From Prolixibacteraceae bacterium (GTDB taxonomy: Bacteria; Bacteroidota; Bacteroidia; Bacteroidales; Prolixibacteraceae): DNA of 64,000 bases. The stretch spans positions 5,923-69,922 of the forward strand of contig JAUWAB010000012.1 of the NCBI GenBank assembly GCA_030602265.1. The letters are read 5' to 3'. A model generated the notes under the pieces. That model was not told the origin of the DNA. It did no database searches and was given only the letters and a program-made list of their open reading frames with translations. Shown here piece by piece: positions 1 through 64,000 of this stretch. How positions within the stretch are numbered: the stretch's first letter is position 1; each line of letters starts with the position of its first letter. The position numbers and the translations under genes are program-made.

Positions 1-605
<605 letters not shown>

Positions 606-698
606 TTATTAGTTAGGTAAATATACTCCGGCAACCACACAATGGTTTTCAGTTCCAGATATTAGATTTCCAATTCCGGATAAAATATTTCCTGAATT

Positions 699-3600
699 TT
701 AGATTTCTGTAGGGGATTTCTGATAATATTTCTTGAAAACCGTACTGAAATAACCCACGCTGGTAAAGCCGCACAGCTCACTTACCTCAGTAACAGAATA
801 CCTGCGGGATTGAAGTAATTCCATGGCGTGTTTCATCCGCATGGTTTTAACAAATTCGGTTGGCGACATATTGGTGAGGGCCTTCATTTTCTTGTACAAC
901 AGCGAAGAACTTACATTCATGGCCAGGGCAAACTCCTCCTTGTCAAATTCGGTATTCGGGATATTGGCTTTGGCCACCTCCACCATCTTCTTCACAAAAG
1001 TGTCGTTCAGTTCATTCGTCAGTAAGGGTTCCTCCCCCGAATTGCTGATCAGCTTAAGTGCCTTCTCCTGCACAATCTCCCGGTTTCGTATAATCGACCT
1101 GATTCTTTGTGTGAGCAGGCTCATGTCGAAAGGTTTGGTCAGGTAGTCGTCGGCGCCCAGACCCAGTCCGTGCAACTGTTCACTTTTTTCAGAAAGGGCA
1201 GATAGCAGGATTACCGGAATATGTGAGGTTTCATAGGTTGATTTCACTAAGCGGCAGAATTCAAAACCATCCATTCCGGGCATCATGATATCAGACACCA
1301 CCAGGTCGGGCAGATGCTTTAAAGTGAGGTTCCAGGCAGCCTCTCCATTCCGGGCAAGCATCAGGTTAAATTCATCCTTCAGCGCCGTTTCCATAAAATT
1401 CAGAAGATCCTCATTATCCTCCACTATCAGAATTCTCATGCCCCCCTTTTGAATGGGTTCTTTCTGCTGTTTCCCGGAAACCGGTTTGGATTCCTGGACC
1501 GGAATTTCCGCCGGGAGACCGGGTAAGCCCTCATTTTGTTCACAATCAGTGATTGACCTGTACGGCACCTCTAAGGTGAAGGTGGATCCTGCGTTTTCCT
1601 GACTTTCACAAAATACTTCGCCGCCATGCATGGCAATGTATTTCTTTACCAGCAACAGCCCGATTCCCGACCCCACCGTTTTGGAATTAATGGCATTCTC
1701 TCCCCGGTAAAATTCTTTGAACAATTGAGTTTGTGCCTTCCTGCTTATGCCGATTCCATGGTCTTTAACCTGAAGCTCCCAATGGGTATCTTCGCATTTC
1801 AGGTCAACTTCCACCCGGCCTTCAGGGTTGGAATACTTTACCGCATTGGAAATCAGGTTGTCGATTGCTTTTTCCAATTTCGCTTCATCGGCACAGGTGA
1901 GGTAGCTCTCTCTGTTCATGGTGAACACAAACTGGATATTCCTGTCAGCCGCAACCGGTTTAAAAAATGCAATCCGGCCATTGACCATCGATACGACGTC
2001 GACAACCGTCCACGCGAGATATTCCTTTCCAATATCCGCTTTCTGGAAGTCCATTAACTGGGTGACTACAGAGGAAAGTTGCCGGGTCTGGTCTTTTGCC
2101 AGTCCGAGGAAATAGCTTCCGGATGCAGACAGGCTGGTCTCCCTGCTTAATTCCTCAATAGGCGCTTTTATTAAGGTCAGGGCAGTGCGGATATCATGGG
2201 CGGTGTTGGTGAAAAAGCGTATTTTTTCCTCATTGTGCTTCTGTTTCAGATTCTTGATATAAAGAAGCATATAAAGGAAAACGATGCCTGCCAGGAAGAC
2301 CAGCAACGACCCCCAGAACCATGTTTTCTTCCAGAATGGCGGAATTAACCTGATCGTTAAGGAACGCTCGCTGACCACCTCCTTCATTGAGTTATCGAGC
2401 AGCCGGATTTTCAGTTCAAACCTGCCTGCAGGCAAATTGGTGTAAGTTATTATCCTGCTGTCAACGGGTGGATTCCATTCCTTGTCGAATCCCTCCAGTT
2501 TCCACGAAAACCTGGCCCCCGAAGGAATGCCGATGGGTACCAGTTCCAGGTTTATGGTATTCTGAAAATAGCGAAGATTTAAAAGGCTCAGTTCGTCGAC
2601 CGGGGTTTGTAAATTAAGGTCGGGGATTTCCCTGATCGATCTGCCGGCAATCATGATATCCTGAAAAAAAATCCGGCCGCCGGAATTGCTTTCAGTCAGG
2701 GCATCAGGATGAAAAAAAACAGCGCCATGATTGGTTCCCCAGGCTAACTGCCCATTTTCCGACCGGCCCGCTGCGCTTTTGTTATAGGAAATACCCGACA
2801 GGGCGAAAATGGACCGATAGGACATCACTGACTTATCGGCGGGATTAAACCGGCACAAGCCATTTTCTGTACCAAGCCACAGGTAATTATCCGAATACAG
2901 GATACTGTTGATGAAGTCGGAGGGCAATCCGGACTGAATATCATATTTAACAATCGCCCCGCTGTCATAGTTGTACTCAATTAATCCTTCTCCGCTGGTA
3001 CAGATCCAGACCGTATGGTTAATCACCAGAATATCCTGAACCACAATCCCCGACAATAAATTGGTCAGTTCCCCCGACTGTTTGTCGATTAATGCCAAAC
3101 CATAGCTGAGTCCTACCAGTATTTTCCCGTTTTCGAGCTCGCAGAATGAGCTCACCGGTTCTTCGGTATAGGTAACAAACGACTCATTATCCATCTGATA
3201 CCGGACAAACCGGCCATTAACACCGCCGATCCACAAATCGCCGTCACTGTCCTTATAAATATCAAAGATGAAATTACTTACCCCGGATAAGGTTGTTTCA
3301 TTTCTGAAATGGTGAGCAAGCTCCCTGCCGCTTTGCCGGTCGAGCACATAAAACCCTGAAGAATAACTTCCTGCCCAGATTCTGCCCTTGTCATCCTCAC
3401 AAAGCGACAAAAACACCTGTGCCTGTTCAAGTTTGTTGTTATAGAAGTGTTTCCATCCGCCGGTCCTGGCATTCCAGCAACTTATACCATTATTGGTGGC
3501 AAACCACCATTTCCCGTCCCGGTCTTCCAGGATGCTGTTAATCTCATTGTTGGCCAACGAATGGGGATTATGGGCCTGATGCACCATCTGGGTAACGATG

Positions 3601-4577
3601 GGCAGGGAAAGGTCGGAAAAAGAAACCCCACCACTGATGGTTGACACCCAGATCCTTTTTCCGGGTTCATAAAAAATATCGTAAATCCCGTTCCCCCGGA
3701 GAGAACCGGGATCTTCGTCATTCTCCTTATATACATTCAGCAGCTGTCTCCCCTCTTTGTCCAGCACCCAAATCCCCTGACCGTCGATCCCGGCCATGAT
3801 GGTGGTATCACTGTTCTCCGCCAGGGCGAGAATTGGCTGCTTTGGGATGACCGGATCGAGAACATGTGCGAAATTTCCGCTGCTGAAATCATAGGAAAAC
3901 AATCCGGAGGACATGGTGCCCAGCCACAACTTTTGATCTTTGGGGTCATAAAATACCGATGAGACAGAGATCGGAAGATGGCCGGGAATTTTATAAACCG
4001 TTTGTCTTTCCTCTGTGTCAATATTCAACAGCCCGATTTCTTCGCCTCCCGACAGCAGAATCTGCTTATTGTCATACCACGAAACCGAATACCTGCCGGA
4101 AGAAACTTCACCCAGAAACCGGAGGTCTCCCGAATGGTACCGGTATAGTCCGGCGTTCGTTGCAATCCAGTATATTCCGGAATCATCAACCAGCAGCCTG
4201 TATACATCGAAGTGTGGGTTGTCAATCAGCCGGCTAAGGTTAACCATCAGTTCAAAGCGGTCGGAAACAGGATTATATGAAAAAATCTGGCCGTTATTGG
4301 AATAGGCGACAAGCTGTGAATTTCCACAGGCCAGTTTGACGGTTATGGCTCCGGCCGTTTGGTACGGAAGCTGGTAGATACGGTAATCGTCATCGGTAAG
4401 TCTCAGAATCCCGGTTTTGGAAGATGCCCAGATAAACCCGTTGTCATCCCTGAGAATTGAGTTCGTAGCCCTTACGGAAATTCCATACAGCGAATTGATA
4501 CTGTAAAACTTCACGTGTGAAGCATAGGAAATGAGTGCTGATAATGTGAGAACCAATATTATCAGTTTTTCCTTCAT
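699..4577 (-). CDS. Hybrid two-component system protein: periplasmic beta-propeller/Y_Y_Y-type sensor, histidine kinase, receiver and AraC-type HTH.
   Basis: 1292-aa ORF with an ATG start. It has an N-terminal signal and a long repeat-rich periplasmic region, then the TM segment WFWGSLLVFLAGIVFLYMLLYI. Further motifs are the H-box FFTNTAHDIRTAL, the ATPase G-box GSGIGLLLVKKY, the receiver RILIVEDNEDL...DLVVSDIMMPGMDG, and the C-terminal AraC HTH SVTEVSELCGFTSVGYFSTVFKKYYQKSP. Confidence 0.95.
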   Translation of the reverse strand: MKEKLIILVLTLSALISYASHVKFYSINSLYGISVRATNSILRDDNGFIWASSKTGILRLTDDDYRIYQLPYQTAGAITVKLACGNSQLVAYSNNGQIFSYNPVSDRFELMVNLSRLIDNPHFDVYRLLVDDSGIYWIATNAGLYRYHSGDLRFLGEVSSGRYSVSWYDNKQILLSGGEEIGLLNIDTEERQTVYKIPGHLPISVSSVFYDPKDQKLWLGTMSSGLFSYDFSSGNFAHVLDPVIPKQPILALAENSDTTIMAGIDGQGIWVLDKEGRQLLNVYKENDEDPGSLRGNGIYDIFYEPGKRIWVSTISGGVSFSDLSLPIVTQMVHQAHNPHSLANNEINSILEDRDGKWWFATNNGISCWNARTGGWKHFYNNKLEQAQVFLSLCEDDKGRIWAGSYSSGFYVLDRQSGRELAHHFRNETTLSGVSNFIFDIYKDSDGDLWIGGVNGRFVRYQMDNESFVTYTEEPVSSFCELENGKILVGLSYGLALIDKQSGELTNLLSGIVVQDILVINHTVWICTSGEGLIEYNYDSGAIVKYDIQSGLPSDFINSILYSDNYLWLGTENGLCRFNPADKSVMSYRSIFALSGISYNKSAAGRSENGQLAWGTNHGAVFFHPDALTESNSGGRIFFQDIMIAGRSIREIPDLNLQTPVDELSLLNLRYFQNTINLELVPIGIPSGARFSWKLEGFDKEWNPPVDSRIITYTNLPAGRFELKIRLLDNSMKEVVSERSLTIRLIPPFWKKTWFWGSLLVFLAGIVFLYMLLYIKNLKQKHNEEKIRFFTNTAHDIRTALTLIKAPIEELSRETSLSASGSYFLGLAKDQTRQLSSVVTQLMDFQKADIGKEYLAWTVVDVVSMVNGRIAFFKPVAADRNIQFVFTMNRESYLTCADEAKLEKAIDNLISNAVKYSNPEGRVEVDLKCEDTHWELQVKDHGIGISRKAQTQLFKEFYRGENAINSKTVGSGIGLLLVKKYIAMHGGEVFCESQENAGSTFTLEVPYRSITDCEQNEGLPGLPAEIPVQESKPVSGKQQKEPIQKGGMRILIVEDNEDLLNFMETALKDEFNLMLARNGEAAWNLTLKHLPDLVVSDIMMPGMDGFEFCRLVKSTYETSHIPVILLSALSEKSEQLHGLGLGADDYLTKPFDMSLLTQRIRSIIRNREIVQEKALKLISNSGEEPLLTNELNDTFVKKMVEVAKANIPNTEFDKEEFALAMNVSSSLLYKKMKALTNMSPTEFVKTMRMKHAMELLQSRRYSVTEVSELCGFTSVGYFSTVFKKYYQKSPTEI

Positions 4578-5055
4578 CCTATCAATAGATTTAGTGAATC
4601 CATCCGGTAGTTTTATATATGCCTTATCAGTTATAAATTTTGATCCGGAACATTGACTAACCTATCCGGCCCGGCCTTATGCAAATATTGCAGTATTTTC
4701 GATAATTTCAGTCCAGATCTGATTCAAAGCATAAAGAAATATGAAACTTTATGAAACGGCTCCAATCCCTTCCGTGAATATTTACCTGAATCATATGGAA
4801 TTCTGAAATTTCCATGATTGCATAAACACAAACCGTTATGAATAACTTTCCAAATGGCTCCGATAGCAATTGGGGCGACAGATATCGGGGCCATCTGACC
4901 ATTAAAAAACAAAAACAATTTATACAGATGAAAGCCTCACCACTAAGGAGTTCTGATATTAAAGGAAAAGTGACAAAAGGACATAAATATAAGCGATTGC
5001 GGTACAACAAAAGTGTGATGGATTAAAAAGCCCACATTGAATGCACGGCAGGAGC

Positions 5056-5167
5056 CCCGTAGGGGTGACATATGGGTAGTACAGAGGTATCAAAAATGAA
5101 TTCGATCCCAGCCGGGATCGCATTTTCGCCAGCAGCTTATGTGCTACCTATCTGTAATCCCTCCGGG
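5056..5167. repeat. About 112-nt imperfect inverted-repeat element with a central GC hairpin.
   Basis: The left arm CCCGTAGGGGTGACATATGGGTAGTAC (5056-5082) pairs with the reverse complement of 5141-5167 at 21 of 27 positions. The central palindrome is CGATCCC-agcc-GGGATCG (5103-5120). The right arm shares a 27-mer with 22026-22052. Confidence 0.5.
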
Positions 5168-5335
5168 ATTTGGAGCATGATGACAGTGTATTTTACATGA
5201 ATACTTAAACTAAAATATATTCTAATAAAATAAACATGGATTGAAAACGAAACACGACAGCAAATAGGGTTTTCCTCACGATTTCCATTTTGGCATCAGG
5301 CTTCTTCCTTTCCGGCCAATGTGAAGAATCATCTT

Positions 5336-5761
5336 TTATTTCCCGTATTTTTCCTGCATATACCGGATGGTATCCAGAACCAGCGTCTTCAACTCATTCA
5401 GATTGATATCAGAAAGTTTCTTAACATAAATACAACCCTTGCCCATTTTGAATTTACCCAGGTTTTCCAGCAGGTGAGCCTGCTCCGGCATACCGGTGTA
5501 AACGTACAGGGAGATGGCAGCCTTCCGGGGAGAAAAGCCCACCAGCGGCCAATCCCCTTCCTGCCTGCTTCGTTCCGATTTATAATGATAAACTCCGAAT
5601 CCGATGATTGAAGCACCCCACATTTTCGGTTCAAAGCCCGTCCATTCCTCCATAAGTTCCAGCAATTCGAAGCCATCTCTGCGCTTCTGCTCCGTATCGG
5701 CGAAAGATTCGATAAAAGCCCGGACATCAGCATCGGTCTGTTTTGTTTTTAGTTCTGCCAT
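5336..5761 (-). CDS. DUF1801 (YdhG-like) domain protein.
   Basis: 141-aa ORF. The sequence MAELKTKQTDADVRAFIESF...GFSPRKAAISLYV...CIYVKKLSDINLNEL matches my recollection of the DUF1801 family layout. Confidence 0.7.
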   Translation of the reverse strand: MAELKTKQTDADVRAFIESFADTEQKRRDGFELLELMEEWTGFEPKMWGASIIGFGVYHYKSERSRQEGDWPLVGFSPRKAAISLYVYTGMPEQAHLLENLGKFKMGKGCIYVKKLSDINLNELKTLVLDTIRYMQEKYGK

Positions 5762-6009
5762 ACAGGTTCAAGATTAATGTGGAAAATTTTTTAAAGACAT
5801 TCTGTAAATGTATAAATAAATTTCCGCTTATACTGAAAATCAGGGGAGAAAACCGTAAAGCCGTTAACAGCATCTAAGGTCCTCAACATAAGTCGGCTAA
5901 CATTAAAAGTATTTTTAAATCTTTTATAAATAGCGGCATCAAAATATCTAAAAAAAACCGGGCATGCAGCAATCTGCACGCCCGGCCAATAGTTAGATAT
6001 TTCACAGGT

Positions 6010-8238
6010 TTATCTGGTGTAAATCACTTTTCCGTGGTAAACCTTATCCTGAACGGTTACCTGATAAATCAGCATCTGGCTGGCCAATCCATGTGGTTTG
6101 AATTCAAACCGGTTATACACGCCGCCATCTAAATAACCTTCAAACAACTGACTGATCCTCAATCCCATAGAATTGTAAATCTCAACCTTAACCATGGCAC
6201 TTTCCGTCAGGCCAAACTCGATATTCAGTCTGTCGGTAAACGGATTCGGAAAAGCAAGCAGTTCGGTCTCCAGAAGTTCCATCCCTGCCTCAATCTCGGC
6301 AGATTTTTTCTTCAGTTTACGGACAGAAAGCGTGAACGAAACGGTTGTTGTCGCCGAATTTCCGGATGCATCATAAGCAGTTAACAAAATGGTTTCACTC
6401 GTAGCCTGATGATACGGGGTACCTGGCGCAGGCACCTGTTCATAATAGGCCACTCCACAGGCATCATTTGCCGGGAAAAGGGAGGACAGGTCAGGCAGCA
6501 GGTAGACCTCTCCCTCGGTAATGGTCACCTTGTGGCTTTTCTTACCCGCTCCAAACACCGGAGGCACCCCATCCACAACGACGATCAGCGTGGTACATGT
6601 AGCTGTCTCTCCATGCTGATCGGTCACCGTCAGGGTCACTTCCACCGGATTTCCAATATCACTGCAACTGAAGGAAGAAGGATGCGCCGAAATATTCAGC
6701 TGACTGAATGGGGTATGGTCATCTGTACTACCCTGGGCCAGCAGGGCCAGATCAGCCGAAGTAAGGGTATACAGTCCGGAAGAATTAAGCATAACACTTA
6801 GCTCATTACAAACCGCCACCGGCGGATTATTGACATTTCGGACGGTTACGACCACCATATCCGGAGCCGAATCAAGCGAACCATCGTTTACAACCAATAC
6901 AAATTCCAGAGGGGTATCTACATTAACCAATGGAGCTGTGAACTGCGGTACGGCAGAATTGGCAGCCTGAAGGTTGATTCCGGCGGGAGCTGTCCACTGA
7001 TAGGTAATCGAGTCACCATCAGGATCATAGGACCCTCGCCCGTCGAGCCGCACGGTTGCCCCTTCGTTCACCTCGAAATCATGACCTGCATGGGCAACAG
7101 GACGGCTATTCTCCCCGGAAGTCACTGTAATGATAACCTCATCGGCATCGCTCAATCCAAGGTTATCGGTAACCACTACCATAAAGGTAAGTACGGTTTC
7201 GGAAGTAACGGTTGGTGCAGTGAACCGGGGATCTGGTGCGAAGTAGTTATCCAGGACTATACCCTCGGGGGAAATCCATTCGAAAGAAAGCGGATATCCG
7301 TCGGGGTCTGTGGAAGCCGAGGCATCCAGGATTACCGTTTCTCCGGAGTTGACAAACTGAGGAGTGCCGGCATCGGCAACCGGAGGATTGTTCTCTATGA
7401 TTCCGTCGCAATTGTTATCCACCCCACTGCCCGGGACATCTGCAGCCCCCGGATGGCGGCCGGGATCAGCGTCGTCGCAATCCTCACCGTTGGCCACATA
7501 GCCCGTCGGACGGGTACACTGCCCCACCGAAAACTTCGGGTTGCCATAACCGTCGCCGTCCGCATCAAGATACCAGATTCTATAGTCAGGATGATCCGGA
7601 GAACAGGTATTTTGCGGGACAACCACCACCGAAGCTTCTATGCCTTCGGTCCCCACTTCGCCGTTAATCTCGACTTTTTTGACAAATATATTGCTTTCGA
7701 AGGTCAGGGTTAACGGTTTCTCAGGAATCTCAGGGGTATTCACCGTGAAATAGAAATTTTTATAGGGCACATTCTCGAACCTGAAATAACCGTTTGCATC
7801 TGTTTGGGTTGAACTGAACACTTCACCGGTTTCGACCAGGATCAGAAAGACATTGACGAATGCCAGCGGATTTCCCTGAAGCAATGCCTTAGCAGCTTTC
7901 AATACCAATGCATTCGTCTCCTGGTTCTCGTTTTCCGTAAGGTTCCCGGCGAGTTCAAAGGTAAATTCCACCGAACCACTGATCTCGTTCAGGATAATCC
8001 CGGCTGTAGCGATATAAGCATTGTTGGCATACAGATAAGTACCCTGCTGCCCCGCCGACACATATCCGGTATAATTTCCACCGGAAACCAGTCCGGCCCC
8101 GGCCGACACCGCGCTCTGGACATTCTCCTGCGCCCTGAGGGGGTACAGCAGGATACTGCAGAACAGCAGCACCCAAAGCCTCAGAGGAGGCGAGACATTC
8201 GCCGGCCTGATTCTTTTTATTATTTCAACTGAGATCAT
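6010..8238 (-). CDS. T9SS-sorted surface protein with a Cys/Asp metal-binding motif and PKD/Ig-like repeats.
   Basis: It has a signal peptide and the motif DADGDGYGNP...DCDDADPGRHPGAADVPGSGVDNNCDG. Two clear ~95-aa repeats carry D(A/G)S.S.DPDG-type motifs (DASASTDPDGYPLSFEW, DGRGSYDPDGDSITYQW), followed by further Ig-like sequence. The C-terminus FPNPFTDRLNIEF...VKVEIYNSMG is typical of type A T9SS sorting domains. Confidence 0.85.
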   Translation of the reverse strand: MISVEIIKRIRPANVSPPLRLWVLLFCSILLYPLRAQENVQSAVSAGAGLVSGGNYTGYVSAGQQGTYLYANNAYIATAGIILNEISGSVEFTFELAGNLTENENQETNALVLKAAKALLQGNPLAFVNVFLILVETGEVFSSTQTDANGYFRFENVPYKNFYFTVNTPEIPEKPLTLTFESNIFVKKVEINGEVGTEGIEASVVVVPQNTCSPDHPDYRIWYLDADGDGYGNPKFSVGQCTRPTGYVANGEDCDDADPGRHPGAADVPGSGVDNNCDGIIENNPPVADAGTPQFVNSGETVILDASASTDPDGYPLSFEWISPEGIVLDNYFAPDPRFTAPTVTSETVLTFMVVVTDNLGLSDADEVIITVTSGENSRPVAHAGHDFEVNEGATVRLDGRGSYDPDGDSITYQWTAPAGINLQAANSAVPQFTAPLVNVDTPLEFVLVVNDGSLDSAPDMVVVTVRNVNNPPVAVCNELSVMLNSSGLYTLTSADLALLAQGSTDDHTPFSQLNISAHPSSFSCSDIGNPVEVTLTVTDQHGETATCTTLIVVVDGVPPVFGAGKKSHKVTITEGEVYLLPDLSSLFPANDACGVAYYEQVPAPGTPYHQATSETILLTAYDASGNSATTTVSFTLSVRKLKKKSAEIEAGMELLETELLAFPNPFTDRLNIEFGLTESAMVKVEIYNSMGLRISQLFEGYLDGGVYNRFEFKPHGLASQMLIYQVTVQDKVYHGKVIYTR

Positions 8239-8244
8239 AATATC

Positions 8245-10734
8245 CTATTTTATGACGGTGGTTGAAACATTATCTGCAGACTGTACATCCCCGGAAGCAT
8301 CGATTTTTAACTGTACCAGACGGGCAAGCATTTCGATCTGGCTTTTCAGTTCGTTCATCTCCTTCTGGCTGGCCGACGACGCCACCAGCTCATCTTTCAG
8401 GAGCCTGTTCTCTTTTTCGAGGGCTTCCACTTTGTGGTTCAGCTCTTTAACTGCCTGAAGCAGGACCGCTGTAAAGCCATTGTAATTGACTGATTTAAAG
8501 CCATCGCTGCCGGTTTTCACCAGGGCAGGGAACTGGGCTTCCAGCTCCTGGGCAAGCAGGCCGATCTGCTGGTCGGCAGAGAAATTCTTTTCCGGGTATT
8601 CCTCTTGTTTCCAGAAATAGGAATATCCGCCGAGTGATTCGATTTTATTTAAAGTATTGCCGCTTAATGGCTGGATTTCTTTTTTGAGACGCTCATCGGA
8701 ATTGTAGCTGTTGGTTCCGGAGCCCTCGATATCACCATTGACCGTCAAAGTTCCGTTGACCTCAGCTCCTGTAACCATTTTAAACGGTCCGCTGCCATAC
8801 GTTCCGAAGCTCGTTAGGGTAGTTGTTTCACCGGTGCTGCTGACCAGGGTTAAAGTACCCCTTTCACTTTCTTCATCGGGCCAGGAAGACATATTTATTT
8901 TAACTTCGTTATCTTTTCCCAGCATTTCAAACCACGGAATATCTGCATCTTCCCAGGTTTTGCTGCCAATTGAAAAGTTGGTGGAGCTTGGGCCCCTTAA
9001 TTCAAAATGCCCTGAACTACCCCCTTCTCCTACTGTTGTTTGCATGTAAACCCGGCTCTGTCCGCTTGCATCATCAAGCGCCACATGAGGGTTAGTTCCG
9101 CTCAAAACAAGCCGGCCCGTTTCACCATCGGCACCAACCAGCCCCAGGTTTATTCTTTCCGTATTGGATTTATCGAAAAATCCTGCCTGGGCATGGGAAC
9201 CGTGGAGCGTTAGCATACCAAAATCACCATTTCCCCAGTCCTGTGTGCTAAGGACGCCTGTTCTTTTAAACGGTTCAGGAGAATTGGCCCCAAAAATTTC
9301 CATCATCCCCTGCAGGAGGGAGCTGTTGTAATTGGTACTGCGTAATGTTAATCCCCTCTGCCAGGTGGCGTTCGACAGTGCTAATCCATCGGGACCAATT
9401 ACGGCACGATTTTCATCCTGGCTGGTCAGCGTAATATAACCTGCGTTGATCCTTGAGCTGACGCCATCTTTGGAAAACAGGTTAAAATAGCCGTTCTCAT
9501 GAATATCGTTCGAGGCTGACATTTCCGCAATCACATTATTTTCTGTTCCCTTCATCACAAAGTAGGGAAGATTGGGATTCTCCTGGCTTTTATTGCCTAA
9601 ATAGATATTCTCAGATTCCGGACCATTCAGGTAGAGGTTACCTGCATTGCCATTACCATTCATTTCGGCACTGTGCTGATTTTCGGGTGTAATTAAAAAA
9701 ATCCCTCGCTGATCTACCAGGGTTCTGGTATTATCCTCTCCAGACAGCGTGATGTTTCCTCCGTGAGAATTGTCACCCTCATTCGTACCTTTAACCAACA
9801 CATATTCCTTCCAATCAGGGCCGTTAACCGAAAAATGATGGGGTGTAATGCTCGACTTGTTGCCATAGGAGTCCTGAAGTATGATCACACCTCTTTCTTT
9901 TTCTTCGCCATTCCCCTGATACTTTGCTCCTGTCAGTTCAATAATCTGATTACTTGTTGAACCGAGCATATTTATCCTTGGCATATCGGGATTCTCCCAA
10001 TGGCGGCTCCCGATTTCAAAATTGGTACTGTTGGGCCCCCTGAGTAAAATGGTGCCCGAGTAACCCAGATTGCCCCAGTTCTGAGACATCATCTGTGCAT
10101 TAAAAACACTCCCGTTCCTGAACCAGAGACCTTCGGATCCAAAGCCGCTCATAGGCTGATTGTTATGCGAAACACCAAAGCCACCGGGATTGAGCACCAT
10201 ACGGGTCCCGCCGTTTGAGGTAATACTCATGTAGCCATCCTCGACAGTGGAACCCGAGACTTCATAATTGTTTATCCCCATAGACACCCGCTGGCTGTTG
10301 GCTTCGGGCGTTAATCCGAATAAACCGACGAAAGGCAAATCACGGTTTTGCGATAACAAGGTTGCATATAGGCGAGAACTCCCGGCACCCCTGGAGTCTA
10401 TCCCAACAGAAGGTGAGGGAATGGGTTTGTACAATGTAACCGGAGACAACGCTACATTACCAACGGAAATCTCCATCTGCCGTTCATCGGTTCCGTCGAA
10501 GATATTGCCCGGAATAGGATTGGTGCTTCCCAGTACAATAAAATAGAGACCATCTGTTATGGCTACTTCATTGTGCGTTTCACTCCACTCCAACGCTGGA
10601 ATTGAAACGGTTATCGCCCGGGTTCCATTGACAGGAACCCCTTCCTCTATTAATTTTCCCTGAAAAGGGAGCTTTTGTCCCTGCACTGAAAGTGCCAGCA
10701 AGAATAACACAGAAAGTAAATAAAATTTTCTCAT
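8245..10734 (-). CDS. Secreted tail-fibre-like repeat protein with a C-terminal peptidase S74 / intramolecular chaperone domain.
   Basis: It has a signal peptide (LLALSVQGQ) and internal repeats (LRGPNSTNFEIGSRHWENPDMP, LNGPESENIYLGNKSQENPNLP, LRGPSSTNFSIGSKTWEDADIP). The C-terminal stretch SDERLKKEIQPLSGNTLNKIESLGGYSYFWK...GLLAQELEAQFPALV...NYNGFTAVLLQAVKELN is followed by a coiled coil. The gene lies 6 nt upstream of the T9SS gene. Confidence 0.8.
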   Translation of the reverse strand: MRKFYLLSVLFLLALSVQGQKLPFQGKLIEEGVPVNGTRAITVSIPALEWSETHNEVAITDGLYFIVLGSTNPIPGNIFDGTDERQMEISVGNVALSPVTLYKPIPSPSVGIDSRGAGSSRLYATLLSQNRDLPFVGLFGLTPEANSQRVSMGINNYEVSGSTVEDGYMSITSNGGTRMVLNPGGFGVSHNNQPMSGFGSEGLWFRNGSVFNAQMMSQNWGNLGYSGTILLRGPNSTNFEIGSRHWENPDMPRINMLGSTSNQIIELTGAKYQGNGEEKERGVIILQDSYGNKSSITPHHFSVNGPDWKEYVLVKGTNEGDNSHGGNITLSGEDNTRTLVDQRGIFLITPENQHSAEMNGNGNAGNLYLNGPESENIYLGNKSQENPNLPYFVMKGTENNVIAEMSASNDIHENGYFNLFSKDGVSSRINAGYITLTSQDENRAVIGPDGLALSNATWQRGLTLRSTNYNSSLLQGMMEIFGANSPEPFKRTGVLSTQDWGNGDFGMLTLHGSHAQAGFFDKSNTERINLGLVGADGETGRLVLSGTNPHVALDDASGQSRVYMQTTVGEGGSSGHFELRGPSSTNFSIGSKTWEDADIPWFEMLGKDNEVKINMSSWPDEESERGTLTLVSSTGETTTLTSFGTYGSGPFKMVTGAEVNGTLTVNGDIEGSGTNSYNSDERLKKEIQPLSGNTLNKIESLGGYSYFWKQEEYPEKNFSADQQIGLLAQELEAQFPALVKTGSDGFKSVNYNGFTAVLLQAVKELNHKVEALEKENRLLKDELVASSASQKEMNELKSQIEMLARLVQLKIDASGDVQSADNVSTTVIK

Positions 10735-11231
10735 CTTTTTGGTTATTAAATCGTTATTACTAATTTATATTGAATGAATCACAGGATGCAAGGTGCCACC
10801 GGATGACCGGTGAAAAACTACCGTACAGTATAGCAAGGCTTGTAAAATGATCTGTCTTACAAAATTTACATTTCATTCAGTCTGCACTGTTTATATGTCT
10901 GTTATAAGGTATTAAGTGGTGTGAATCCGGGGATTAAATCCCTCTATGCAAATATATTAAAGATATACCTACCTATTTATCTTTTTATTGTGTTCAGGAA
11001 TATTTTTTTCATAAGTTCTTTATGGACCATCATTCCCCATTAACAAATCACAAGAAAAAAAGTCAAATCTGGCTTGATCCGGAGAGTTATTTAACAAAAT
11101 ATGCAAACCCTCCGCCCACTGAGGATATTTCTACTTTTTGAATCTAAATATTAACAGTTCGGGAATATTTATCCCAATCCAGAGTGACTTATCCAGCCCG
11201 GCACAAGTTTGATAAATGAACAGTCTGAATT

Positions 11232-11771
11232 TTAACACAATTGTTTCCTTACATTCTCCAGGATGTTTTCAAAATCCTTATGTAACCGGGCATCCAAAAT
11301 ACCCCTTTCCTCTGAAAAATTTTCAAAAAACACGGGTAATGAAAATTGACCGGCAATTTCGGCACCATGTTTCGGAAATCTTCTTACAGCACTTTCCAGG
11401 ACCAGTTTACCCCCTCCCTGGCCTGTGGAAGTGGATAACAGCAACAACTTTTTCCCTTCAAACAATTTGACTTTAAGACGTGAAGCCCAGTCAAACGTAT
11501 TTTTGAAGGCGGCGGTATAACTGCCGTTGTGCTCAGCCAGTGAAATAATGATCAGGTCAGCAGGTTGCAGTTTTGCGAAAAACCCGTGCACCATTTGAGG
11601 GATACCCTCTTCCTTTTCTTCATCCACGGAAAAAAGAGGTGCAATAAAATCATTGAAGTCCAATACCTCAACCGAGGCATGTTCAAACCGGGATGCAGCG
11701 TAGGCTGCAAATTTTTTATTGATGGATGCTTTACTGCTTGAGGCACCAAAAGCTACAATATTCATCTCCAT
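11232..11771 (-). CDS. NAD(P)H-dependent FMN reductase family oxidoreductase.
   Basis: 179-aa ORF. The N-terminus NIVAFGASSSKASINKKFA and the later SLAEHNGSYTAAFKNTFDW fit the flavodoxin-like FMN reductase pattern. Confidence 0.75.
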   Translation of the reverse strand: MEMNIVAFGASSSKASINKKFAAYAASRFEHASVEVLDFNDFIAPLFSVDEEKEEGIPQMVHGFFAKLQPADLIIISLAEHNGSYTAAFKNTFDWASRLKVKLFEGKKLLLLSTSTGQGGGKLVLESAVRRFPKHGAEIAGQFSLPVFFENFSEERGILDARLHKDFENILENVRKQLC

Positions 11772-11903
11772 TTTTTTTTCACATGGGAATGTCGTAAATT
11801 TATTAGTTAAATCAATTAAAACAAGTACGTTATGAAATGTTTTCTCACCTGCCAGTAATGGTCTTGGATCATCAGCCGGATAATCCGGAATCAGGAAAAG
11901 ATT

Positions 11904-13016
11904 TTACTCCTTATAGCTTTTGTAGATGGCCCTTTCAAACGCCTCCCAATGCGCTGGGGTCATCCGCTCCGGGGTAAACAGGCAGATGCCTGCCGCTCCG
12001 TTGGCCATTGATTCCCTGATGGCCTCTTCAATTTCTTCGGGGAGCAGTCCATGCCCCTCAGGATCCTTTTCCTCGGTCTTTTTGGCAGGATCCGGACAAA
12101 TGAACAATCCGCTGTATACCGGTTTACCATAGTTCAGGGAAGCTACCGACTCCCTGGTCATCTCCCCTATCCAGGCCGTGCCCTCCAGGTAAAAATCGTT
12201 GTAGTTCATGGGCAGAAAGGCATCCAGGTTCCACTTGTCCCATTCCTGACGCACGATCTTTTTCGCAACCGAATGGGGCCCGGGGAAAACGGCAGCCGTA
12301 ATCTGCTTATCTTTCGAATGGACAACCTCAACCAGATGGTTCACCAGGCCGGTAATCAGGTCATAACGAAATTGTTTCCATTCTTCGACCTGTGAAGGAT
12401 CATCCACGGACAAAATATCGATGCCGCTTTTTTCCTTAAAATCGGCCACGCACTTGTCGCAGTAACAATAATCGTATTCCGGATATTCACGGTCCATGAC
12501 CAGACCGTATTTATCCCACAAACCGCGGGCAAGGATGACATCGGGAAAACGAATATAGTCGAGATGGATGCCATCCACCTCAGGAACTTCGGCTACCGCT
12601 CCGTACAACCCGGAAAGAAACTCCGACACCTCGGGCTGGTTAGGGCACAGGAAAGTGTAATAGCCCACATAAGCCGGTTTATCCAGCGCGGATTCCCGGT
12701 TGCCGTTCAAGGCCCAGGCACTGGAATCGAGCCCTATAGAGGGACTCTGAACCATAGTGGGAATCCATGTATGGAACTCCAGTCCGGCCTCTTTGGCAAT
12801 TTTTCCAACACGCCGGTATACCTCAGGATCATGGCCACCGTTATACATCAGTCCGTCGATACCCTTATCCCGGTAACCGGAAAACCGCTCCATCAATTCC
12901 TGGTCGGTCATTTTGCCCGGTCCGCCGGTCCATGCATATACTTTAATTTTTTCCACCTGAGGTGGTTTGCACGAAAAAAGGGAAAACAACAGCGCAACAA
13001 TAATAAGTCTCTTCAT
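11904..13016 (-). CDS. Lipoprotein of the glycoside-hydrolase-like family 10 (GHL10/DUF187-like).
   Basis: The signal ends in a lipobox-like LFSC. The motifs GIDGLMYNGG, GLEFHTWIP and DGIHLDYIRFPD match what I recall of GHL10 TIM-barrel proteins. Confidence 0.65.
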   Translation of the reverse strand: MKRLIIVALLFSLFSCKPPQVEKIKVYAWTGGPGKMTDQELMERFSGYRDKGIDGLMYNGGHDPEVYRRVGKIAKEAGLEFHTWIPTMVQSPSIGLDSSAWALNGNRESALDKPAYVGYYTFLCPNQPEVSEFLSGLYGAVAEVPEVDGIHLDYIRFPDVILARGLWDKYGLVMDREYPEYDYCYCDKCVADFKEKSGIDILSVDDPSQVEEWKQFRYDLITGLVNHLVEVVHSKDKQITAAVFPGPHSVAKKIVRQEWDKWNLDAFLPMNYNDFYLEGTAWIGEMTRESVASLNYGKPVYSGLFICPDPAKKTEEKDPEGHGLLPEEIEEAIRESMANGAAGICLFTPERMTPAHWEAFERAIYKSYKE

Positions 13017-13256
13017 GATCTTCCGGATTAAATATTTTCAGTTCTAATGATTGATACGGGCCAAAGTTATATTAAAAAGTTCCGTAAACTGCCATCAGGT
13101 CCAAAATTCCGGCCGGAAACAGTGGCATGAATGGCCGTAACATATACCGGCAAACAGGATGTGAGGTTCTTATACGACGAAAAAACATCTGCCTGAAAAT
13201 TGCCGCTCAAAAGGCAACCTTTAAGCCGGGAAGTTCGTCATGTAAGAAAAACAACT

Positions 13257-13691
13257 ATGAAATACCTCTTGTGTATATTTTGGGCTTTGTCCATTTCCGC
13301 CTTATTCGTAAGCTGTGACCAGGAGAAGGATGTCAATATGCTTACGGAATGTGATGACATGGTCCTGGTCGACAAAAAAGCCTGGGCGGATGCCCCCAAT
13401 GACCACCTTACCATCCAAAGCGCTGAAATTACCGGCAACTGCCTGAAAATTACCTTCGCCTCCAGCGGATGCGATGGCAGAAACTGGGAAGTCAAACTGA
13501 TAGACTCCGGAACGATACTCTATTCAAACCCTCCACAACGAAATCTCAGACTTTCCTTGAAAAACATTGAAATGTGCGAGGCTTATATCGGGAAAACCCT
13601 CAGCTTCGACATCAGGGAATTGCAGGTAAGCAGCAATAAAGTACTGCTTAACCTGACCAATTCAGGGAAGCAGATCCTGTATCAATACTGA
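13257..13691 (+). CDS. Hypothetical lipoprotein.
   Basis: The in-frame ATG at 13257 gives MKYLLCIFWALSISALFVSC (lipobox). The track start at 13200 is a TTG with a non-signal extension. I recognise no family. Confidence 0.55.
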   Translation: MKYLLCIFWALSISALFVSCDQEKDVNMLTECDDMVLVDKKAWADAPNDHLTIQSAEITGNCLKITFASSGCDGRNWEVKLIDSGTILYSNPPQRNLRLSLKNIEMCEAYIGKTLSFDIRELQVSSNKVLLNLTNSGKQILYQY

Positions 13692-13772
13692 ATTCTCCGG
13701 CAAAAATTTTTCCGTGGATAGAAAAAGCAGCCGATTATCCTTTACCCGAACGCACTTCCCCCTTTATTACCG

Positions 13773-15929
13773 TCAGCTTTTATTGCTCTCCTGATAGTGA
13801 TAAATATTTCCGGATTCGGGTACCGGCCGCTCCCCGATAATATACAGGGCATCTGCAGCTTCAGCCAGGTGGGGCCTGTGGGTAATCAGCATGATGGCCA
13901 TCTCCCCTTTCAGTTTCCGGAGCAACTCAATGACAAATGTTTCTGTACGTTGGTCCATAGCCGCAGTTGCCTCATCAAGCAGTAAAAGCCTCGGCTTCCT
14001 GTACAATGCCCTGGCGAGGGCAATGAGCTGGCGTTGTCCGCCCGACAGGTTGCCGCTGCATTCACTGACCAGGGTGGCATAACCCTGCGGCAGTTCCTGA
14101 ATGAATTCATGAAATCCCAATTGTTTGCAGAACAAAATCACCTTATCCTGATCCGCCTCTTCACCAATGGCAATATTTTCCAGGATGGTAGCATTGAAAA
14201 GGCTGACATGCTGTGGCACCCAGCCGACCAGACTCCGCCATTCCTTCGTATGAATTATGCTCCAGTCAAGACCGTTAAGGGTAATCGAACCTTTTTCAGG
14301 CTGATGAAACCTCAGCAGGATATCAAACAGGGTGCTTTTCCCACTTCCCACCGCTCCGGAAATGGCCAGAATCCTGCCTGTCGCTGCTTCCAGGTTAATG
14401 TTATGGAGCAGAAGGCGCTTCCCGGGGAATCTGAAACAAAGACCTTTTACCGACAGTCTGAAATCAACTTCCCGACTGAGCTCCATGGGAACGAATGGCT
14501 GGGCAGGATCATATTCAGGATCGACCGATGAAAACTCAAACATCCTGTCAAAGGCAATTCTGGCCTCCTGGAACTGTATGGCCGCCATGGCGATCCCGAT
14601 GGCAGATGTACCCAATGATCCGGCAATGGTAATGATGGCCATCATCTGGCCGATCATCATCTTTCCCTCAAAAACCTGCCAGGTTACCCATGCAATAACC
14701 ATAACCATCCATACTGAACTGCCAAGAGAAGTCCAGAAACTAAACCTTGCCGTGACCAGTCCAAGCTGGTAAACACATTGCATATAGGCACCATAAACGG
14801 CTTTGGCAATCCGTGAAAACAGATTTTCATTATTAAATGATTTAATGGCCTTAATGCCCTGCAAGGTATCGATGAACCTGCTTTCAGAGGATGCATAAGA
14901 TTGCATGACCTCCCGTTGCGATTGGATGATCTTCTGGTTGTAAAACCAGGTAACCACTCCAAAAACCGGGATAACCATTAGGCTGATCAGGCCGGTGGTG
15001 ACGGAAACGACAGCAATGTATACCCATGAGGTGATGACAATCAGCAGATCGATGACCACCTGGCTGCTCAGGGCTACCACTACCCTTTGTATACGCTGTG
15101 TATCGTTGAGACGGGCGATCAGGTCACCGGTAGTGGTACTGTCGAAGAAAGGTTTCGGAAGGGTAAGGAGTTTACCGAAGAAAACGTCCGTTATCCGGAT
15201 ATTCATATCTTTAGCTGTCCGGATGAGGAAGGCAGTCCGGATATACGACACAACCGCCCTGGCCACCAGGACCAGGCATAAGATGGCCAGTCCGGGCACA
15301 AGTTTGTCATGGTATCTTCCGGGGATAAACTCATCCAACAGTTTTTGGGTGAAGATGGCAGTGGCAAGCCCCAGCACGGAGATGACAAGCCCAATCACAG
15401 CAGCAATGGCCAGTACCGGGAGGTCAGGCCTGATCAGCCCCATAAACCATTCACGCTTTCGCTTCGCTTCAGCCTTGCTGGTTTTGAATTCAGGACCCGG
15501 GACCAACTTCAGAAGGGCTTTACTTTTCCATAAGTCATCCAGCTCACTTTCAGGAATTTTCACTACACCCCGGGCCGGATCGCCAATGAGGAATTTTCCG
15601 CCGGAAAAACCGTAGCACACTACAAAATGCTCCAGTCCTTCGGGTGTTACGGTATGCAGGATCACGGGCTCGTTTAATTCCTTCAGGTTGCCGGGTCCCC
15701 CCTCATAGCCACCCGCATCGAATCCCAGGCTGCGGGCAGCCTGACAAAGGCCCAGCATACTGGTACCATTAAGGGTGGTGCCGCTCATCGACTGCAGTTT
15801 CTGCTGGCTGACAGATCCGCCATGATAACGGATAATGGAAGCCAGACAGGCGAGTCCACAATAGAAGCGGCTGTGCTGACGGACAAAAGTTTTCCTGATT
15901 TTTTTTGATTCGAGCCTGGTTTTCGACAT
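13773..15929 (-). CDS. C39-peptidase-domain ABC exporter (double-glycine bacteriocin cleavage/export).
   Basis: The N-terminal papain-like domain carries QHSRFYCGLACL (Gln/Cys), EHFVVC (His) and IGDPARG (Asp). It is followed by a six-helix exporter TMD, Walker A GAVGSGKST, signature LSGGQRQ and Walker B LLLLDEAT. I take the ATG at 15929 (MSKTRLESKK) as the start. Confidence 0.95.
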   Translation of the reverse strand: MSKTRLESKKIRKTFVRQHSRFYCGLACLASIIRYHGGSVSQQKLQSMSGTTLNGTSMLGLCQAARSLGFDAGGYEGGPGNLKELNEPVILHTVTPEGLEHFVVCYGFSGGKFLIGDPARGVVKIPESELDDLWKSKALLKLVPGPEFKTSKAEAKRKREWFMGLIRPDLPVLAIAAVIGLVISVLGLATAIFTQKLLDEFIPGRYHDKLVPGLAILCLVLVARAVVSYIRTAFLIRTAKDMNIRITDVFFGKLLTLPKPFFDSTTTGDLIARLNDTQRIQRVVVALSSQVVIDLLIVITSWVYIAVVSVTTGLISLMVIPVFGVVTWFYNQKIIQSQREVMQSYASSESRFIDTLQGIKAIKSFNNENLFSRIAKAVYGAYMQCVYQLGLVTARFSFWTSLGSSVWMVMVIAWVTWQVFEGKMMIGQMMAIITIAGSLGTSAIGIAMAAIQFQEARIAFDRMFEFSSVDPEYDPAQPFVPMELSREVDFRLSVKGLCFRFPGKRLLLHNINLEAATGRILAISGAVGSGKSTLFDILLRFHQPEKGSITLNGLDWSIIHTKEWRSLVGWVPQHVSLFNATILENIAIGEEADQDKVILFCKQLGFHEFIQELPQGYATLVSECSGNLSGGQRQLIALARALYRKPRLLLLDEATAAMDQRTETFVIELLRKLKGEMAIMLITHRPHLAEAADALYIIGERPVPESGNIYHYQESNKS

Positions 15930-15993
15930 AATTAACGGGGGTTTAAGGGTTAACAAAATGAGGCTGATGACCAATTTGGGGAGTGAAAACGTT

Positions 15994-16200
15994 TTACTTT
16001 CCGGAGAAATCTGGAACCTTCAAAGGAAACTGGTAACTGGCAGTACGGTTCAAAGGACCTGCCCGGATCAGGATGGAGTCCTTATCCGGAGTTATCCGGG
16101 TAACATCCGACTTAACGATGGTACCCCGGTCACTTCCGCCGTGCTGGCCGGATATCAGGCCAGCAAGCCATAGTCCGGCAATAAAAAAGATACGCGTCAT
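15994..16200 (-). CDS. Small exported protein of unknown function.
   Basis: The ATG at 16200 lies 2 nt after the stop of the thioredoxin gene. The N-terminus MTRIFFIAGLWLAGLISG looks like a signal or anchor. I recognise no family. Confidence 0.45.
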   Translation of the reverse strand: MTRIFFIAGLWLAGLISGQHGGSDRGTIVKSDVTRITPDKDSILIRAGPLNRTASYQFPLKVPDFSGK

Positions 16201-16202
16201 AA

Positions 16203-16775
16203 TCAAGGGTTTGAGGGGTTATTTATTTCAGATTCGGAAGGTATTTCTGCTGACTTCCTCATCAGCAGATTCAGGATATTCTCGGGATGAGTCTCACCCA
16301 AAAAATGTCCGGCTAATTTTTGGTCAGTTCCATAAATGTATACGGAAGGCAGGATTGCCCTTCCGAAAGTTTCCCTGAAGGTCTTATGTTGGTCTAACAG
16401 GAACTGAATATTATCGATCTCGTGCAAATGATACTCGTTAACAAACTGTTCCACACGCTGAAAGGAATCATCGGGGGTTACCATGACCACCTGAATCCCG
16501 GCAAACTCAGCAGCATAGGAAGCCATATAGCCTGCCCCGGACCGGCAATAGTCACATTCAGGATGAAAATACTTAACAATCATTGGCCGGGAGTGATCAA
16601 AACTCCTGAGATTAACCGGATCGCCATACAAGGAAGGGAAGGAGACATCGGGAATGGTCTGAATGCGGATTTCCGCGTTCCGCCGCGCGGCATACCCCTT
16701 CATTACCTTAATGGATAAATATGCGGCACAAGTCAGCACAAGCAATCCAATAATGAGTTTTCTAATTCCGTACAT
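16203..16775 (-). CDS. Membrane-anchored thioredoxin-fold thiol-disulfide oxidoreductase (TlpA/redoxin-like).
   Basis: It has an N-terminal TM segment (LIIGLLVLTCAAYLSI) and a thioredoxin-like domain with the CxxC motif in KYFHPECDYCRS. Confidence 0.8.
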   Translation of the reverse strand: MYGIRKLIIGLLVLTCAAYLSIKVMKGYAARRNAEIRIQTIPDVSFPSLYGDPVNLRSFDHSRPMIVKYFHPECDYCRSGAGYMASYAAEFAGIQVVMVTPDDSFQRVEQFVNEYHLHEIDNIQFLLDQHKTFRETFGRAILPSVYIYGTDQKLAGHFLGETHPENILNLLMRKSAEIPSESEINNPSNP

Positions 16776-16780
16776 GGCAC

Positions 16781-17425
16781 TCAGTTTAGACTCAGGTTAA
16801 TAAACAATACCACAAGAACCCAGAGGAGGAGGCCACTGCCATAGGAAATACCGGTCAGCCGGAACGCCTTTCCGAAGCTCAGGGGCCTTTCAGAGGATTC
16901 CTGGTTTACAAGATCCCGGATCAACCAGGCCAGCACAAGAAAATAGCCCAGTTCGAAAAGATTCAGCAGGCTCAGCGGGTAGACCAACAAGGTGTCGAAA
17001 GATTCCCCGGGGAAGAACTCCAAAACCGATAAAGGCTGAAACTGAAGGTCGTGAAGGGTGCTTACCTCCCTGAAAAAAATAAGGATGATCAGTTTAGCGA
17101 GGGCAGAGAGAACGAATACAAAATCAGCCAGCAAGGCAATTTTGAAGATCCGGCTAAACCGGGCAGGCAGATCAGCAAAAAACAATCCGGTGTATAAACA
17201 AATCGCTGTAAAAGAAACACGGAACAAAACAAACACCGGGAAAGATGCATAGCCAACCCACCTCATTTTTTGTGATGTTTCAATAATCCTTTCAATCTGG
17301 GAATGCGATACCTGCTCCTCGAAGGAAGAATAAAAAATATGGTCTCCAAAATATAAATATTGCATGGAGGACTGAATCAATGTATAAAAGAATACAATAA
17401 TGAGGAATAGTTTATAGGTTTTCAA
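16781..17425 (-). CDS. Polytopic membrane protein (about 5 TM), family not recognised.
   Basis: 214-aa hydrophobic ORF. It starts at a TTG whose product begins with a TM-like MKTYKLFLIIVFFYTLIQ. The next ATG would be at 17365. It lies 5 nt upstream of the thioredoxin gene. Confidence 0.55.
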   Translation of the reverse strand: MKTYKLFLIIVFFYTLIQSSMQYLYFGDHIFYSSFEEQVSHSQIERIIETSQKMRWVGYASFPVFVLFRVSFTAICLYTGLFFADLPARFSRIFKIALLADFVFVLSALAKLIILIFFREVSTLHDLQFQPLSVLEFFPGESFDTLLVYPLSLLNLFELGYFLVLAWLIRDLVNQESSERPLSFGKAFRLTGISYGSGLLLWVLVVLFINLSLN

Positions 17426-17451
17426 TTGATTTGGGGATTTTTAGATTGCTA

Positions 17452-17700
17452 TTACTTTTTCAGGTACAATTCCTTAAACCACTTTACCTGGCCATATCCA
17501 AGAAATAACTTCCATCGGTCATTCCTTTTGATAACACCTTTCCTGATAAGCCTTCCGCCATCCAGGAGCGGTCGGTACACAAAAGCAAATACCAGGAGCG
17601 AAATGAAAAACCAGCGGTTTAAGCCCAAATATAGAAGCGTGATCATCAGAAATAAGGGCAATACAATTGCCAATAAATAATATGTAATCAGATTTTTCAT
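17452..17700 (-). CDS. Small 2-TM membrane protein with a basic tail (immunity-like).
   Basis: 82-aa ORF with an ATG start. It has two hydrophobic helices followed by a Lys/Arg-rich C-terminus. Confidence 0.5.
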   Translation of the reverse strand: MKNLITYYLLAIVLPLFLMITLLYLGLNRWFFISLLVFAFVYRPLLDGGRLIRKGVIKRNDRWKLFLGYGQVKWFKELYLKK

Positions 17701-17743
17701 AAGAATAACGTTATTTATTTTTAATGGCTTAGCGTGTAAATGG

Positions 17744-17914
17744 TCACTTATTCTTCTTTAACTTAAATTGTAGCCAGGTCAGCAATGCCAGAATGGTAAA
17801 GTTGATTCCTATGATCAATTGAAACCACTCATACTTTAACTGGACAAATCTTATGAAGAAAAATACAGCAGCGATAAGTTCAAGGGTGCTTATTATCAGT
17901 ATTACTTTTTTCAT
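17744..17914 (-). CDS. Small 2-TM membrane protein, 56 aa (below the ORF-track cutoff).
   Basis: My own translation is MKKVILIISTLELIAAVFFFIRFVQLKYEWFQLIIGINFTILALLTWLQFKLKKNK followed by a stop. It has the same size, topology and basic tail as its neighbours and fills the otherwise empty 17701-17957 gap. Confidence 0.45.
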   Translation of the reverse strand: MKKVILIISTLELIAAVFFFIRFVQLKYEWFQLIIGINFTILALLTWLQFKLKKNK

Positions 17915-17957
17915 AAACTAGATCATAGTAAAAAGCGAATTCAATAATAACATGGTA

Positions 17958-18143
17958 TCATGAGCCATTTATATTGTTTCTCCTTATCCGGATTGCCCTT
18001 AGGAAAAACATTACGGAACATACTATAATAAGAAATGCCATAAGCCACTCATGGTATAGTACTTTGAAATCCAGAAAATAAAGAATGGAAAGAGCTGCCA
18101 TGGCAAGCAATAAGAAATTAAAAATCATGTTAAATGTTCTCAT
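17958..18143 (-). CDS. Small 2-TM membrane protein (immunity-like).
   Basis: 61-aa ORF with an ATG start. It has two hydrophobic helices and the basic tail RAIRIRRNNINGS. Confidence 0.5.
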   Translation of the reverse strand: MRTFNMIFNFLLLAMAALSILYFLDFKVLYHEWLMAFLIIVCSVMFFLRAIRIRRNNINGS

Positions 18144-18180
18144 AATTAAACTTCTTTACAGTTTTCTATTGCACTGATAT

Positions 18181-18387
18181 TCAATTATTATCCTTTCTTT
18201 TAATGGTACAGGACCGTGATTTCCTGTTTTTGCGAAATAAGAATAAGACAACCGAAGAGATCAATAAAATTCCCAGAATCGATATCACCAATGCGTATGA
18301 CAATGATACGTTTAATAATCTGGGGATAAAAACAAGCATCATGAAAACACCGGCTACGACATGAAATACTGCGATTAAGTTCTTCAT
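18181..18387 (-). CDS. Small 2-TM membrane protein (immunity-like).
   Basis: I take the ATG at 18387 (MKNLIAVFHVVAGVF...) as the start. The track start at 18399 is a GTG. It has two helices and the basic tail FRKNRKSRSCTIKRKDNN. Confidence 0.5.
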   Translation of the reverse strand: MKNLIAVFHVVAGVFMMLVFIPRLLNVSLSYALVISILGILLISSVVLFLFRKNRKSRSCTIKRKDNN

Positions 18388-18482
18388 TTCTTTACTCACA
18401 ATTTAATTTCAATAAAAGCAAGATATTACAGCACCCGCCAACACCTTAAACGAACCACTATAAAACAATACCCATTCTGCAT

Positions 18483-18914
18483 TCATTTCAGGTCTTCCTC
18501 AATTTTAACACCATTTTCCAGAAAATAATCCAGTACATTCCCTTCAAGGTTATCCTCTTTTAATTTCAGACGAACTTTTGAATCCCCGTAAAAGATCCAT
18601 AAAATGAGAAAATTCTTCTTCTTCATATACTTAATCTGGCGTATATCTGACAGTGGAATTTTTTCAGGATACTTATTCCAAAAGAGATGCAAAATAAGAT
18701 AAGCTATCCAGACCAGCGCCATGACGATCCATAAAACAGTCCTTATCTGGTCTTTTAATGAGTCACCCCAAAGCAAATTTACTACTATCAATAACAGAAT
18801 GGCAATAGAAAACAGCCTCCTTTCTCTCCTGAATATGTCAGTGAAATTGAAGAACTGCAAATCATTCTGGTCAGCGACGATTACGCCGTTATTTACTGTT
18901 TTAAATATCCTCAT
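18483..18914 (-). CDS. Membrane protein with a central 2-TM hairpin and soluble flanks, unknown function.
   Basis: The ATG at 18914 gives MRIFKTVNNG. The track start at 18986 is a TTG that overlaps the ABC ATPase gene. The central helices are LFSIAILLLIVVNLLW and VLWIVMALVWIAYLILHLF. Confidence 0.5.
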   Translation of the reverse strand: MRIFKTVNNGVIVADQNDLQFFNFTDIFRRERRLFSIAILLLIVVNLLWGDSLKDQIRTVLWIVMALVWIAYLILHLFWNKYPEKIPLSDIRQIKYMKKKNFLILWIFYGDSKVRLKLKEDNLEGNVLDYFLENGVKIEEDLK

Positions 18915-18975
18915 ATATTTGGGTTTTTTAAAGTGTATGCCACAAAATAATCCTTCATGTATAGATTTAATCGCT

Positions 18976-19695
18976 TTAACTTTCAATATTGAAGTATGTT
19001 TTCAATCGGGATAGCGACTCTGGACTATTCTGAAAATCATCCATGATTCTGCCCGACTCAAAGAGGATCACCCTGCTGCAAATCTGTGAAACAAACTGAA
19101 GATTGTGACTAGAAATAATAATGGTCGCTTTCTGTTTTACAACAGATTCACGAAGGATTCGAACCAGATCGTGTTGTGATGCAGGATCGAGAAAATTAAA
19201 TGGTTCATCCAGAATGATCAGTTCTGTCTTAAAAAGAACTGCACCCAAAATACCCAACTTGTGCTTGTTCCCATCCGAAAGGCTCCTGATAAGCTTACTC
19301 TCTCGTATGATATTAAATGTAACAAACTGCCTCATTCTGTCCAGGCACTCCTCAATAGCCGCTAAAGACAAGCCTCTCATCTGACCCAGCAGACGAATAT
19401 ACTCGCCGGGGGTCAAATAATCAATCAGGAAACTTTCATCGATATAGGCTCCGGTCTTATGTTTCCAGTGATCGGATCGGTGAACATTTTTACCCCTAAA
19501 AAAAACACTACCACTATCTGGAAGTAATAAATCAAGAAGTAATTTCAGAAAAGTAGTTTTACCCGATCCATTGTTACCAACGATACCGATTAACTCATTA
19601 CTGAAGATATCCAGATTCATCTGATCTATGGCAGGAATTCTTCCGTATCTCTTGTTCAGGTTTTTTATTGAAATGAAAGGATCACTTGCACTCAT
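18976..19695 (-). CDS. ABC transporter ATP-binding protein.
   Basis: It carries Walker A GIVGNNGSGKTT, a signature-like LSDGNKHKLG and Walker B LIILDEPF. Its start overlaps the stop of the upstream membrane-protein gene in an ATGA (19692-19695). Confidence 0.93.
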   Translation of the reverse strand: MSASDPFISIKNLNKRYGRIPAIDQMNLDIFSNELIGIVGNNGSGKTTFLKLLLDLLLPDSGSVFFRGKNVHRSDHWKHKTGAYIDESFLIDYLTPGEYIRLLGQMRGLSLAAIEECLDRMRQFVTFNIIRESKLIRSLSDGNKHKLGILGAVLFKTELIILDEPFNFLDPASQHDLVRILRESVVKQKATIIISSHNLQFVSQICSRVILFESGRIMDDFQNSPESLSRLKTYFNIES

Positions 19696-21119
19696 GAGTA
19701 ACTTTGCATTTTTTCGTATTTAACTGAATTATAGACCAAACTAAGAAAACCTTTGATGTATATGCGGTTCAGACCAAATAACACCAATCCGGTAGCCATG
19801 ATCAGATAATCAACATAAGACCGACTGACCATATGACTCACCATGATTAATATTCCTACCGGCAAAACACTTATCAGGACCAAACATACCATTTGAAGAA
19901 CATTACTACCCTGCGCATTGGCAAAAGAATTTCTGGACAAATCCATCCTTTGGGAGAATTGAATCCCAACCAATAATATCAAAGGATTACAGACCCCCAA
20001 AACCATGGAAACATTGCCCAGAAATCGGATCAAATCAGGTATGTTTTCCGCCAGCACAGGTATGCAAACAGAGGAGCAGACCAGGGTAAACAGGGTGAGC
20101 AACCAATATTTAGCCGATATATACCCGGTAATACTTGTCTCCGAAGCATGCAAGAACGGGTAAATACCCATATCTATTGAGAAAAGATGATAACCTATTG
20201 AAAAAGCGGCTGCACCGTTCAGGCATGTCAGGAAGTAATAAGTAATTAAAGATTGATTATCACTTGTTTTAACTATTAATACCCATGAAAGAATGATCAC
20301 CAGCATAGTTGAAAAAAGCATGGAACGGGGCCTGGAATTTCTTACGATTGATTTATAAATCAACAACGTATAAGGAAGATACAACTCAAGGGATTTGTTT
20401 TTGCCTTGACGGGTTTCAATTGTAAAATTGGATTCCGGGTGGAAATAACGGTAAAGGTATGCCCTTACTACAACCAAATCCAATACGATGACAGAAGATA
20501 TTAACAAAATCAGCATACCGGAATTCCCTTCAGACATTCCGGACATAAATGACCAGCCTGGAATACTCAGTGATATGATTCCCCAAAATATCAGCATGAA
20601 AATTATGGAGATTACCATTGCAGCAGAACGGTGAACCATAAGCTTTGCAATTACGGCAACATAATCCAATAACAATACCAATAATATCCAGGAGAAATAA
20701 TCCAGCAACATAAGACCACCACTCTGTTCACCCACCAGAAGAGGAATAATCATGAGTATCCAAATCAGGTTAAAATGGTTAACAACTGATTTCCAATGTA
20801 CAAACCGGATGATGGTTTCTTTCTGAAGTGGTAAAACATTGAATGGCGGTATTACCGGATTAGTTATTGTCCTGAATAATATTCTCAATCCAAGATCCAG
20901 AGCAAATAAGGTAAGCCAATACTTGTTGATCAATTCCCGGACTAACCCGCCTAAAGCCAGTGGTCCGGAATTATTGTCTAAGAACAAAAACACGTAATAC
21001 ATGGCCTGCAGGTATATAAATGCGACTACCAGGAATTTGGGCAATGTATTCGTGTAAAAGCTTTGATCTCTGTAAACGGCAAGAATGTTCAACCGTGTCA
21101 ATATCAGAATTTTACTCAT
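19692..21119 (-). CDS. Polytopic membrane protein, probable permease partner of the adjacent ABC ATPase.
   Basis: 475-aa ORF that is very hydrophobic throughout (10 or more predicted helices by eye). It is translationally coupled to the ATPase. I did not recognise the family with confidence. It may be a DUF-type ABC-2-like permease. Confidence 0.65.
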   Translation of the reverse strand: MSKILILTRLNILAVYRDQSFYTNTLPKFLVVAFIYLQAMYYVFLFLDNNSGPLALGGLVRELINKYWLTLFALDLGLRILFRTITNPVIPPFNVLPLQKETIIRFVHWKSVVNHFNLIWILMIIPLLVGEQSGGLMLLDYFSWILLVLLLDYVAVIAKLMVHRSAAMVISIIFMLIFWGIISLSIPGWSFMSGMSEGNSGMLILLISSVIVLDLVVVRAYLYRYFHPESNFTIETRQGKNKSLELYLPYTLLIYKSIVRNSRPRSMLFSTMLVIILSWVLIVKTSDNQSLITYYFLTCLNGAAAFSIGYHLFSIDMGIYPFLHASETSITGYISAKYWLLTLFTLVCSSVCIPVLAENIPDLIRFLGNVSMVLGVCNPLILLVGIQFSQRMDLSRNSFANAQGSNVLQMVCLVLISVLPVGILIMVSHMVSRSYVDYLIMATGLVLFGLNRIYIKGFLSLVYNSVKYEKMQSYS

Positions 21120-21144
21120 AATATTCCGAATTACATGGGTAAGA

Positions 21145-21173
21145 GGGGATGGTTGTTTGCGACAACCATCCCC
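21145..21173 (-). promoter_or_regulatory. Perfect 12-bp stem-loop immediately downstream of the bacteriocin precursor gene.
   Basis: The sequence is GGGGATGGTTGT-ttgcg-ACAACCATCCCC. It lies about 15 nt after the precursor stop and about 25 nt before the next start codon. No U-tract follows on the transcribed strand. Confidence 0.55.
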
Positions 21174-21188
21174 GAATCACGCTATCCA

Positions 21189-21371
21189 CTAATCCAACAG
21201 CAAATAACACCCCAACATGGTTAAACCGCCCACAATGGGATTTAATCCGGATGCTATACCGGCAGCAATTGCATAAGCAGCGCATCCGCCATGCTGTGAC
21301 CAGCTGTGGTTGCTTGTCCACCAGCCACCACCATACATATTTTCCATGGTCTCAATAGACAGTGTTTTCAT
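21189..21371 (-). CDS. Double-glycine-leader class II bacteriocin precursor (cerein 7B/lactobin A-like core).
   Basis: The translation is MKTLSIETMENMYGG|GWWTSNHSWSQHGGCAAYAIAAGIASGLNPIVGGLTMLGCYLLLD. The leader has L(-12), M(-7), M(-4) and GG. The core is Gly/Ala-rich with two Cys. The gene heads a same-strand cluster that ends in a C39 ABC exporter. Confidence 0.8.
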   Translation of the reverse strand: MKTLSIETMENMYGGGWWTSNHSWSQHGGCAAYAIAAGIASGLNPIVGGLTMLGCYLLLD

Positions 21372-22025
21372 TTAATTAAGATTTGAGGTTATCCAGCCAC
21401 CACCCTGCCAACCCTCCCCCGGCCTATCGGGGAGATCAGCTGTTCCCACAGTCGGGCCATTGAAATACACGCCGGCTGACGGCAAAATATCTCAAAAACC
21501 TTCTAACTTCGCACCGGGCTTCATACGAAGCCTTCGCCTCCCCGGGCCGGGAACAAAATCGCAGCGTGAACCCCGGGGAGGCTCTTACACGAACTTATTC
21601 TTTCCAATAAATACCAGATTTCTCATCATATTTCAGTTCAGGGGTCATCCATTGTTAACCGGGGGTTACCAGTTTTTCAACAGTATAATTCTACAAGGAT
21701 AATAAATATTTTGTTTATGTGCAATACTCAGGTGCTCCAGGGGTCAACTTTTTTTATAAAGCTTATAATAAACTGAATAACAGGTGTTTAAATAGTTAAT
21801 CTTCAACCAGCATGAGTCTTCTACCTATCACCGGATTTCCTTTCGCCGTCGTTCTGCCGGAATGTACCTAAACCCGAATATTCACCTTCAAAGTACAGGC
21901 CTGCTGCCAGAACAAACCAGATTCTCTACCCTGATTATCGCCGGAAGGATCCCATGTGGTCAGATCTAAGGTATTAACTGTGGACCAATCCAAGGACAGG
22001 GTCTGATGCACCCCCAGCCAATTTC

Positions 22026-22052
22026 CTACCCATCTGTAATCCCTCCGGGATT
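22026..22052. repeat. 27-mer shared with 5144-5170.
   Basis: CTACCCATCTGTAATCCCTCCGGGATT here versus CTACCTATCTGTAATCCCTCCGGGATT at 5144-5170, which is 26 of 27 identical in the same orientation. Confidence 0.6.
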
Positions 22053-22141
22053 GACCGGATAAAAGTAACGTACTCCCCTACCCTTCAATAACGACCTGGA
22101 GAAAGTTTAATAACAAAAATTTTTAATTTTGTCCGGCTGTC

Positions 22142-25100
22142 CTACTCTTCAATTACGACCCTGAACCCGACATTAAATACCTTCTGATAATCCCGGTAAG
22201 GCAACCGGAAACTGGACGTCGCCCTGTACGGCCTGTCGTACCATGAACCTCCCCTGACTACCCGTTTCCCGATTTGGGTAACATCGTTACGCCCGTCATC
22301 TTCATTGTAGGGATAAGGCCTGTAGGCAGTCCGGGTCCACTCCCAGACATTCCCATGCATATCGTTCAGGTCAAAATAATTGGCCCTGTAGCGACCAACA
22401 CTTTCCGAAACAAAACCGCCATCATTGAAGAGTGTATCCCGCGGGATCCAGTCATCGTAAGGCCCCGGATTATCAATAATCCTGGTACTTTCATAGTTTT
22501 TATGGGCTGTACAGGCTGCATACTCTGCAAGCCTTTTGTCGCCCAGGTTGGCAAAAACTGAATAATCAGCTCCGAAATTTCCGAAAGAGTATGGGGTGTC
22601 CCTGCCGGCACGACAAGCCCATTCCCATTGCCCCTCAGTTGGAAGAGTAAACTTCCTTCCTGTCTTCTCACTCAGCCATTTACAGAAGTCCATGGCCTCC
22701 TTCCACGATATGCGTACTACCGGCTGATCGGGATGGTTCAACGGATAACCCTTTCTGCCAAACTGGTACCCATGCCGGTGTTCAACCCTTGAATCGTGTT
22801 CCGGATCGAACAGTGCATAAATCCGGTTGGTAATCTCAAACCGGCCCATCCAGAAAGCATCCACTTGTTGTTCGGTCCGTGGCATTTCATCCGGATGATC
22901 TGTACTCCCCATAAGGAAAGTTCCTCCGGGAATTTTTACCATATCAATGGAAACACCATCAGCAAGCGGGATGGAAACCTGATACTGTCCAAGGCCGATC
23001 TGCCTGTTCTCGATGACATTCCGATCCACCGGCCAGCCCGGTATGGCATCGACTCCCTTATTTAATGACCGTTTTTCCGGCATCTGCGGAACAATTCCTT
23101 CAGGGATTTCAGGCAAATCCTCGAGATCCGGTTCAATTACGTTAAACATTTCTGCATAGATCTTCCGCAGCCTTCGCGACTCTTCTGTTCTGTGATAGGT
23201 GCTGATATCCGATCTCCGGCCATGGAAGGGCGCATTCATATCAATCCAGCAGGCCAGTTTTTCGATTTCCTCCGGATGAAGTTGCACATTGTGATGGCCC
23301 TTGTTCAGCATCTGCATCAGCTCAGTCTGGTCGGCGTGGACATCCATGGGAACCAGCATATCCATGTCGCTCTCGATCCCGGGCCGGCGCACATACCGGT
23401 GCAGGTTGGCATAGGATACTGAGAAATTGCCGCCATACGAAGGATCAGCACGGCCGCTGATCTGGGATTTCCAGTCGGTAATCCGGGCAGTACCCACCAG
23501 GTTAATTAAATCCGGCCGCGTCGTATTATGGCATGAAACACAGGCCCTGTCCAGGATGGGCTGAACTTCATGGGCAAAACTGAAGCCCCTTGCCTTCCCG
23601 AACCACTCTTTGATTTCCTGCGGCTTTTTGCGGGCAGCCATACTCGGCCTGGGCGGCGGGACCCGGTACTTGTCCTCGTGGCAGCCAATACAGGAGAGGT
23701 TCTCACCCGGCATGGCCGTGAACCACGACCGCATCACCTGCAGAGCTTTCCCTTCGGAATCCAGAGGCTGGACGGCGATGGGTGTATTGGCAGGTACGAT
23801 AAACATGGCTGAGCCGTCAGTCTCGACATCGACGGTTCCAAGAATACGCTTTATATCCCACGGACCATCCATGCCTATGGTCCCAAGCAGTCCGCCCTGC
23901 CCCCAGGGACTGAAGCCGTAAGAAATTATCCGAAGCTTTTTGACTTCACCTCTTGGAATTCCTTTCAGGCCCCCGCCCTCATAAACATCCTGCATAAATA
24001 CGGATGCCTTATCGCTTGCCAGGTTTACCCTGTCGGGGATAACCGGAGGCGTGGGAACAGCTTCGGCCAGGATGGGTGCGATAAATGCACTGCCCTCACT
24101 TTCTGTGATCAGCGACATATTTCCATAAATATCCACCAGGTAGAGCCCCCATAAGGAAGTCGGGGTGGCTTTCACAGATACAATAAAATATTTTTCACTC
24201 AGCGGAAGGGGCTCCAGAAAATGGGGCCATACGCCGTCAGGCAGCCTGTCGCGCTCCAGCGGGACCACCTTCTTTCCGTAATGCGGAATTTCCGTTACCA
24301 CACCCTCTGCCTCTTTCCTCCCTAACACCGGGTCGATTACCAGCATGCGACCGCTGCGGGAAATGCTGTGGTGACCTCCGGCAATGCCCACAATGGCGGT
24401 ATTGTGGCCCGGAATAGGCCGGGCATTGAAAAAAGCCGCCGGAAAATAGGAGTTTGAACCGTAATAGGCTTGCTGGGTCGTTCCGTCGGGATTCATGCTG
24501 AAGAGTATCCTTGAGTTGGAATGGGGAAGATCTGCGTACTCCCAACGTTGATACAAAATCTGACCATTATTCATCACCACCGGGCCCCAGTTGCTGTCCT
24601 GGTCGAAGGTGAGCTGCCGGGTCTGACCTGTTTTCGGATTGTACAGGAATATGCCCGACATTTTGTTGCCTCCGTCGGTGCAGGGCAGTCCCATAAAAGT
24701 AGCGGTCGAACAAAATATGATCCGGTCGTCGGGTGTATAACAGGCATCGAAACTGTCAAAATCCTCATACGCCGGCGGAGTGATCTGCCTGATCAGGCGG
24801 GTGGCCATTTCCATTTCAAAAATATGCCACCTTCCGTTGGTTCCAATGGACGAAAACAGCATTCTGGTGCCACTGAAATGCATTTCCGGATCGGTAATGA
24901 TCATCCCTTTTTTGGGCCTGAACAAGGTCGAAACTGTCTGTTTGTCATTACTCAGGGTGAGTTTGATAAACTCATTATCCCAGTGAGTGGACGGATTTCC
25001 GATTTCAGAATTGTTCTGAAAATTGGAAGGTGCCAGTCCCAGGTTACCGCCCATTACAGACCTGGCGTTCTGACCAAAGTTGCGTTTGATCGCTATGATC

Positions 25101-25432
25101 GGTTTTCCCTGAATGAGCGGGTTCTTCAGAAGCTGTGCATCGAGCAGTTTTAAAAGCTCTGTTGCCTCTTTTACTGCTGTCTGGTCATTATTTTTAATAC
25201 CAGCAAGCAGATCAGGCTTCAGCTCCTTCATCCGCTGAAGGGCAGCCAAAGCCGGTTCCCCGGCCTTAAACTGATCCGGAAAACTCTTCTCCAGATCGTC
25301 TAATGCCATCCTGTACTGAACAGGATTAAAGGCACTTACTCTGTTTATCAGGTCTTTATTGGTACTCCCTGAAGAGGTTTCAAATGAAAACAAGACCGCA
25401 CACCACGCCAGGCAAACAATAGTCTTCTTCAT
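22142..25432 (-). CDS. Large exported protein: helical N-domain, beta-propeller-like region, two CxxCH haem-c motifs and a C-terminal FGE/SUMF1-like domain lacking the catalytic Cys pair.
   Basis: 1096-aa ORF with a signal peptide (CLAWCAVLFSF). The haem motifs are LSCIGCHEDKY and RACVSCHNTTR. The FGE-fold motifs are FWMGRFEITN, VVRISWKEAMDFCKWL, LPTEGQWEWACRAG, DMHGNVWEWT and VVRGGSWYDRPYRATSSFRLPY. The last has no Cys where true FGE has CxxxxC. Confidence 0.85.
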   Translation of the reverse strand: MKKTIVCLAWCAVLFSFETSSGSTNKDLINRVSAFNPVQYRMALDDLEKSFPDQFKAGEPALAALQRMKELKPDLLAGIKNNDQTAVKEATELLKLLDAQLLKNPLIQGKPIIAIKRNFGQNARSVMGGNLGLAPSNFQNNSEIGNPSTHWDNEFIKLTLSNDKQTVSTLFRPKKGMIITDPEMHFSGTRMLFSSIGTNGRWHIFEMEMATRLIRQITPPAYEDFDSFDACYTPDDRIIFCSTATFMGLPCTDGGNKMSGIFLYNPKTGQTRQLTFDQDSNWGPVVMNNGQILYQRWEYADLPHSNSRILFSMNPDGTTQQAYYGSNSYFPAAFFNARPIPGHNTAIVGIAGGHHSISRSGRMLVIDPVLGRKEAEGVVTEIPHYGKKVVPLERDRLPDGVWPHFLEPLPLSEKYFIVSVKATPTSLWGLYLVDIYGNMSLITESEGSAFIAPILAEAVPTPPVIPDRVNLASDKASVFMQDVYEGGGLKGIPRGEVKKLRIISYGFSPWGQGGLLGTIGMDGPWDIKRILGTVDVETDGSAMFIVPANTPIAVQPLDSEGKALQVMRSWFTAMPGENLSCIGCHEDKYRVPPPRPSMAARKKPQEIKEWFGKARGFSFAHEVQPILDRACVSCHNTTRPDLINLVGTARITDWKSQISGRADPSYGGNFSVSYANLHRYVRRPGIESDMDMLVPMDVHADQTELMQMLNKGHHNVQLHPEEIEKLACWIDMNAPFHGRRSDISTYHRTEESRRLRKIYAEMFNVIEPDLEDLPEIPEGIVPQMPEKRSLNKGVDAIPGWPVDRNVIENRQIGLGQYQVSIPLADGVSIDMVKIPGGTFLMGSTDHPDEMPRTEQQVDAFWMGRFEITNRIYALFDPEHDSRVEHRHGYQFGRKGYPLNHPDQPVVRISWKEAMDFCKWLSEKTGRKFTLPTEGQWEWACRAGRDTPYSFGNFGADYSVFANLGDKRLAEYAACTAHKNYESTRIIDNPGPYDDWIPRDTLFNDGGFVSESVGRYRANYFDLNDMHGNVWEWTRTAYRPYPYNEDDGRNDVTQIGKRVVRGGSWYDRPYRATSSFRLPYRDYQKVFNVGFRVVIEE

Positions 25433-25481
25433 AGTCTGTTCAATATTTGGTTAAGCTTGGAATTATTAAAAACAGCCGCTT

Positions 25482-28400
25482 TTATTCATCAATGATTATC
25501 CTGAAACCCACATTATAAACCTTCTGCCAGGGCAGATAGGATTTCCTGAAATAGGAGGTAGCCGTTTTGGGCGGATCAATCCATGAGCCTCCCCTGGCCA
25601 CTTTCTTGCCGCCTCCTGTCTGGTTCGTTTCTCTGGTAGGGTAAGGCAGATAATCACATCGTGTCCACTCCGATACGTTGCCATGCATATCGTAAAGTCC
25701 CCAGCGATTGGGCTTATAGAAACCCGGGGCCACGGTCAGCATGTTGCCATCATCAAAACGTTCATCCTTGGGATGCCAGGTAAAATAGGCATACCACGGA
25801 TTATTAGTCGCCATCGGTTGCGGATCCACCCCCGTCACCGCCATCTTGTTCATCTGGGAGTCGGACATATTTTCGTATGCCGAAAAGTCGGTATCGAAAC
25901 CGCCATACCAGAAAGGGGTATTGGTACCGGCCCTGCATGCCCATTCCCATTGCCTTTCCGTGGGCAGGTTTACGGGAAGTCCGGTTTTTTCGCTTAATTT
26001 TTTACAGAACTCCATGGCTTCATTCCAGGATACCCTGATAACAGGCTGTCCGGGCAAATTGGCCGGATACCCTTCATTGACATGGTCTTTCCATTGCTGA
26101 TCATGAAACCGGCTGTCGTGTCCAGGGAATAGTATCCTGAACTGTTCATTGGTGATTTCCGTTTCAGACATCCAGAAAGCCTTGTCTATTCTGACGACAT
26201 GTTCCGGAGAATAATCGGAGGGCGTTGTGTTGCTGCCCATTACAAACTCACCGGCCGGAATCCGCACAAAGTTCAGCTTAATGCCCGGAGCCATCTCCAC
26301 TACCTTTTTTGTATTTCCCCCGGGAACCATTGATTTTGCGGTTTTTTCAGTGAATGGAAAACCTTTCAGACGAACCCTTTCGAATTTTGGAGTAACCACT
26401 TTCGGCTTAACCGGTTCAGGCTTTGGCTGGCTGTTGAGGTATTGGGCATATGCCAGTATTTCGGCCCTCCAGTCGACCCCCATTCCGTTGGCATACTTAT
26501 TCGTCAGTTCAATTCTCCGGGAATACTGATCGAAGCCATTATAGGGTTCGGCAACAAAACTGCCGTGGTAGGGCGCGTTCAGGTCGATCCAGGTGTACAG
26601 TGTTTTCCACTCTTCGCTGGTCAGCTCTACGCCATGGTGCCCTCTTTGGAGCATTTGTACCAGTGGACTGGTTGAAACATGGTATTCATACGGATAAAGT
26701 ACTTTCATTCCGGCTTCCGGCCCCTGCCGGTGTATATATGGGTGCAGATCGAGATAACTCTTGCTGTATCTGCGGTTGCCCGGGACTTTCTCGTCAATGC
26801 GGCCTCCCAGGTAATTCCGGGTAAGCGGACCATTGTGGCAGGCAATGCAGGCCCTGTCGAGAATGGGCTGAATTTCCAGTTCAAAGGTGAAAGGCCTGAC
26901 ACCCCCTTTGGCCATCTCCAGTTTCCGGGCAGGTTTTCGCGAGGCCATGGCCATAACAGGCCGGGGAATCTGGTTCTGGTCTTCGTGGCATCCGACACAC
27001 GACACCACCTCCCCGGGCATTCCGGTCAGCCAGCTGCGCATCCATTGAATGGCCCTGCCATCCGAATCGAGGGGCTGTAAGGAAATGGGCGTATTGGCAG
27101 GTATGGTAAACATGGCCGAACCATCTTCTTCTACCGGAACTTCGCCTAATAAGCGCTTGATGTCCCAACCGCTCTGAATTCCCTGTGCAAGATGGTCGGA
27201 TACCGACCGGTTATAAGCATATTCATAGGCAAATACCCGTAAAGACTTTACTGTTCCTTTCGGCACTCCGGGTAATCCTTCGCCTTCATAGATATCCTGA
27301 ATAAATACGGTGGCATCTTTCTTAGTCAGGTTCACTTTCTCAGGAATTACCGGAGGTACCGGCTTCTTCCGGATAGGTATTCCGTGAATAAATCCTTCGC
27401 CTTCCTGTTCTTTGATCAGGGTAAGATTGTCGAATACATCGACCAGATACAGGCCCCACAGACCTTCAGGACTTAATTTGGCCGTTACCAGGAAGTACTT
27501 GTCGTTTATCGGGTAAGGTTTGATAAACTGCGGATAAACTCCGTCCACCATATGATCCTTCACTATGGGTATGATCGGCCGTTTGCTGAAAGGCATTTCC
27601 TGAACCATCCCCCGCTCTTCCTTCCGGTCCATGGCAGGATCGAAAAGGATCAGCCGTCCACTCCTCACGACTCCGTGGTGACCCGAAATGATGCCAACGA
27701 ACCGGGTAGGATGGTTGGGAATGGGCTGGACATCCATTATGCTGGTCGGAAAAACCGATCCGCTTCCATACAGCGACCGCTGCTCGGTCCCATCGGGATT
27801 CATATGCATGACAATCCTCGAAAAGTAATGGGTCAGGTCGGTATATTCCCACCGGACATACATAATCCTGCCGTTGTTCATCACAACCGGATGCCAGTTG
27901 GCGTCCTGGTCGAAGGTCAGCCGGCGGAGATCACCGTCCTCAGGATTATACAGCACCATATTCCCGACCGCATCACTGCCGTTCACACAGGGCACTGCCT
28001 GATAACCGATATTGGATACGGCAATCACCTTGTTGTTGGGCAGATAACAGGCATCCACAAACTCGAGGTCCGGTTCGTCAGTTTGAATTACTTTGCGCAG
28101 GCCTTCGCCATTTAAACCCACCTCGAAAACCTGCCATTTTTTGCTGTCATCGACTTTCGAAAACATAAGTCTCTCGGCGTCCCAATGCAGTTTCAGGTCC
28201 GGGACTGAAGAACCATTGGCAGGTTTAAAAATGGTACGGTATTGTAAATCACCCTGCAGATTGGAGATTTCGGCGATTTCGGCATTAAAGCCAGTACGCC
28301 GCGCCGACAACTGATTCGACCAGTTATTGGGCTGGGTTCCCAGTGCCGAAGGATTATCCACTCTGGCGGTGGCACCCATATCATACCGGCCTACCAGAAT

Positions 28401-29090
28401 CCTGTCAAATGCCAGTTGGGAGTTCGACAGCAATATCTCGCGTTTAAGCTGCAATGCTCTCCCGGCGGCAGCTATGGACGCCGGATTGTTTTCATAAATA
28501 CCTTTAAATCCCTGCCTGACAAGGCCCCTGAGTTCTTCAAGCTTAGGATTTATCTTCTCCGGAACAAAATCCGGAGCGGTTTTCATGTCATTCACTGCAG
28601 CCATAATGGATGCGAGATTCAACCACTCCAGCTGCACCCCCAGCTGTTGGATATGATGAGCCGTCAGAAGTAAATTCAGCAGTCCGGCAATTCTCTTCCC
28701 GCTATCGGTTTCAGATTTTACTTCCTTAATTCTTTGACTGAACCAGCCGGATGCCGGGAATCCCTTGCAAATTTCGGTCACCACGGCCTCTTCGAAAGAA
28801 CCATCCGCGGAAGAAAGAAACTTTTTCCAGCCTGAACCGATATACGGCATGGCTATACTCATTTCAGCAGGAAAATCGAGTTGCAGTTTTTTCATCGCCT
28901 GATCCAGCTCAGCTGATTCAGAAGTTATTGTGCCCTGCTTCAGCCCTGCATCGATTTTTTTCTTAGCTGACAATACCGCCTCGATCCACGATTGGGAGGA
29001 GGCGGATGGTTGTTTCGCCGATGTTTTCTTTATTGAAATAAAACTTAAGCTACAGAAAACGACAATAAGAAAAACTACAACTCTCTTCAT
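25482..29090 (-). CDS. Paralogue of 22142-25432: exported beta-propeller-like / 2x CxxCH / Cys-less FGE-like protein.
   Basis: The ATG at 29090 gives MKRVVVFLIVVFCSLSFISI (signal). The track start at 29129 is a TTG. It is collinear with its neighbour, for example FDQDANWHPVVMNNGRIMYVRWEYTDLTH versus FDQDSNWGPVVMNNGQILYQRWEYADLPH. Other motifs are VSCVGCHEDQN, RACIACHNG, and the C-terminus VARGGSWIDPPKTATSYFRKSY...VGFRIIIDE. Confidence 0.85.
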   Translation of the reverse strand: MKRVVVFLIVVFCSLSFISIKKTSAKQPSASSQSWIEAVLSAKKKIDAGLKQGTITSESAELDQAMKKLQLDFPAEMSIAMPYIGSGWKKFLSSADGSFEEAVVTEICKGFPASGWFSQRIKEVKSETDSGKRIAGLLNLLLTAHHIQQLGVQLEWLNLASIMAAVNDMKTAPDFVPEKINPKLEELRGLVRQGFKGIYENNPASIAAAGRALQLKREILLSNSQLAFDRILVGRYDMGATARVDNPSALGTQPNNWSNQLSARRTGFNAEIAEISNLQGDLQYRTIFKPANGSSVPDLKLHWDAERLMFSKVDDSKKWQVFEVGLNGEGLRKVIQTDEPDLEFVDACYLPNNKVIAVSNIGYQAVPCVNGSDAVGNMVLYNPEDGDLRRLTFDQDANWHPVVMNNGRIMYVRWEYTDLTHYFSRIVMHMNPDGTEQRSLYGSGSVFPTSIMDVQPIPNHPTRFVGIISGHHGVVRSGRLILFDPAMDRKEERGMVQEMPFSKRPIIPIVKDHMVDGVYPQFIKPYPINDKYFLVTAKLSPEGLWGLYLVDVFDNLTLIKEQEGEGFIHGIPIRKKPVPPVIPEKVNLTKKDATVFIQDIYEGEGLPGVPKGTVKSLRVFAYEYAYNRSVSDHLAQGIQSGWDIKRLLGEVPVEEDGSAMFTIPANTPISLQPLDSDGRAIQWMRSWLTGMPGEVVSCVGCHEDQNQIPRPVMAMASRKPARKLEMAKGGVRPFTFELEIQPILDRACIACHNGPLTRNYLGGRIDEKVPGNRRYSKSYLDLHPYIHRQGPEAGMKVLYPYEYHVSTSPLVQMLQRGHHGVELTSEEWKTLYTWIDLNAPYHGSFVAEPYNGFDQYSRRIELTNKYANGMGVDWRAEILAYAQYLNSQPKPEPVKPKVVTPKFERVRLKGFPFTEKTAKSMVPGGNTKKVVEMAPGIKLNFVRIPAGEFVMGSNTTPSDYSPEHVVRIDKAFWMSETEITNEQFRILFPGHDSRFHDQQWKDHVNEGYPANLPGQPVIRVSWNEAMEFCKKLSEKTGLPVNLPTERQWEWACRAGTNTPFWYGGFDTDFSAYENMSDSQMNKMAVTGVDPQPMATNNPWYAYFTWHPKDERFDDGNMLTVAPGFYKPNRWGLYDMHGNVSEWTRCDYLPYPTRETNQTGGGKKVARGGSWIDPPKTATSYFRKSYLPWQKVYNVGFRIIIDE

Positions 29091-29129
29091 TCCGACTGAT
29101 TGTTTATAACCACTCAAGATGGTTTTCAA

Positions 29130-30002
29130 TTAATTTTTCAATTCCTGAAATAATTCAAAAGCCTGATCGACAGAATAATTCTTGTGCACAACGGCACTAA
29201 CCGCCTGGATCATGGCCACCGGGTCGTCTGACTGGAAAACGTTGCGGCCCATGTCGACTCCGGCAGCGCCATCGTTAATAGCCATATAGCAAAGCTCGAG
29301 GGCCTCTTTCTCGGGGAGCTTTTTTCCGCCGGCGATAACAATGGGTACCGGACAGGCAGCCACTACATTTTCAAAACCCTCACAATAGTAAGTTTTTACA
29401 ATGTTGGCCCCATTTTCGGCACAAACCCTCGATGCCAGTCCGAAATAGCGGGCATCGCGGGCCATATCCTTACCCACGGCGGTAACCCCCATCACCGGAA
29501 TGCCATACTTTGCCCCCAGGTCGGCCAGTCTGAACAGGTTGGCCACCGTTTTGGCCTCCATTGCCGGATCGCCGATAGCCAGCATAATGGCCATGGCAGA
29601 AACGTTAAAGCGAATGGCATCTTCAATGTCAATTAAAACATTGTCGTTCAATTCGGTAAGAATGGTAGTTCCCGCGTCTGAACGAAGACAAATGGGTTTA
29701 TTGATATTCGCAGGTACAGAGGTTTGCAATATACCACGGGCACACATAAGGCAATCGGCATACTCCATCAGGGGAACAATGTTCAGGTCAATTCTTTCGA
29801 GACCCGAGGTGGGGCCCATAATAAAACCATGATCGAAGGCTAACATCACGGTTCTGGAGGTTTCCGGATTAAAAATGCGCGTCAGGCGGTCTTTCGCCCC
29901 CCAGGTCAGATTATCGGCGCCTTTTACATGGAACGACTGGTTTTTCACCGCCACACCGGTACCAAATTTTTTTCCTTCTCTGATATCATCTAAATCAGCC
30001 AT
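29130..30002 (-). CDS. LsrF/DhnA-type class I aldolase (3-hydroxy-5-phosphonooxypentane-2,4-dione thiolase-like).
   Basis: 290-aa ORF starting [13 protein letters not shown]. The motifs [43 protein letters not shown] and [17 protein letters not shown] closely follow my recollection of E. coli LsrF. Confidence 0.85.
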
Positions 30003-30062
30003 AATGATTTCTTTATTGATTATTTGAAATTTTTAAGCATCACCGGGAATCCCGGAATATGA

Positions 30063-30683
30063 TTATCCGGCCAGCGCCTCGTGGAAAGCCGAGAACATGC
30101 ATGCCCACGACATGGCACCTGCATCAGCCGTGCCAATGGAACGATCACCATAATTGCGGGCACGCCCGAAATTGGCTTTCATCTCTTTGGTAGCCAAAGC
30201 CCCTTCCCGGGCAGCCTCTGCCGCCGCATTAAAAAGTTCGCATATGTCGTTGGATCCCCGGGCGGCCATGGCTTCAACAGCAGGAATAAGCGCATCCATC
30301 ATGGTTTTATCACCTTTGCCCGCTTTGGTCTGTTTTTGAATACCCTCCAGGCCTCCCCGGAACATCTTGACCACCTGCGGCCCATCCAGCTCACTGCCAT
30401 CCGCGTGATCGCTCATGCCCAGCAGGAAGGCACCAAACAAGGTGCTGGTTGATCCGCCGGTATGCATCATGACGTTGAATCCCATTTCACTGAGCAAGAC
30501 TTTGTACTCAGTAGCATTTCCGGCCATATCGACCGACGAAGTCAATGCCTGCACTATAGCAGTGCCATGGTCTCCATCTCCGGTAACCGCATCCAGTCGG
30601 GAAAATTCATCGGCCCTTTCGGTCACCCGGTCAAGAGCACATTTCCACATGGATATAAAATCCTGAACAGAAAGTTTCTGCAT
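30063..30683 (-). CDS. dhaL: Dihydroxyacetone kinase, ADP-binding subunit DhaL.
   Basis: 206-aa ORF. The motif LDAVTGDGDHGTAI (Asp triad for Mg-nucleotide) and an all-helical composition support the call. It is adjacent to a DhaK gene. Confidence 0.88.
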   Translation of the reverse strand: MQKLSVQDFISMWKCALDRVTERADEFSRLDAVTGDGDHGTAIVQALTSSVDMAGNATEYKVLLSEMGFNVMMHTGGSTSTLFGAFLLGMSDHADGSELDGPQVVKMFRGGLEGIQKQTKAGKGDKTMMDALIPAVEAMAARGSNDICELFNAAAEAAREGALATKEMKANFGRARNYGDRSIGTADAGAMSWACMFSAFHEALAG

Positions 30684-30718
30684 CTTAATATTGACTAAAT
30701 AAATGGTCAGATAAGCTC

Positions 30719-31732
30719 TTAAACGGTTGTCCAGTAAGGAGCATCTGCTTTCCGGTTCTTCAGTAATTCAACATGATCGTCATCCAGTTTTGCAAGTATC
30801 ATCTGGAAGCCTGCCATTTCCTGAACGGTCAGCAGCTCCCCGATTTTGGCGTGAACCACCTCTACTCCATCCTTTGCCAGAACCTGATGAGCCCTCCGGA
30901 AAATGATGCTCAGCTCCATCAATGTAGTTGACCCCACTCCGTTGACATAAAGCAATACCTTATCGCCAGTTTTCGGCTGAATCTTTTCGCAAAGCTGGCC
31001 AATCATGATTTCTGCGGTTTTATCGGCCGACTCTAACATTTGTCTTCCACCGCCGCCTTCGCCGTGCTGGCCCATACCAATCTCCATCTCCCCGACAGCG
31101 AGTTCCGAAATGGTAGCACCATTCTGCGGATGGGTGCATGATCCCATAGCTACTGCGAGGGTGGCCACCTGCTGGTTGAAACGCTCACCGATTTCATAAA
31201 TCTCGTCGAGACTTTTTCCCTCTTCGGCAGCAGCGCCGATAATTTTATAAAGCGGTATGCACCCAGCCAGTCCACGGCAGTCTTCCTCCGGGGTATCAAT
31301 TCCGGCACTGATATCGTCGTGCGTAAGAATCTTTTTTACCTTAATACCTGCCCTCTCAGCCAATTGCATGGCCATATTGGCACTCATGACATCGCCCGAA
31401 TGGTTGAGGACGACCAGCAAGATGCCCGCATCACGCCTGAACAGCTGTAAGGCCTGGAAGAGGCGCTGCGCACCGGGAGCAGCAAAAATATCGCCAACTA
31501 CAGAGCAGTCTAACATACCCTCGCCGACAAAACCGCTTAACGCAGGCTCGTGACCCGATCCGCCCAATGTAACAATCGCTACTTTCGACGGGTCTTTCGG
31601 CACGGCCCTTACCACAATATTTTCAGCTGCCAAAGCTACTTTATCACTGTAGGCCAACACATAGCCGTCCAATAATTCACGGGTGATATTTTCAGGTTCG
31701 TTGATAAACTTGGTCATTATTTTTGTATTCAT
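30719..31732 (-). CDS. dhaK: Dihydroxyacetone (ketose) kinase, substrate-binding subunit DhaK.
   Basis: 337-aa ORF with KFINEPENITRELLDG, TLGGSGHEPA and VLNHSGDVMS. The alternative ATG at 31717 may be the true start. Confidence 0.88.
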   Translation of the reverse strand: MNTKIMTKFINEPENITRELLDGYVLAYSDKVALAAENIVVRAVPKDPSKVAIVTLGGSGHEPALSGFVGEGMLDCSVVGDIFAAPGAQRLFQALQLFRRDAGILLVVLNHSGDVMSANMAMQLAERAGIKVKKILTHDDISAGIDTPEEDCRGLAGCIPLYKIIGAAAEEGKSLDEIYEIGERFNQQVATLAVAMGSCTHPQNGATISELAVGEMEIGMGQHGEGGGGRQMLESADKTAEIMIGQLCEKIQPKTGDKVLLYVNGVGSTTLMELSIIFRRAHQVLAKDGVEVVHAKIGELLTVQEMAGFQMILAKLDDDHVELLKNRKADAPYWTTV

Positions 31733-31755
31733 TTCCTTGGTTTTTTTTGATTATT

Positions 31756-32076
31756 CTACTCCTTATCGAAACACATCAGTTCTACCGGGATGCCTTCTTC
31801 CTCAATAAAGGCAATGGTAAGGTTTTCCCCTGCACGCATGGGTTCAACGATTACTTTGGTACCCTGCAAGGCCACCTCCATATCAGGCACTTCATAGGCA
31901 ATATGGGCTACCGTTTGCACAAGTTCCGGCATACACGATCCCTCTTCAAAGCGAAGAAATTCAATCTTGTTGGGACTTTTCGAATAATCGGTCAGGTGAA
32001 CTTTCAGGCCTTCGGCATAAAATTCATTTTCCTGTTCTGTTGTGGTTGGAATACCAAAATGGTTTACTTTTCTCAT
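31756..32076 (-). CDS. Small VOC/glyoxalase-fold protein (tentative).
   Basis: 106-aa ORF. The N-terminal VNHFGIPT and the later AHIAYEV...E pattern resemble metal ligands of single-domain VOC proteins. The motif support is weak. Confidence 0.5.
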   Translation of the reverse strand: MRKVNHFGIPTTTEQENEFYAEGLKVHLTDYSKSPNKIEFLRFEEGSCMPELVQTVAHIAYEVPDMEVALQGTKVIVEPMRAGENLTIAFIEEEGIPVELMCFDKE

Positions 32077-32116
32077 ATCAGTCGATTGTTAAATGGTTTT
32101 TTGTTAAAATCACTCT

Positions 32117-32806
32117 TTATTCAGATTTGGAAAGCACATCAATAAACTCCACATTCGGATTGGTAAAACGCAGGCCGTTGCCATCGTGGAAAGAGGCAAA
32201 TTCAGTGACAATCACGCCTTCGGGACCGGCAAACAAAAAGTGTGGGGACTCAATTTCGGCCAGATGGATGACTTCATCGACCATTTGCTTCTTAAAGTGA
32301 GAGACGGTGATATGATCCTTCTGACTTTCGGGCAGCTTCGGGCCGTTGGGCGTTGCTTCGCCAATGGAGTAATTATAGGTCCACCCGTGGCGGACCTGCC
32401 AGCTTTCGAATTTGGCCGGATACTCAGTTGCCACATGCCTGTGCTCCACAATCATTTGTCCGGGCAGCAAATAAATCTCGTGCCCGAAGTAGTTATGGAC
32501 AGGATCGTTCACCCAGAAAAGGCCGGCCATACCCACATTTTCAAAATCCCCCAGGTTAAAATCGGTAATCCAGAGATTCTCCTTTACAAAATCGGAATAC
32601 GGCACCCCGTAGTGATCAAGCATATCGAGATAGGCTTTAAGGGCGATTTCAGGATCCAGTTTACCATCTTTGTAAAAATCGGCATTGGTGTACTTCTTCT
32701 GGTAAGGTGCTTTTTCTTTCATAACCGGCTCATTTTTAACTTCAACGGAACATCCCATGATTGTTGCTGTCAATAAAAGGATGAATGTGTAATTGATTAA
32801 TCTCAT
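32117..32806 (-). CDS. Lipoprotein with a cupin domain resembling D-lyxose/D-mannose-family sugar isomerases.
   Basis: The ATG at 32806 gives MRLINYTFILLLTATIMGC (lipobox). The cupin core is PGQMIVEHRHVATEYPAKFESWQVRHG. The C-terminus GVIVTEFASFHDGNGLRFTNPNVEF resembles the EFS...D..F.DP ending I recall for YdaE-type lyxose isomerases. Confidence 0.55.
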   Translation of the reverse strand: MRLINYTFILLLTATIMGCSVEVKNEPVMKEKAPYQKKYTNADFYKDGKLDPEIALKAYLDMLDHYGVPYSDFVKENLWITDFNLGDFENVGMAGLFWVNDPVHNYFGHEIYLLPGQMIVEHRHVATEYPAKFESWQVRHGWTYNYSIGEATPNGPKLPESQKDHITVSHFKKQMVDEVIHLAEIESPHFLFAGPEGVIVTEFASFHDGNGLRFTNPNVEFIDVLSKSE

Positions 32807-32837
32807 AATGTTGATATTTTTTATGTTTGATTTTTTT

Positions 32838-33989
32838 TCAGTCAGACCAAAGCTTAACCCTTGCCATGCCCTCGATTTCAACCAGCAGTTCCTCCCTGCA
32901 TATATCCGCTTTCAGGTAAACGGCAGGCACTCCCGGATAGATCTCCTCAACAATTCTCTTGCATGGCTCAAAAAACGACACCTCTTTCAGATATATCCGG
33001 AGAGATGAAATTTCAGCTTTCGTAAATTTCTTAGCCCCTGAGCCGGCTAATGTTTCCAAAGAGATCAGATGTTCAATATTCTCCAGGGTAATCCTGGTCT
33101 GCTCTTCAATTCCCTGGTTGATATAGCTGGTTTCACCACGGATCGCTGCTGTACCCGACACATAAATGGTTCCTTCGCCTCCCCTCAAAATCATCTTCCC
33201 TCTTTCAAACTTGGGCGTCGTTACGCCACTGCACTTTTCATCATCCGGTGCTATAAGTACTGCTTTTGAATAGTCATGCGCAGGAACCTGCAGGGAATTG
33301 TTCAGGGCGACAATCCGGATGTCCGAACCGTTGGTGTAAACAGCGTCCAGGTCTACAATCACCCCGCCGTATTCTGTTCCTATCCCAGTTGCTGCCGGAA
33401 AGCCGTCATGCCATTCAGTATTCAGGTAAAACCGTGACCTTGCGTCGTTGAATTCCTGGTAATGCTGATGCTTTCCAGCTATCCGGGTAATTTTCTCAAT
33501 GTAATTCCATTGGCGTACGATAGACGATACGGGCATGCCCTCCAGTCTGAAAATTTCTTCCAACCCAGAGAATATCATTTCAGACTGTTTTTGGATGCAA
33601 TCCTCCTCTTCGTCACCCGAAGCACCACCAACAAAAAGGACTTTCACACCACCCGTCTGGACAATAATGTATGGAAGGTCATCTTTCTGTTTGTAGAAAA
33701 TCTGCGTTCCTATTTCCGTTTCCAGCTCGGTAACTTCCATGGCCAGCTGAAACCTTTCTACGGGAGGTTGCGCAACGTAAGTAAAGACAGGTGGCCTTCC
33801 TTCAAAATAGCTGCTCAGTTTCTGGCTGGCAAGCCTGCGTTGATCATGGAATTCCTGTCGGTTTTCCGGATTTCCGAAAAGGACCAGCCTGATGGTGTTA
33901 CCTTTTGGAGTGTAATGGGATAATAAATTATCCAATTGCTCCCCGAAAGTATTCCCCTGGCCAGTTTTATAATAAATATTAATCTGCAT
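32838..33989 (-). CDS. RidA/YjgF-fold protein, FkbO/Hyg5/XanB2 chorismatase-like (tentative).
   Basis: 383-aa ORF. The C-terminal IYVSGTAAIRGETSYINQGIEEQTRITLENIEHLI...SLRIYLK matches the YjgF-like signature of chorismatase-family enzymes as I remember it. Confidence 0.5.
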   Translation of the reverse strand: MQINIYYKTGQGNTFGEQLDNLLSHYTPKGNTIRLVLFGNPENRQEFHDQRRLASQKLSSYFEGRPPVFTYVAQPPVERFQLAMEVTELETEIGTQIFYKQKDDLPYIIVQTGGVKVLFVGGASGDEEEDCIQKQSEMIFSGLEEIFRLEGMPVSSIVRQWNYIEKITRIAGKHQHYQEFNDARSRFYLNTEWHDGFPAATGIGTEYGGVIVDLDAVYTNGSDIRIVALNNSLQVPAHDYSKAVLIAPDDEKCSGVTTPKFERGKMILRGGEGTIYVSGTAAIRGETSYINQGIEEQTRITLENIEHLISLETLAGSGAKKFTKAEISSLRIYLKEVSFFEPCKRIVEEIYPGVPAVYLKADICREELLVEIEGMARVKLWSD

Positions 33990-33996
33990 CAGTTAT

Positions 33997-35772
33997 CTAT
34001 AATGAATTTACGTATTCAACCAATTCTTTAATTTCTGTGTCCGACACCTCCTTGTTGATGCCATGCCGGTGAACGGCAAAAACATCCTCTAAAGTTGCAG
34101 CCCTGCCGTCGAAAAGGTAAGGTGCGGTACGCCACACTTCGACCAGTGACGGAGTATCCCAGCCATTCTCAAACTCAATGTCGTCGCCGATCCGGTGCAT
34201 CTGCATATCGGTAAAATAGGGTCCCGAATGGCAATACCCGCAATTCAGCCTTTCAAAAACCTTCTTTCCGCGTTCCGCCTTTTCCGACAAATTCCCATTG
34301 ACCAGAAACGGACTCGGAACCGGCCGCAAAGACATCAGGTATTCATCCACACATAGCGCAAGGTCTTCAGGAATTTCGGCAAACTGAATATGGGTAAATC
34401 CGCGTCTAACGGCTATTTCGGCTTTTTCACGAATGCCCGATATCATTGAAGGCGGCGTTACATGGCTGTACAACAAACTCTTGCAATTCTTCGGATTTCC
34501 AATGCCGTCGTTCATTAAATCCCAGTTCATGCCATCGGTGCGGGCATCGCCGGGATGGCAGCCATTACAGGATTGCCAGTTCTGAAAGCAGAAAGATGCG
34601 TCATTGAAGATTTTCTCCCCTTTATGGACCCTTGATTCGATTCTGTTCTCAACCATTGCTATGGTCTCAATCCGGTGATCCGCGAGATTTACGATGTTGA
34701 GCGTATCAGAAAAATAGGTGGGTATAATGGCGTTTTCACCCGAAATGACAAAATTCCGGGGACCATTTCCTACCAGTGGAACCCGTGTGCGGATACCGAA
34801 CATAAAGCCCAGATCGTAATCCAGGGAATGGGGATCGGGATGGTTTTGGAATTTTTCAAGAAATGCCGGATAGTCGATCACACTGATTTCATGTGTTCCT
34901 GAATGCGTGATCACAATTTTATCGGATGTGCAATTCACGCCCCAGATGCCTGCAGCCCCCCGTTCCGGTTCATCCAGCAGGACGGTACCCGCTTTTTCAA
35001 GGGTTTCAACGTCAATTATGCTCATGGCACTGGTATTCATCCAACCTTGCTGAAGCTGGTTGGTAGGCACCTGGAAACGGCCCAGGTTATGCGTAACAAA
35101 AACATACTTCCCGTCGGGACTCAAACACATGCCCCGCAAGGCATTACTCCCGTTGGAGAGCATAATATCTTTCACTTTGGTAAAGCCATCGAGTTCAATT
35201 ACCGAAACACAAGCGGCAACGGTATCTAGATCAGCGCGCCCAGAAGGAAGAAAATTGGCCACAAACAGATACTTGCCGTCAGCAACGGCACATCGGGGCT
35301 CCCGCAGAACTTCGGCGGATGCAACGATTTGCCTGCTTTTAAGGTCAATCCGGATGACCGTATTCAGAAACTGGTTCAGCACGAAAAGGGACTGGCCGTC
35401 AGGTGATACCACCGGTGACGTGGCTCCGGACCCAGCGGCCAGGACGGTTTCCACCTCACCGCTCTTCAGGTTCAGAAAATGAACCTTTCCGGAAGAGCCG
35501 AAGGTAGTAATGAATGCGAAATCACCAAGCGTGGCCAGGCCTGTCGGAGCCTCATCGAAAATCCAGACTTTAATGGGCTGACCGAAACCCTGTGCATAAA
35601 GAGCAACCGAATGGCTTCCCTTGTTCGCCATCAAAAATCCATAACCTGAAGCCACCTTGATATCTGCTGGAAATTCAGGCGCGGTCTTTATATCCGTCTG
35701 CTGATCAGAAAATCCGAAAACCAACACAAGAACAGCTATGGTAAAGAATCCGATTATTGCCTTGTAACTCAT
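33997..35772 (-). CDS. Beta-propeller (YVTN/lactonase-like) fused to a di-haem cytochrome c peroxidase/MauG-like domain.
   Basis: It has an N-terminal signal/anchor and repeated strand-rich units (GQSLFVLN, GKYLFVANF, GKYVFVTHN). The two haem sites are CNGCHPGDARTDGMNWDL and CGYCHSGPYFTD, with C-terminal WRTAPYLFDG typical of CCP/MauG. Confidence 0.8.
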   Translation of the reverse strand: MSYKAIIGFFTIAVLVLVFGFSDQQTDIKTAPEFPADIKVASGYGFLMANKGSHSVALYAQGFGQPIKVWIFDEAPTGLATLGDFAFITTFGSSGKVHFLNLKSGEVETVLAAGSGATSPVVSPDGQSLFVLNQFLNTVIRIDLKSRQIVASAEVLREPRCAVADGKYLFVANFLPSGRADLDTVAACVSVIELDGFTKVKDIMLSNGSNALRGMCLSPDGKYVFVTHNLGRFQVPTNQLQQGWMNTSAMSIIDVETLEKAGTVLLDEPERGAAGIWGVNCTSDKIVITHSGTHEISVIDYPAFLEKFQNHPDPHSLDYDLGFMFGIRTRVPLVGNGPRNFVISGENAIIPTYFSDTLNIVNLADHRIETIAMVENRIESRVHKGEKIFNDASFCFQNWQSCNGCHPGDARTDGMNWDLMNDGIGNPKNCKSLLYSHVTPPSMISGIREKAEIAVRRGFTHIQFAEIPEDLALCVDEYLMSLRPVPSPFLVNGNLSEKAERGKKVFERLNCGYCHSGPYFTDMQMHRIGDDIEFENGWDTPSLVEVWRTAPYLFDGRAATLEDVFAVHRHGINKEVSDTEIKELVEYVNSL

Positions 35773-35804
35773 AAAATCATTGTTTTAGATTTGATTCGAA
35801 CGCA

Positions 35805-36584
35805 TCAGCTGTTCCCGTTATGATAACCCAATTCAAAATTAATACTGTGTGTGAACTTCTGGATAGTGGCTGCATGTTGCTCAATAATATTATCAGGCAA
35901 CCTGTCTTTGGGACCCGAAAGCCAGATGGCACCGCAGGGGGCATTGCTGTAATTGAAAATAGGAGCGCCTACACAAATTACCCCGTGTAATTCCTCCTCA
36001 CGGTCAACGGCATACCCAAGTTCGCGAACCTTTTCCAACTCTTTCAGGTAGGCTGCCTCATTCTGAATGGTATTGGCATTGTAAATTTGGTAATTCATTT
36101 TCTGAAGATAGGAATTGCGCAAAACCTCAGGCATAAATGCCATCAACGCCTTTCCGGGGGCCGAACAGTGCAAATCGAACAGCTTTCCTGGTGTGAGGAC
36201 GAAGCAGAAGGCATGGGTACCCAAAACCTGTTCAATGAAGATTCCTTTCTCCTCACCCATAACCCCTAAAAAGACCGATTCTTTTACCTCATCGCGTAAT
36301 TCACGCATCTTGGGCAGCACCACCTCGAGAAGGCTCTGCTCCTGAATGGCCTGAAAACCCAGGGAAAGCATCTTTCTGGAGAGCTTGTACTTTTTGGAAG
36401 CATCATTGTAAAGCAGGTACCCGTGCCTTACCAGGGTATGCAGAATTCGATAAACCGTTGTTTGTGAAACATTTACTTCGGCCTTGATATCGTTCAGCGT
36501 CATAGCCTTGTTGCTGTTCGCTAACAATTCCAGGATTAAAATGCCTTTCTCCAGGTTGGGAACCTTGTAATTTGATTCATTCAT
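35805..36584 (-). CDS. IclR-family transcriptional regulator.
   Basis: 259-aa ORF. The wHTH is LNDIKAEVNVSQTTVYRILHTLVRHGYL, followed by a C-terminal effector-binding domain of IclR size. Confidence 0.88.
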   Translation of the reverse strand: MNESNYKVPNLEKGILILELLANSNKAMTLNDIKAEVNVSQTTVYRILHTLVRHGYLLYNDASKKYKLSRKMLSLGFQAIQEQSLLEVVLPKMRELRDEVKESVFLGVMGEEKGIFIEQVLGTHAFCFVLTPGKLFDLHCSAPGKALMAFMPEVLRNSYLQKMNYQIYNANTIQNEAAYLKELEKVRELGYAVDREEELHGVICVGAPIFNYSNAPCGAIWLSGPKDRLPDNIIEQHAATIQKFTHSINFELGYHNGNS

Positions 36585-36630
36585 TTACCAGGATATTTTC
36601 CATATATGAAATATCTTTTCAAATATGAAC

Positions 36631-36638
36631 CAAATATA
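36631..36638 (-). promoter_or_regulatory. Candidate Bacteroidota -7 box (TAnnTTTG) for the IclR-headed operon.
   Basis: The minus strand reads TATATTTG, 47 nt upstream of the ATG at 36584. A direct repeat of ATATGAA lies at 36604-36610 and 36623-36629 between the box and the start. Confidence 0.35.
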
Positions 36639-36691
36639 GAAGATAATCCTAATAAACCAGGACTTCTGAAATGTTAATAAAGGTTAATATT

Positions 36692-38668
36692 TTATTTATA
36701 CCCGGCTTCGAAGACCAGTCCTTCCACTTCCCTGACGTTTCCGTTTTCCATCCTTACTGGAACAAACGTGAACATCCATTTCCAGGAGTTACGGAGGGCA
36801 GGAACCTTAAGCAACACCTGGTTCCAGCCTTTTCGGAGTTCAATCTTTGCCGGCTCCCTGAAAAAGTAGTTTTCGTCGGTAAAAGGGAACTCCTCGCTGT
36901 TGGCTTCAATGCCGGGATTATTCCATACCGGAGGTTCCACGACCGACTGGTTGACCCAGGCCACGGGACGGGTATGGTGCCATTCGCCCTGCTGCGGAAA
37001 CGGTCCGCCCCTCCGGCCGGCCGATCTGGACCAGTCGTGGAAGCCTATCCAGAAATCTATGGTCTGAGCACGGGGTGACCAGATGCGGGCTGCGGCATAC
37101 ACCGTTCCCTGCCGCTCCTCAAACCACGAAGGATATCCGAAGAAATGACGGATATGTACCGTTCCGCCATAATAAGGGCCACTCCAGGAATATTCCTTTC
37201 CATCCACCACATAGCTGTCCAAGAAAGCCTCTTCCACCGGGAAAACCCTGCCGGGGTCACCCTGATGGTCGAACGGCCCGATGATCTTCCAGGAAATCCC
37301 CGACTGTTTAACGTAAGGAAACGGCATACCCCGGAAATAGAGATCGCGGTGCCGGACCAGACGCTCCTCGAACTCAGCGAACTCGTCGTACAACGGATCA
37401 CCGGTCGAAGGCATCTTCGCCAGGTATTCCTCCCCGAAATCAACCGGCTGGCCTTTCCAGGAAGTTTCGCTGTAAGTGAGGATACCCGGGTAAACCGGGT
37501 TCTGAATCAATATGTCGCGCTCGTCGTTTACATTATTATCATTCCAGCAGCAAAGAATACCGCCCATCCTGAGGGAATCGCCCATGGCCGCCCCGTTGAT
37601 CCGCTCGAACCAGAGCTGGCCAATACCCGCAAAAGGATCGAGGTGGTTGAGGTAGTTAAGCCGTGAGTCGAGATAGCGGTGACCTGGCTTCGGATGGCCA
37701 TTGGAGGACCACAACTGCTTGATCGAAGTACTGTCGTTTTCGATGTACTGACCTGGCCGCCAGACAATCAGTTCCCTTTTGTTTGCACGGACCGTCTCTG
37801 CCAGGGCAGAAAGGAGATCCGGCGCAGGGCGTTCAAAATCATGCCATACCTCATCGGTACCCAGATGGATATACGGCATCTTTTCGGGCGGGGCCAGGCT
37901 GCACAGCTCATCGATAAGCGCCACCAGAATATCCTTTACCCGTGGATCGCTCATGGTCTCAATACCCAAAGCCTTCCTGAAGGCCGCACTGTGCCCGGGG
38001 ATATCCAACTCCGGAATGAGCATGATGTGCCTTTCATGACAATAATCCACGAGCTCTTTAAACTCATCCTGCGAATAATATTTGCCGGGCCACCTGCTCA
38101 TGGAAGCAGGGTCCTTGAGTTCGGGATAGAGTTTGCTCTCCAGCCTCCACCCCGGATTATCGGTCACATGAAAATGGAATACATTGAACTTGTAGGCCGC
38201 TAACACATCGATCTGCTCTTTCAGCAGCGGCAGCGACATATAATTACGGCCCACATCCTGCATAAACCCACGGATCCTAAACGCCGGGAAGTCGGTAATG
38301 GTGCAGCAGGCAACCACTTCACGCCCCTTGTGGAGATAAGTCAGCTGGCGCAGGGTTTGTTCTCCCCGGAACAGTCCGGTGGGTGTCATGGCCTGCAGGA
38401 CGACTGAATCAGGGCTTACCATCAGGGAATACGCTTCATCTGCATGAATCGCCACACCCGGAAGGCTGTCAACCATCCTTTTAACCACTTTGTGTTCATT
38501 CCCTGACATCCTGAATATACCCTCCGACCAGGAAATCTCCTGTGGCATGGGAATTAATGCCGGACGGACAGCCTCCGGAGTTCCGCAACCGACAAACTGT
38601 ATTGAAATATTGATTAACAGCACAATAAACCAAAGGCTTGATGTCTGTCTAAAGAAAAAACGACCCAT
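36692..38668 (-). CDS. GH20 beta-N-acetylhexosaminidase.
   Basis: 658-aa ORF with a signal peptide. The motifs FRIRGFMQDVGRN, FNVFHFHVTDNPGWR, LIPELDIPGH and YIHLGTDEVW (catalytic D-E) support the call. Confidence 0.9.
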   Translation of the reverse strand: MGRFFFRQTSSLWFIVLLINISIQFVGCGTPEAVRPALIPMPQEISWSEGIFRMSGNEHKVVKRMVDSLPGVAIHADEAYSLMVSPDSVVLQAMTPTGLFRGEQTLRQLTYLHKGREVVACCTITDFPAFRIRGFMQDVGRNYMSLPLLKEQIDVLAAYKFNVFHFHVTDNPGWRLESKLYPELKDPASMSRWPGKYYSQDEFKELVDYCHERHIMLIPELDIPGHSAAFRKALGIETMSDPRVKDILVALIDELCSLAPPEKMPYIHLGTDEVWHDFERPAPDLLSALAETVRANKRELIVWRPGQYIENDSTSIKQLWSSNGHPKPGHRYLDSRLNYLNHLDPFAGIGQLWFERINGAAMGDSLRMGGILCCWNDNNVNDERDILIQNPVYPGILTYSETSWKGQPVDFGEEYLAKMPSTGDPLYDEFAEFEERLVRHRDLYFRGMPFPYVKQSGISWKIIGPFDHQGDPGRVFPVEEAFLDSYVVDGKEYSWSGPYYGGTVHIRHFFGYPSWFEERQGTVYAAARIWSPRAQTIDFWIGFHDWSRSAGRRGGPFPQQGEWHHTRPVAWVNQSVVEPPVWNNPGIEANSEEFPFTDENYFFREPAKIELRKGWNQVLLKVPALRNSWKWMFTFVPVRMENGNVREVEGLVFEAGYK

Positions 38669-38996
38669 ATCAATGTATTATGTATTACATATACAAAAAT
38701 AATTATTCCAATGAAAAAACGAGCATCGTAAGGTACAATTCTTCATCATCTGCCAGCAATTTCTTTCGAACTTACTCAAAAATATGATCGGATTTCCGGT
38801 CGGCACCACAGAAATACAGGCTCAAATATGCCATCTTATAAAATTCAGATATTATTATCTTATTTTCTAACTAAAAATAGCGATGGTTTAATTTTATTTT
38901 CATATATTGAACCCACAAATCCTGTCAGATTGCAACTTATAAGACCTGCCATCTGACATATTAACATTTACTGTTTAATTACCAAATTTTTTTAGG

Positions 38997-40766
38997 ATGA
39001 AGATAAACAACAAATTTTTAGGATTGGCATTGGCTGCATTGATGGTGGTAAGTTCGTGCCAGAAGACCCCTGACCTGGATCCGGAAGCGCTGAGTCCGGA
39101 ACTGAAAAGTGCACAGGTAGAACAGGAAGGTTCCAGAATAATACCAGGACAGTACATAGTGGTACTGAACGAATTTCCTGCACAGCCGCAGGGAAGGGCA
39201 GTCGGATACGAGCAAGGGATCGCCCGTGCCCGGCAAGTCGCCGAGGGACTGATGAACGAAAACAGAATCCCTGCCGATAGGGTAAAGCATGTTTATGCCT
39301 TTGCATTAGATGGTTTTTCGGCAACCCTGACCGAAGAGCAAATGATCAGGCTGGCCCGGGACAAGCGGGTTAAATATCTGGAACCCGATCAGGTAGTAAC
39401 CATTTCGGGCACACAAACCAATGCCACCTGGGGAATAGACCGGATTGACCAGAGAGATTTACCTCTTGACAAGTCCTACACCTGGACAACCACTGGCAAT
39501 GGTGTAACCGCCTATATTATTGACACGGGCATCCGTTATGACCATGTTGAATTCGAAGGCCGCGCTTCATTTGGGTTTGATGCATTCGGAGGCAATGGCT
39601 CAGACGGTAACGGTCATGGAACACACGTAGCCGGTACAGTGGGCGGAAAGACGTATGGTGTGGCTAAACAGGTCAATCTGGTTGCCATCAGGGTATTAGA
39701 CGACGGAGGATCCGGCTCTTTTACTGGCGTTATTGCAGGCATGGACTGGGTTGCAGCCAATGCAGTGAAACCAGCTGTAGCCAATATGTCACTGGGAGGA
39801 GGCGCCAGTACTGCGGTTGATAATGCAGTAGCCAACCTGTTCAATAATGGCATATCCGTTATTGTCGCTGCCGGTAACAATAACCGAACCGCTTGCAGCT
39901 TCTCACCAGCCCGTGCACCAAGGGCCTATACAGTTGGTGCCACAACCAGTACAGATGCGAAAGCTTCTTACTCGAACCATGGTGATTGCGTAAAAATATT
40001 TGCCCCCGGATCAAGCATTACATCTGCCGTTCATACCAGCAGCACCGCCCTTGGCGTCTATTCAGGTACCAGCATGGCCAGTCCGCATGTAGCCGGGGCT
40101 GCCGCACTCTTCCTGGAAACCAATCGTAGTGCAACTCCGCAGCAGGTATATGATGCCCTAAGCGCCAACAGCACAAAGAATAAAGTATCCAGCTCCAGGA
40201 CCACCAATAATCACCTGTTGTACACACTGGGCTCCGGCGTTACGCCTCCGCCTGCCAATCAGTCACCAACAGCCAGCTTCACCATTACCCAAAATGACCT
40301 GACCGTCAATGTAAACGGCTCTGGTTCCAGCGACACTGACGGCAATATCGTCAGTTATGCCTGGAATTTCGGCGATGGCAGTTCTGCCACAGGTGCTACA
40401 GCTTCACGCACCTATGCTGCTGCAGGCACCTATACGGTTACCCTTACGGTTACCGATAACGGCGGCGCCACTGCAAGCACTTCCCAGAATGTAACGGTCA
40501 CGGCCCCGGCTCCCCCTCCGGGAGGTGACATCCTCCTGTCGGTATCAGCCTATAAGGTTCAGGGAAGGAAAATGGCCGATCTGACCTGGAGCGGTGCTAC
40601 AACTGCAAATGTAGACATCTTCAGGGACGGGGCAAAAGTCGCCACAGTAGCCAACAACGGAAATTGGACCCATACCACCAACGAACGGGGCGGCGGCTCC
40701 CATACCTACCAGGTTAAGGAAAATGGCGGAAGCAAAGTTTCAAACAGCGTTACCGTCACCTATTGA
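38997..40766 (+). CDS. S8 (proteinase K/subtilisin-like) serine protease lipoprotein with I9 propeptide, PKD domain and a C-terminal beta domain.
   Basis: The lipobox is VVSSC. The catalytic triad sits in AYIIDTGI, GHGTHVAGT and GTSMASPHVAG. The PKD repeat is VSYAWNFGDGSSATGATASRTYAAAGTYTVTLTVTDNGG. Confidence 0.95.
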   Translation: MKINNKFLGLALAALMVVSSCQKTPDLDPEALSPELKSAQVEQEGSRIIPGQYIVVLNEFPAQPQGRAVGYEQGIARARQVAEGLMNENRIPADRVKHVYAFALDGFSATLTEEQMIRLARDKRVKYLEPDQVVTISGTQTNATWGIDRIDQRDLPLDKSYTWTTTGNGVTAYIIDTGIRYDHVEFEGRASFGFDAFGGNGSDGNGHGTHVAGTVGGKTYGVAKQVNLVAIRVLDDGGSGSFTGVIAGMDWVAANAVKPAVANMSLGGGASTAVDNAVANLFNNGISVIVAAGNNNRTACSFSPARAPRAYTVGATTSTDAKASYSNHGDCVKIFAPGSSITSAVHTSSTALGVYSGTSMASPHVAGAAALFLETNRSATPQQVYDALSANSTKNKVSSSRTTNNHLLYTLGSGVTPPPANQSPTASFTITQNDLTVNVNGSGSSDTDGNIVSYAWNFGDGSSATGATASRTYAAAGTYTVTLTVTDNGGATASTSQNVTVTAPAPPPGGDILLSVSAYKVQGRKMADLTWSGATTANVDIFRDGAKVATVANNGNWTHTTNERGGGSHTYQVKENGGSKVSNSVTVTY

Positions 40767-40815
40767 TGATCATCTGAAAAATATCCGGGAAGATAATTTC
40801 TTCACTTAAAATCTT

Positions 40816-40855
40816 CCGGCCCGCATACCGATTCAATTCTCGGTTTGCGGGCCGG
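40816..40855. terminator. Long hairpin between convergent genes (probable bidirectional terminator).
   Basis: The sequence is CCGGCCCGCA-t-ACCGA-ttcaattc-TCGGT-t-TGCGGGCCGG. It lies between the stop at 40766 (+) and the stop at 40876 (-). Confidence 0.6.
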
Positions 40856-40875
40856 TTACTTAACCTAAAAGCCTG

Positions 40876-41709
40876 TCAATCCTTCATATACCGGTAATGA
40901 ACATCCGAAAAGATCCGGTGCCCGATGGATTCTGAATGACAGGAATTGCAGCTCATCTTTACGGAGGTGTTCTTCACCCTGCCAACATCCCCATGGCAGG
41001 CAATACAGGAATTTACCTCCTCATTGGCGTGTCCATGGGTCATATAGGCATGCATCGCCAGATTATTCAAAGCTAATGTAACCTGCCTGGCGACATCACT
41101 GGTAATCCTGCGGCATCTCTCCTTTCTCTCATCGCTGTTCACCGCAAATCCGGTTGCCTTGCACCAGTTGGTGTTGGAGGCATGACAAAGGACCGAATTG
41201 GATATACTTACAGGTATGGAGGCTTCATACACAGGTTTTTCAGGAATAAAAACCGGCATGGCCTCCTTTTCATACCACTGGAAAAGATCGGTAATCATCA
41301 CGTCCTGAATCCCCTTGTCGGGGATTAACAATCCGATGAGGGCAGCAGCTCCGTTGAGGGTCCCGCAAACCGAACCGTATCCGCCAACGCCGCCATGACC
41401 ATACTTAAACATATGGCAGGGAAAAGATGAATAGGGTTCGCCATACTTTTCGGCAAGCTGCGAAATCACACTGGTGACGGTAGCATACATACAGCTTCCG
41501 TCCTTATAATGTCCATATGCCAGTTGTGCGGTGACATCCGGGTCCAGGTAATCATATTTCCATTCTCCCTCCTCCATGGCATATTCAAGTTTCCGGGGTT
41601 CAGCCTTAACGCTGTTTTCCGTCCTGAAGATTACCGGCAGCGAAAGTAATCCGGCCCCGCCGGCCGTGAGCGCACCTGCTCCCAGTTTTAAAGCTTTGCG
41701 TCTGTCCAT
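40876..41709 (-). CDS. Tat-exported C_GCAxxG_C_C-family protein with two C-terminal CxxCH haem motifs.
   Basis: The twin-arginine signal is MDRRKALKLGAGAL. The family-like core is GSVCGTLNGAAALIG. The C-terminus is NSCIACHGDVGRVKNTSVKMSCNSCHSE. Confidence 0.7.
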   Translation of the reverse strand: MDRRKALKLGAGALTAGGAGLLSLPVIFRTENSVKAEPRKLEYAMEEGEWKYDYLDPDVTAQLAYGHYKDGSCMYATVTSVISQLAEKYGEPYSSFPCHMFKYGHGGVGGYGSVCGTLNGAAALIGLLIPDKGIQDVMITDLFQWYEKEAMPVFIPEKPVYEASIPVSISNSVLCHASNTNWCKATGFAVNSDERKERCRRITSDVARQVTLALNNLAMHAYMTHGHANEEVNSCIACHGDVGRVKNTSVKMSCNSCHSESIGHRIFSDVHYRYMKD

Positions 41710-41911
41710 ATCAAATATCTATCTGTTAAAACCTTATTTCGGAAATTCACGAAACAAAACTAAATAATTTAAGCAACAAGCAATGGAGAATTCACTTCAT
41801 GAGCTCAAGCCTGATCCCGAAAAATGAGGACCTGGCCACGATGAACAATGCCCTGAGTAAATAAGTCGCAGCAAAATTTCCTTTTTTAAAACCCTTTTTT
41901 ATCGATTTCCC

Positions 41912-42757
41912 GTGTACCTTTGGGGTATGGGAACCAAGCATATCGAAATAAAAAACAAGTTAGACAAAGGGCTGTCCCTGAAGGTTTCACGGTTTAAGGA
42001 AGTGATCAAAAAAACCAGTCCGCACAAGCACGACGAGTACTTTGAGCTGATTTTCCTGGCGGAAGGTGAAGGCTTTCACACCATCGAAACAGAGCAATAC
42101 CAGGTGTCGGCCCCCGATTTTTATTTCCTGAAACCCGGGCAGCTCCACTTCTGGCAGTTTACCTCCATTCCCAGGGGGTTTGTGATCATTTTCCGGGAGG
42201 ATGAATTCAACAACCTCAGGGAGATCAGCCTGATTGAAATGGTCAAAAAGCTTTCGGAAACCACCAGGATCAAGCTTCAGGACAATCAGTACCCCCAGCA
42301 CCTTCTTGAGGAAATCTTCCATGAATTCCGGCACCCTTCGGAATATTCATCTGAAATTATTCATGGACTGCTCAAGGCGCTCACCGGCAGGCTTTTACAA
42401 CTCAAGGGAATCGACACCGGAATATCGTCACAGTCACCGGCGGTATATGAACGTTTCAGCAGTTTACTGATGAAGGAGATCCCGAAATTGCGCAAGGTAC
42501 ACGAGTATGCTCAATTGCTGCACGTTACCCCTCAGAACCTGAACGCCATCTGCAAAAAACAATCAGGAAAAACAGCGGGACAGCTGATCAACAGCCAGCT
42601 GCTCCTGGAGGCCAAACGCTATATCCTGCATACCAGCCACACCATCAACGAAATTGCAGATATTCTCGAATTCGCAGATGCTTCCCATTTGGTGAAGTTC
42701 TTCAGGAGAAATGAAGGCATCACCCCGTCACAGTTCAGGGAACAACATTTTCAATAA
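41912..42757 (+). CDS. AraC-family transcriptional regulator (cupin-type sensor plus HTH).
   Basis: The C-terminal AraC HTH is HTINEIADILEFADASHLVKFFRRNEGITPSQFR. The start is ambiguous between the GTG at 41912 and the ATG at 41927. Confidence 0.88.
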   Translation: MYLWGMGTKHIEIKNKLDKGLSLKVSRFKEVIKKTSPHKHDEYFELIFLAEGEGFHTIETEQYQVSAPDFYFLKPGQLHFWQFTSIPRGFVIIFREDEFNNLREISLIEMVKKLSETTRIKLQDNQYPQHLLEEIFHEFRHPSEYSSEIIHGLLKALTGRLLQLKGIDTGISSQSPAVYERFSSLLMKEIPKLRKVHEYAQLLHVTPQNLNAICKKQSGKTAGQLINSQLLLEAKRYILHTSHTINEIADILEFADASHLVKFFRRNEGITPSQFREQHFQ

Positions 42758-42805
42758 TACCAGATAAATACGGTTTTGTACCATGAAAATTCAGGTTTTG
42801 CAGGC

Positions 42806-42813
42806 TATTTTTG
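42806..42813 (+). promoter_or_regulatory. Candidate -7 box TATTTTTG.
   Basis: It matches TAnnTTTG and lies 23 nt upstream of the ATG at 42836. Confidence 0.35.
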
Positions 42814-42835
42814 CATTATAATTATTTAGACCATC

Positions 42836-43609
42836 ATGGAAATCATTCTGATATCATTAGCTGCCTTTTTCACGGCCATACTGACCTTCTTCTCGGGCTT
42901 CGGACTGGGGACCATCCTGACACCGGTATTTGCCATTTTCTTTCCCATCGACATTGCCATCGCGCTCACCGGGGTAGTCCATTTTTCCAACAACCTCTTT
43001 AAAATGGCGCTGGTTGGAAAAAACACCGATAAAACCGTGCTGAAACGGTTTGGCATTCCGGCGATCATTGCGGCCTTTGCAGGTGCCTGGTTGCTGATGC
43101 GCATCACCGCACTGCCATCGCTTTTCGAATATTCCCTGTGGGGTAAAACGTTTGAAATCACCCCCGTAAAACTGATTATCTCACTGATCCTGATTGTATT
43201 TTCGTTTTTTGAGATATTACCGTCTGTGCAAAAATGGCAGTTTGGCAAGGACAAGCTGATCCTGGGAGGTATCCTGAGCGGATTCTTCGGTGGCTTGTCG
43301 GGGATCCAGGGAGCGCTGCGCAGTGCCTTCCTGATCAGAAGCGGACTAAGCAAAGAAGCCTATATCGCCACCGGGGTGGTGATCGCCAGTCTGGTCGACT
43401 TTACCCGCCTTTCGGTATATGCCTCAAGATTTGCCGCTGCCCGCTTGCACGAGAATGTGGTGCTGCTGCTGGCCGCTACCCTGGCCGCTATTGCCGGTGC
43501 GCTGATCGGGAAAAAACTGCTCAAAAAGGTCACCCTCCGAAGCCTTCAGTTATTGGTGGCGGTCATGCTGATCTTTATTTCCCTGGCATTAGGGCTCGGA
43601 TTGATTTAA
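42836..43609 (+). CDS. TauE/SafE-family anion (sulfite-type) exporter membrane protein.
   Basis: 257-aa ORF with about 8 helices. Gly-rich motifs (FSGFGLGTILTP, GGILSGFFGGLSGIQGALRSAFL) repeat in both halves, as in TauE/SafE. Confidence 0.8.
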   Translation: MEIILISLAAFFTAILTFFSGFGLGTILTPVFAIFFPIDIAIALTGVVHFSNNLFKMALVGKNTDKTVLKRFGIPAIIAAFAGAWLLMRITALPSLFEYSLWGKTFEITPVKLIISLILIVFSFFEILPSVQKWQFGKDKLILGGILSGFFGGLSGIQGALRSAFLIRSGLSKEAYIATGVVIASLVDFTRLSVYASRFAAARLHENVVLLLAATLAAIAGALIGKKLLKKVTLRSLQLLVAVMLIFISLALGLGLI

Positions 43610-43690
43610 TTCCAGTGGAAAACTGGGAAAATGAAGACCCGTCATCCTAATATTTGGAATGCTTGTCACCTTAAATTCAGGATGATCCCC

Positions 43691-44113
43691 TTATTGCACC
43701 CTGGTGTATACGGCCCAGGCATTATAGAACCTGAGGGCTGAAATCATCAGCGGAACGCCCATTCCGATATAGAAGGTGTACAAAAGGTCTTTGTTCACCA
43801 TATCAAGATTACGCAAAACAATGCCAAGGGTGATCATTCCGGCCATCATCAGGTATCCGCGGGCGTCAAAGAACGACAGGAAAAAGGGATGGTCGGTTTC
43901 CAGATTCCGGATGCGGGCAATGTGTTTCGAGGATATTCTCGTAAAAAGTATTCTGTAAAAAATCACACCAAACAGAATGGCAACCATTAATCTGGCCGAT
44001 TGGCAGTCTGAATGCAGATAAACCCAGTTGTATCCCCTGATGATGAGTATTCCACTGGCTAATGTCCAGACAAATGCCGCAACAAGCAACAAACTCCGCT
44101 TTGAGATATTCAT
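43691..44113 (-). CDS. Hypothetical 4-TM membrane protein.
   Basis: 140-aa hydrophobic ORF with an ATG start. I recognise no family. Confidence 0.5.
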   Translation of the reverse strand: MNISKRSLLLVAAFVWTLASGILIIRGYNWVYLHSDCQSARLMVAILFGVIFYRILFTRISSKHIARIRNLETDHPFFLSFFDARGYLMMAGMITLGIVLRNLDMVNKDLLYTFYIGMGVPLMISALRFYNAWAVYTRVQ

Positions 44114-44188
44114 CCTGTCCTCCGATTTCCCTTTTCAAAAATTTTGTACATGCCTCGTCCGTTTTCCTTCTGCCCAACCGGCAAACTG

Positions 44189-44680
44189 TCAGATATGGTT
44201 CATTACCGCTGAAATCAGGATGATGACAAAGGCCAGGGTGACAGAGAACATACCTGCAAGCTGCTGTGCTTTTTTCATTCTTTCCAGTTCTGGAGACGGG
44301 CCTTTTGAAGCAATTTTTTGAAACCTGGGCATAATGATTTCGAAACTGACAATAGCCATCAAGGCCAGTACTGCAACAAGCACATGCTTGACGAACATAG
44401 CAATCTGCCAGTCGTTACTGAAATTGATGATGCTGACATAATAGGGGCTCACAATCTTGAGCGGTATCCCTGTAATGAACAGAATGGCGAGCGATACATA
44501 AACCACGATCCGTGCCTTCTGCATGAAAAGCCTCATAAATGGCGCAGCTGTTGCAGGAACCAGCGTTTTCTGCACGGTACCCCTTAGTATGGCCACATTG
44601 ACAAAGAGCGTTCCGAACCACGTAATTGTAGCCAATAAGTGCAAGAGGTCCAAGAATGATTTTACATAAATATTATCCAT
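44189..44680 (-). CDS. Hypothetical 4-TM membrane protein (CopD/DUF2214-like by appearance).
   Basis: 163-aa ORF. The N-terminal LLHLLATITWFGTLF helix resembles CopD-type proteins. The assignment is weak. Confidence 0.5.
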   Translation of the reverse strand: MDNIYVKSFLDLLHLLATITWFGTLFVNVAILRGTVQKTLVPATAAPFMRLFMQKARIVVYVSLAILFITGIPLKIVSPYYVSIINFSNDWQIAMFVKHVLVAVLALMAIVSFEIIMPRFQKIASKGPSPELERMKKAQQLAGMFSVTLAFVIILISAVMNHI

Positions 44681-44988
44681 AATCGCCTGATGATAATGTC
44701 CATAAAATTATAAGATGCAAAAATGACATTTAAATTTGAATTTCCGTCTTTTTACCCATCCCTTCCTTCTTCAATTCGATTTTTTATGACAATATCATGC
44801 CAGGGAAATCACTTTTCTCAGTGGAGAGGTACCCTTCAGGTAGAACACGACGACATAAAACCCATTGCACAAGGAGGGTCCAGAAAGAAAATCAGCCTGA
44901 TTAAAATTATTAAAACCCAGGCAAATTTCAAATAAAAAGAAGACATACAAGAGCGTAACCTTATTTTAACAAGCACGTTATATTCTCT

Positions 44989-47007
44989 GTGCGATTAGAC
45001 CATATGACCGGTAAATTGAACAATGGTGAAGATTTTATCAGCCGGCTGAAAAAAATTGTGGAATCGAACTTTCAAAATGAGCAGTTCGGGGTGGATGAGC
45101 TTATACGCGAAATGGGGATGAGCCGCTCCAATATCCACCGGACTCTGAAGAAAATCACCAAGCAGTCGGTAAGCCATTATATCCGGATTGTACGCCTTGA
45201 GAAAGCTATGCAGCTGCTGAACGAAACCGATGAATCAGCCTCAGAAATCGCTTTCAGGGTAGGGTTCGGGAGTCCAGCCTACTTCACGCACTGTTTTCAC
45301 GAACACTATGGCTTCCCGCCCGGTGAAGTCCGCAAAAGAGCCATGAATCAGGCCGGAGACAAGACCGGTCATCAACCTCCCGGGCCCGGGCAGCAATATC
45401 CATTATCACTGAAAGAACATCAGGGAAAAGGTATGATCAGAAAAAAAGGGATTCTGTTTTATGTCGTCGCAGTCCTTTCAGGATTGCTGCTGCTCATCCT
45501 ACTGGCGTATATGATTTATGTTGCGTTTTCAGGCTATCGGGAAAAACTGGCTGAAGAAAAGAAGTCGATTATCGTCCTGCCATTTAAGAATTTCACAGAT
45601 AATCCTAATTATCAATATTTTGCAGATGGAATTACTGAAGATATACTGAACAATCTGTACCACATCAAGTCCATTCGGGTGGTATCCAGGACTTCATCTG
45701 ATTATTTCAGGGAGAGCAACCGGCCTGTTAAAGAGATCGCCCGGCTGATGAAGGTGCGTTACATTCTTGAAGGAAGTGTACGCAGTCAGGAAAACAAAAC
45801 AAGAATCAGTGTGCAGTTAATTGATGCGAAAAACGACAATCATATTTGGTCAGAAAATTACGACAGGGAACTTACCGATTTCCTCAACATCCAGGATGAC
45901 ATTGCCTTTCAGGTAGCCCGCAACCTGAATGCAGTGCTTTCCGAAGGCGAAATCAGGGAAATCGAAAAAAATAAAACCCAAAATCCGAGAGCATACGACA
46001 ACTATCTCCGGGCCAGATTTCTTCTGCATAAGGCAAACAGTACGTCACGGGCCGATTTTGAGAAATCCGGGGTTCTGAACTGTATCCCATACTATGAAAA
46101 AGCGATTGAAGCCGATTCATCATTTTCAGCAGCATATGCCGGTCTGGCAAACGCCTGGTTTAACCTGTCAGCCTGGGGATTCCTTCCGGCATATAAAGGA
46201 TTTCCGAAAGCGCGTACCTACAGCATGAAAGCCCTGGAACTCGACCCGGAATGTGCTGAGGCTCACGCCGTATTGGGTGCACATTATATTTGGGGCGGAG
46301 GTCGGAATATTCCGGAAGGAAGCAAAGAACTGAAAAAAGCCGTTGAGCTGAATCCACATTTTGCAACGGCCCGGCAATGGTATGCCCAATGCCTGATGAT
46401 TACCGGACCGATCGAAGAAGCCAGGCAGCAAGTCAACCGGGCACTTGAACTGGAACCTTACTTTTGGGTTGTCCAAACCCTGAGTGCCTGGATCTACTAT
46501 TTCGAAAAAAAATACGGAAAAGCGGTTGAAGGTTGTGTGATAGCAAGGGACCTTAATCCTGATTTTATGGATAACAAGTGGTTATTTGTTTTGAATTACG
46601 CCAAACTGGGCGAAGGAGAAAAAATGCTGAACGAACTTCAATCCATCATTAAAAAATACACGACCGACACTACCTACCTGGAAGAAATTGAGGCTGCCTA
46701 TTCTAAAAATGGGATAGCCGGAATTTTCGCCTGGCTGATTGTGGTAAACAACAGCAAGCCTCTTCCGGTGGAAGGAATGGATGGACACCCGTTCTACAGT
46801 GCCTGGTGGAATGCCATTCTTGGCAACAAGGATGAAGCTGTTTACTGGCTCGAACAATCCCTGGAGTATCCACGACTCTTAGGTCACTACTCAAACCTGA
46901 TTACCACTAATCCCGACTTCGACATCCTGCGCGACGATCCGCGGTTTCTGCAGGTCATTGATAAAAAAGGGCTTACTCCCTATCACCAAGGTGCGGCCAA
47001 ACCGTAA
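44989..47007 (+). CDS. Membrane-anchored AraC-HTH / TPR one-component regulator.
   Basis: The N-terminal AraC HTH is ESASEIAFRVGFGSPAYFTHCFHEHYGFPPGEVR. A single TM (ILFYVVAVLSGLLLLILLAYMIYVAF) follows, then an extracytoplasmic domain and TPR-like repeats. The start is either the GTG at 44989 or the ATG at 45004. Confidence 0.8.
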   Translation: MRLDHMTGKLNNGEDFISRLKKIVESNFQNEQFGVDELIREMGMSRSNIHRTLKKITKQSVSHYIRIVRLEKAMQLLNETDESASEIAFRVGFGSPAYFTHCFHEHYGFPPGEVRKRAMNQAGDKTGHQPPGPGQQYPLSLKEHQGKGMIRKKGILFYVVAVLSGLLLLILLAYMIYVAFSGYREKLAEEKKSIIVLPFKNFTDNPNYQYFADGITEDILNNLYHIKSIRVVSRTSSDYFRESNRPVKEIARLMKVRYILEGSVRSQENKTRISVQLIDAKNDNHIWSENYDRELTDFLNIQDDIAFQVARNLNAVLSEGEIREIEKNKTQNPRAYDNYLRARFLLHKANSTSRADFEKSGVLNCIPYYEKAIEADSSFSAAYAGLANAWFNLSAWGFLPAYKGFPKARTYSMKALELDPECAEAHAVLGAHYIWGGGRNIPEGSKELKKAVELNPHFATARQWYAQCLMITGPIEEARQQVNRALELEPYFWVVQTLSAWIYYFEKKYGKAVEGCVIARDLNPDFMDNKWLFVLNYAKLGEGEKMLNELQSIIKKYTTDTTYLEEIEAAYSKNGIAGIFAWLIVVNNSKPLPVEGMDGHPFYSAWWNAILGNKDEAVYWLEQSLEYPRLLGHYSNLITTNPDFDILRDDPRFLQVIDKKGLTPYHQGAAKP

Positions 47008-47292
47008 AATTCCCTGTTGCATCAACCTGCAAACATACCCAAACCTGCAGTTTATCCTTTAAGACACACCGTTCACTCATTGGTGGTTGACATAATATGA
47101 GTTTTCCCTTAATTTAGATATATACTATAAGGTCATTATACCCGATTTAAGATAAAAATAGACATCGAAATATAAATTGATATTTCAATGAGATCATTTT
47201 TTTCCTGGTTATTCGCTTTCAGCGATCTTTAAAGGCAATGCCATAAATCTCTATCTTTGACGCTGCAGAAATTAATTAATAAGGAATAAGGG

Positions 47293-47766
47293 ATGGAAAT
47301 TTCAGGAAAGCCGACCGTTCACCCGTTTTTATTCATCGGCGGAAAAGCAGCAGGATATTTCACCTGGCTTATGCTCGTTCTGGCACTTTCGGTCTGTTCG
47401 GGCCTTCGTCAAAGTACCGGTCCTTGGGTTGATTATGCTGCCTGCGCTACCCTGTCAGCCGGATTTATCCTTATACTGATCAGTTCTCTGACCCTGGGCC
47501 GTTCGATCCGGATTGGTCTGCCCACCGTAGAAACCTCGCTCCGCACCAATGGTATTTACAGTCTGAGCAGGAACCCCATGTATCTGGGCGTCCACCTGGT
47601 AACGCTGGCAGCCATCCTGTTCACCCTGAAATGGTGGATAATCCTCCCCGGAATCTTCAGTATTTATACTTATCACCAGATTGTCCTGGGTGAAGAAAGA
47701 TTTCTGGAACAAAGGTTCGGAACCCCATACTCGCTTTACAAGAAATCCACAAGACGATATTTTTGA
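47293..47766 (+). CDS. Isoprenylcysteine carboxyl methyltransferase (ICMT)/phospholipid methyltransferase-family membrane protein.
   Basis: 157-aa ORF with 4 TM. The C-terminal motif is GIYSLSRNPMYLGVHL...EERFLEQRFG. Confidence 0.72.
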   Translation: MEISGKPTVHPFLFIGGKAAGYFTWLMLVLALSVCSGLRQSTGPWVDYAACATLSAGFILILISSLTLGRSIRIGLPTVETSLRTNGIYSLSRNPMYLGVHLVTLAAILFTLKWWIILPGIFSIYTYHQIVLGEERFLEQRFGTPYSLYKKSTRRYF

Positions 47767-47773
47767 AAATTAT

Positions 47774-49414
47774 TCAGGATCCCGAATCAGGCAACTGCTG
47801 GTCAAACCTGTAAACATCCAGGATATATCTGGCCCTGTACCGGTTATTCTTTTTCCTGAAATAATTGAGATCATAGGAATCCACTTTTTCAACGGATCGC
47901 CCTCTGGTAATCATTTTCAGATAATCATTCTCATGGTCTCTGGAAACCAGCAATAAAAATGGCTGGCTATACTCCCGGACGATTTCTTCTCCCACTACCG
48001 GCACTTTCATGCCTAATTTCCAGACCACCTCCGGCTGAATCTCTTCCAGGGCAAAGACGGCCAGGTTCTTTTCATTGCTGAAATTCTCCGGCGGCCGGTA
48101 TCCCTCGTATACCGGCAACCAGTTAACCGCCCGGAACCCAAAGGTGGTTACCAGAACAGCCAGTACCAAGGTCATATAAAATGCGGGAACCAGTTTGTCT
48201 CGTGCAATTAACCGAAGGATCATTACACCCGATGCCACAAATAAAATACAGCCCGTCAGGTAAATGGACCATTCGCTAATTCCTTCAATTTCCAGAAAAA
48301 AAGCAACCAGAGGGAATAGTAATGCGGGGATGGCAGGTAACCCGAAAACCAGGTATTTCATCCAGCGCCGGCTTTTCTTACCGGCAGGAAATCCCTCTCT
48401 TACTACCGTGAAGATCCAGACTGCTGTGGTGACAGCCAGTGGAAACATTACAGGCACCAGATAGCGCACTTTTTTTTCAGGGATAAGCGACAGCAGCAAT
48501 ACCGACAGTAACATCCACACCAATGAAAACCGGTAAAGCTGAAACCAGGGGCTCACCCTTCGGATCCACTGGTACATGACCATACTCAGCAGCGCCGGGA
48601 TTGCCCAGACTCCCGACTGGATAAAGAAGTTCCAGTAGAAATAGAAAGGCTTAACATTATATGAAGTCCAGTTGGAGGCTTCCTTCGAAGCCATGGCCAG
48701 GATGCCCTCCGGATCCATGAGCCTGACATACAGATACCAACTGCCCCCTGCTATCACCGATATGAGCAAATACCCGATCAGCCACCCAAGTTTTCTCCGA
48801 AACGCCAGAACCCTGTATATCAAGAAATAAGCAATCAGAAAAGGCAAGAGCATGGCATACATGGATACAGGGCCTTTGGAGAGAAATGAGATGCCTGTCA
48901 GTAAACCGGCAACTACCGCCAGCCAGGGCTTCGGAACAGGTTGTCTCAGAAACATGAACAGCAAGGCCAGGGCACCAAACATGGAAACATGGGCATAGGT
49001 ATCGGAGGGGCCCTCGAACCGGATCGTCAGGTAATACAGGGTTGTCGAAAGGATCATGGCACCAAACAGCGAGAAACGGCGGTTGCCGGTCTCCCGGAAA
49101 AGGAAAAAGTACATGGCCAGAATCCCGAGGGAGGCAAAAACAGAAGTAGGTACACGAAACCAAAAGAGCTCATTTCCTCCGGATAAAGCGGCAAACGGCA
49201 GGGTAAACCAGGGAGGAAAGGGTGGCTTTTCATAGCGGGGCATACCATTCATGGTAGTAAGCAGAAAATTGCCATCACCCAACATTTCCCGGGCAACCAG
49301 GAAATTTCTGGCCTCCATAATCGTCACCTGCAACAGGTTGAGATTAAAAAAGTACAGACCTGCAGATAACAACAGCAGGCTGATGACAGGATATTTCTCT
49401 ATACGCGCTTCCAT
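47774..49414 (-). CDS. ArnT/PMT-like glycosyltransferase (GT39/GT83-type, polyprenyl-phosphate sugar dependent).
   Basis: 546-aa polytopic ORF. The N-terminal loop EARNFLVAREM...YEKPPFPPW is typical of the dolichyl/undecaprenyl-P-sugar transferase family. Confidence 0.8.
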   Translation of the reverse strand: MEARIEKYPVISLLLLSAGLYFFNLNLLQVTIMEARNFLVAREMLGDGNFLLTTMNGMPRYEKPPFPPWFTLPFAALSGGNELFWFRVPTSVFASLGILAMYFFLFRETGNRRFSLFGAMILSTTLYYLTIRFEGPSDTYAHVSMFGALALLFMFLRQPVPKPWLAVVAGLLTGISFLSKGPVSMYAMLLPFLIAYFLIYRVLAFRRKLGWLIGYLLISVIAGGSWYLYVRLMDPEGILAMASKEASNWTSYNVKPFYFYWNFFIQSGVWAIPALLSMVMYQWIRRVSPWFQLYRFSLVWMLLSVLLLSLIPEKKVRYLVPVMFPLAVTTAVWIFTVVREGFPAGKKSRRWMKYLVFGLPAIPALLFPLVAFFLEIEGISEWSIYLTGCILFVASGVMILRLIARDKLVPAFYMTLVLAVLVTTFGFRAVNWLPVYEGYRPPENFSNEKNLAVFALEEIQPEVVWKLGMKVPVVGEEIVREYSQPFLLLVSRDHENDYLKMITRGRSVEKVDSYDLNYFRKKNNRYRARYILDVYRFDQQLPDSGS

Positions 49415-50031
49415 GATTTACGCAGCAGCATCAGGTTTCTGACATAAACTACCGTGCCAAAAAGATTTCCAAGAATCAGTACAAGATCCTGACGCAGAAT
49501 ACCATAAACCAGAATCAGGGAAGCCCCGGTCAGGCTGATCAGCCAGAATCCGAGCGGCAATCCGGAGCTATGGTTCACTTCACTGTGAATCCACTGATAA
49601 ACAAAACGAAAGGTAAAAAGCACCTGTGCGGTAATTCCCAGAATAAAGAGTGCCCTTGGAATACTGGTATTGATAATAAGCAGATTCAATTCGTTTTCAT
49701 CGTTGGTAAAATAGTAAATTATTATCGCTAACGGAAAGGCAAGTGCTGCAAAACGGAGGATCTTAGGGAAATACTTCCATTCGTCCAGGATCTGCAGGTT
49801 GCGGATATAGATAAAATAGGTGATGGCCTGGCCTAACATAATGGGAAAATCATTCCGGATATCCCCATACAGAAACATCAGGAAAGAAGCCACCAGACTC
49901 AGCTGCCAGAAATACCTCGGGGCAATTACTTTTTTCTCCTTCTCCGAAGCGAACCATTGGTAAAATGTCCGGGCAGAGAAAAGAAACTGGGACGAAAAAC
50001 CTATGGATAAACCAACCCACTCCACTATCAT
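49399..50031 (-). CDS. Membrane protein with two lipid-A-biosynthesis N-terminal (LAB_N) domains.
   Basis: The ATG at 50031 (MIVEWVGLS) overlaps the upstream stop in an ATGA. The duplicated motifs are FSARTFYQWFASEKEKK and FTFRFVYQWIHSE. Confidence 0.75.
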   Translation of the reverse strand: MIVEWVGLSIGFSSQFLFSARTFYQWFASEKEKKVIAPRYFWQLSLVASFLMFLYGDIRNDFPIMLGQAITYFIYIRNLQILDEWKYFPKILRFAALAFPLAIIIYYFTNDENELNLLIINTSIPRALFILGITAQVLFTFRFVYQWIHSEVNHSSGLPLGFWLISLTGASLILVYGILRQDLVLILGNLFGTVVYVRNLMLLRKSWKRV

Positions 50032-50738
50032 AATCGGTTCTTTATTCGATAATGTATATATTTCTTTTTCATCCATAAATAGGCAAAGCAATCCATAAGC
50101 GGGCCCCAAAGCCGGTTAAACAGTCCGAACTTGGAATCCCCGGCAATTCTTGGATAATGCCTTACCGGCAATTGCTTGATTTTACCCTCCTGAAGGAGCA
50201 CCATGGCAGGCAGAAAACGGTGGAGCCCGTTGAACATCGGAATTTTTTTGGCAACATCCGTATGGATCACTTTCAGCGGACAACCCGTATCGTCCATTCC
50301 GTCGTGGGTAAATGCCCTCCTGATCCTGTTGGCCAGTTGTGAACTTAAATTCTTTACAAACGAATCCTTCCTGCCGGAACGGACTCCCGTTACCAACTCA
50401 TACTCATCCGAATATCCGAGCAAAAGATCGAAATCTTCGGGATCAGTCTGCAAGTCGGCATCGATATAACCGGTCAAGGGAGTTTCCACATGATCGAAAC
50501 CAGCCTTGATGGCAGCGGTAAGCCCCCGGTTCTTTTCAAATTCCAGATAACCGAAACCCGAATGGGCAGCGCAGGCTTTCTCGATCAGTTCCTGGCTGTT
50601 ATCGGTAGATCCGTCATTAACAAACAACACCCTGATTTCCCGTTTGCTCTTTTCCATAAATGCCTTCAGGGCGGTGGTGACCCGTCCGATATTTTTCTCC
50701 TCATTGAAAACAGGAACAATGATCGTTAATGCCTTCAT
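50028..50738 (-). CDS. GT2 polyprenyl-phosphate glycosyltransferase (ArnC/DPM1-like).
   Basis: The motifs are IIVPVFNEEKNI, LFVNDGSTDNS and YIDADLQTDP (DxD). It has ATGA overlaps at both ends (50735-50738 and 50028-50031). Confidence 0.88.
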   Translation of the reverse strand: MKALTIIVPVFNEEKNIGRVTTALKAFMEKSKREIRVLFVNDGSTDNSQELIEKACAAHSGFGYLEFEKNRGLTAAIKAGFDHVETPLTGYIDADLQTDPEDFDLLLGYSDEYELVTGVRSGRKDSFVKNLSSQLANRIRRAFTHDGMDDTGCPLKVIHTDVAKKIPMFNGLHRFLPAMVLLQEGKIKQLPVRHYPRIAGDSKFGLFNRLWGPLMDCFAYLWMKKKYIHYRIKNRL

Positions 50739-51679
50739 GAAATAAATTTTTCCTTATACCATTTAATATGATGCTTCAAACCATCCCGCAGCACCGTTTC
50801 AGGAGCATACCCAAGCAGTTCTTTAGCCAGCCTGATATCGGCACAGGTCCTCAGCTGGTCGCCGCTTCTCGGCGGAAGCACCCTGACCGGAATTTTCACG
50901 TCCAGAAGCTCTTCCACCGTGGCAATCCCTTCGCTGGTGGTCCGCTCCTCCTCACTCCCCAGGTTAATTACCCTTTTTACCACCTTATCCTGATTAACCA
51001 GGGTTCTCGAGATTCCCTCAACGATGTCGCCTACATAGGTAAAACTTCGCAAATGAGTTTCACTGCCCTCATACAGAGAGAATTCGACTTGCCGGAGCCC
51101 GCAGGAAATCAACCTGGTAAATAGTTTATCAGGCCGCTCACGGGGTCCATACACCGAATATAACCGGAGAGAACAACCGTTGATCCGGTTAAGTCTGGCC
51201 TCTGCCAGTACCAGTTGTTCCGCTGCCAGCTTGGTAACCCCATACCAGGAGACCGGCTCGGGAGCCTCATCTTCACGCCGTGTGGCCACTGCACCATAGG
51301 CCGAGGAGGTGGAAATGTTCACCAATAAAGCATTTGCTGAATTTTGCTTTACGTAGTTAAGCAAATGCTGTGTACCTATCACATTATTCTCAAGATAATC
51401 TGCAAAAGAAACATCCGGCGAAATTCCAGGTTGTGCAGCGAGGTGAAAGACTGCATCAAACTTTCCGGGCAATTTCCGGAGATCGTCTTCCGAACGCAGG
51501 TCGCCCCGGAAAACCTTCACTCCGGCTGACTGAATATCGGCCAGATTGAGCTCCTTCAACCAGGGTGAATAATATGCTGAAAAATTATCCAGTCCAATGA
51601 CTTCATGTCCCGAGAGTGCAAGTTGCTCAGCCAGATGAGAGCCAATAAACCCGACTGCTCCCGTTATCAGGATTCTCAT
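50735..51679 (-). CDS. NAD-dependent sugar-nucleotide epimerase/dehydratase (SDR).
   Basis: The ATG at 51679 gives MRILITGAVGFIGSHL (GxxGxxG). The catalytic motif is YGVTKLAAE (YxxxK). The track N-terminal extension to 51847 would overlap the serA promoter region. Confidence 0.88.
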   Translation of the reverse strand: MRILITGAVGFIGSHLAEQLALSGHEVIGLDNFSAYYSPWLKELNLADIQSAGVKVFRGDLRSEDDLRKLPGKFDAVFHLAAQPGISPDVSFADYLENNVIGTQHLLNYVKQNSANALLVNISTSSAYGAVATRREDEAPEPVSWYGVTKLAAEQLVLAEARLNRINGCSLRLYSVYGPRERPDKLFTRLISCGLRQVEFSLYEGSETHLRSFTYVGDIVEGISRTLVNQDKVVKRVINLGSEEERTTSEGIATVEELLDVKIPVRVLPPRSGDQLRTCADIRLAKELLGYAPETVLRDGLKHHIKWYKEKFIS

Positions 51680-51760
51680 TATTTGTTTGTAATTTGAATT
51701 GAAATTTGAGGCAAAATTACGAATAAAAGAAACATACGGAAAAACTATTTCTTTGCCGCT

Positions 51761-51768
51761 TATATTTG
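51761..51768 (+). promoter_or_regulatory. Candidate -7 box TATATTTG for serA.
   Basis: It matches TAnnTTTG and lies 21 nt upstream of the ATG at 51789. Confidence 0.4.
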
Positions 51769-51788
51769 CAAAAACTAACATCAGCACC

Positions 51789-53021
51789 ATGGCACCAAAA
51801 TTTTCGCTTAACAAGAACCAAATCCGGATTTTATTGCTTGAAGGCATTCACCCGTCGGCGGTGGAGTGCTTTAAAAAAACAGGATATACGCAGGTCGAAT
51901 ACCTGAAAACCGCCCTGGACGAAGATGAACTGGAGCGCAAAATAAAAGACGCGCACATTGTCGGGATACGGTCGAGGACACAACTCACCCCTGAAATTCT
52001 GAGGAAAGCCAAAAAACTCTTTGCCATTGGCTGCTTCAGTATTGGCACGAATCAGGTCGACACACCGGCTGCCAAAATGATGGGCATTCCGGTGTTCAAT
52101 GCACCGTTCTCCAACACCCGGTCGGTCGCAGAACTGGTCATTGCCGAATGTATCATGCTGATGCGGGAAGTGCCGATGAAAAATGCAGCAGCCCACCGCG
52201 GGGAATGGCTGAAAGCAGCTAATCATTCCTTTGAGGTCCGCGACAAAAACATAGGGATTGTGGGGTATGGTCACATCGGCAGCCAGGTCTCGATCCTGGC
52301 CGAAGCCCTGGGCATGAACGTCTTTTATTTTGATATAGAGAAAAAACTAAGCCTGGGAAAAGCTACACCATGCGGTTCCCTGCAAGAATTACTGGAGATT
52401 TCGGATGTGGTGACCCTGCATGTCCCGGAAACCCCGATGACCATGAACATGATTTCCGCCCCGGAACTGGCCATGATGAAAAAAGGGTCATTACTGATCA
52501 ATGCCTCCCGTGGCAGCGTGGTGAATTACCCGGCGCTGGCAGAAGCGCTCCGGACAGGCCATCTTACAGGAGCCGCCGCCGATGTTTTCCCAGAGGAACC
52601 GGCTTCGAACCATGAGCCTTTCCAATCGGTTTTACAGGAGTTCGACAATGTTATCCTGACGCCCCATATCGGGGGAAGCACCCAGGAAGCCCAGGAAAAA
52701 ATCGGTACCGAGGTGGCAGAGAAACTGATCAAATACAGCGATAACGGATCCACCATCGGAGCGGTAAATTTTCCACAGATTTCGCTGCAGCCTAACGAAA
52801 ACAAGCAGAGGTTTCTCCATATCCACAAAAATATGCCCGGATTGCTCAATGAGGTGAACCGGATTTTCACCGCCCGGGGAATCAACATTGCCTCGGCTTA
52901 CCTCCAGACCGATTCCGACATCGGCTATGTGATCATCGATACGGAAAGCGACCTGGGTATCAACATTCTGGATGAACTCCGGAAGATACCGGAAACCATC
53001 AGGGCAAGGATGCTTTACTGA
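51789..53021 (+). CDS. serA: D-3-phosphoglycerate dehydrogenase.
   Basis: 410 aa from the ATG at 51789 (MAPKFSLNKNQIRILLLEGIH). It has NAD-binding GIVGYGHIGSQV, the motifs NAPFSNTRSVAE and LTPHIGGST, and a C-terminal ACT-like domain. Confidence 0.9.
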   Translation: MAPKFSLNKNQIRILLLEGIHPSAVECFKKTGYTQVEYLKTALDEDELERKIKDAHIVGIRSRTQLTPEILRKAKKLFAIGCFSIGTNQVDTPAAKMMGIPVFNAPFSNTRSVAELVIAECIMLMREVPMKNAAAHRGEWLKAANHSFEVRDKNIGIVGYGHIGSQVSILAEALGMNVFYFDIEKKLSLGKATPCGSLQELLEISDVVTLHVPETPMTMNMISAPELAMMKKGSLLINASRGSVVNYPALAEALRTGHLTGAAADVFPEEPASNHEPFQSVLQEFDNVILTPHIGGSTQEAQEKIGTEVAEKLIKYSDNGSTIGAVNFPQISLQPNENKQRFLHIHKNMPGLLNEVNRIFTARGINIASAYLQTDSDIGYVIIDTESDLGINILDELRKIPETIRARMLY

Positions 53022-53036
53022 GACCGGCCGCCCTGT

Positions 53037-53412
<376 letters not shown>

Positions 53413-53519
53413 CATGCCGCCTATCCCTTAGCGCCCCACCTAATCAAGGCAACCTATCGGTTTTTTCATCCTGAATATTGCGTTTGGCAGAAAAAATGAT
53501 ATCCTTTGCGTATTGAATA

Positions 53520-55886
53520 ATGTGCATGAGGAATCCATTTAGCAGATGGTCGTGGATCTGGATCTGCCTGACTTTCTGCCTGCCATATAATCTGTTAGCC
53601 GGGGAGGCTCCCGACCGGTCCCTGATATCGGTCAGCGGCTACGTGCGCGATGCGGCCACGGGCGAGATGCTGATCGGTGCATCGGTGGCCATCCGCTCAA
53701 CCGGAGGCGGTACACTCACCAATGCATACGGTTATTACTCTCTCCGGGTCCAGCCCGGCCGGATCAGACTTTCCTTCTCCTACCTGGGCTATACCATGGC
53801 TGACCTCGAATTGCAGGTTTCACGCGATACTCTGGTGAGCGTAGACCTTAAACCCCTGGACCTCATGATCTCAGAAGTAATTGTCCGGGGAGAAAATTTC
53901 AACGACAACCTGCTGAAACCGCAGATTGGGGTTGCCCGCCTCGATATCCGGAACATCCGCCAGATTCCTGCCTTCTTGGGTGAAGTGGATGTAATCAAAG
54001 CCATCCAGTTGCTTCCAGGGGTACAGGCCACATCCGAGGGCGGCTCAGGGTTTAGCGTCAGGGGCGGCAGTCCCGACCAAAACCTCATCCTCCTGGATGA
54101 AGCCACGGTGTATAATCCCTCCCACCTGATGGGGTTCTTCTCCGTCTTCAACAACGACGCCGTAAAGAGCGTTGAGCTGAGCAAGGGCGATATCCCCGCT
54201 GAATATGGCGGCAGGCTATCCTCTGTGGTCGACGTCAGGATGAATGATGGAAACATGCGGCAATTTCGCGGCCAGGGCGGAATCGGAACCATCTCCTCCA
54301 GGCTGATGTTGGAAGGTCCCATCCAACAGGACAAGTCCTCATTCATGCTTTCAGGCCGGCGAACCTACGCCGACCTCTTCCTTATATTTGCCAAAGATGA
54401 ACAACTGCGTAACAACTCCCTCTTTTTTTATGATCTGAACGGAAAGGCCAACTATGTCATCAATGACCGGAACCGGCTGTTTCTGTCGGGATACCTGGGC
54501 AACGACATTTTCAGGAATGAAAATTTCGGAGTAGGTTGGGGAAACCAGACGGCTACCCTCCGGTGGAACCACCTCTTCAGCAATGCCCATTTTTCAAATT
54601 TCTCACTGATATGGTCGGGATTCTATTACAGCCTGGGCATCCCGAAGAATCAGCCCAATTCCTTTGAATGGAGGGCATCTATGGAAGATCTGTCCCTGAA
54701 AGGGGACTTTACCTGGTATGCTGATCAGGGAAATACCCTTCGATACGGTTTTTCCGGAACCCGGCACCATTTCATACCCGGCAGGGTACAGGGCACCGGA
54801 ACCGACTCACCGTGGGTAACCATTGAAATACCCACCAACCAAGCACTTGAGGGGGGATTATACGCCACCCACGAACTTCGGATCGGGCAGACATTGGTCT
54901 TAAAATATGGTCTCAGGATCAGCCTTTTCGCCAACAGCGGTGAATCTACCGTCTACAGTTACAATGAAAATTTTGAAAAAACCGATTCCATATACTACCG
55001 CCAGGGTGAATTGTACAACAGTCAGGCTGCCCTCGAACCCAGGATCAGCCTCGCCTACCGGTTTTCGCCCAATACTTCATTCAAGGCTGCCTACAACCGG
55101 AACATACAGTACATCCACCTTGCAAGAAACTCCACTGCCGGAACGCCCCTTGACATTTGGTTTCCCTCTTCCCCTAATATAAAACCGCAGATTGGGGACC
55201 AGTATTCGGCCGGACTATTTCGCAATTTTCCGCGCCCCGGACTGGAGACCTCGCTGGAAGGATTCTATAAAACGAACCATCGGGCAATCGATTTCAAGGA
55301 CCATGCAGAACTGCTCCTCAACGAAAACCTGGAGGAAGAACTGCGGTTCGGAAAGGCCTGGGCATACGGACTGGAAGCCCTGATAAGGCTTAACGAAGGG
55401 AAAATGAACGGATGGGTAAGTTATACCTGGTCCCGCACTTTCAGGGAAATTCCACGGATTAACGGTGGGAAGCGTTATCCGGCCAGTTATGATCGGCCGC
55501 ACGATGTCTCTTTGGTCTTCAACTATGATTTTAGCCGGCGGCTGAGTGCAGGACTTAACTGGGTATATGCCACCGGATCGCCGGTGACATTTCCCACCGG
55601 AAGATTTACCATTGGCAGTACCATTGCCCCCGTGTATTCAGACCGGAATGCCTACCGTTTGCCCGATTACCACCGGCTCGACCTCTCCGTTACGCTCCGG
55701 GGAAAAGAAAAACCTGGCCGCAGATGGAACGGGGAATGGAACCTCGCCGTATACAATGCCTATTACAGGAAAAATCCGTGGGTGATCAATTTTGTAGCCG
55801 ATCCTGACATACCTAACCTTACCCATGCCGAAATGACCTATCTTTTCGGAATTCTTCCGGCGATTTCCTATAACTTTAAATTCTGA
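53520..55886 (+). CDS. TonB-dependent outer-membrane receptor (CarboxypepD_reg plus plug plus barrel, non-SusC type).
   Basis: It has a signal peptide and the N-terminal ISVSGYVRDAATGEMLIGASVAI. Plug motifs are FLGEVDVIKAIQLLPGVQ and GFSVRGGSPDQNLILLDEATVYN. The terminal strand is ISYNFKF. Confidence 0.9.
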   Translation: MCMRNPFSRWSWIWICLTFCLPYNLLAGEAPDRSLISVSGYVRDAATGEMLIGASVAIRSTGGGTLTNAYGYYSLRVQPGRIRLSFSYLGYTMADLELQVSRDTLVSVDLKPLDLMISEVIVRGENFNDNLLKPQIGVARLDIRNIRQIPAFLGEVDVIKAIQLLPGVQATSEGGSGFSVRGGSPDQNLILLDEATVYNPSHLMGFFSVFNNDAVKSVELSKGDIPAEYGGRLSSVVDVRMNDGNMRQFRGQGGIGTISSRLMLEGPIQQDKSSFMLSGRRTYADLFLIFAKDEQLRNNSLFFYDLNGKANYVINDRNRLFLSGYLGNDIFRNENFGVGWGNQTATLRWNHLFSNAHFSNFSLIWSGFYYSLGIPKNQPNSFEWRASMEDLSLKGDFTWYADQGNTLRYGFSGTRHHFIPGRVQGTGTDSPWVTIEIPTNQALEGGLYATHELRIGQTLVLKYGLRISLFANSGESTVYSYNENFEKTDSIYYRQGELYNSQAALEPRISLAYRFSPNTSFKAAYNRNIQYIHLARNSTAGTPLDIWFPSSPNIKPQIGDQYSAGLFRNFPRPGLETSLEGFYKTNHRAIDFKDHAELLLNENLEEELRFGKAWAYGLEALIRLNEGKMNGWVSYTWSRTFREIPRINGGKRYPASYDRPHDVSLVFNYDFSRRLSAGLNWVYATGSPVTFPTGRFTIGSTIAPVYSDRNAYRLPDYHRLDLSVTLRGKEKPGRRWNGEWNLAVYNAYYRKNPWVINFVADPDIPNLTHAEMTYLFGILPAISYNFKF

Positions 55887-55890
55887 CCGG

Positions 55891-56742
55891 ATGCGAGAAA
55901 TAAAGAAATATACCATCATTTGGGGAGCCATTTTTCTGCTGGCAGCCTGGGGCTGTACCGAACGGATCACCATTGAACTGGATGAAACCAATACCCGCCT
56001 GGTGGTTGACGGGGGCATCAGCAACGAGCCCGGGCACCATATGATCAGGCTGACCACAACCTCCGGCTTTTTCAGCAACCAGGAGCCACAAGGGGTAAGA
56101 GGGGCAGTGGTTCATCTGATTTACGACAACAAACCGGTTCTGCTGACCGAATATTCAGGAGTCAGGGGATTTTATGCATTACCGGTGGTTTATGCAGCAG
56201 AACCCGGGAAAACCTATACCCTGGATATCCGGCTACAGGCTCCTATCGGCGGATCGGCAAGGTACAGCGCACAAACCACTATGCCGGTTACCAATTTCCG
56301 GCTCGACTCTATCCAGATGGAGTATAATGCCCCTTATGATTTCTGGCTGGTGAAAGTTTATGCACAGGATCCGCCTACCAAAGACTTTTATAAGTTCGAA
56401 ACCTTCCTGAACAGTGTTTCGGGGAATGACACCACCATGCGGGTAACAGCCACACCCGACCGGTTTTTCAACGGCCGCAACACCAACGGTTTCGCTGTAG
56501 CTTTTTTTGACGGGGAAATACTTTCTGCCGGGGATACCTTAACCCTGGTCATGTCGGCCATCACAGAAGATTATTATCAGTTCTACTCGGAACTGCGCAA
56601 TGAGTCCGGATACAAAAATCCACTCTTTTCAGGCCCTCCGGCCAATATTCGTTCCAACCTTAAGGAAGGCGGACTCGGGTACTTCTCTGCAAGGAAGATA
56701 GAGAAGGCAAGTGTTACTGTACCCGACTGGCGAAAGAAATAA
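55891..56742 (+). CDS. DUF4249-like lipoprotein partner of the TonB receptor.
   Basis: The lipobox is LLAAWGC. It starts 4 nt after the receptor stop. The size and context match the TBDR plus DUF4249 pairs common in Bacteroidota. I assigned the family from context and memory. Confidence 0.65.
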   Translation: MREIKKYTIIWGAIFLLAAWGCTERITIELDETNTRLVVDGGISNEPGHHMIRLTTTSGFFSNQEPQGVRGAVVHLIYDNKPVLLTEYSGVRGFYALPVVYAAEPGKTYTLDIRLQAPIGGSARYSAQTTMPVTNFRLDSIQMEYNAPYDFWLVKVYAQDPPTKDFYKFETFLNSVSGNDTTMRVTATPDRFFNGRNTNGFAVAFFDGEILSAGDTLTLVMSAITEDYYQFYSELRNESGYKNPLFSGPPANIRSNLKEGGLGYFSARKIEKASVTVPDWRKK

Positions 56743-56744
56743 GG

Positions 56745-57335
56745 AAGAGGTTTCATTTATTATTGATTAATGATTATTTATTATTTGCGCCGGGATGTAA
56801 CGTTTTGATATACAACATAATAACACTGCTGTTATTATCATTACTGATCACCGATTACCGTTTACCGTTTACTGATTACTGATTACTGATTACTGATTAC
56901 TGGTCACCGATTACTGATTACCGATCACCGATCACCGGAGGCAGGGTGACCACACAGGAGGGCAACCGCGAGGGTTGCCCCTACGCCGTTTTTCATAGGG
57001 AGGTTCGGTTTCCGGTCCCCGGTCCCCGGTTTCCGGGGTGTTACCCCGGGTTATTGTAAGGGCGCCCTTACAGGGCGTGTGTCCTCAGGGGAGGGATCTG
57101 ATCCTGCCTGGCTACCGATATATTGATCCTACGGATCATTTCCAGCCAGTTACGTTGCATTACCGATTACTGTTTACCGTTTACCGTCTACCGTTTACTG
57201 ATTACCGTTTACCGTCTACCGTTTACTGATTACTGATTACCGTTTACCGTTTACTGATTACTGATTACTGATTACTGATTACCGTTTACTGATTACCGTT
57301 TACTGATTACCGTTTACCGATCACCGGCTGTGCTC
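56745..57335 (-). repeat. Mosaic heptamer-repeat element, copy 2 (inverted and expanded).
   Basis: Read on the + strand, the modules are: ATTATTT-type units (56755-56786); GATGTAACGTTTTGAT (56794-56809, reverse complement of ATCAAAACGTTACATC); GATTACT/GTTTACC/GATCACC arrays (56841-56938); hairpin GGGCAACC-gcgag-GGTTGCCC (56960-56980); CGGTCCC/CGGTTTC units (57006-57038); the 16-nt palindrome GTAAGGGCGCCCTTAC (57056-57071); and a second long array (57160-57327). Confidence 0.85.
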
Positions 57336-57339
57336 CGAT

Positions 57340-58146
57340 TCAGGGTTCCGTTTCCAGCAGATGAGGATTCTGGATGATATACTTGAGATACCTGAACAGC
57401 CGGCCGCCGTGCGATCCGTCGCAAACCCGGTGATCCAGGGCAGACCCCAGCCACATAACTTTCCGTGGAACAACTTCATCATTCACCACCCAGGGCCTTT
57501 TATTAACTGCACCCAGCATGAGGACAAACGCGATATTGGAGGTTGGCATCAGGGAGGGAAATCCCAGGTCAAGCCCCAACGTGCCTACATTGGATACCAC
57601 AAACGAGCCAAAACTGTTGGGAGTAAGCCCCAGGCTCTTTATCGACAGCCCGTGTTTCACGGTGAAGAATTTCAGCACATTAAATATCCATCTCCTGAAA
57701 GGCCAGGGTATGGCCGCAAGACGGCCTTTCATGTCCATCGTCTTGTTTTCGTTCCCGCCACGTGCACTCTTTATCTGATTAGCCATTATCTCAGCCGCCT
57801 GATCAATGGTTACCCGGTCGGCATTTTCAATCTTTACCGAACCCATTTCAGATCCGTCGAGCAGTACACTGACCATGGCATCAATCTGAGGCCTCTTTTT
57901 AATTTTTCCGCGGACCATATAAACATTCAGTTCGGGTACCTCAAATTTCAAAGCCCGCGCGGCGGCCAGGGTAAGTACATGGGTAACCGTTATCTTTACC
58001 CCTTGCTTCCTCTTGGCTGCCACATATGCTTCCAGATCGGTAACATCCACTTCAGACATGCCCAGTATCTTGGAATCGCTCGTCCGGGTGTAAATGGCCG
58101 AGGCAACCATCCTCCAGTCGTTGTTCAGATCAATCGTTGTTCTCAC
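57340..58146 (-). CDS. Stand-alone 2-oxoacid dehydrogenase E2-type acyltransferase catalytic domain.
   Basis: 268-aa ORF with a GTG start. The catalytic motif is LDHRVCDGSHGG (DHRxxDG). There is no lipoyl or E3-binding domain. Confidence 0.78.
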   Translation of the reverse strand: MRTTIDLNNDWRMVASAIYTRTSDSKILGMSEVDVTDLEAYVAAKRKQGVKITVTHVLTLAAARALKFEVPELNVYMVRGKIKKRPQIDAMVSVLLDGSEMGSVKIENADRVTIDQAAEIMANQIKSARGGNENKTMDMKGRLAAIPWPFRRWIFNVLKFFTVKHGLSIKSLGLTPNSFGSFVVSNVGTLGLDLGFPSLMPTSNIAFVLMLGAVNKRPWVVNDEVVPRKVMWLGSALDHRVCDGSHGGRLFRYLKYIIQNPHLLETEP

Positions 58147-58312
58147 GTGAAAGTATTTTTATGATTCTCTAAAAGTAGTATTTTTTTATTTGAACTCCGG
58201 ATGGCTGGGATGCCCAATACCGGCCCGGCCATATCTTGCGGAAGGTCACGAAACATAACCGTGACATTCCGTTTGTTTCAATTTCAGCGTAAAAGAAATA
58301 AACTTTTAACCG

Positions 58313-59701
58313 CTACGGTAAAAACGGATACTTTTTTTTCAGGTTTTCCAAACCTTTTATGGCCTGTGCAGGCAGACGCTCTCCCTCATTACCGAATACC
58401 TTCATTTCATCCGGACTTTGTATTTTACAGCCACTCTCGTCGATTTCGCCCGATTTACCGGTAACCGGTCCCAACGAAAGACCAAGGTTAGCAGCAAGAA
58501 ACCGGTAAACCGCCGCTCTTTTCGATGGTCCATAGTCGTGACCCTCATCCGGAAGATGAACATTTTGAACCAGGTCCTGCCTGCCATAGAATTCATAAAC
58601 CGACCGGACATAAGGGTACTCCACCTCCGGATTGGTGGAAGTCCAGTCCTGCCCGTTGGAAATCAGGAGCATCGGCCTGGGTGCGGCCATGGCAGCTATT
58701 TCCACATTGTTGGTGCCCAGCGGGCCGCAGTCATGGAGAGGCATTCCGCTCTCACAGGTACAGCCGCCATAAAACCATGAGGACACCATCACCACCGGCA
58801 CACTCACCGATATTCGCGGATCGAGCGCTGTAGCCAGGAAAGTCTGGGTACCCCCGCCCGAAGCGCCGGTCATGGCAATCCTGCCGTTATCCACATCCGG
58901 AAGAGCGGTCAGAAAATCAATTACCCGGATGGAATTCCAGGTCTGCACTACCTGGGCGACAGGGGTACGGTGGTCCTCAAAATCAAACTGAAGGAGCGAC
59001 TCATTTTTGGCAAACATATCGTAGCTGAAAACCACAGCCCCCATTCTGGCCAGGGTTGCCGCCAACAACTGCGACTCCTCCCCGTAGCGTTGCAGCTCAA
59101 AATGGCCCTGTGCCAGCAAAACCGCCGGGAACGGGCCCCTTCCCTTTGCCGGGCGGTAAAGCGTTCCGTTCAGGAACAGTCCGGGCATCGTTTCAATCGC
59201 CACATTTTCCGTGGTATAGCCGTTATGTTTGATCCTTGACGTATATACAGGATTCAGAGGATTCCTGTCAGGCCAGGGATTCAGGTTCAACTTTTCCCGG
59301 ATACATTCCTGAAGACTTGATTTATGTCTCTCCCACTGCTGAAGATCAGCATACTGAGACTTCAGCCGGTCAAGATGTTTTGCGCCCTCCTCAGGAGACC
59401 TGCGGTGATACTGAAAGGCAGAAATCTCATACACCCCCTTGCTGTTCACATTATAAACCATATCCAGGGGGCCCAGGACAAGGTTCAGCGTTGCATCAGC
59501 ATCATCCCTGAAACGCCAGAAGGCGTGGCTGACAACCTTATCTCTTACCAGGTTATTACTGTAGGAAAGCTTTATGCCATAGCGGGTTTCGATTTCCGTG
59601 AGCACTTCTGTCAGGGGTTTCTCGCCCGCCGGACTGGTTTGCGCATGGATTTTCCAGGTAAAAACAGTCAGGAGCAGCATATAAAACAGATGCCTTTTCA
59701 T
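58313..59701 (-). CDS. Secreted alpha/beta-hydrolase (esterase/peptidase-like).
   Basis: The ATG at 59701 gives MKRHLFYMLLLTVFTWKIHAQ (signal). The nucleophile elbow is MTGASGGGTQTF. The subfamily is not resolved. Confidence 0.7.
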   Translation of the reverse strand: MKRHLFYMLLLTVFTWKIHAQTSPAGEKPLTEVLTEIETRYGIKLSYSNNLVRDKVVSHAFWRFRDDADATLNLVLGPLDMVYNVNSKGVYEISAFQYHRRSPEEGAKHLDRLKSQYADLQQWERHKSSLQECIREKLNLNPWPDRNPLNPVYTSRIKHNGYTTENVAIETMPGLFLNGTLYRPAKGRGPFPAVLLAQGHFELQRYGEESQLLAATLARMGAVVFSYDMFAKNESLLQFDFEDHRTPVAQVVQTWNSIRVIDFLTALPDVDNGRIAMTGASGGGTQTFLATALDPRISVSVPVVMVSSWFYGGCTCESGMPLHDCGPLGTNNVEIAAMAAPRPMLLISNGQDWTSTNPEVEYPYVRSVYEFYGRQDLVQNVHLPDEGHDYGPSKRAAVYRFLAANLGLSLGPVTGKSGEIDESGCKIQSPDEMKVFGNEGERLPAQAIKGLENLKKKYPFLP

Positions 59702-59848
59702 AAACAAAATGATTTAGTAAATTAAAGCTGAACCGACAGCGTACTTCAGGATAATACTTTCTACCGGCAGATTCATGATACCTATCGGATAATGCCCCTA
59801 AAAATAAGCAATTTCGAAGCAGAAACGCTCCATTTCACACCAAATTAC

Positions 59849-59856
59849 TATTTTTG
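59849..59856 (+). promoter_or_regulatory. Candidate -7 box TATTTTTG for the GH43 gene.
   Basis: It matches TAnnTTTG and lies 28 nt upstream of the ATG at 59884. This argues against the TTG track start at 59854. Confidence 0.4.
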
Positions 59857-59883
59857 AATATCCGGGAAATAAACAATACTGAC

Positions 59884-61617
59884 ATGAACTACAACCGAAA
59901 AGGTAAACTCAGGTACGTCGGGCCTGTTTTCATCCTGCTCCTGAACCTGGCCTGCCATTCGTGCATAAACCAGGGTACCGACAAGGGAATTGCCAGGTTT
60001 CACTGGTTCAATTATGAAGGGCACGATCCATTCTATCAGCAAAACCTACTGACTGTCAACGAATTTTACAATCCTATCCTGTCGGGTTTCTACCCCGATC
60101 CGAGCATTTGCCGCAAAGGAGATGACTTTTATATGGTCACCTCCACATTTTCATGGTATCCCGGAGTCCCGGTTTTTCACAGCAGGAACCTGGTCGACTG
60201 GGTGCAAACCGGACATGTGTTGAACCGGCCATCACAGTTGAACCTCGACGGACTTCAGGTCTCCGAGGGCATATTTGCCCCGGCGATTGAATATAATCCA
60301 TACAATGATACCTTCTATATGATCACCACACTGGTCGGGAAAGGTGGCAATTTTGTGGTAACGACCAAAGATCCGTCCGGCCCGTGGAGTGACCCGTTTC
60401 CTCTTCCTGAGGTACCGGGCATAGATCCCTCCCTGTTTTTCGATGACGACGGAAAGGCCTATATCGTGCATAACGCCGAACCGGAAGGCCCGGCCCTGTA
60501 CGACGGCCATCGGGCATTGTGGATCAGGGAGTTCGATGTAACTTCAAACAAAGTTACCGATTCCTGTAAAATGGTCGTCGACGGCGGTGTCGACTTCACC
60601 ACAAAACCCATCTGGATTGAAGCGCCTCATCTCTACAAGATCAACGGCACCTATTACCTGATGGCCGCTGAGGGCGGTACCGGCGATCAGCACTCCGAAG
60701 TGATCTTCACGAGCCCGGACGTGTGGGGACATTACACCCCGATGAATATCAATCCTATACTGACCCAGCGGGATCTGCCCGAAGGAAGGCCTTTTCCCGT
60801 AAGCTCCACGGGGCATGCCGATATCATTGAAGCACCCAACGGAGAATGGTATGCCGTCTTCTTAGGTTGCCGGCCTTATGAGGCGGGCTACTACAATACA
60901 GGCCGGGAGACCTTCCTGCTGCCGGTTAGCTGGCACGACAGCGTCCCGGTGATCCTGCCGCAGGGCATGCCGGTTCCGCTGAAACTGAAACGACCACAAG
61001 ACCTGAAAGACCTGGACAACCGCAACTATTTTCCATCGGGCAATTTTGTGCAGTACGATGATTTTACCCTTAATTATCTGGCGCCATGCTGGAACTTTCT
61101 CCGTACACCCCGCGAAGTATGGTACTGGATCACACGGTCGGAACTCAGGTTAAAATGCAGGACAGCCAACATCCGCTCACGGGAAAATCCTTCGATGGTT
61201 GCCCGCCGGCAGCAGCACCAGAATTTCAGTGCCTCGCTGGGCATGACCTTTGAACCCGAAAACGACGGACAAAAAGCCGGACTGGTCTGTTTCCAGAACG
61301 AAAACCATAACTACTTTCTGGGCGTTAAGAACCGAAATAACCGGATGGAGGTATTCCTGGAAAAGAGTGTCCTGAAAGATGGCAAGCCCATGGCGGAAGT
61401 AATCGCTTCACAGATAACCGGATTGAAACCCGGTAAAAAGATTTACCTGAAAGTGACAGGGGAAATGCCACATCTCCACTTCTGCTATTCAACCAATGGA
61501 AGAAGCTGGAAAAGCCTCATCGAAAACCAGGATGCCCGGTACCTGAGTACCGCCGCAGCCGGTGGCTTTGTGGGAACATACCTCGGGATGTATGCCGTGG
61601 AGGAAACGGTGGAGAAT

Positions 61618-61629
<12 letters not shown>
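59884..61629 (+). CDS. GH43 beta-xylosidase/alpha-L-arabinofuranosidase with a C-terminal beta-sandwich domain.
   Basis: The N-terminal propeller motifs are NPILSGFYPDPSICRKGDDFYMVTSTF, APHLYKINGTYYLMAAEGGT and GHADIIEAPNGEWYAVFLG. The last four codons and the stop lie inside repeat copy 3. Confidence 0.9.
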
Positions 61630-61871
<242 letters not shown>

Positions 61872-61882
61872 CAGTCTGATTC

Positions 61883-62824
61883 GTGGACATTAATAATTTA
61901 ATCAAACAAAAGGCCCGTAACCTGGGTTTCCTCGATTGCGGAATCCTCCCGGTGGAAGAACTCACCGGCGAGGCGGAGCATTATGCCGCCTGGATAAAGG
62001 AGGGTATGCACGGGGAGATGGCTTACATGGAGCGCAATACCGATAAACGGCTGAATCCCGGACTGCTGTTCGAAAATGCCCGGACCATCATTGTCGTCCT
62101 GCAGAGTTATGCCACCCACACGGTTCAGGAGGATCCCGAAGCACCGGTCCTATCAAAATACGCATATGGCACCGACTACCATTTTATAATGAAAGAAAAA
62201 CTACGTCAGCTGCTGGAATACATCCGGGAGGAAATAGTCTCCTGCAACGGGCGGCCGTTTGTAGATTCGGCACCTGTACTGGAGCGGGCCTGGGCCAGGA
62301 GGGCCGGACTGGGCTGGATAGGCCGCCACAGCAACCTCATTTCGGTTACCCACGGAAGTTATTTCTTTATCGGCGAACTGATCATCGACGCGGAGCTTCC
62401 CTATGACGAACCCCGCCTGGTCAGGGACCACTGCGGTACCTGTACCCGGTGCGTCGATGCCTGCCCCACCCAAGCCATCGTGGCCGACCGCTTGGTGGAT
62501 GCCCGGAAATGTATCTCCTACCAGACCATCGAGCTCAAAGGCGACCTCGATCCGGCGTTAAAAGGGAAATTTGAAAACCGCGTATTCGGATGCGACATAT
62601 GTCAGGATGTTTGTCCGTGGAACCTGAAATCACAGCCCCACAACGAAGCAGCCTTCACTCCCTCACCGCAATTAATGGGCATGAGACGCGCCGACTGGTA
62701 CCGTCTCGACAAACCCGCATTCAACAAACTATTCAGAAATTCACCCGTAAAACGGACCGGCTTTAACGGGCTTCAGAGAAATTTACGCTTTATTGGCAGG
62801 GATGACAGCGAACAAGGAATATAA
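61883..62824 (+). CDS. queG: tRNA epoxyqueuosine(34) reductase.
   Basis: 313-aa ORF with a GTG start. The two 4Fe-4S motifs are CGTCTRCVDACP and CDICQDVCP. Other QueG-like motifs are VDSAPVLERAWARRAGLGWIG and FIGELI. Confidence 0.88.
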   Translation: MDINNLIKQKARNLGFLDCGILPVEELTGEAEHYAAWIKEGMHGEMAYMERNTDKRLNPGLLFENARTIIVVLQSYATHTVQEDPEAPVLSKYAYGTDYHFIMKEKLRQLLEYIREEIVSCNGRPFVDSAPVLERAWARRAGLGWIGRHSNLISVTHGSYFFIGELIIDAELPYDEPRLVRDHCGTCTRCVDACPTQAIVADRLVDARKCISYQTIELKGDLDPALKGKFENRVFGCDICQDVCPWNLKSQPHNEAAFTPSPQLMGMRRADWYRLDKPAFNKLFRNSPVKRTGFNGLQRNLRFIGRDDSEQGI

Positions 62825-63281
62825 ATTTCAGTGCGACATCCTGAGGGATCCGTCCGGGATCGGGTATATCGAATTTCCGTTCGATGTTGCACAGGAATTC
62901 GGCAACAGAAAGTCAATCCGGATAAAAGTCTGGTTCGAAGGATACTACGAACGAAAAAGCCTGCGCCCGAGCGGCCAGCAAAAACACAGGATCAGCCTGT
63001 CGGGTGTCGTCAGGGAGGCTATCGGAAAAAGTTTCGGGGATACCATCAGCGTGGTGGTGGAGGAAGACACCGAACCGAGAACGGTGAATGTCCCGGAATA
63101 TCTGCAATGGCTGTTGGACAATGAACCGGAGAGGAAGATAACCTTTGAAAAGATGCCTTATTCAGAAAAAAAATTCTTCACCGATTATATTATCCAGGCC
63201 AATTCTGATGACACACGGGTTGATCGTATTAATCTGTTGTTTGACCGCCTGGCCAGAAAAGGTGGATTAAAAAACCCCTGA
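62802..63281 (+). CDS. DUF1905 plus YdeI/OmpD-associated family protein.
   Basis: I take the ATG at 62802 as the start. The motifs GIGYIEFPFDVAQEFGNRKSIRIKVWFEG (DUF1905-like) and EKKFFTDYIIQANSDDTRVDRI (YdeI-like) support the call. Confidence 0.7.
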   Translation: MTANKEYKFQCDILRDPSGIGYIEFPFDVAQEFGNRKSIRIKVWFEGYYERKSLRPSGQQKHRISLSGVVREAIGKSFGDTISVVVEEDTEPRTVNVPEYLQWLLDNEPERKITFEKMPYSEKKFFTDYIIQANSDDTRVDRINLLFDRLARKGGLKNP

Positions 63282-63293
63282 TAGGGTGAAATA

Positions 63294-63324
63294 CCCCTGA
63301 CAGGGTTTCAAACCCTGTCAGGGG
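63294..63324. terminator. 15-bp perfect hairpin between convergent genes (probable bidirectional terminator).
   Basis: The sequence is CCCCTGACAGGGTTT-c-AAACCCTGTCAGGGG. It overlaps the stop codon of the minus-strand gene at 63318. Confidence 0.65.
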
Positions 63325-63698
63325 TGCTTGTTTCCGGAGGCCATTTTCATCGGAAGCAATACATTATCCACAAAAAGGATAAACAGCACAGCAACCAGCA
63401 GCTGGATCAGATAGGAGGCATTCCCGGTAAGAATTCCCTGCCAGGTTTCACGGTTATCCGGACTAAAAAAGTAAATAACCAGTCCGGCGACCAGCAGCCC
63501 GGCCAAAATCACCCCGGCATGAACCATAAACTGGATCAGCCTTTGCCGCTGTTCAATACGCTTAACGTACTCTCCGGCAACCCGTTCGGCAAAACCGGCA
63601 GGCAGGGTGAAAGGCATTTCCTCTCGAAGTGTCTGTTCAATAAACCGGTCATTTTCCGGCAACCGGTCAGTATCCTCTGAATATGGCGGCATTTTCAT
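63318..63698 (-). CDS. Putative anti-sigma factor (single-pass membrane protein).
   Basis: It lies immediately downstream of, and overlaps, an ECF sigma gene. It has a cytoplasmic N-terminus and two hydrophobic segments (AGVILAGLLVAGLVIYFF, LIQLLVAVLFILFV). The start is probably the ATG at 63698 or 63692. Confidence 0.5.
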   Translation of the reverse strand: MKMPPYSEDTDRLPENDRFIEQTLREEMPFTLPAGFAERVAGEYVKRIEQRQRLIQFMVHAGVILAGLLVAGLVIYFFSPDNRETWQGILTGNASYLIQLLVAVLFILFVDNVLLPMKMASGNKHP

Positions 63699-64000
63699 GT
63701 TCCTGCATTTTTTCAAGTTTACACTTTAATAGAAATTTCGCACGCGAGAGGTAGCTTTTTACCGTTCCCCCGGGCATCCCGGTGATCTCTTCAATCTCCC
63801 GGTATGAAAACTCTTCCAGATAATAGAGCGTTAAAACAGTACGATAATGCAAAGGTAATGTTTCAACCAGTTTAAGTAAATATTTCCTGACCTCTTCCGA
63901 CTCCACATTCCCATACTCCGTTGCTGGCAGGTCAGGGATTAACAGCGGATCAGTATAATTTCCCTGTACTTTCTGCTTTCCTGTAAGAGCGGTCAGCGAA
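63667..64000 (-). CDS. ECF (sigma-70 family) RNA polymerase sigma factor. The N-terminus lies outside the window.
   Basis: Region 4 reads LPLHYRTVLTLYYLEEFSYREIEEITGMPGGTVKSYLSRAK. I checked that the frame stays open upstream of the track GTG at 63906 all the way to position 64000. Confidence 0.85.
   Translation of the reverse strand, partial: SLTALTGKQKVQGNYTDPLLIPDLPATEYGNVESEEVRKYLLKLVETLPLHYRTVLTLYYLEEFSYREIEEITGMPGGTVKSYLSRAKFLLKCKLEKMQEHENAAIFRGY

Follow-up and report, generated by a model that had tools for sequence, protein, structure and literature searches.

A probable bacteroidetocin-type bacteriocin locus in a Prolixibacteraceae bacterium with an additional ABC transporter, small membrane proteins and a conserved leader

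What is encoded by the tightly packed genes around a double-glycine (GG) leader peptide in a Prolixibacteraceae bacterium? Positions 13773-21371 of the 64,000-nucleotide stretch analyzed here (contig JAUWAB010000012.1, assembly GCA_030602265.1; "the window") hold a bacteriocin production locus of a kind already known from Bacteroidota, with additions that are not described for bacteroidetocin-type loci: an extra ABC transporter together with small membrane proteins, and, just outside these positions, a conserved leader before the toxin gene. As a whole, the region is probably a class II locus for a disulfide-containing GG-leader peptide, built on the bacteroidetocin export cassette, with the ABC module and the small TM proteins protecting the producer.

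The locus comprises 12 minus-strand genes (Table 1). The initial annotation spoke of 13, and its own list likewise sums to 12; every reading frame in that list is present on the minus strand where it was placed, and the gaps it put at under about 100 nt measure −4 to 95 nt. Both junctions it singled out are also there as ATGA overlaps—one at 19692-19695 that joins the DUF5687 stop to the ATPase start, and 4 nt (16203-16206) shared by the redoxin gene and the small exported ORF. Purifying selection is evident in all nine genes for which the related locus L007 has a comparable counterpart (dN/dS 0.14-0.38), including the 143-, 61-, 82-, and 70-aa ORFs. The profile searches that the annotation had proposed recovered C39 exporter, AhpC-TSA/Redoxin, ABC, and DUF5687 domains and yielded no bacteriocin model for the peptide.

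Table 1. Features of the bacteriocin locus, in order of transcription (window coordinates)
Feature	Coordinates	Strand	Size	Remarks
Conserved non-coding leader/promoter region	21372..21700	-		Upstream of precursor gene; identity to L007
Bacteriocin precursor	21189..21371	-	60 aa	GG-leader peptide
Stem-loop	21145..21173	-	12-bp perfect stem	Directly 3' of precursor stop codon
DUF5687 polytopic permease	19692..21119	-	475 aa	~9-12 TM helices; Pfam PF18940
ABC ATPase	18976..19695	-	239 aa	ABC_tran E=2e-22; translationally coupled to permease (ATGA overlap)
2-TM protein	18483..18914	-	143 aa	Soluble C-terminal part; to 18986 with TTG start
Putative ORF	18181..18387	-	68 aa	2-3 hydrophobic segments; called by public gene callers
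2-TM protein	17958..18143	-	61 aa	Present in L007
Putative 2-TM ORF	17744..17914	-	56 aa	Skipped by public gene callers
Membrane protein	17452..17700	-	82 aa	Present in L007
Core protein	16781..17425	-	214 aa	5 predicted TM helices; position of bacteroidetocin "TM protein"
Membrane-anchored thiol-disulfide oxidoreductase	16203..16775	-	190 aa	CDYC motif; AhpC-TSA/Redoxin
Small exported protein	15994..16200	-	68 aa from ATG, 70 from TTG	
C39-peptidase ABC exporter (PCAT)	13773..15929	-	718 aa from ATG	Three Pfam domains

How closely does the locus follow the known kind? The precursor, the C39 exporter, and the CxxC redoxin support, at the level of sequence, the earlier proposal of a GG-leader bacteriocin locus. 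The suggested link to bacteroidetocins holds as well; Coyne et al. 2019 (PMC6671954) described a four-gene cassette with components of the same kinds, namely a peptide, a C39-ABC exporter, a 5-TM protein, and, in most loci, a thiol oxidoreductase. Published bacteroidetocin loci are defined by a leader of 15-16 aa ending in GG and a mature peptide of ~42-48 aa with at least two Cys (PMC6671954). The window precursor begins with a 15-aa leader of similar sequence, MKTLSIETMENMYGG, also ending in GG, and its 45-aa core falls within that size range and carries Cys30 and Cys55. The GG and both Cys are invariant across precursor homologues (n=8-9), a motif (AAGIA.G.NP.VGG.T) is common to 8 of them, and dN/dS against L007 is 0.18. 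Its N-terminus is identical to that of bacteroidetocin A at 9 of 21 positions (pairwise E=2e-4) in an alignment limited to the leader; the core is unrelated to those of bacteroidetocins A and B in pairwise comparison. Bacteroidetocins A and B are cationic peptides with 4 Cys and have BamA as their target (PMC6671954; Matano et al. 2021, PMC8546649), whereas the core here is hydrophobic and Gly/Ala-rich with 2 Cys.

The export machinery fits the same cassette. The exporter combines Peptidase_C39 (4e-28), ABC_membrane (3e-34), and ABC_tran (3e-30) domains in one chain, all above gathering scores; it matches PCAT1 (4RY2) over its full length (E=1e-98), and its catalytic Cys/His/Asp and oxyanion Gln align with the C39 domain of PCAT1. 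It scores 345.2 bits against TIGR01193, below the NCBIfam curated cut-off of 523.85. Judged by its sequence, the exporter is a divergent PCAT member with PCAT architecture. The oxidoreductase, with a single N-terminal TM segment, matches AhpC-TSA (E=5e-10) and Redoxin (E=7e-7) and is ResA-like at E=1e-6, under the ResA model cut-off. The gene between them encodes a small exported protein that public gene callers replace, in its 70-aa form, by an antisense ORF; it is 65% identical in L007 (dN/dS 0.35). Its slot is filled in other loci by a 137-149-aa DUF2059 protein or eroded versions, with which its alignment is confined to the signal peptide, and it probably represents what is left of a degenerated secreted protein of the DUF2059 type.

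The 214-aa protein, which the initial annotation had placed in an immunity-like module, belongs with this machinery instead. Its gene is followed by a redoxin gene in 39 of 40 related loci and then by C39-ABC in 18 of 19, and most of these loci have GG peptides upstream. None of the 188 or more homologues at ~50% identity carries a Pfam family; the protein has one Cys and no conserved Cys, and its AF2 model (pLDDT 79) has no PDB fold match. From its sequence and genomic setting, we regard it as an obligatory 5-TM core partner and the positional counterpart of the Bacteroides TM protein, a likeness of position and predicted TM helices only. The TM protein is needed for bacteroidetocin production in Bacteroides (PMC6671954).

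What, then, is new? The initial annotation had counted the missing HlyD-type and quorum-sensing genes as novel. The absence of these and of immunity genes is not new, because none is reported for published bacteroidetocin loci, and the characterized producers are without immunity (PMC6671954). Domain profile searches found no HlyD/CvaA-type membrane fusion protein (MFP) domain in any of the 12 ORFs, and a weak test with one MFP and one OEP query (phmmer) found neither in the window or related loci. The lack of an MFP, quorum sensing, and a classical immunity gene is shared with bacteroidetocin loci, as are the phylum and, by domain content and predicted topology, the four kinds of component. 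Differences lie elsewhere: an ABC-2-type transporter and small TM proteins part the peptide gene from the cassette, ~330 nt of conserved leader precede the peptide gene, and two related MAG lineages from the environment carry the locus at a conserved place in the chromosome rather than on a gut ICE. Of the claim that the architecture was unmatched, the core cassette falls away; the variant with permease, ATPase, and small TM genes stands, as we found no description of it in the literature searched, including the bacteroidetocin papers.

The permease matches Pfam PF18940 across residues 13-474 (E=7e-38; 131.6 bits against a cut-off of 33; above gathering score) and belongs to a small, divergent subfamily (9 of 568 clusters at E<=1e-30). 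Its AF2 model (pLDDT 85.8) most resembles fused ABC-2-type exporters: the best PDB match, though weak, is the fused permease Rv1217c (Foldseek probability 0.94, TM 0.33, E=0.2, 12% identity), and NosY and CcmB each match half of the model. Like the window pair, the mycobacterial efflux pump Rv1217c-Rv1218c (PDB 8K1N) joins one fused permease of two TMD halves to a separate ATPase, with ATPase similarity at E=2e-24; its phylum and substrates are unrelated. The window ATPase has ABCA-type NBDs, Rv1218c, and NosF as its nearest solved structures and the lantibiotic-protection, DrrA, and GldA ATPases as its nearest NCBIfam models, all under their cut-offs, so that its likeness reaches only the ABC-2/DrrA/ABCA NBD class level.

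Three to five small membrane proteins accompany this pair in the window. Variable small TM proteins fill the interval from peptide to 5-TM gene in other loci of the family, which is where class II immunity genes usually lie and the form they usually take. The 143-aa protein, without a Pfam match, is 84% identical in L007 (dN/dS 0.17) and has homologues in two further bacteriocin loci, L077 and L084. Of the four tandem small 2-TM proteins originally proposed, those of 61 aa (91% identity; dN/dS 0.38 from few differences) and 82 aa (85%; dN/dS 0.21) are kept in L007; the 68- and 56-aa ORFs have no counterpart there or in any other locus compared.

Is the transporter peculiar to this locus? A DUF5687 permease and ATPase separate the peptide from the cassette in the window, L007, L067-L070, L073, and L079 (there split in two halves), while the same slot in L008, L084, and L103 is taken by non-homologous permease(s) and an ATPase. 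Peptide, 5-TM protein, redoxin, and PCAT occur with no ABC module at all in 18 of 24 related loci. Among 50 genome loci found via DUF5687 alone, the cassette is directly adjacent in five, in four gene orders; the remaining 45 have neither GG peptide nor C39 exporter, which is partly the outcome that the initial annotation had named as refuting its idea. The synteny search it called for thus finds the pair beside GG-peptide loci, in a minority of cases and in several gene orders. The neighbors of housekeeping pairs are GldD, LolA/FtsK, NUDIX, and similar genes, and since most pairs occur in such contexts, the DUF5687 family is not bacteriocin-specific. Those DUF5687 proteins that are linked to the cassette do not group together as closest relatives (polyphyletic by score). 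Overall, DUF5687/ATPase or another permease/ATPase pair has repeatedly been recruited into this bacteriocin locus family.

How might the parts work together? The PCAT would cleave the precursor after Gly15 and translocate the 45-aa core through the inner membrane; in the periplasm, the redoxin would make the Cys30-Cys55 disulfide; and the 5-TM protein would be required for production, as in Bacteroides. The permease and its coupled ATPase probably form an ABC-2-type (type V) exporter that, with the 143-, 61-, and 82-aa proteins (and perhaps those of 68 and 56 aa), would keep the producer's inner membrane clear of the hydrophobic Gly/Ala-rich peptide, either expelling or sequestering it, and so protect the cell. 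This self-immunity role is plausible and is modeled on LanFEG/BcrAB-type immunity transporters and small membrane immunity proteins. Like LanFEG/BcrAB of Gram-positive lantibiotic and bacitracin producers, the window locus pairs a separate ATPase with a polytopic permease, its ATPase has lantibiotic protection as its best NCBIfam model, and the transporter would act by removing a membrane-active peptide. However, the ATPase scores far under the cut-off of that family (TIGR03740; 125.8 vs. 309.75 bits), LanE/G show no sequence match to the permease, which is a DUF5687 protein of 475 aa in fused form, and the host is diderm; an immunity function here is putative. The MccV system (CvaAB/TolC and Cvi) offers a Gram-negative parallel, with a GG-leader peptide and PCAT, a core that is Gly-rich, hydrophobic, and closed by a single disulfide, and small inner-membrane immunity proteins beside the toxin gene; its CvaA-type MFP and TolC partner are missing here, and a dedicated redoxin, the 5-TM protein, and the ABC-2 module are added.

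The same transporter could instead serve export or maturation—it might move oxidized peptide from the outer leaflet of the inner membrane or the periplasm toward the outer membrane, or else act on some lipid or envelope component that release requires. Its translational coupling and its place between the peptide gene and the export cassette would suit such a role, as would the envelope genes beside housekeeping pairs and the 5-TM protein, which shows that production depends on membrane factors; passage of the outer membrane is also left unexplained by the lack of an MFP/TolC-like gene in any related locus. We nevertheless consider an export role unlikely: the 18 loci without the module retain the rest of the machinery, and the published four-gene cassette by itself yields activity from E. 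coli (PMC6671954). Moreover, the non-homologous substitutes in L008, L084, and L103 fit accessory protection better than a core step.

It is less likely still that the pair and the small membrane genes adjoin the locus without any functional tie to it, for example as a general envelope or drug-efflux transporter. The 45 DUF5687 loci free of bacteriocin genes, the polyphyly of the cassette-linked proteins, and the putative status of the 68- and 56-aa ORFs speak for chance proximity. Against it, at least 12 independent loci, in at least five gene orders, have the pair directly beside the cassette, a recurrence that by rough, uncomputed reasoning is very improbable under random placement among several thousand genes, and here the genes are tightly packed and co-directional between a precursor and its exporter.

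Could the peptide be something other than a toxin? GG leaders and PCATs serve pheromone export as well, no bacteriocin model picks up the window precursor even when E<=1 is allowed (Pfam/NCBIfam, including Bacteriocin_IIc PF10439 and TIGR03949), and a few related peptides weakly match the ComC and BlpC models. A secreted signal (ComC/BlpC-like) or a membrane-inserted structural peptide is nonetheless very doubtful: 17 of 24 related peptides weakly match Bacteriocin_IIc, 11 class IIb (TIGR03949), and 5 MccV (best E=4e-5 for the first two models, under gathering score); several related loci encode more than one kind of peptide, and small TM genes accompany each; and no histidine kinase or response regulator was found among the 12 genes by domain profile searches, nor are such Pfam families listed for the called genes of L001, L007, L008, L011, and L012. 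A Gly/Ala-rich hydrophobic core of 45 aa with a disulfide, like that predicted for the window peptide, is what class IIb/IIc bacteriocins and MccV typically have.

In the bacteriocin reading, expression would probably begin in the conserved leader, ~250-300 nt upstream of the precursor gene. Conservation over the ~330 nt 5' of that gene exceeds that of coding genes: identity to L007 is 92% over 340 nt, with one 170-nt stretch showing only 2 mismatches, while synonymous sites of the adjoining genes differ by 34-55%. The element has a core hairpin (P1, 11 bp; 21530-21589), a conserved loop, and further hairpins downstream, and it is present in 13 copies across 10 loci, 12 of which precede GG-peptide genes. 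Rfam (release 15) gave no match at gathering score in the whole window and chance-level matches only at E<=10 in positions 21300-21800. The stem-loop that the initial annotation had noted after the peptide gene was confirmed (z=-4.1 against shuffles), and hairpins of unrelated sequence occupy the same position in L007, L068, L073, L012, and L071. Lacking a T-run, the window stem-loop was not scored as an intrinsic terminator in a pattern scan; it probably gives a high peptide-to-machinery ratio.

More tentatively, and with considerable doubt, both additions may be read jointly: the ~200-330-nt element as a new cis-regulatory RNA or promoter-plus-leader for bacteriocin genes of environmental Bacteroidota, and DUF5687/ATPase as an exporter devoted to self-immunity against a membrane-active peptide of bacteroidetocin-like type. 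If the latter is true, it would be the first function for a subset of DUF5687 and the first immunity mechanism in the bacteroidetocin-like toxin family.

Where does the locus stand relative to the bacteroidetocins, to our knowledge the sole characterised peptide bacteriocins of the Bacteroidota? Bacteroidetocin loci are defined by four genes (Coyne et al. 2019, PMC6671954), which encode a five-TM protein, a small peptide, a thiol oxidoreductase, and a double-glycine-peptidase ABC transporter, the peptide having a 15- to 16-aa GG leader, at least two Cys, and a 42- to 48-aa core. Deletions showed every gene but the exporter to be necessary for activity, and sufficiency was tested by cloning the four genes into E. 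coli (PMC6671954). The initial annotation pointed to a bacteroidetocin link, and counterparts of all four components are indeed found in the window locus, including a GG leader, a 45-aa core with 2 Cys, a C39 ABC exporter, a thiol oxidoreductase, and a 5-TM protein as the putative TM component. PCAT1 (4RY2) aligns with the exporter over its full length (E=1e-98), with every residue of the C39 active site preserved (catalytic Cys, His, and Asp, and the oxyanion Gln). The locus resembles bacteroidetocin loci in how it works and most probably belongs with them in a broad sense. Novelty had been claimed partly from the core genes and from genes that are missing; that part does not hold, as the core genes correspond to the known cassette and such absences are normal for the bacteroidetocin family. 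The window differs from bacteroidetocin loci in its peptide core class, in a recruited ABC-2-type transporter with small TM proteins, and in a conserved leader upstream of the precursor gene.

Coordinates and assignments of features in the window and in collected related or DUF5687-bearing loci (L numbers)
Locus	Feature	Position	Strand	Assignment
Window	60-aa precursor peptide		-	No family match in profile searches
Window	475-aa permease	19692-21119	-	DUF5687, E=7e-38
Window	239-aa protein	18976-19695	-	ABC ATPase
Window	Five small hydrophobic ORFs		-	No family match
Window	214-aa protein		-	5 predicted TM helices, no family match
Window	190-aa protein		-	AhpC-TSA/Redoxin, TM anchor, CDYC motif
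Window	70-aa ORF	15994-16206	-	Signal-peptide-like N-terminus
Window	718-aa exporter		-	Peptidase_C39 + ABC_membrane + ABC_tran
Window	Convergent ORF, 163 aa (144 aa as called)	13200-13691	+	Lipoprotein-like
Window	Large protein of tandem pair	22142-25432	-	HZS_alpha, FGE-sulfatase
L001	Tandem large proteins	2030-5638, 5688-8978		HZS_alpha, FGE-sulfatase
Window	Leader	21372-21700	-
Window	Leader hairpin P1	21530-21589
L007	Leaders	9653-9990, 13756-14079
L012	Leader	8569-8632
L064	Leader	4949-5012
L068	Leader	36-99
L071	Leader	2016-2076
L072	Leader	892-953
L073	Leader	2943-3003
L075	Leaders	1628-1692, 5874-5934, 8975-9035
L091	Leader	38-98
L007	Second leader, peptide cassette, and 147-aa gene	13756-14880
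L075	Leader and Cys-rich protein	1628-1954
Window	Post-stop hairpin	21145-21173	-
L007	Post-stop hairpin	10198-10227
L012, L068, L071, L073	Post-stop hairpins			After peptide genes
L064	Protein in redoxin-PCAT slot	7069-7518		DUF2059
L083	Protein in redoxin-PCAT slot	11425-11865		DUF2059
L011	Protein in redoxin-PCAT slot	11381-11794		DUF2059
L063	Triad on plasmid NZ_CP034564.1	43934-51369		5-TM/redoxin/ABC

The peptide comparison, made on peptide sequences, shows that the leaders of bacteroidetocin A and the window peptide are alike (9/21 identical), whereas the window core is hydrophobic, rich in Gly and Ala, and has two invariant Cys, and bacteroidetocins A and B are cationic with four. A tblastn search of plasmids with bacteroidetocin A gave no match. 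We aligned 24 related peptides from the collected loci and searched each against bacteriocin models: 17 weakly matched the Pfam family Bacteriocin_IIc, 11 matched the class IIb lactobin/cerein model, and 5 matched MccV, while profile searches with the window peptide itself matched none of these models. Window-type peptides look membrane-active rather than BamA-targeting.

Are the other genes of the locus real? Twelve co-directional minus-strand ORFs, one fewer than first annotated, lie in 13773-21371; the reported tight packing is borne out by intergenic gaps of -4 to 95 nt, as are the overlaps, two of 4 nt and ATGA type, at DUF5687/ATPase and redoxin/small exported ORF. In the closest relative, L007, the peptide is 78% identical and the flanking genes are identical in kind. 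Nine window genes are kept there with dN/dS of 0.14-0.38, among them the ORFs of 143 aa (0.17), 82 aa (0.21), 61 aa (0.38), and 70 aa (0.35). No collected locus has a counterpart of the 68-aa or 56-aa ORF, and both are putative genes; their place in L007 is occupied by a second peptide cassette and a 147-aa gene. Because L007 and the window differ there, the interval from the ATPase to the 5-TM gene is a variable cassette site. The L007 segment consists of a second leader, a GG-peptide gene (80-aa ORF, MKELSFENMEGINGG...), and the 147-aa gene, which encodes a 2-TM protein.

The locus (window 16000-22000) has a GC content of 0.36-0.43 vs 0.48-0.51 in its flanks, and nonetheless sits between the same neighbour genes in L007, which suggests that it was acquired long ago or that the membrane-protein genes themselves shift the composition. 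In the window lineage and in L007 it is flanked by tandem genes for large proteins (1096 and 1202 aa), each with an HZS_alpha middle domain and a C-terminal FGE-sulfatase domain. Downstream of the PCAT gene, the convergent ORF, whose position is kept in L007, has a weak NigD1/NigD2-family match that falls below the cut-off (E=8e-4).

By topology and synteny, the 214-aa protein is the putative counterpart of the published TM protein. At least 188 homologues were found at ~50% identity, none of the Pfam families covers it, and a fold search of its AF2 model (pLDDT 79) against the PDB returned noise alone (E>=1.9). A DsbB/VKOR-like reoxidase of the redoxin was ruled out as its identity, because the window copy has one Cys and none is conserved among homologues. 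Among 53 loci gathered via this protein, the redoxin gene comes after it in 39 of the 40 cases that could be tested, and the C39-ABC gene does so in 18 of 19; neither an MFP nor an OEP was found among them, a weak test with one query each. The triad also occurs between flanking transposases on a Flammeovirga pectinis plasmid (L063), followed by genes for a GLPGLI protein, a LanC-family cyclase, and a glycosyltransferase, so that this export cassette may also serve modified peptides.

Between redoxin and PCAT, many related loci encode a secreted DUF2059 protein of 137-149 aa, and DUF5687-bearing loci carry eroded versions of 49-102 aa. The window's 70-aa ORF shares with DUF2059 proteins a signal peptide and nothing more, has one of the higher dN/dS values in the locus, and is passed over by public gene callers for an antisense ORF; judged from sequence, it looks like a degenerating remnant.

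What kind of transporter has been recruited? The DUF5687 and ATPase genes are translationally coupled, and the ATPase falls in the ABC-2/DrrA/ABCA class: its top NCBIfam model, a lantibiotic-protection ATPase, scores far below cut-off, and its nearest solved structures are ABCA7/4/1, Rv1218c, and NosF. A profile search of PDB sequences with DUF5687 found no match. The AF2 model (pLDDT 85.8) is closest, with weak scores (prob 0.94, TM 0.33), to Rv1217c, a fused two-half ABC-2 permease whose partner is Rv1218c (PDB 8K1N). NosY and CcmB each match half of the model, and in the collected locus L079 the gene is divided into two halves, which fits a fused two-half design.

An exhaustive HMMER search, used in place of a word-indexed search that gave only 6 proteins, found 568 DUF5687 clusters and placed the window protein in a small divergent branch (9 clusters at E<=1e-30). 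A scan of genome contigs with the window protein as single query found no relatives, and a 29-sequence alignment was too diverse as a seed; a 7-sequence main-family alignment worked, giving 50 genome loci. The window DUF5687 scores in 41 of these loci as well, and in 28 of the 41 a search with the window ATPase picks up an ATPase adjacent on the downstream side. A C39 exporter lies within 10 kb in 5/50 only. DUF5687/ATPase pairs thus do occur without a GG peptide or C39 exporter, which counts in part against the claim of the initial annotation by its own standard, and DUF5687 is not bacteriocin-specific. Sampled neighbours in loci lacking C39 include GldD, LolA/FtsK, NUDIX, CNNM, and similar genes, a tentative sign that the DUF5687 family may have a general role in the envelope. 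Among these contexts (L013-L062), CNNM-GldD occurs in L014, with neighbours of equal size in L015, L018, and L023, and FtsK-LolA in Prevotella L058, with equal sizes in L052, L054, L055, L059, and L062; NUDIX and Rce1-like genes are further neighbours.

The part of the claim that stands is the link to the cassette: on rough reasoning, the DUF5687/ATPase pair is tied to it beyond chance. In all five C39-bearing genome loci the triad is directly adjacent, in four gene orders, and a GG peptide lies upstream of DUF5687 in three (L027, L050, L056). Among loci found via the 5-TM protein, DUF5687 and ATPase sit between peptide and 5-TM gene in L007, L067-L070, L073, and L079; apparently non-homologous permease(s) and an ATPase fill this slot in L008, L084, and L103, the split permeases of L008 and L103 having no Pfam match. 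Where at least 2.8 kb upstream of the 5-TM gene was available (n=24), 4 had DUF5687+ATPase, 2 another ABC pair, and 18 neither; in loci with no ABC pair, small proteins with 2-6 TM helices that vary from locus to locus occupy the slot. Two more loci (L077, L084) encode homologues of the 143-aa protein, and similarity among the small 2-TM proteins is composition-level alone (E>=0.003 in a tiny database).

In class II bacteriocin and microcin loci, immunity genes are accessory, vary between loci, adjoin the toxin gene, and encode membrane-embedded proteins (PMC12219008). By this analogy, self-protection is favoured as the role of the ABC pair and small TM proteins; for the producer, a hydrophobic peptide of GxxxG type would plausibly be a danger to its own inner membrane. 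The main rival, raised because passage across the outer membrane is otherwise unexplained, is that the pair serves export or release. The bacteroidetocin study found no immunity protein and describes the producers as self-sensitive (PMC6671954). Our literature searches found no bacteroidetocin-type locus described with an immunity transporter and, in full text, no paper mentioning DUF5687.

How might the cassette be controlled? The 770-nt spacer preceding the precursor gene does not evolve neutrally. Its leader is 92% identical to that of L007, including a 170-nt stretch with 2 mismatches, vs synonymous-site differences of 34-55% in adjacent genes, and is thus more conserved than the adjoining coding genes; the second L007 copy, before the second peptide gene, is 90% identical over 326 nt. 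Hairpin P1 has an 11-bp stem, AGCCUCCCCGG...CCGGGGAGGCU, and a loop of 30-36 nt containing CACGC and UUUGUUCCCGGC; one or two more hairpins follow 3' of it, and most copies also have a long hairpin whose end lies ~30-40 nt from the ATG. A pairing between the loop and a downstream stretch through CCGG is proposed. All 13 copies, in 10 bacteriocin loci, are on the coding strand, with P1 ~160-240 nt upstream of the start codon, and 12 precede MKELSFEKME..GG peptide genes. One L075 copy instead precedes a gene for a small Cys-rich signal-peptide protein (MKKIVITGILLLTICLASFA...), which may be a different secreted toxin under the same control element.

A search of Rfam 15 with the leader gave no match, and a P1 covariance model found no copies beyond those building it in 974 kb that included 24 DUF5687 genome loci. 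In the alignment 96.8% of cells pair, vs 28-53% with partners slid. Compensation is limited to one C-G to U-A change in P1 (L064) and few in P2, including A-to-G changes keeping U·G pairs; with 1-2 compensatory pairs, P1+P2 covariation is not significant, shuffles often reaching the observed values. RNAalifold on the full alignment recovers P1 alone, because MAFFT misaligns the 3' half. The case for an RNA structure is suggestive rather than established, and a promoter-plus-operator cassette is equally plausible; a sigma-70-type promoter scan is uninformative in Bacteroidota.

The stem-loop proposed after the peptide gene has a perfect 12-bp stem (z=-4.1), and a strong hairpin lies directly 3' of the precursor stop codon in all loci checked, the window and five others (12-15 bp, z -3.3 to -4.9). 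With unrelated sequences and, in most, no clear U-run, these hairpins are an architectural feature, probably an attenuator or mRNA stabiliser.

The locus is most probably a member of a large environmental group that is sister to the bacteroidetocins and has at least 188 clusters of the 5-TM protein. At the place expected for immunity genes, a sizeable minority of its loci encode an ABC transporter and small membrane proteins. If the immunity role is true, it would explain how such peptides are produced safely and would give a function to some members of DUF5687, a family so far uncharacterised. Should these readings hold, the conserved leader would offer a concrete handle on regulation and a search key for unannotated bacteriocin genes in Bacteroidota metagenomes.

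Follow-up and report, generated by a model that had tools for sequence, protein, structure and literature searches.

A Double-Glycine Peptide Gene and a Bacteroidetocin-Type Cluster in a Prolixibacteraceae Bacterium: A Probable Single-Peptide Bacteriocin with a Putative Immunity Module

The Peptide Gene and Its Precursor

The window, that is, the whole stretch of 64,000 nucleotides analyzed here, contains a small open reading frame at positions 21189..21371 of the minus strand (21371→21189), which runs for 183 nt from an ATG start to a TAG stop, and encodes a precursor of 60 aa. The translation given in the first-pass annotation was exact, and the strand is the minus, as it is for all the cluster genes that lie downstream. 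The precursor is formed by a double-glycine leader of 15 aa, MKTLSIETMENMYGG (21327..21371, minus strand), read from the translation, with predicted cleavage after G15, and a mature core of 45 aa, GWWTSNHSWSQHGGCAAYAIAAGIASGLNPIVGGLTMLGCYLLLD (21192..21326, minus strand), supported by the family signature, the Cys spacing of 25, and the AlphaFold2 (AF2) model described below. Direct indexing of the leader places L(-12), S(-11), M(-7), M(-4), G(-2), and G(-1) at positions that fit the double-glycine consensus, as had been proposed for all of these residues except the serine, and this consensus is kept across the peptide family. The core has exactly two cysteines and the small-xxx-small motifs AIAAG, AAGIA, AGIAS, and GIASG; the two cysteines, motifs of this type, and the length of approximately 45 aa had been anticipated. 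It is hydrophobic (GRAVY +0.51), with a computed monoisotopic mass of 4631.219 Da in the reduced and 4629.203 Da in the oxidized form. The net charge of the core is -1, unlike that of most class II bacteriocins and of bacteroidetocin A (+6) and bacteroidetocin B (+2), which are basic and soluble in water, an observation that speaks against a bacteriocin.

The peptide gene is under purifying selection, with a dN/dS of 0.18 in the comparison with L001, a diverged relative in which the cluster is syntenic and the flanking genes are the same, and of 0.08 between L001 and a second relative, L008. Homologues of the precursor are found with E-values down to 1e-26 (an identical sequence scores 1e-33), and an identical copy of the protein occurs in 83 indexed blocks of public assemblies, among them the NCBI metagenome-assembled genome GCA_049322635.1 (“Bacteroidota bacterium”). 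The reading frame is therefore a real gene, and the possibility of a spurious one is ruled out by the dN/dS values, the synteny, and the homologues.

Genes Downstream of the Peptide

A 12-bp hairpin (21145..21173, minus strand) is found just past the stop codon, with a fold z-score of -3.6. L001 and L008 have hairpins at the equivalent position (z-scores of -2.9 and -3.8), with entirely different sequences, so that the hairpin is conserved by compensation, and this structure is likely to be a partial terminator or an mRNA-stabilizing element between the peptide gene and the genes downstream.

The next gene encodes a DUF5687 membrane protein of 475 aa with at least nine transmembrane (TM) segments (19692..21119, minus strand; Pfam PF18940, E = 6.9e-38), and is overlapped by 4 nt by the gene of an ABC ATPase of 239 aa (18976..19695, minus strand; PF00005, E = 2e-22), whose best NCBIfam match is the lantibiotic-protection family TIGR03740, below the cutoff of that family. 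These genes are followed by that of a two-TM protein of 167 aa, or 143 aa according to the gene callers (18483..18986, minus strand), of unassigned function, which is 83% identical in L001 and has weak relatives in L038 and L040. Four small membrane reading frames complete this part of the locus on the minus strand, three of them with two predicted TM segments (72 aa, 18181..18399; 61 aa, 17958..18143; and 56 aa, 17744..17914) and the last with one (82 aa, 17452..17700). The region that contains them (17452..18399) has a low GC content, of 33.9%, and is variable among the relatives; the 61-aa and 82-aa frames are kept both in L001 (91% and 85%) and in L008 (47% and 51%).

The DUF5687 gene is located directly after the peptide gene in all four loci of the subfamily that have downstream sequence (the window, L001, L008, and L074), with the ABC ATPase gene next in line wherever the sequence reaches that far, and in L032 a DUF5687 gene follows a different peptide. 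In L005, five double-glycine peptides are arranged in a row, four of which are followed directly by a small TM frame, while the fifth lies at the end of the contig. This array has the classic layout of toxin and immunity genes. Because of this linkage to peptide genes, and on this basis only, DUF5687 may be regarded as a putative permease, belonging to an ABC transporter for self-protection, and the small membrane frames as candidate immunity proteins. A literature search on DUF5687 returned no papers.

Further downstream, the cluster continues with the gene of a protein of 214 aa with five TM segments (16781..17425, minus strand), which matches the “5-TM protein” of the bacteroidetocin clusters. 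A search at E≤0.001 recovered 188 homologues of this protein, which has no match in Pfam, NCBIfam, or the folds of the PDB, where Foldseek returned only noise (E ≥ 4). A role as a DsbB/VKOR-like re-oxidase was rejected because the protein has no conserved cysteines. It is followed by a thiol-disulfide oxidoreductase of the thioredoxin fold (190 aa; 16203..16775, minus strand), with an N-terminal TM anchor and the active-site motif CDYC, which is ResA-like and matches AhpC-TSA/Redoxin at E = 5e-10. The CxxC motif is kept in all 56 of the homologous oxidoreductases.

The last of these genes (13773..15974, minus strand) encodes a C39-peptidase ABC exporter (PCAT) of 733 aa, with Peptidase_C39 (4e-28), ABC_membrane, and ABC_tran domains. 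This protein matches TIGR01193 at 8e-103, under the 523.85-bit cutoff of that family, and contains the Gln/Cys active-site motif QHSRFYCGLAC, which is present in 50 of 50 homologues. Given its domains and intact catalytic residues, the exporter would be expected to cleave the leader and export the peptide. The identification of the precursor as double-glycine and bacteriocin-type is thus supported both by the leader and by a catalytically intact C39-ABC exporter in the same cluster.

The Upstream Element

The region immediately upstream of the start codon contains a leader or promoter element (21372..21640, minus strand), with a covariance-model core at 21480..21597. In the comparison of the window with L001 and L008, conservation is stronger over the approximately 230 nt that precede the start codon than within the coding sequence itself. 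A GC-rich hairpin, P1, is formed by the pairing of positions 21572-21582 with 21536-21546 (GCCTCCCCGGG / CCCGGGGAGGC), and its loop includes the conserved segment GTTCCCGG (21547-21554), which is complementary to GGGAACA at 21441-21447; the complement, CCGGGAAC, is also conserved downstream. The stem shows a compensated change in L011 (C→U with G→A), and is fully exchanged in L038 and L040 (GGCCGCACCGG / CCGGTGCGGCC). For a second segment, two pairings are available, one of them local and the other with a copy downstream (GTTTTG with AAAAC or CAAAAC, and GCTTCG with GAAGC or CGAAG), and both options are preserved between the subtypes. Among the 25 copies of the majority type, P1, the long-range P2, and P4 are 92.6% paired, with slid controls at 37-59%, and five pairs are changed on both sides, a number reached by none of 500 shuffles.

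Searches by blastn and nhmmer recovered copies 150-280 nt upstream of double-glycine peptide genes in L001 (two), L008, L011, L014 (two), L018 (two), L020, L023, and L042. A scan of 737 kb of loci with the covariance model yielded 14 copies, each of them on the coding strand and a short distance upstream of a double-glycine peptide gene; the reading frame that adjoins the L042 copy looks decayed. The search with 4227 Rfam covariance models yielded only chance-level matches (E ≥ 0.13), all below their gathering scores, and an identity with a known RNA was rejected on this basis. In the metagenomes, an exact motif of 21 nt was found 50 times, with 14 of the copies preceding double-glycine peptides. 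On visual inspection, most of the remaining copies are followed by small Cys-rich proteins with signal peptides or by putative lipoproteins, and a few lack a clear reading frame downstream. The proportion of 14 in 50 led to the rejection of an element specific to bacteriocin genes, and indicates that it is shared by a wider set of genes of secreted proteins. It is thus a candidate for an unannotated, structured regulatory element of ~120–230 nt, either an RNA or a DNA operator.

The Peptide Family and Its Predicted Fold

A word-indexed search of 5.8 billion clusters recovered nine proteins, and a profile search of 1.84 billion representative proteins returned 32 matches at E≤1e-3, so that the peptide family is small. 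The alignment has the signature x-G-C-x4-G-L-A-A-G-I-A-S-G-x-N-P-x-V-G-G-L-T-T-x-G-C-x-L-L, in which the pair of cysteines is nearly invariant, with a spacing of exactly 25 residues in most of the members. The GWW of the mature N-terminus is not found throughout the family, and Trp-rich N-termini recur among its members. The suggestion that the two cysteines belong with the clustered CxxC oxidoreductase is supported by the near-invariance of this pair and by the conservation of the enzyme motif.

The AlphaFold2 model of the precursor, which was based on the alignment of nine sequences, has a moderate mean pLDDT, of 66, that rises to 83-85 over residues 31-50. It predicts helices at residues 22-40 and 45-59 (precursor numbering), with a turn at S41-N44, and P45 opening the second helix. 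In the predicted hairpin (helix–Pro-turn–helix), C30 and C55 would lie opposite each other and are equidistant from the turn, so that a disulfide between them would staple an antiparallel helical hairpin. The core may thus be described, in its own numbering, as a helix–NP turn–helix hairpin with a predicted C15–C40 disulfide. No match to this model was found in the PDB by Foldseek, and the precursor and core returned nothing useful from Pfam and NCBIfam at E≤10.

Distribution of the Module in the Bacteroidota

A pattern scan of the GTDB species-representative genomes recovered 56 loci with a gene of the 5-TM protein, which is adjoined by the oxidoreductase gene in 53 loci, 50 of which also have a C39-ABC gene. 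Most of these loci belong to the Prolixibacteraceae (Draconibacterium, Mariniphaga, Maribellus, and Tangfeifania), which include the nearest relatives of the cluster in the window, and to the Cytophagales (Runella, Spirosoma, Fibrella, Flectobacillus, Arcicella, and Thermoflexibacter), with a few others. The scan returned no loci from Bacteroides, Prevotella, or Elizabethkingia, which may be explained by divergence or by the limits of the pattern.

In nearly all 56 loci, one to three double-glycine peptide genes are found upstream, with a near-identical leader (MKELSFEKMEEVNGG), followed by hypervariable, hydrophobic cores, mostly with two cysteines. Given the recurrence of this module, the peptide of the window represents one subfamily on a platform common in the Bacteroidota. 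The presence of a peptide of Gram-positive type in a Bacteroidota genome, which was presented as unexpected in the first-pass annotation, is not anomalous in the light of these loci and of the published bacteroidetocin architecture (PMC6671954).

Bacteroidetocins and Class II Microcins

Four components make up the bacteroidetocin loci, namely a 5-TM protein, a peptide with a GG leader, a thiol oxidoreductase, and a C39-ABC exporter; each is required for the production of the bacteroidetocin, and together they are sufficient in E. coli (Coyne et al. 2019, PMC6671954). Cleavage of the leader at the GG has been demonstrated for these peptides, and a shift in gel mobility on reduction is consistent with the presence of disulfides (PMC6671954). 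Nineteen peptides of this type were described across four classes of Bacteroidetes, with a GG leader of 15-16 aa, a mature peptide of 42-53 aa, and at least two cysteines (PMC6671954). The bacteroidetocins are toxins that target BamA of the Bacteroidales. The peptide of the window, with 15 aa in the leader, 45 aa in the core, and two cysteines, falls within these limits, and has the same neighbors, that is, the 5-TM protein, the CDYC oxidoreductase, and the C39-ABC exporter.

The similarities with the bacteroidetocins (PMC6671954; Matano et al. 2021, PMC8546649) include a producer from the Bacteroidota, the same relative order of the three cluster genes, and the absence of HlyD and TolC genes, which in the window extends over the cluster and the 10 kb on either side. 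There are also clear differences. The bacteroidetocins have four cysteines, rather than the two of the core of the window. The producers of bacteroidetocins A and B have no immunity, whereas the cluster of the window has putative immunity genes, and its peptide gene is not adjacent to the 5-TM gene, but lies 3.8 kb upstream, separated by seven genes (DUF5687, the ABC ATPase, the 167-aa protein, and the four small TM frames). This distance, and the lack of an outer-membrane export component, are observations that count against a bacteriocin. A match to a Phocaeicola plasmid was set aside as a source of bacteroidetocins, as it is a locus with HlyD and C39-ABC genes and a different architecture.

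The class II microcins (microcin V/colicin V) are a second point of reference, and share with the peptide of the window a Gram-negative producer, a double-glycine leader of 15 aa, a C39-ABC exporter, and a Gly/Ala-rich, non-cationic, unmodified peptide with a disulfide, which in the window is a prediction. Weak matches to PF17508 (MccV) were found in two of 35 relatives. The microcin systems, however, rely on an adaptor of the HlyD type together with TolC, so that only two of the defining features of the class, the GG leader and the C39-ABC exporter, are present here, and the cores have no sequence similarity. Immunity to microcins is provided by a single small protein. Published microcin pipelines miss peptides of the bacteroidetocin type (PMC12219008).

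As the cluster is of a known type, the peptide probably represents a new family served by an established kind of system, rather than a misplaced Gram-positive toxin, on a comparison with the bacteroidetocins by their published features.

The Relationship with Cerein 7B

The first-pass annotation related the peptide to the class IIb toxins of the lactobin A/cerein 7B family, and gave the start of cerein 7B as GWWNSWGKC. This start is correct, given that the cerein 7B sequence used here, with GWWNSWGKC after its leader, shows 100% identity with a protein of Bacillus that is named “lactobin A/cerein 7B family”. The resemblance raises the possibility of a true member of this family, acquired horizontally, whose partner peptide would be encoded elsewhere in the genome. 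The alignment of the full-length profile with cerein 7B by hhalign has a probability of 95.4%, for example, over only 19 columns, which cover the leader and the GWWTS/GWWNS segment. Among the 35 relatives, weak matches were found to TIGR03949 in 17, with P0035 alone passing the cutoff (27.5 vs 21.5 bits), and to PF10439 (Bacteriocin_IIc) in 20.

The precursor and core of the window, by contrast, do not match either TIGR03949 or PF10439, even at E≤10, none of the 29 cores stripped of their leaders matches TIGR03949, and BLASTP of the core against the cerein 7B core found nothing at E≤100. The core profile reached a probability of only 9.4% in hhalign, over seven columns (VGGLT). Taken together, these results show that similarity is detectable only in the export signal and in the first five residues past the cut site. 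Leaders of the double-glycine type are common to unrelated classes of peptides. The similarity proposed for the mature N-terminus is thus limited to GWWTS/GWWNS, in continuity with the leader, and ends five residues into the core. As the family models find no match and the cores cannot be aligned, the peptide does not belong to the lactobin A/cerein 7B family (TIGR03949; also “Blp family class II bacteriocin”), as judged from its sequence, and the resemblance proposed in the first-pass annotation does not extend to membership.

The number of peptides is also relevant here. A six-frame motif scan, together with a tblastn search with the second peptides of the relatives, found no other double-glycine frame in the 64 kb, which confirms that the gene is single, and this stretch lacks the pair of neighboring double-glycine genes within an operon, both required for activity, that characterizes class IIb. 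Second double-glycine peptides do exist in related loci (L001 and L002), which would favor a member of class IIb, but their cores are unrelated to the first, their genes are not adjacent to it, and in L001 a distance of 4 kb separates the two, the second gene being preceded by an upstream element of its own. These genes are separate cassettes. Cerein 7B, in turn, is active by itself (PMC10295673). As cerein 7B acts alone and the second peptides of the relatives are separate cassettes, a single peptide gene is not anomalous, and the missing partner is no longer a puzzle. With a cluster that is syntenic among its relatives and set in machinery found throughout the Bacteroidota, the horizontal acquisition of a class IIb peptide is unlikely.

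A likeness in architecture is nevertheless apparent, given that the Trp-rich N-terminus, the two helices joined by a Pro loop, the small-xxx-small motifs, and the two cysteines attributed to the peptide are all features of the cerein 7B type. The AlphaFold model reported for cerein 7B has two helices joined by a Pro loop, and alanine scanning showed that Trp, Lys, the two GxxxG motifs, and both cysteines are required for its activity (PMC10295673). The two peptides share the type of leader, the first five mature residues (GWWNS in cerein 7B and GWWTS here), two cysteines near the two ends of the hairpin, and motifs of the GxxxG type. They differ in the loop between the cysteines, which has 24 residues in the window and 46 in cerein 7B, in the Gram-negative producer, in the dedicated oxidoreductase and the 5-TM partner, and in a core body with no detectable similarity. 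By analogy, it is plausible that the peptide of the window works like cerein 7B.

Proposed Function and Alternatives

The most likely product of this locus is a secreted, single-peptide antibacterial toxin of an environmental member of the Bacteroidota. More specifically, it is probably a one-peptide, class II-like, unmodified bacteriocin, which forms a disulfide-stapled helical hairpin, and is encoded with a cluster of the bacteroidetocin type and a putative immunity module.

In this scheme, the peptide gene would be transcribed behind the structured leader element, with the hairpin past the stop codon perhaps ensuring that more of the peptide than of the downstream transcript is produced. 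The C39 domain would recognize the leader of 15 aa and cut after the Gly-Gly, and the core of 45 aa would be exported across the inner membrane. The membrane-anchored CxxC oxidoreductase may then close the C15–C40 disulfide, as suggested by the Cys spacing, the AF2 model, and precedent, stapling a helix–Asn-Pro turn–helix hairpin with the small-xxx-small packing motifs on its faces. The Trp-rich N-terminal segment could act as an interfacial anchor, and the uncharged, hydrophobic hairpin would attack the envelope or membrane of related bacteria. The 5-TM protein may be an obligatory partner, as it is in the bacteroidetocin clusters, while the DUF5687/ABC-ATPase transporter, together with the small two-TM proteins, would protect the producer, a role suggested by gene linkage only.

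A secreted signaling peptide, a pheromone like ComC or BlpC, would use the same type of C39-ABC exporter without being a toxin, and double-glycine leaders and exporters of this kind do serve pheromones as well. The conserved regulatory element upstream would fit coordinated control, and there is a weak similarity to the ComC leader (E = 2.1). A very hydrophobic, disulfide-stapled core of 45 aa with membrane-type motifs is, however, unlike the known pheromones, and the hypervariability of the cores that occupy this position in related loci is what would be expected of toxins. No histidine kinase or response regulator is encoded within 10 kb on either side, nor was a dedicated cluster regulator (an adjoining kinase or response regulator, or a NusG-like protein) found in the rest of the window. 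The peptide is linked, by contrast, to a putative protection ABC transporter and to small TM proteins, all of which makes a pheromone unlikely.

A further and likewise unlikely alternative is that the 45-mer is not the final product, either because it is the precursor of a further-modified RiPP, as weak matches to the leader part of TIGR04149 (a Bacteroidota family of rSAM-modified peptides; 5 of 35 relatives) and to TIGR03893 (the lichenicidin A2 family lantibiotic; 3 of 35) might suggest, or because it is a small membrane protein kept in the producer envelope, for which it is hydrophobic enough, but those matches sit on the leader region, the thiol oxidoreductase is the only maturation enzyme, and no rSAM, LanM/LanC, YcaO, or other modifying enzyme is encoded in the cluster or within 10 kb on either side.

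The bacteriocin and the upstream element may also be considered jointly, although only as a tentative and rather doubtful proposition. The element would be an undescribed cis-regulatory RNA, either riboswitch-like or the target of antitermination, with mutually exclusive pairings, that controls, in the Prolixibacteraceae, a regulon composed of secreted peptides for antagonism and of further small proteins that are secreted. The peptide family would represent, in turn, a new toxin class, formed by non-cationic helical hairpins stapled by a disulfide and accompanied by a dedicated DUF5687 ABC immunity transporter, which kill Gram-negative Bacteroidota by a route other than BamA.

Conclusions

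The machinery of the bacteroidetocin type extends beyond the gut Bacteroidales, and is widespread in the environmental Prolixibacteraceae and Cytophagales, where it is associated with hypervariable, hydrophobic peptides, mostly with two cysteines. The window adds an unannotated peptide family to this picture, together with a structural hypothesis, that of a 45-mer hairpin with one disulfide. If the link with DUF5687 is true, it would provide the first functional assignment for this domain, as the permease of an ABC transporter for protection from bacteriocins. The shared upstream element represents an unannotated regulatory motif for genes of interbacterial competition, and is a candidate regulatory handle, while peptides of this kind are candidates for narrow-spectrum agents against Gram-negative Bacteroidota.

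A Structured Element Upstream of the Peptide Genes

In a subset of the Prolixibacteraceae, every gene encoding a double-glycine (GG) peptide is preceded by a conserved, structured element of approximately 120-230 nt, in which the hairpins covary and the pairings are mutually exclusive. This element, which is unannotated and had no match in Rfam, lies at 21372..21640 on the minus strand of the window, and was also found in the relative loci that carry the orthologous peptide gene, with two copies in L001 (9732-10000 and 13833-14103) and one in L008 (1655-1926). It was recovered from a further seven loci (L014, L018, L020, L023, L011, L042, and L031). On the 3' side of the copy in L042, a GG-leader-like sequence (..KELSFEKMEKTT..) was recognized by eye only at 6780-6960, with ATA replacing the start ATG, and this may be a decayed peptide gene.

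In metagenomes, the element is also found ahead of genes for small, Cys-rich secreted proteins and for putative lipoproteins. The former include signal-peptide proteins of approximately 65-78 aa, with 4-5 Cys and the motif CGDGTG... (metagenome loci L067, L076, L081, L084, L096, and L100), which are usually followed by a protein of approximately 265-280 aa. A plasmid of Flammeovirga pectinis (L114:9337-10465) carries a 5-TM/redoxin/ABC module, after which come a 51-aa ORF, the gene for a GLPGLI family protein, and a LanC-like gene. These CGDGTG-motif proteins and plasmid genes may represent another secreted-peptide system under shared regulation.

A Hairpin after the Stop Codon

A second structure, a hairpin of 11-12 bp, is located directly 3' of the peptide stop codon (window 21145..21173, minus strand), with counterparts at approximately 10198-10227 in L001 and 2131-2158 in L008. 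The hairpin is retained in all three orthologous loci, although the sequences that form it are entirely different, and is probably a partial terminator or a transcript stabilizer that would set the ratio of peptide to immunity expression.

Other Genes of the Window

The window also encodes, at 8245..10734 (minus strand), a secreted protein of 829 aa whose C-terminal domain matches Peptidase_S74 ("chaperone of endosialidase"; E = 6e-16). Domains of this kind are intramolecular chaperones, typically found in phage tail-spike or fiber proteins. The context of the 829-aa protein is chromosomal, and it adjoins a PKD-domain protein (6010..8238) with a weak match to Por_Secre_tail, the T9SS sorting domain. 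A 1292-aa hybrid two-component protein at 699..4577 (minus strand; Reg_prop/Y_Y_Y sensor, HisKA, HATPase, receiver, and AraC HTH), of a type typical of the regulation of polysaccharide utilization in the Bacteroidota, shows no obvious connection with the peptide cluster.

A Swappable Cassette Zone and Uneven Divergence

A second GG peptide is encoded at 14104-14304 in L001, a close relative (MKELSFENMEGINGG|GCNDRNDAIAANALCGVFF...), unrelated to the first, and is accompanied by a duplicate upstream element and a 147-aa ORF. The matching position in the window (17426..18482) is occupied by small TM ORFs alone. Two of these are absent from L001. The GC content here is 33.9%, versus 47.5% for the window as a whole. 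This region is a swappable cassette zone of low GC. In a marine metagenome contig (L005:2147-4362), five GG peptides, all different, are encoded after a C39-ABC gene. One of the five is a member of the window peptide's family. A small hydrophobic ORF follows four of them, and the fifth reaches the contig end. This multi-bacteriocin array resembles the streptococcal blp loci.

The genes shared by the window and L001 have diverged unevenly. The 5-TM protein (window 16781..17425) and the DUF5687 protein (19692..21119) are only 58% and 54% identical to their counterparts, in comparison with 84% for the ABC ATPase, 83% for the 167-aa protein, 82% for the C39-ABC exporter, and 74% for the oxidoreductase. 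The divergence of these two proteins is far greater than that of their neighbors, and may reflect their co-evolution with the peptide.

Follow-up and report, generated by a model that had tools for sequence, protein, structure and literature searches.

The window analysed here, a stretch of 64,000 nucleotides, holds two adjacent genes, A1 and A2. Each product is homologous to the entire hydrazine synthase alpha subunit, with its six-bladed propeller, its middle domain carrying the catalytic haem and its second haem domain, and both are, as judged from their sequences, exported dihaem c-type cytochromes. The first-pass annotation of this DNA had rightly singled out the A1/A2 pair, but it looked to the downstream genes and missed both a fused beta-gamma homologue (BG) and a sugar-type module, which lie upstream in the operon (Table 1). 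The function of the A1/A2/BG system is probably carbohydrate oxidation. The fuller proposal, in which a carbohydrate is oxidised by a haem redox complex in the periplasm and the resulting dicarbonyl is degraded to DHAP and acyl-CoA, we put forward tentatively, rating it somewhat below an even chance.

Table 1. Features of the A1/A2 operon, in window positions
Feature	Residues	Position	Strand	Basis or remark
A2		22142..25432	-	Exported 1096-aa paralogue; architecture as A1
A2 FGE-fold domain	830-1093	22154..22945	-	Pfam FGE-sulfatase PF03781, E 1.9e-42
A2 RGGSWYDRPYR		22223..22255	-	Former FGE copper site; Asp replaces first Cys
A2 KGHHNV block		23285..23302	-	H713, candidate distal ligand of haem 2
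A2 haem motif 2, CVSCH	631-635	23528..23542	-	Aligns to hydrazine synthase haem alpha-II
A2 HZS_alpha middle domain	495-586	23675..23950	-	Pfam PF18582, E 1e-32
A2 haem motif 1, CIGCH	581-585	23678..23692	-	Aligns to hydrazine synthase haem alpha-I (CSGCH)
A2 beta-propeller	~110-480	23993..25105	-	AF2, Foldseek; invariant GHH at 353-355
A2 five-helix N-terminal domain	~23-101	25130..25366	-	AF2 helices, pLDDT >90
A2 signal peptide	1-22	25367..25432	-	By eye
A1		25482..29090	-	Exported 1202-aa paralogue (ORF translation): signal peptide, long N-terminal helical region, beta-propeller, HZS_alpha middle, second haem domain, Cys-less FGE-fold domain
A1 FGE-fold domain	941-1199	25494..26270	-	Pfam FGE-sulfatase PF03781, E 1.7e-41
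A1 RGGSWIDPPKT		25563-25595	-	Translation
A1 haem motif 2, CIACH	748-752	26835..26849	-	Translation
A1 HZS_alpha middle domain	612-703	26982..27257	-	Pfam PF18582, E 4.5e-38
A1 haem motif 1, CVGCH	698-702	26985-26999	-	Inside HZS_alpha middle domain
LsrF-type class I aldolase/thiolase		29130..30002	-	3-hydroxy-5-phosphonooxypentane-2,4-dione thiolase type
DhaL subunit		30063..30683	-
DhaK subunit		30719..31732	-	Dihydroxyacetone-type kinase
Glyoxalase-I-like (VOC) protein		31756..32076	-	106 aa; invariant H6, E39, H58, E99
Exported cupin		32117..32806	-	D-lyxose/D-mannose isomerase family; 7NZO, E 2.2e-17
Chorismatase (FkbO/Hyg5)-like protein		32838..33989	-	RidA-like domain; without signal peptide
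BG		33997..35772	-	591 aa; fused hydrazine synthase beta (propeller) and gamma (dihaem, MauG/CCP-like) homologue
BG haem motif CGYCH		34228-34242	-
BG haem motif CNGCH		34555-34569	-
IclR-family regulator		35805..36584	-	Head of cluster

Two homologues of the hydrazine synthase alpha subunit

That positions 22142-29090 encode two tandem giant exported paralogues was the starting claim, and its coordinates and minus-strand placement were confirmed. The A1 open reading frame reaches back to a TTG at 29129. Translation from the ATG at 29090 yields 1202 aa with a typical signal peptide, and this is the start of the gene as called in a 91%-identical relative; the signal peptides of A1 and A2 were judged by eye only. 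BLASTP aligned the two proteins at 41% identity over 1054 positions (E = 0) and the translations contain two haem-c motifs each, which bears out the paralogy and the paired motifs proposed earlier. Further paired blocks in the translations are KGHHNV in A2 with GHHGV in A1, and WIDMNAPFHG with WIDLNAPYHG. The genes 3' of A2 belong to an unrelated bacteriocin locus.

The beta-propeller-like region described at first pass is supported by the AlphaFold2 model of A2 (pLDDT 80, pTM 0.80; our predicted structures are haem-free models) and by the similarity of this model, in Foldseek, to TolB and to hydrazine synthase alpha. The top match was 5C2V_A (E 1.7e-24, 829 columns, TM 0.60 on target), and the homology runs through propeller, middle domain and C-terminal haem domain with both haem sites aligned. 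The suggestion that the central part may be the HZS_alpha middle domain was correct, PF18582 being present in both proteins, but incomplete, since the whole alpha subunit is represented.

Given that about 0.004 CxxCH motifs would be expected by chance in a protein of such size and composition (our own estimate), and that both motifs are kept in 100 of 100 homologues from several phyla at identities down to 26%, a chance origin is excluded. H713 of A2 and the propeller GHH are likewise 100% conserved in these homologues, and by position H713 may be the equivalent of alpha-His772 of hydrazine synthase. The gut Bacteroides operon includes a gene for cytochrome c biogenesis (ResB + CcsA), which, together with the invariant motifs, supports the predicted binding of haem by A1 and A2.

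An FGE-fold domain without the catalytic cysteines

The C-terminal domains of A1 and A2 have the same fold as FGE (SUMF1), PvdO, ToxD, EgtB and PorK/GldK, and with the A2 domain Foldseek returned PvdO and FGE at about E 1e-11, but all NCBIfam equivalog scores fell far under cut-off (94 bits against 350 for the GldK model). They further differ from those proteins in their fusion to a dihaem cytochrome, in a conserved insertion of about 50 residues and in the missing Cys pair, with a conserved Asp at its first position. The absence of that pair, claimed earlier, is borne out by the translations of the former catalytic-site segments (RGGSWYDRPYRA in A2, RGGSWIDPPKTA in A1) and by an alignment of 100 homologues, in which the first copper-ligand Cys is missing throughout; 94% have Asp and 3% have Glu where FGE has Cys336, and at the Cys341 position the residue is Ala in 52, Cys in 23 and Ser in 13, the placement of both against human FGE following what we take to be its RGGS(F/W)xC motif. 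Canonical copper-dependent FGE chemistry is therefore excluded.

The copper site is replaced by what reads as a conserved Asp-containing pocket: the former active site reads RGGSWxDRP, with 93-98% conservation in the same 100 homologues across several phyla, which speaks for a functional pocket and against a mere scaffold. This bears directly on the possibility that the FGE-fold domain and propeller only bind a ligand or partner, in the GldJ/GldK-like manner suggested at first pass, while the haems pass electrons for another enzyme. The catalytic residues of A1 and A2 are putative only, and PorK/GldK use the fold structurally; however, apart from the pocket itself, the catalytic-haem position of hydrazine synthase alpha is kept and no obvious conserved enzyme client adjoins the gene, so that a purely binding role seems to us distinctly unlikely.

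BG and the comparison with hydrazine synthase

BG, whose N-terminus is a membrane anchor or signal, matched 5C2V_B (E 5.9e-16) and 5C2V_C (E 1e-15), and its top Foldseek match was again 5C2V_B (E 9.4e-20, TM 0.81). Its C-terminal half also resembles MauG, MbnH and the dihaem cytochrome c peroxidases, in its two CxxCH motifs and in family-level similarity, and MauG makes tryptophan tryptophylquinone in methylamine dehydrogenase. BG might analogously draw on H2O2 or O2 to form a cross-link or a cofactor derived from the protein itself within A1/A2, with the propeller and the FGE-fold domain as possible sites, in which case modified A1/A2 would be the real catalyst. The tight genetic linkage of BG to A1/A2-type genes would fit such a role, as would the FGE-fold insertion of A2 (residues 954-1006), which is strongly conserved yet modelled at pLDDT 29-49, a pattern that would suit a region in need of modification or of a partner. 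We nevertheless consider maturation rather unlikely: BG has its best matches in hydrazine synthase beta and gamma, catalytic subunits and no maturases, no candidate modified residue was found, and BG is missing nearby in many loci. BG is nearer to hydrazine synthase gamma than to MauG/CCP, carries a fused seven-bladed-type propeller with its best match in hydrazine synthase beta, and has PYLFDG in place of the PYFHDG motif.

The anammox enzyme (HZS alpha-beta-gamma, PDB 5C2V) shares with A1/A2 the entire alpha fold and both haem sites, and BG has beta and gamma fused as in Ca. Scalindua, with the genes co-located (PMC12758564). In contrast to hydrazine synthase, there are two alpha paralogues, each with an added N-terminal domain and the FGE-fold domain, the Tyr/Zn signature of haem alpha-I is not conserved, BG is without the third gamma Cys, and the host is a Bacteroidales glycan degrader without anammox genes, the setting being a sugar operon or polysaccharide utilisation locus. 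Given the loss of the Tyr/Zn signature, hydrazine synthesis is unlikely.

Other nitrogen chemistry could be envisaged, with the complex reducing NO or handling hydroxylamine, for detoxification or for N-N/N-O chemistry on an amino sugar; each of the three subunits of hydrazine synthase has a homologue here, the adjoining gene encodes a RidA-like (imine-handling) domain, and GH20 and GH89 amino-sugar hydrolases lie near some loci. However, among 100 homologues 77 have Asn and 14 have Ser where alpha has Tyr591, Tyr occurring only in A2 of this window, the third haem-binding Cys of gamma corresponds in our reading of the alignment to a gap in BG, NCBIfam scores are well under their cut-offs (52 against 800; 93 bits against 1250 for hydrazine_BC with BG), no nitrogen-cycle genes lie nearby, and a published survey reports the loss of key residues in non-anammox homologues (PMC12758564). 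We regard this reading as very improbable.

Hagglund et al. 2025 described co-located non-anammox HZS alpha-like and fused beta-gamma-like genes, function unknown, which have lost key catalytic residues (PMC12758564), and A1, A2 and BG resemble these pairs in both respects. An FGE/sulfatase-type domain has 0 occurrences in the main text of that paper, which describes no glycan link and names Bacteroidota for beta-gamma homologues only (PMC12758564). The FG-GAP proteins and ABC binding proteins of their clades I-III, to which our comparison extends, are absent here.

Glycan context, companion genes and a possible route

No published function for the alpha-FGE haem family was found in the literature, as the first reading had also held. 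When clustered at 50% identity, the fused family numbers 1,303 clusters or more; its members are known from Bacteroidota, Planctomycetota, Verrucomicrobiota, Hydrogenedentota and Armatimonadota, often with carbohydrate-binding modules (NPCBM, F5/8-C, laminin-G) and in polysaccharide utilisation loci. Of the 120 A1 homologues that ranked best, 72 carry NPCBM, which stands at the N-terminus of most A1 orthologues of gut Bacteroides; PVC homologues carry NPCBM, laminin-G, F5/8-C and DUF4960. The Parabacteroides goldsteinii and Bacteroides clarus loci contain SusC/D, PL8, a heparinase-II/III-like lyase, GH88, sulfatases and a hybrid two-component sensor, and GH95 adjoins in four loci from two phyla. 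Against too strong a reading, glycan-active genes are widespread in these phyla, and a certain amount of chance co-localisation is therefore to be expected.

In the P. goldsteinii and B. clarus loci the gene is flanked by sulfatase genes, 7 of 83 loci have a sulfatase at a distance of up to 10 kb, and source annotations name the protein an FGE. This would suit a haem-dependent periplasmic sulfatase maturation, in which the FGE-fold domain binds CxPxR/SxPxR and the haems replace copper as oxidant. We give that idea very little credence: besides the universal loss of the first copper ligand, most loci, the window included, have no sulfatase nearby, the carbohydrate-binding modules and the sugar module would be left unexplained, and Bacteroides sulfatases are matured in the cytoplasm by the radical-SAM enzyme anSME.

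Within 10 kb of an alpha-FGE gene, a BG-type gene was found in 12 of 83 non-redundant loci, Planctomycetota and Verrucomicrobiota among them, and about 70 of the 83, many on short contigs, have neither a beta-gamma gene nor the module. The module, made up of the exported cupin, the glyoxalase-like protein, DhaK/DhaL, the LsrF-type thiolase and the chorismatase-like protein, is kept with the haem genes in Bacteroidota and occurs also in Tepidisphaeraceae, Hydrogenedentota and Phycisphaerales; in one locus (L063) the order is AF-VOC-DhaK-DhaL-LsrF-cupin-AF, with a CoA-transferase after the cluster. The cupin signal is of lipoprotein type here and of Tat type in PVC homologues. The VOC protein matched what we take to be the E. 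coli GloA sequence at an hhalign probability of 51% (E 1.5e-4), and the LsrF-type protein scored 458 bits against the NF006081 cut-off of 297, matching E. coli LsrF (3GKF) at E 5e-109 and about 60% identity by eye. In our own reading, the lyxose-isomerase family member, DhaKL, the glyoxalase-like protein and LsrF point to alpha-hydroxyketone or dicarbonyl sugars as substrates. A DAHP-synthase-like gene is found in homologous operons.

The identity to E. coli LsrF, at orthologue level, suggests on the other hand that the real substrate might be an autoinducer-2 derivative in a different pathway. The cytoplasmic module could then be independent of the haem proteins, serving an alternative autoinducer-2 (DPD) catabolism or, as the shikimate-type chemistry suggested by the chorismatase-like and DAHP-synthase-like genes would allow, the synthesis of a small cofactor for the propeller; neither of these two genes has a place in our proposed route. 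Nevertheless, in distant phyla the module genes alternate with alpha-FGE genes or have such genes on their flanks, as in L063, the cupin is exported, and the regulators (IclR, hybrid two-component sensor) and GH88 neighbours look catabolic. The aldolase gene passes the LsrF equivalog cut-off, but LsrK, LsrG, LsrB and LsrACD have no counterparts in the window cluster, where DhaK/DhaL and the glyoxalase-like protein stand in their place. We find an independent module quite unlikely.

For carbohydrate oxidation, the reading we prefer, A1, A2 and BG would probably assemble into a periplasmic hydrazine-synthase-like multihaem complex that makes no hydrazine and instead oxidises a carbohydrate, either at the end of a glycan or as a released sugar. 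The propeller, the FGE-fold domain and the appended binding modules would hold this substrate, and the gamma part, which is MauG/peroxidase-like, would act as electron sink or oxidant activator, with H2O2 or O2. Other c-type cytochromes are few in these organisms, and the redox unit would thus be self-contained. In the order of steps that we infer, the exported cupin would isomerise the oxidised dicarbonyl sugar, and after its import DhaK/DhaL would phosphorylate the 1-hydroxy-2-keto end. The glyoxalase-like protein would next rearrange the phosphorylated sugar, and the LsrF-type thiolase would cleave it to DHAP and acyl-CoA. The fungal AA12-AA8-CBM1 pyranose dehydrogenase, cellobiose dehydrogenase and LPMO systems act oxidatively on sugars and similarly combine propeller or catalytic, cytochrome and carbohydrate-binding domains; the likeness is a functional analogy and not homology, as the folds are unrelated and the cofactors differ, haem c here as opposed to PQQ or FAD with haem b, or copper.

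Architecture and conservation of the two exported paralogues

The first-pass annotation had described A1 and A2, two adjacent exported proteins, as paralogues that each carry two CxxCH haem-c motifs and a C-terminal domain of the formylglycine-generating enzyme (FGE) fold, and this was confirmed, well above chance, by Pfam searches, by BLASTP-type identity (41% over 1054 aligned positions) and by an alignment of 100 homologues from several phyla, with identities down to 26%. All of the motifs it had quoted were found, at aligned positions in the two proteins, and two of the profiles it had proposed for searching match both A1 and A2: the HZS_alpha middle domain (PF18582) with E-values of 1e-32 and 4.5e-38, and FGE-sulfatase (PF03781) with E-values of 1.9e-42 and 1.7e-41. 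Both CxxCH motifs, the GHH of the propeller and H713 (A2 numbering) are invariant in the 100 homologues. The likeliest start of A1 was chosen because the N-terminus is then signal-peptide-like and the same call is made in a 91%-identical relative.

Coordinates of the genes and sites discussed, in the window or in the homologous loci compared (L-numbers)
Feature	Sequence	Position	Strand	Remarks
A2	window	22142-25432	-	ORF, 1096 aa
A1	window	25482-29129	-	ORF; 1202 aa from likeliest start, ATG at 29090
BG, beta-gamma homologue	window	33997-35772	-	591 aa; five kilobases upstream of A1/A2; N-terminal membrane helix; two CxxCH
LsrF-type aldolase	window	29130-30002
Exported cupin	window	32117-32806		229 aa
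A2 residues 954-1006	window	22415-22573		insertion of about 50 residues in FGE-fold domain
A2 Tyr589	window	23666-23668
BG Cys395	window	34588-34590
GH20 beta-hexosaminidase gene	window	36692-38668	-	directly upstream of IclR, same strand
60-aa ORF	window	21189-21371	-	double-glycine leader MENMYGG|G
Genes following the 60-aa ORF	window	13773-21119	-
Mala_s_1-like propeller	L014	13297-14187
Mala_s_1-like propeller	L001	13296-14219
Third alpha-like subfamily	L031	485-3484
Third alpha-like subfamily	L048	7571-10156
Third alpha-like subfamily	L053	19683-22385
Third alpha-like subfamily	L078	166-3102
Third alpha-like subfamily	L079	3697-6309

An AlphaFold2 model of A2 (pLDDT 80, pTM 0.80) was searched against the PDB with Foldseek. 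The best match was the entire alpha subunit of anammox hydrazine synthase, 5C2V_A (E 1.7e-24, 829 columns, TM 0.60 on the target), followed by TolB-type propellers and then, for the C-terminal domain, by PvdO and FGE. The propeller, middle domain and C-terminal haem domain of hydrazine synthase alpha are thus all present in A1 and A2 as well. When aligned to 5C2V_A with phmmer, the first CxxCH falls on haem alpha-I (CSGCHYGSYR in alpha, CIGCHEDKYR in A2) and the second on haem alpha-II. Taken together, the structural match and the haem-site alignment point to a predicted order of signal peptide, five-helix N-terminal domain, propeller, catalytic-haem middle domain, second haem domain and FGE-fold domain. 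Recent tandem duplication was excluded as the origin of the pair, which is kept at 58-62% identity to orthologues in other Bacteroidota families; by this comparison A1 and A2 are old paralogues.

The FGE-fold domain shares its fold with FGE itself (Foldseek matches to the human and bacterial enzymes at about E 1e-11, with a TM of about 0.6 on the target), but FGE/SUMF1 proper was excluded by the missing copper-binding Cys pair. Where human FGE has Cys336/Cys341 after RGGS, the window has RGGSWYDRPYRA and RGGSWIDPPKTA instead. Among the 100 homologues the first of these positions is Asp in 94 and Glu in three, and the second is Ala in 52, Cys in 23 and Ser in 13. A haem-driven form of sulfatase maturation, with formylglycine made from the Cys or Ser of the sulfatase CxPxR motif, would combine the fold with the conserved haem sites; sulfatase genes adjoin the genes of this fused family (hereafter alpha-FGE) in a minority of loci only, and we regard this explanation as very unlikely. 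Membership of PorK/GldK was also rejected, since TIGR03525 gives 94 and 80 bits against a cut-off of 350 and matches the C-terminal part only; no gld or por genes were found among the neighbouring ORFs scanned in the window. The NCBIfam equivalogs for PvdO, EgtB, OvoA and SenA fell far short of their cut-offs, with PvdO at 80 against 500 and EgtB at 57 against 360 as examples.

The insertion in the FGE-fold domain of A2 has nearly invariant N962, D965, P997 and D1004, yet is modelled with a pLDDT of 29-49. From the model, its folding may depend on a bound ligand or metal, on a modification or on a partner.

The beta-gamma partner and the comparison with hydrazine synthase

The protein BG, encoded in the same operon, matches the beta subunit 5C2V_B over approximately residues 120-363 (E 5.9e-16) and the gamma subunit 5C2V_C over residues 382-538 (E 1e-15). 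Its AlphaFold2 model has 5C2V_B as the top Foldseek match (E 9.4e-20, TM 0.81), with a lead of five orders of magnitude. Together with the matches of A1 and A2, this means that all three hydrazine synthase subunits have homologues in the operon, with alpha duplicated. The first-pass annotation had suggested an alpha-like middle domain, which was borne out; it had noticed neither the homology to the whole of alpha nor BG upstream.

The hydrazine_alpha equivalog (NF052339, cut-off 800) gives just 52 and 50 bits for the two paralogues, and the NCBIfam models for BG all remain under cut-off, with the beta-gamma fusion best at 93 against 1250 and the two single-subunit models at 62 against 625 and 53 against 560. 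In hydrazine synthase alpha, Tyr591 is the ligand of haem alpha-I and zinc is held via His587/Cys303, whereas the Tyr is not conserved in alpha-FGE homologues: the position is Asn in 77 of the 100, Ser in 14 and Tyr in one, A2 itself, with A1 and the close relatives of A2 among the non-Tyr sequences. H713 (conserved in 100%) and H699 (95%) lie at roughly the distance of alpha-His772, the distal ligand of the bis-His haem alpha-II, in a region beyond the reach of the alignments; even with a profile made for the C-terminal haem domain, the alignment to hydrazine synthase alpha ended short of His772. The ORFs scanned throughout the 64-kb window include no anammox genes (hydrazine dehydrogenase and others); the window has instead the T9SS sorting domain, hybrid two-component sensors and glycoside hydrolases expected of Bacteroidota. 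Hydrazine synthase proper was excluded on these grounds, signature residues and gene context both being missing, and we consider it likely that A1, A2 and BG constitute a haem complex resembling hydrazine synthase but producing no hydrazine. A role in other nitrogen-oxide chemistry, to which the same homology might be thought to point, has no nitrogen-cycle genes nearby and is very unlikely. A 2025 survey of non-anammox alpha/beta-gamma homologue pairs likewise concluded that they are not hydrazine synthases and reported no function for them; neither FGE nor sulfatase-type domains come up in its main text (PMC12758564).

BG also scores 31.7 bits as a whole protein against CCP_MauG (PF03150, cut-off 25.6), with each individual stretch below that cut-off. 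The dihaem domain of BG is nearer to hydrazine synthase gamma than to MauG. A MauG-like activity, in which BG would install a protein-derived cofactor, we think unlikely.

Two single residues were observed at these sites. Tyr589 of A2 lies exactly at the position of alpha-Tyr591 (CHEDKYR in A2, CHYGSYR in alpha); relatives at 87-91% identity have Ser or Asn there, Tyr is absent in 99 of the 100 homologues, and the match is probably a coincidence. In hydrazine synthase gamma a third covalent link to the haem is made via a Cys at another place than Cys395 of BG: the gamma haem-I Cys (Cys165 in our numbering) is opposite a gap in BG. Cys395 is additional, seven positions ahead of the first CxxCH, and does not vary among 40 homologues.

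Gene neighbourhood and the companion enzymes

We clustered the ORFs of 90 loci and obtained gene calls and Pfam labels for 11 look-ups. The order in the window (IclR, beta-gamma, chorismatase-like, 229-aa, 106-aa, DhaK, DhaL, aldolase, A1, A2) is kept in several Bacteroidota. In Tepidisphaeraceae the order is alpha-FGE, 106-aa, DhaK, DhaL, aldolase, 229-aa, alpha-FGE and then a CoA-transferase, and parts of this module also flank alpha-FGE genes in Hydrogenedentota and Phycisphaerales. In five PVC loci the beta-gamma gene adjoins alpha-FGE genes. NCBIfam returned little for neighbouring genes from PVC loci. A further setting is AraC, alpha-FGE and a Mala_s_1-like gene, and in abundant gut Bacteroides the operon is longer, with a Mala_s_1-like propeller, a DAHP-synthase-like gene, a cytochrome c biogenesis gene of fused ResB/CcsA type, GH88 and a hybrid two-component sensor. 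A scan for promoters and terminators, with a model that holds no Bacteroidota promoters, gave nothing above shuffled expectation.

Carbohydrate is a recurrent element of these neighbourhoods. Loci of glycosaminoglycan type in Parabacteroides goldsteinii and Bacteroides clarus contain SusC/D, PL8, a heparinase-II/III-like lyase, GH88 and sulfatases, GH95 adjoins alpha-FGE in four loci from two phyla, NPCBM is present in 72 of the 120 best A1 homologues, and PVC homologues carry NPCBM, laminin-G, F5/8-C and DUF4960 as carbohydrate-binding modules. A binding or scaffold role we judge improbable.

The aldolase was assigned to LsrF by equivalog NF006081 (full length, 458 bits; cut-off 297) and by its match to E. 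coli LsrF (E 5e-109, approximately 60% identity by eye), in alignment with which the Lys of the KTYY motif, which we take to be catalytic, is conserved. The 229-aa and 106-aa proteins returned zero Pfam or NCBIfam matches and were placed solely by PDB sequence search and hhalign. The former resembles D-lyxose/D-mannose isomerase cupins (7NZO, E 2.2e-17; 2Y0O, E 1.9e-14). In contrast to these two solved homologues it has an export signal, of the lipoprotein type in the window and of the Tat type in homologues from PVC. The latter has an invariant H/E/H/E set and a weak match to glyoxalase I (hhalign 51%, E 1.5e-4, against an E. coli GloA sequence), and the 383-aa protein is chorismatase-like, with no signal peptide. 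LsrF converts a 3-hydroxy-2,4-diketone 1-phosphate to DHAP and acetyl-CoA, DhaK-type kinases phosphorylate 1-hydroxy-2-ketones, cupin isomerases interconvert aldoses and ketoses, and glyoxalase-type enzymes act on alpha-dicarbonyls; together, these activities suit an oxidised (dicarbonyl) sugar. Vinyl ethers of 2-oxo acids are hydrolysed both by GH88 and by chorismatase, and by analogy this shared chemistry hints at unsaturated-uronate chemistry.

Several further genes were observed in these surroundings. Among the gut Bacteroides operons, in the most abundant version, a cluster of 2,933 members, the fused ResB/CcsA and a 247-aa DAHP-synthase-family gene come directly after alpha-FGE and are followed by GH88 and a hybrid two-component sensor (L094 8167-10569, L095 6798-9200). 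In many Bacteroidota a six-bladed Mala_s_1-like propeller of about 300 aa (E 1.6e-62 to PDB 3NO2) lies directly 3' of A2-type genes, and it is fused in one case (P0087); this gene is absent after A2 in the window. A GH20 beta-hexosaminidase gene precedes the operon, and downstream of A2 is an unrelated bacteriocin-type locus, separate from the haem operon. It begins with a 60-aa ORF resembling a class II bacteriocin precursor and continues with a DUF5687 membrane protein, an ABC ATPase, small ORFs, an AhpC/TSA-like protein and a C39-peptidase ABC exporter, an arrangement also present in a 91%-identical relative (L005).

Proposed function and distribution of the family

Five things were observed directly: every hydrazine synthase subunit has a homologue here, the haem motifs are conserved, the operon is conserved across phyla, homologous operons contain a dedicated cytochrome c maturation gene, and homologues are fused to carbohydrate-binding modules and embedded in PULs. 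Given these, we propose that A1, A2 and the beta-gamma protein would form a periplasmic multihaem complex that oxidises carbohydrate, in which the peroxidase-like gamma part would work with H2O2 or O2, and that the oxidised product would be channelled via the module to DHAP and acyl-CoA. The proposal as a whole is tentative, its chances being somewhat short of even, and it leaves the chorismatase-like and DAHP-synthase-like genes without a role. An independent DPD or cofactor pathway might be considered for the module on account of its LsrF-type aldolase, but the cluster and the ORFs scanned in the window yielded none of the lsr partners LsrK, LsrG and LsrB/ACD, and such a pathway is also improbable.

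The domains and the family are already present in databases, and non-anammox hydrazine synthase homologues are in print. Our literature search returned nothing on the fused alpha-FGE family: neither the fusion as such, nor its pairing with beta-gamma in Bacteroidota, nor its carbohydrate-binding fusions and PUL context, nor the LsrF/DhaKL/cupin/VOC module was found described. Papers on a Tannerella chondroitin operon and on Bacteroides hyaluronan proved to have no bearing on it. A more doubtful suggestion is that alpha-FGE and BG represent a class of carbohydrate-active redox enzyme that is categorically new and previously unrecognised: an oxidase or peroxygenase of PULs that would use haem c, be driven by H2O2 or O2 and be sister to hydrazine synthase. 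Its hosts would be glycan degraders of anaerobic and microaerobic habit, abundant human gut Bacteroides among them. Were it true, the oxidised-sugar products would enter a new DhaKL/LsrF-type route to DHAP and acyl-CoA, and hydrazine synthase, commonly regarded as nearly without relatives, would derive from a widespread sugar-oxidising periplasmic complex. Glycan breakdown in these organisms is held to depend on hydrolases and lyases; if carbohydrate oxidation is the function, it would gain a haem-based oxidative mechanism, a dicarbonyl-sugar pathway would be defined and a key anammox enzyme would have a concrete, testable ancestor. Should the function be another, the alpha-FGE architecture is still widespread and its hosts are genetically tractable.

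The complete alpha/beta-gamma-like set belongs to a very large family with thousands of database entries. Its members lie in operons for glycan utilisation, both in gut bacteria and in environmental ones, and in some gut Bacteroides the family has its own cytochrome c maturation gene. At E <= 1e-10 the database holds 958 homologues of A2 and 3,646 of A1, under names such as 'SUMF1/EgtB/PvdO family nonheme iron enzyme', 'formylglycine-generating enzyme' and 'YVTN beta-propeller protein'. The hydrazine-synthase-alpha-like part alone matches at least 1,303 clusters at 50% identity (E <= 1e-30), the best matches being mostly of 1000-1500 aa. A scan of one genome per species gave at least 495 relatives, nearly all of them full-length matches, from Bacteroidales, Planctomycetota, Verrucomicrobiota, Kiritimatiellales, Victivallales, Hydrogenedentota and Armatimonadota, and 17 of 83 non-redundant loci have two or more alpha-FGE copies. 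In PVC loci, alpha-FGE and beta-gamma genes also adjoin members of a third alpha-like subfamily, which is more distant (860-1000 aa; 26-29% identity to A1 and A2).
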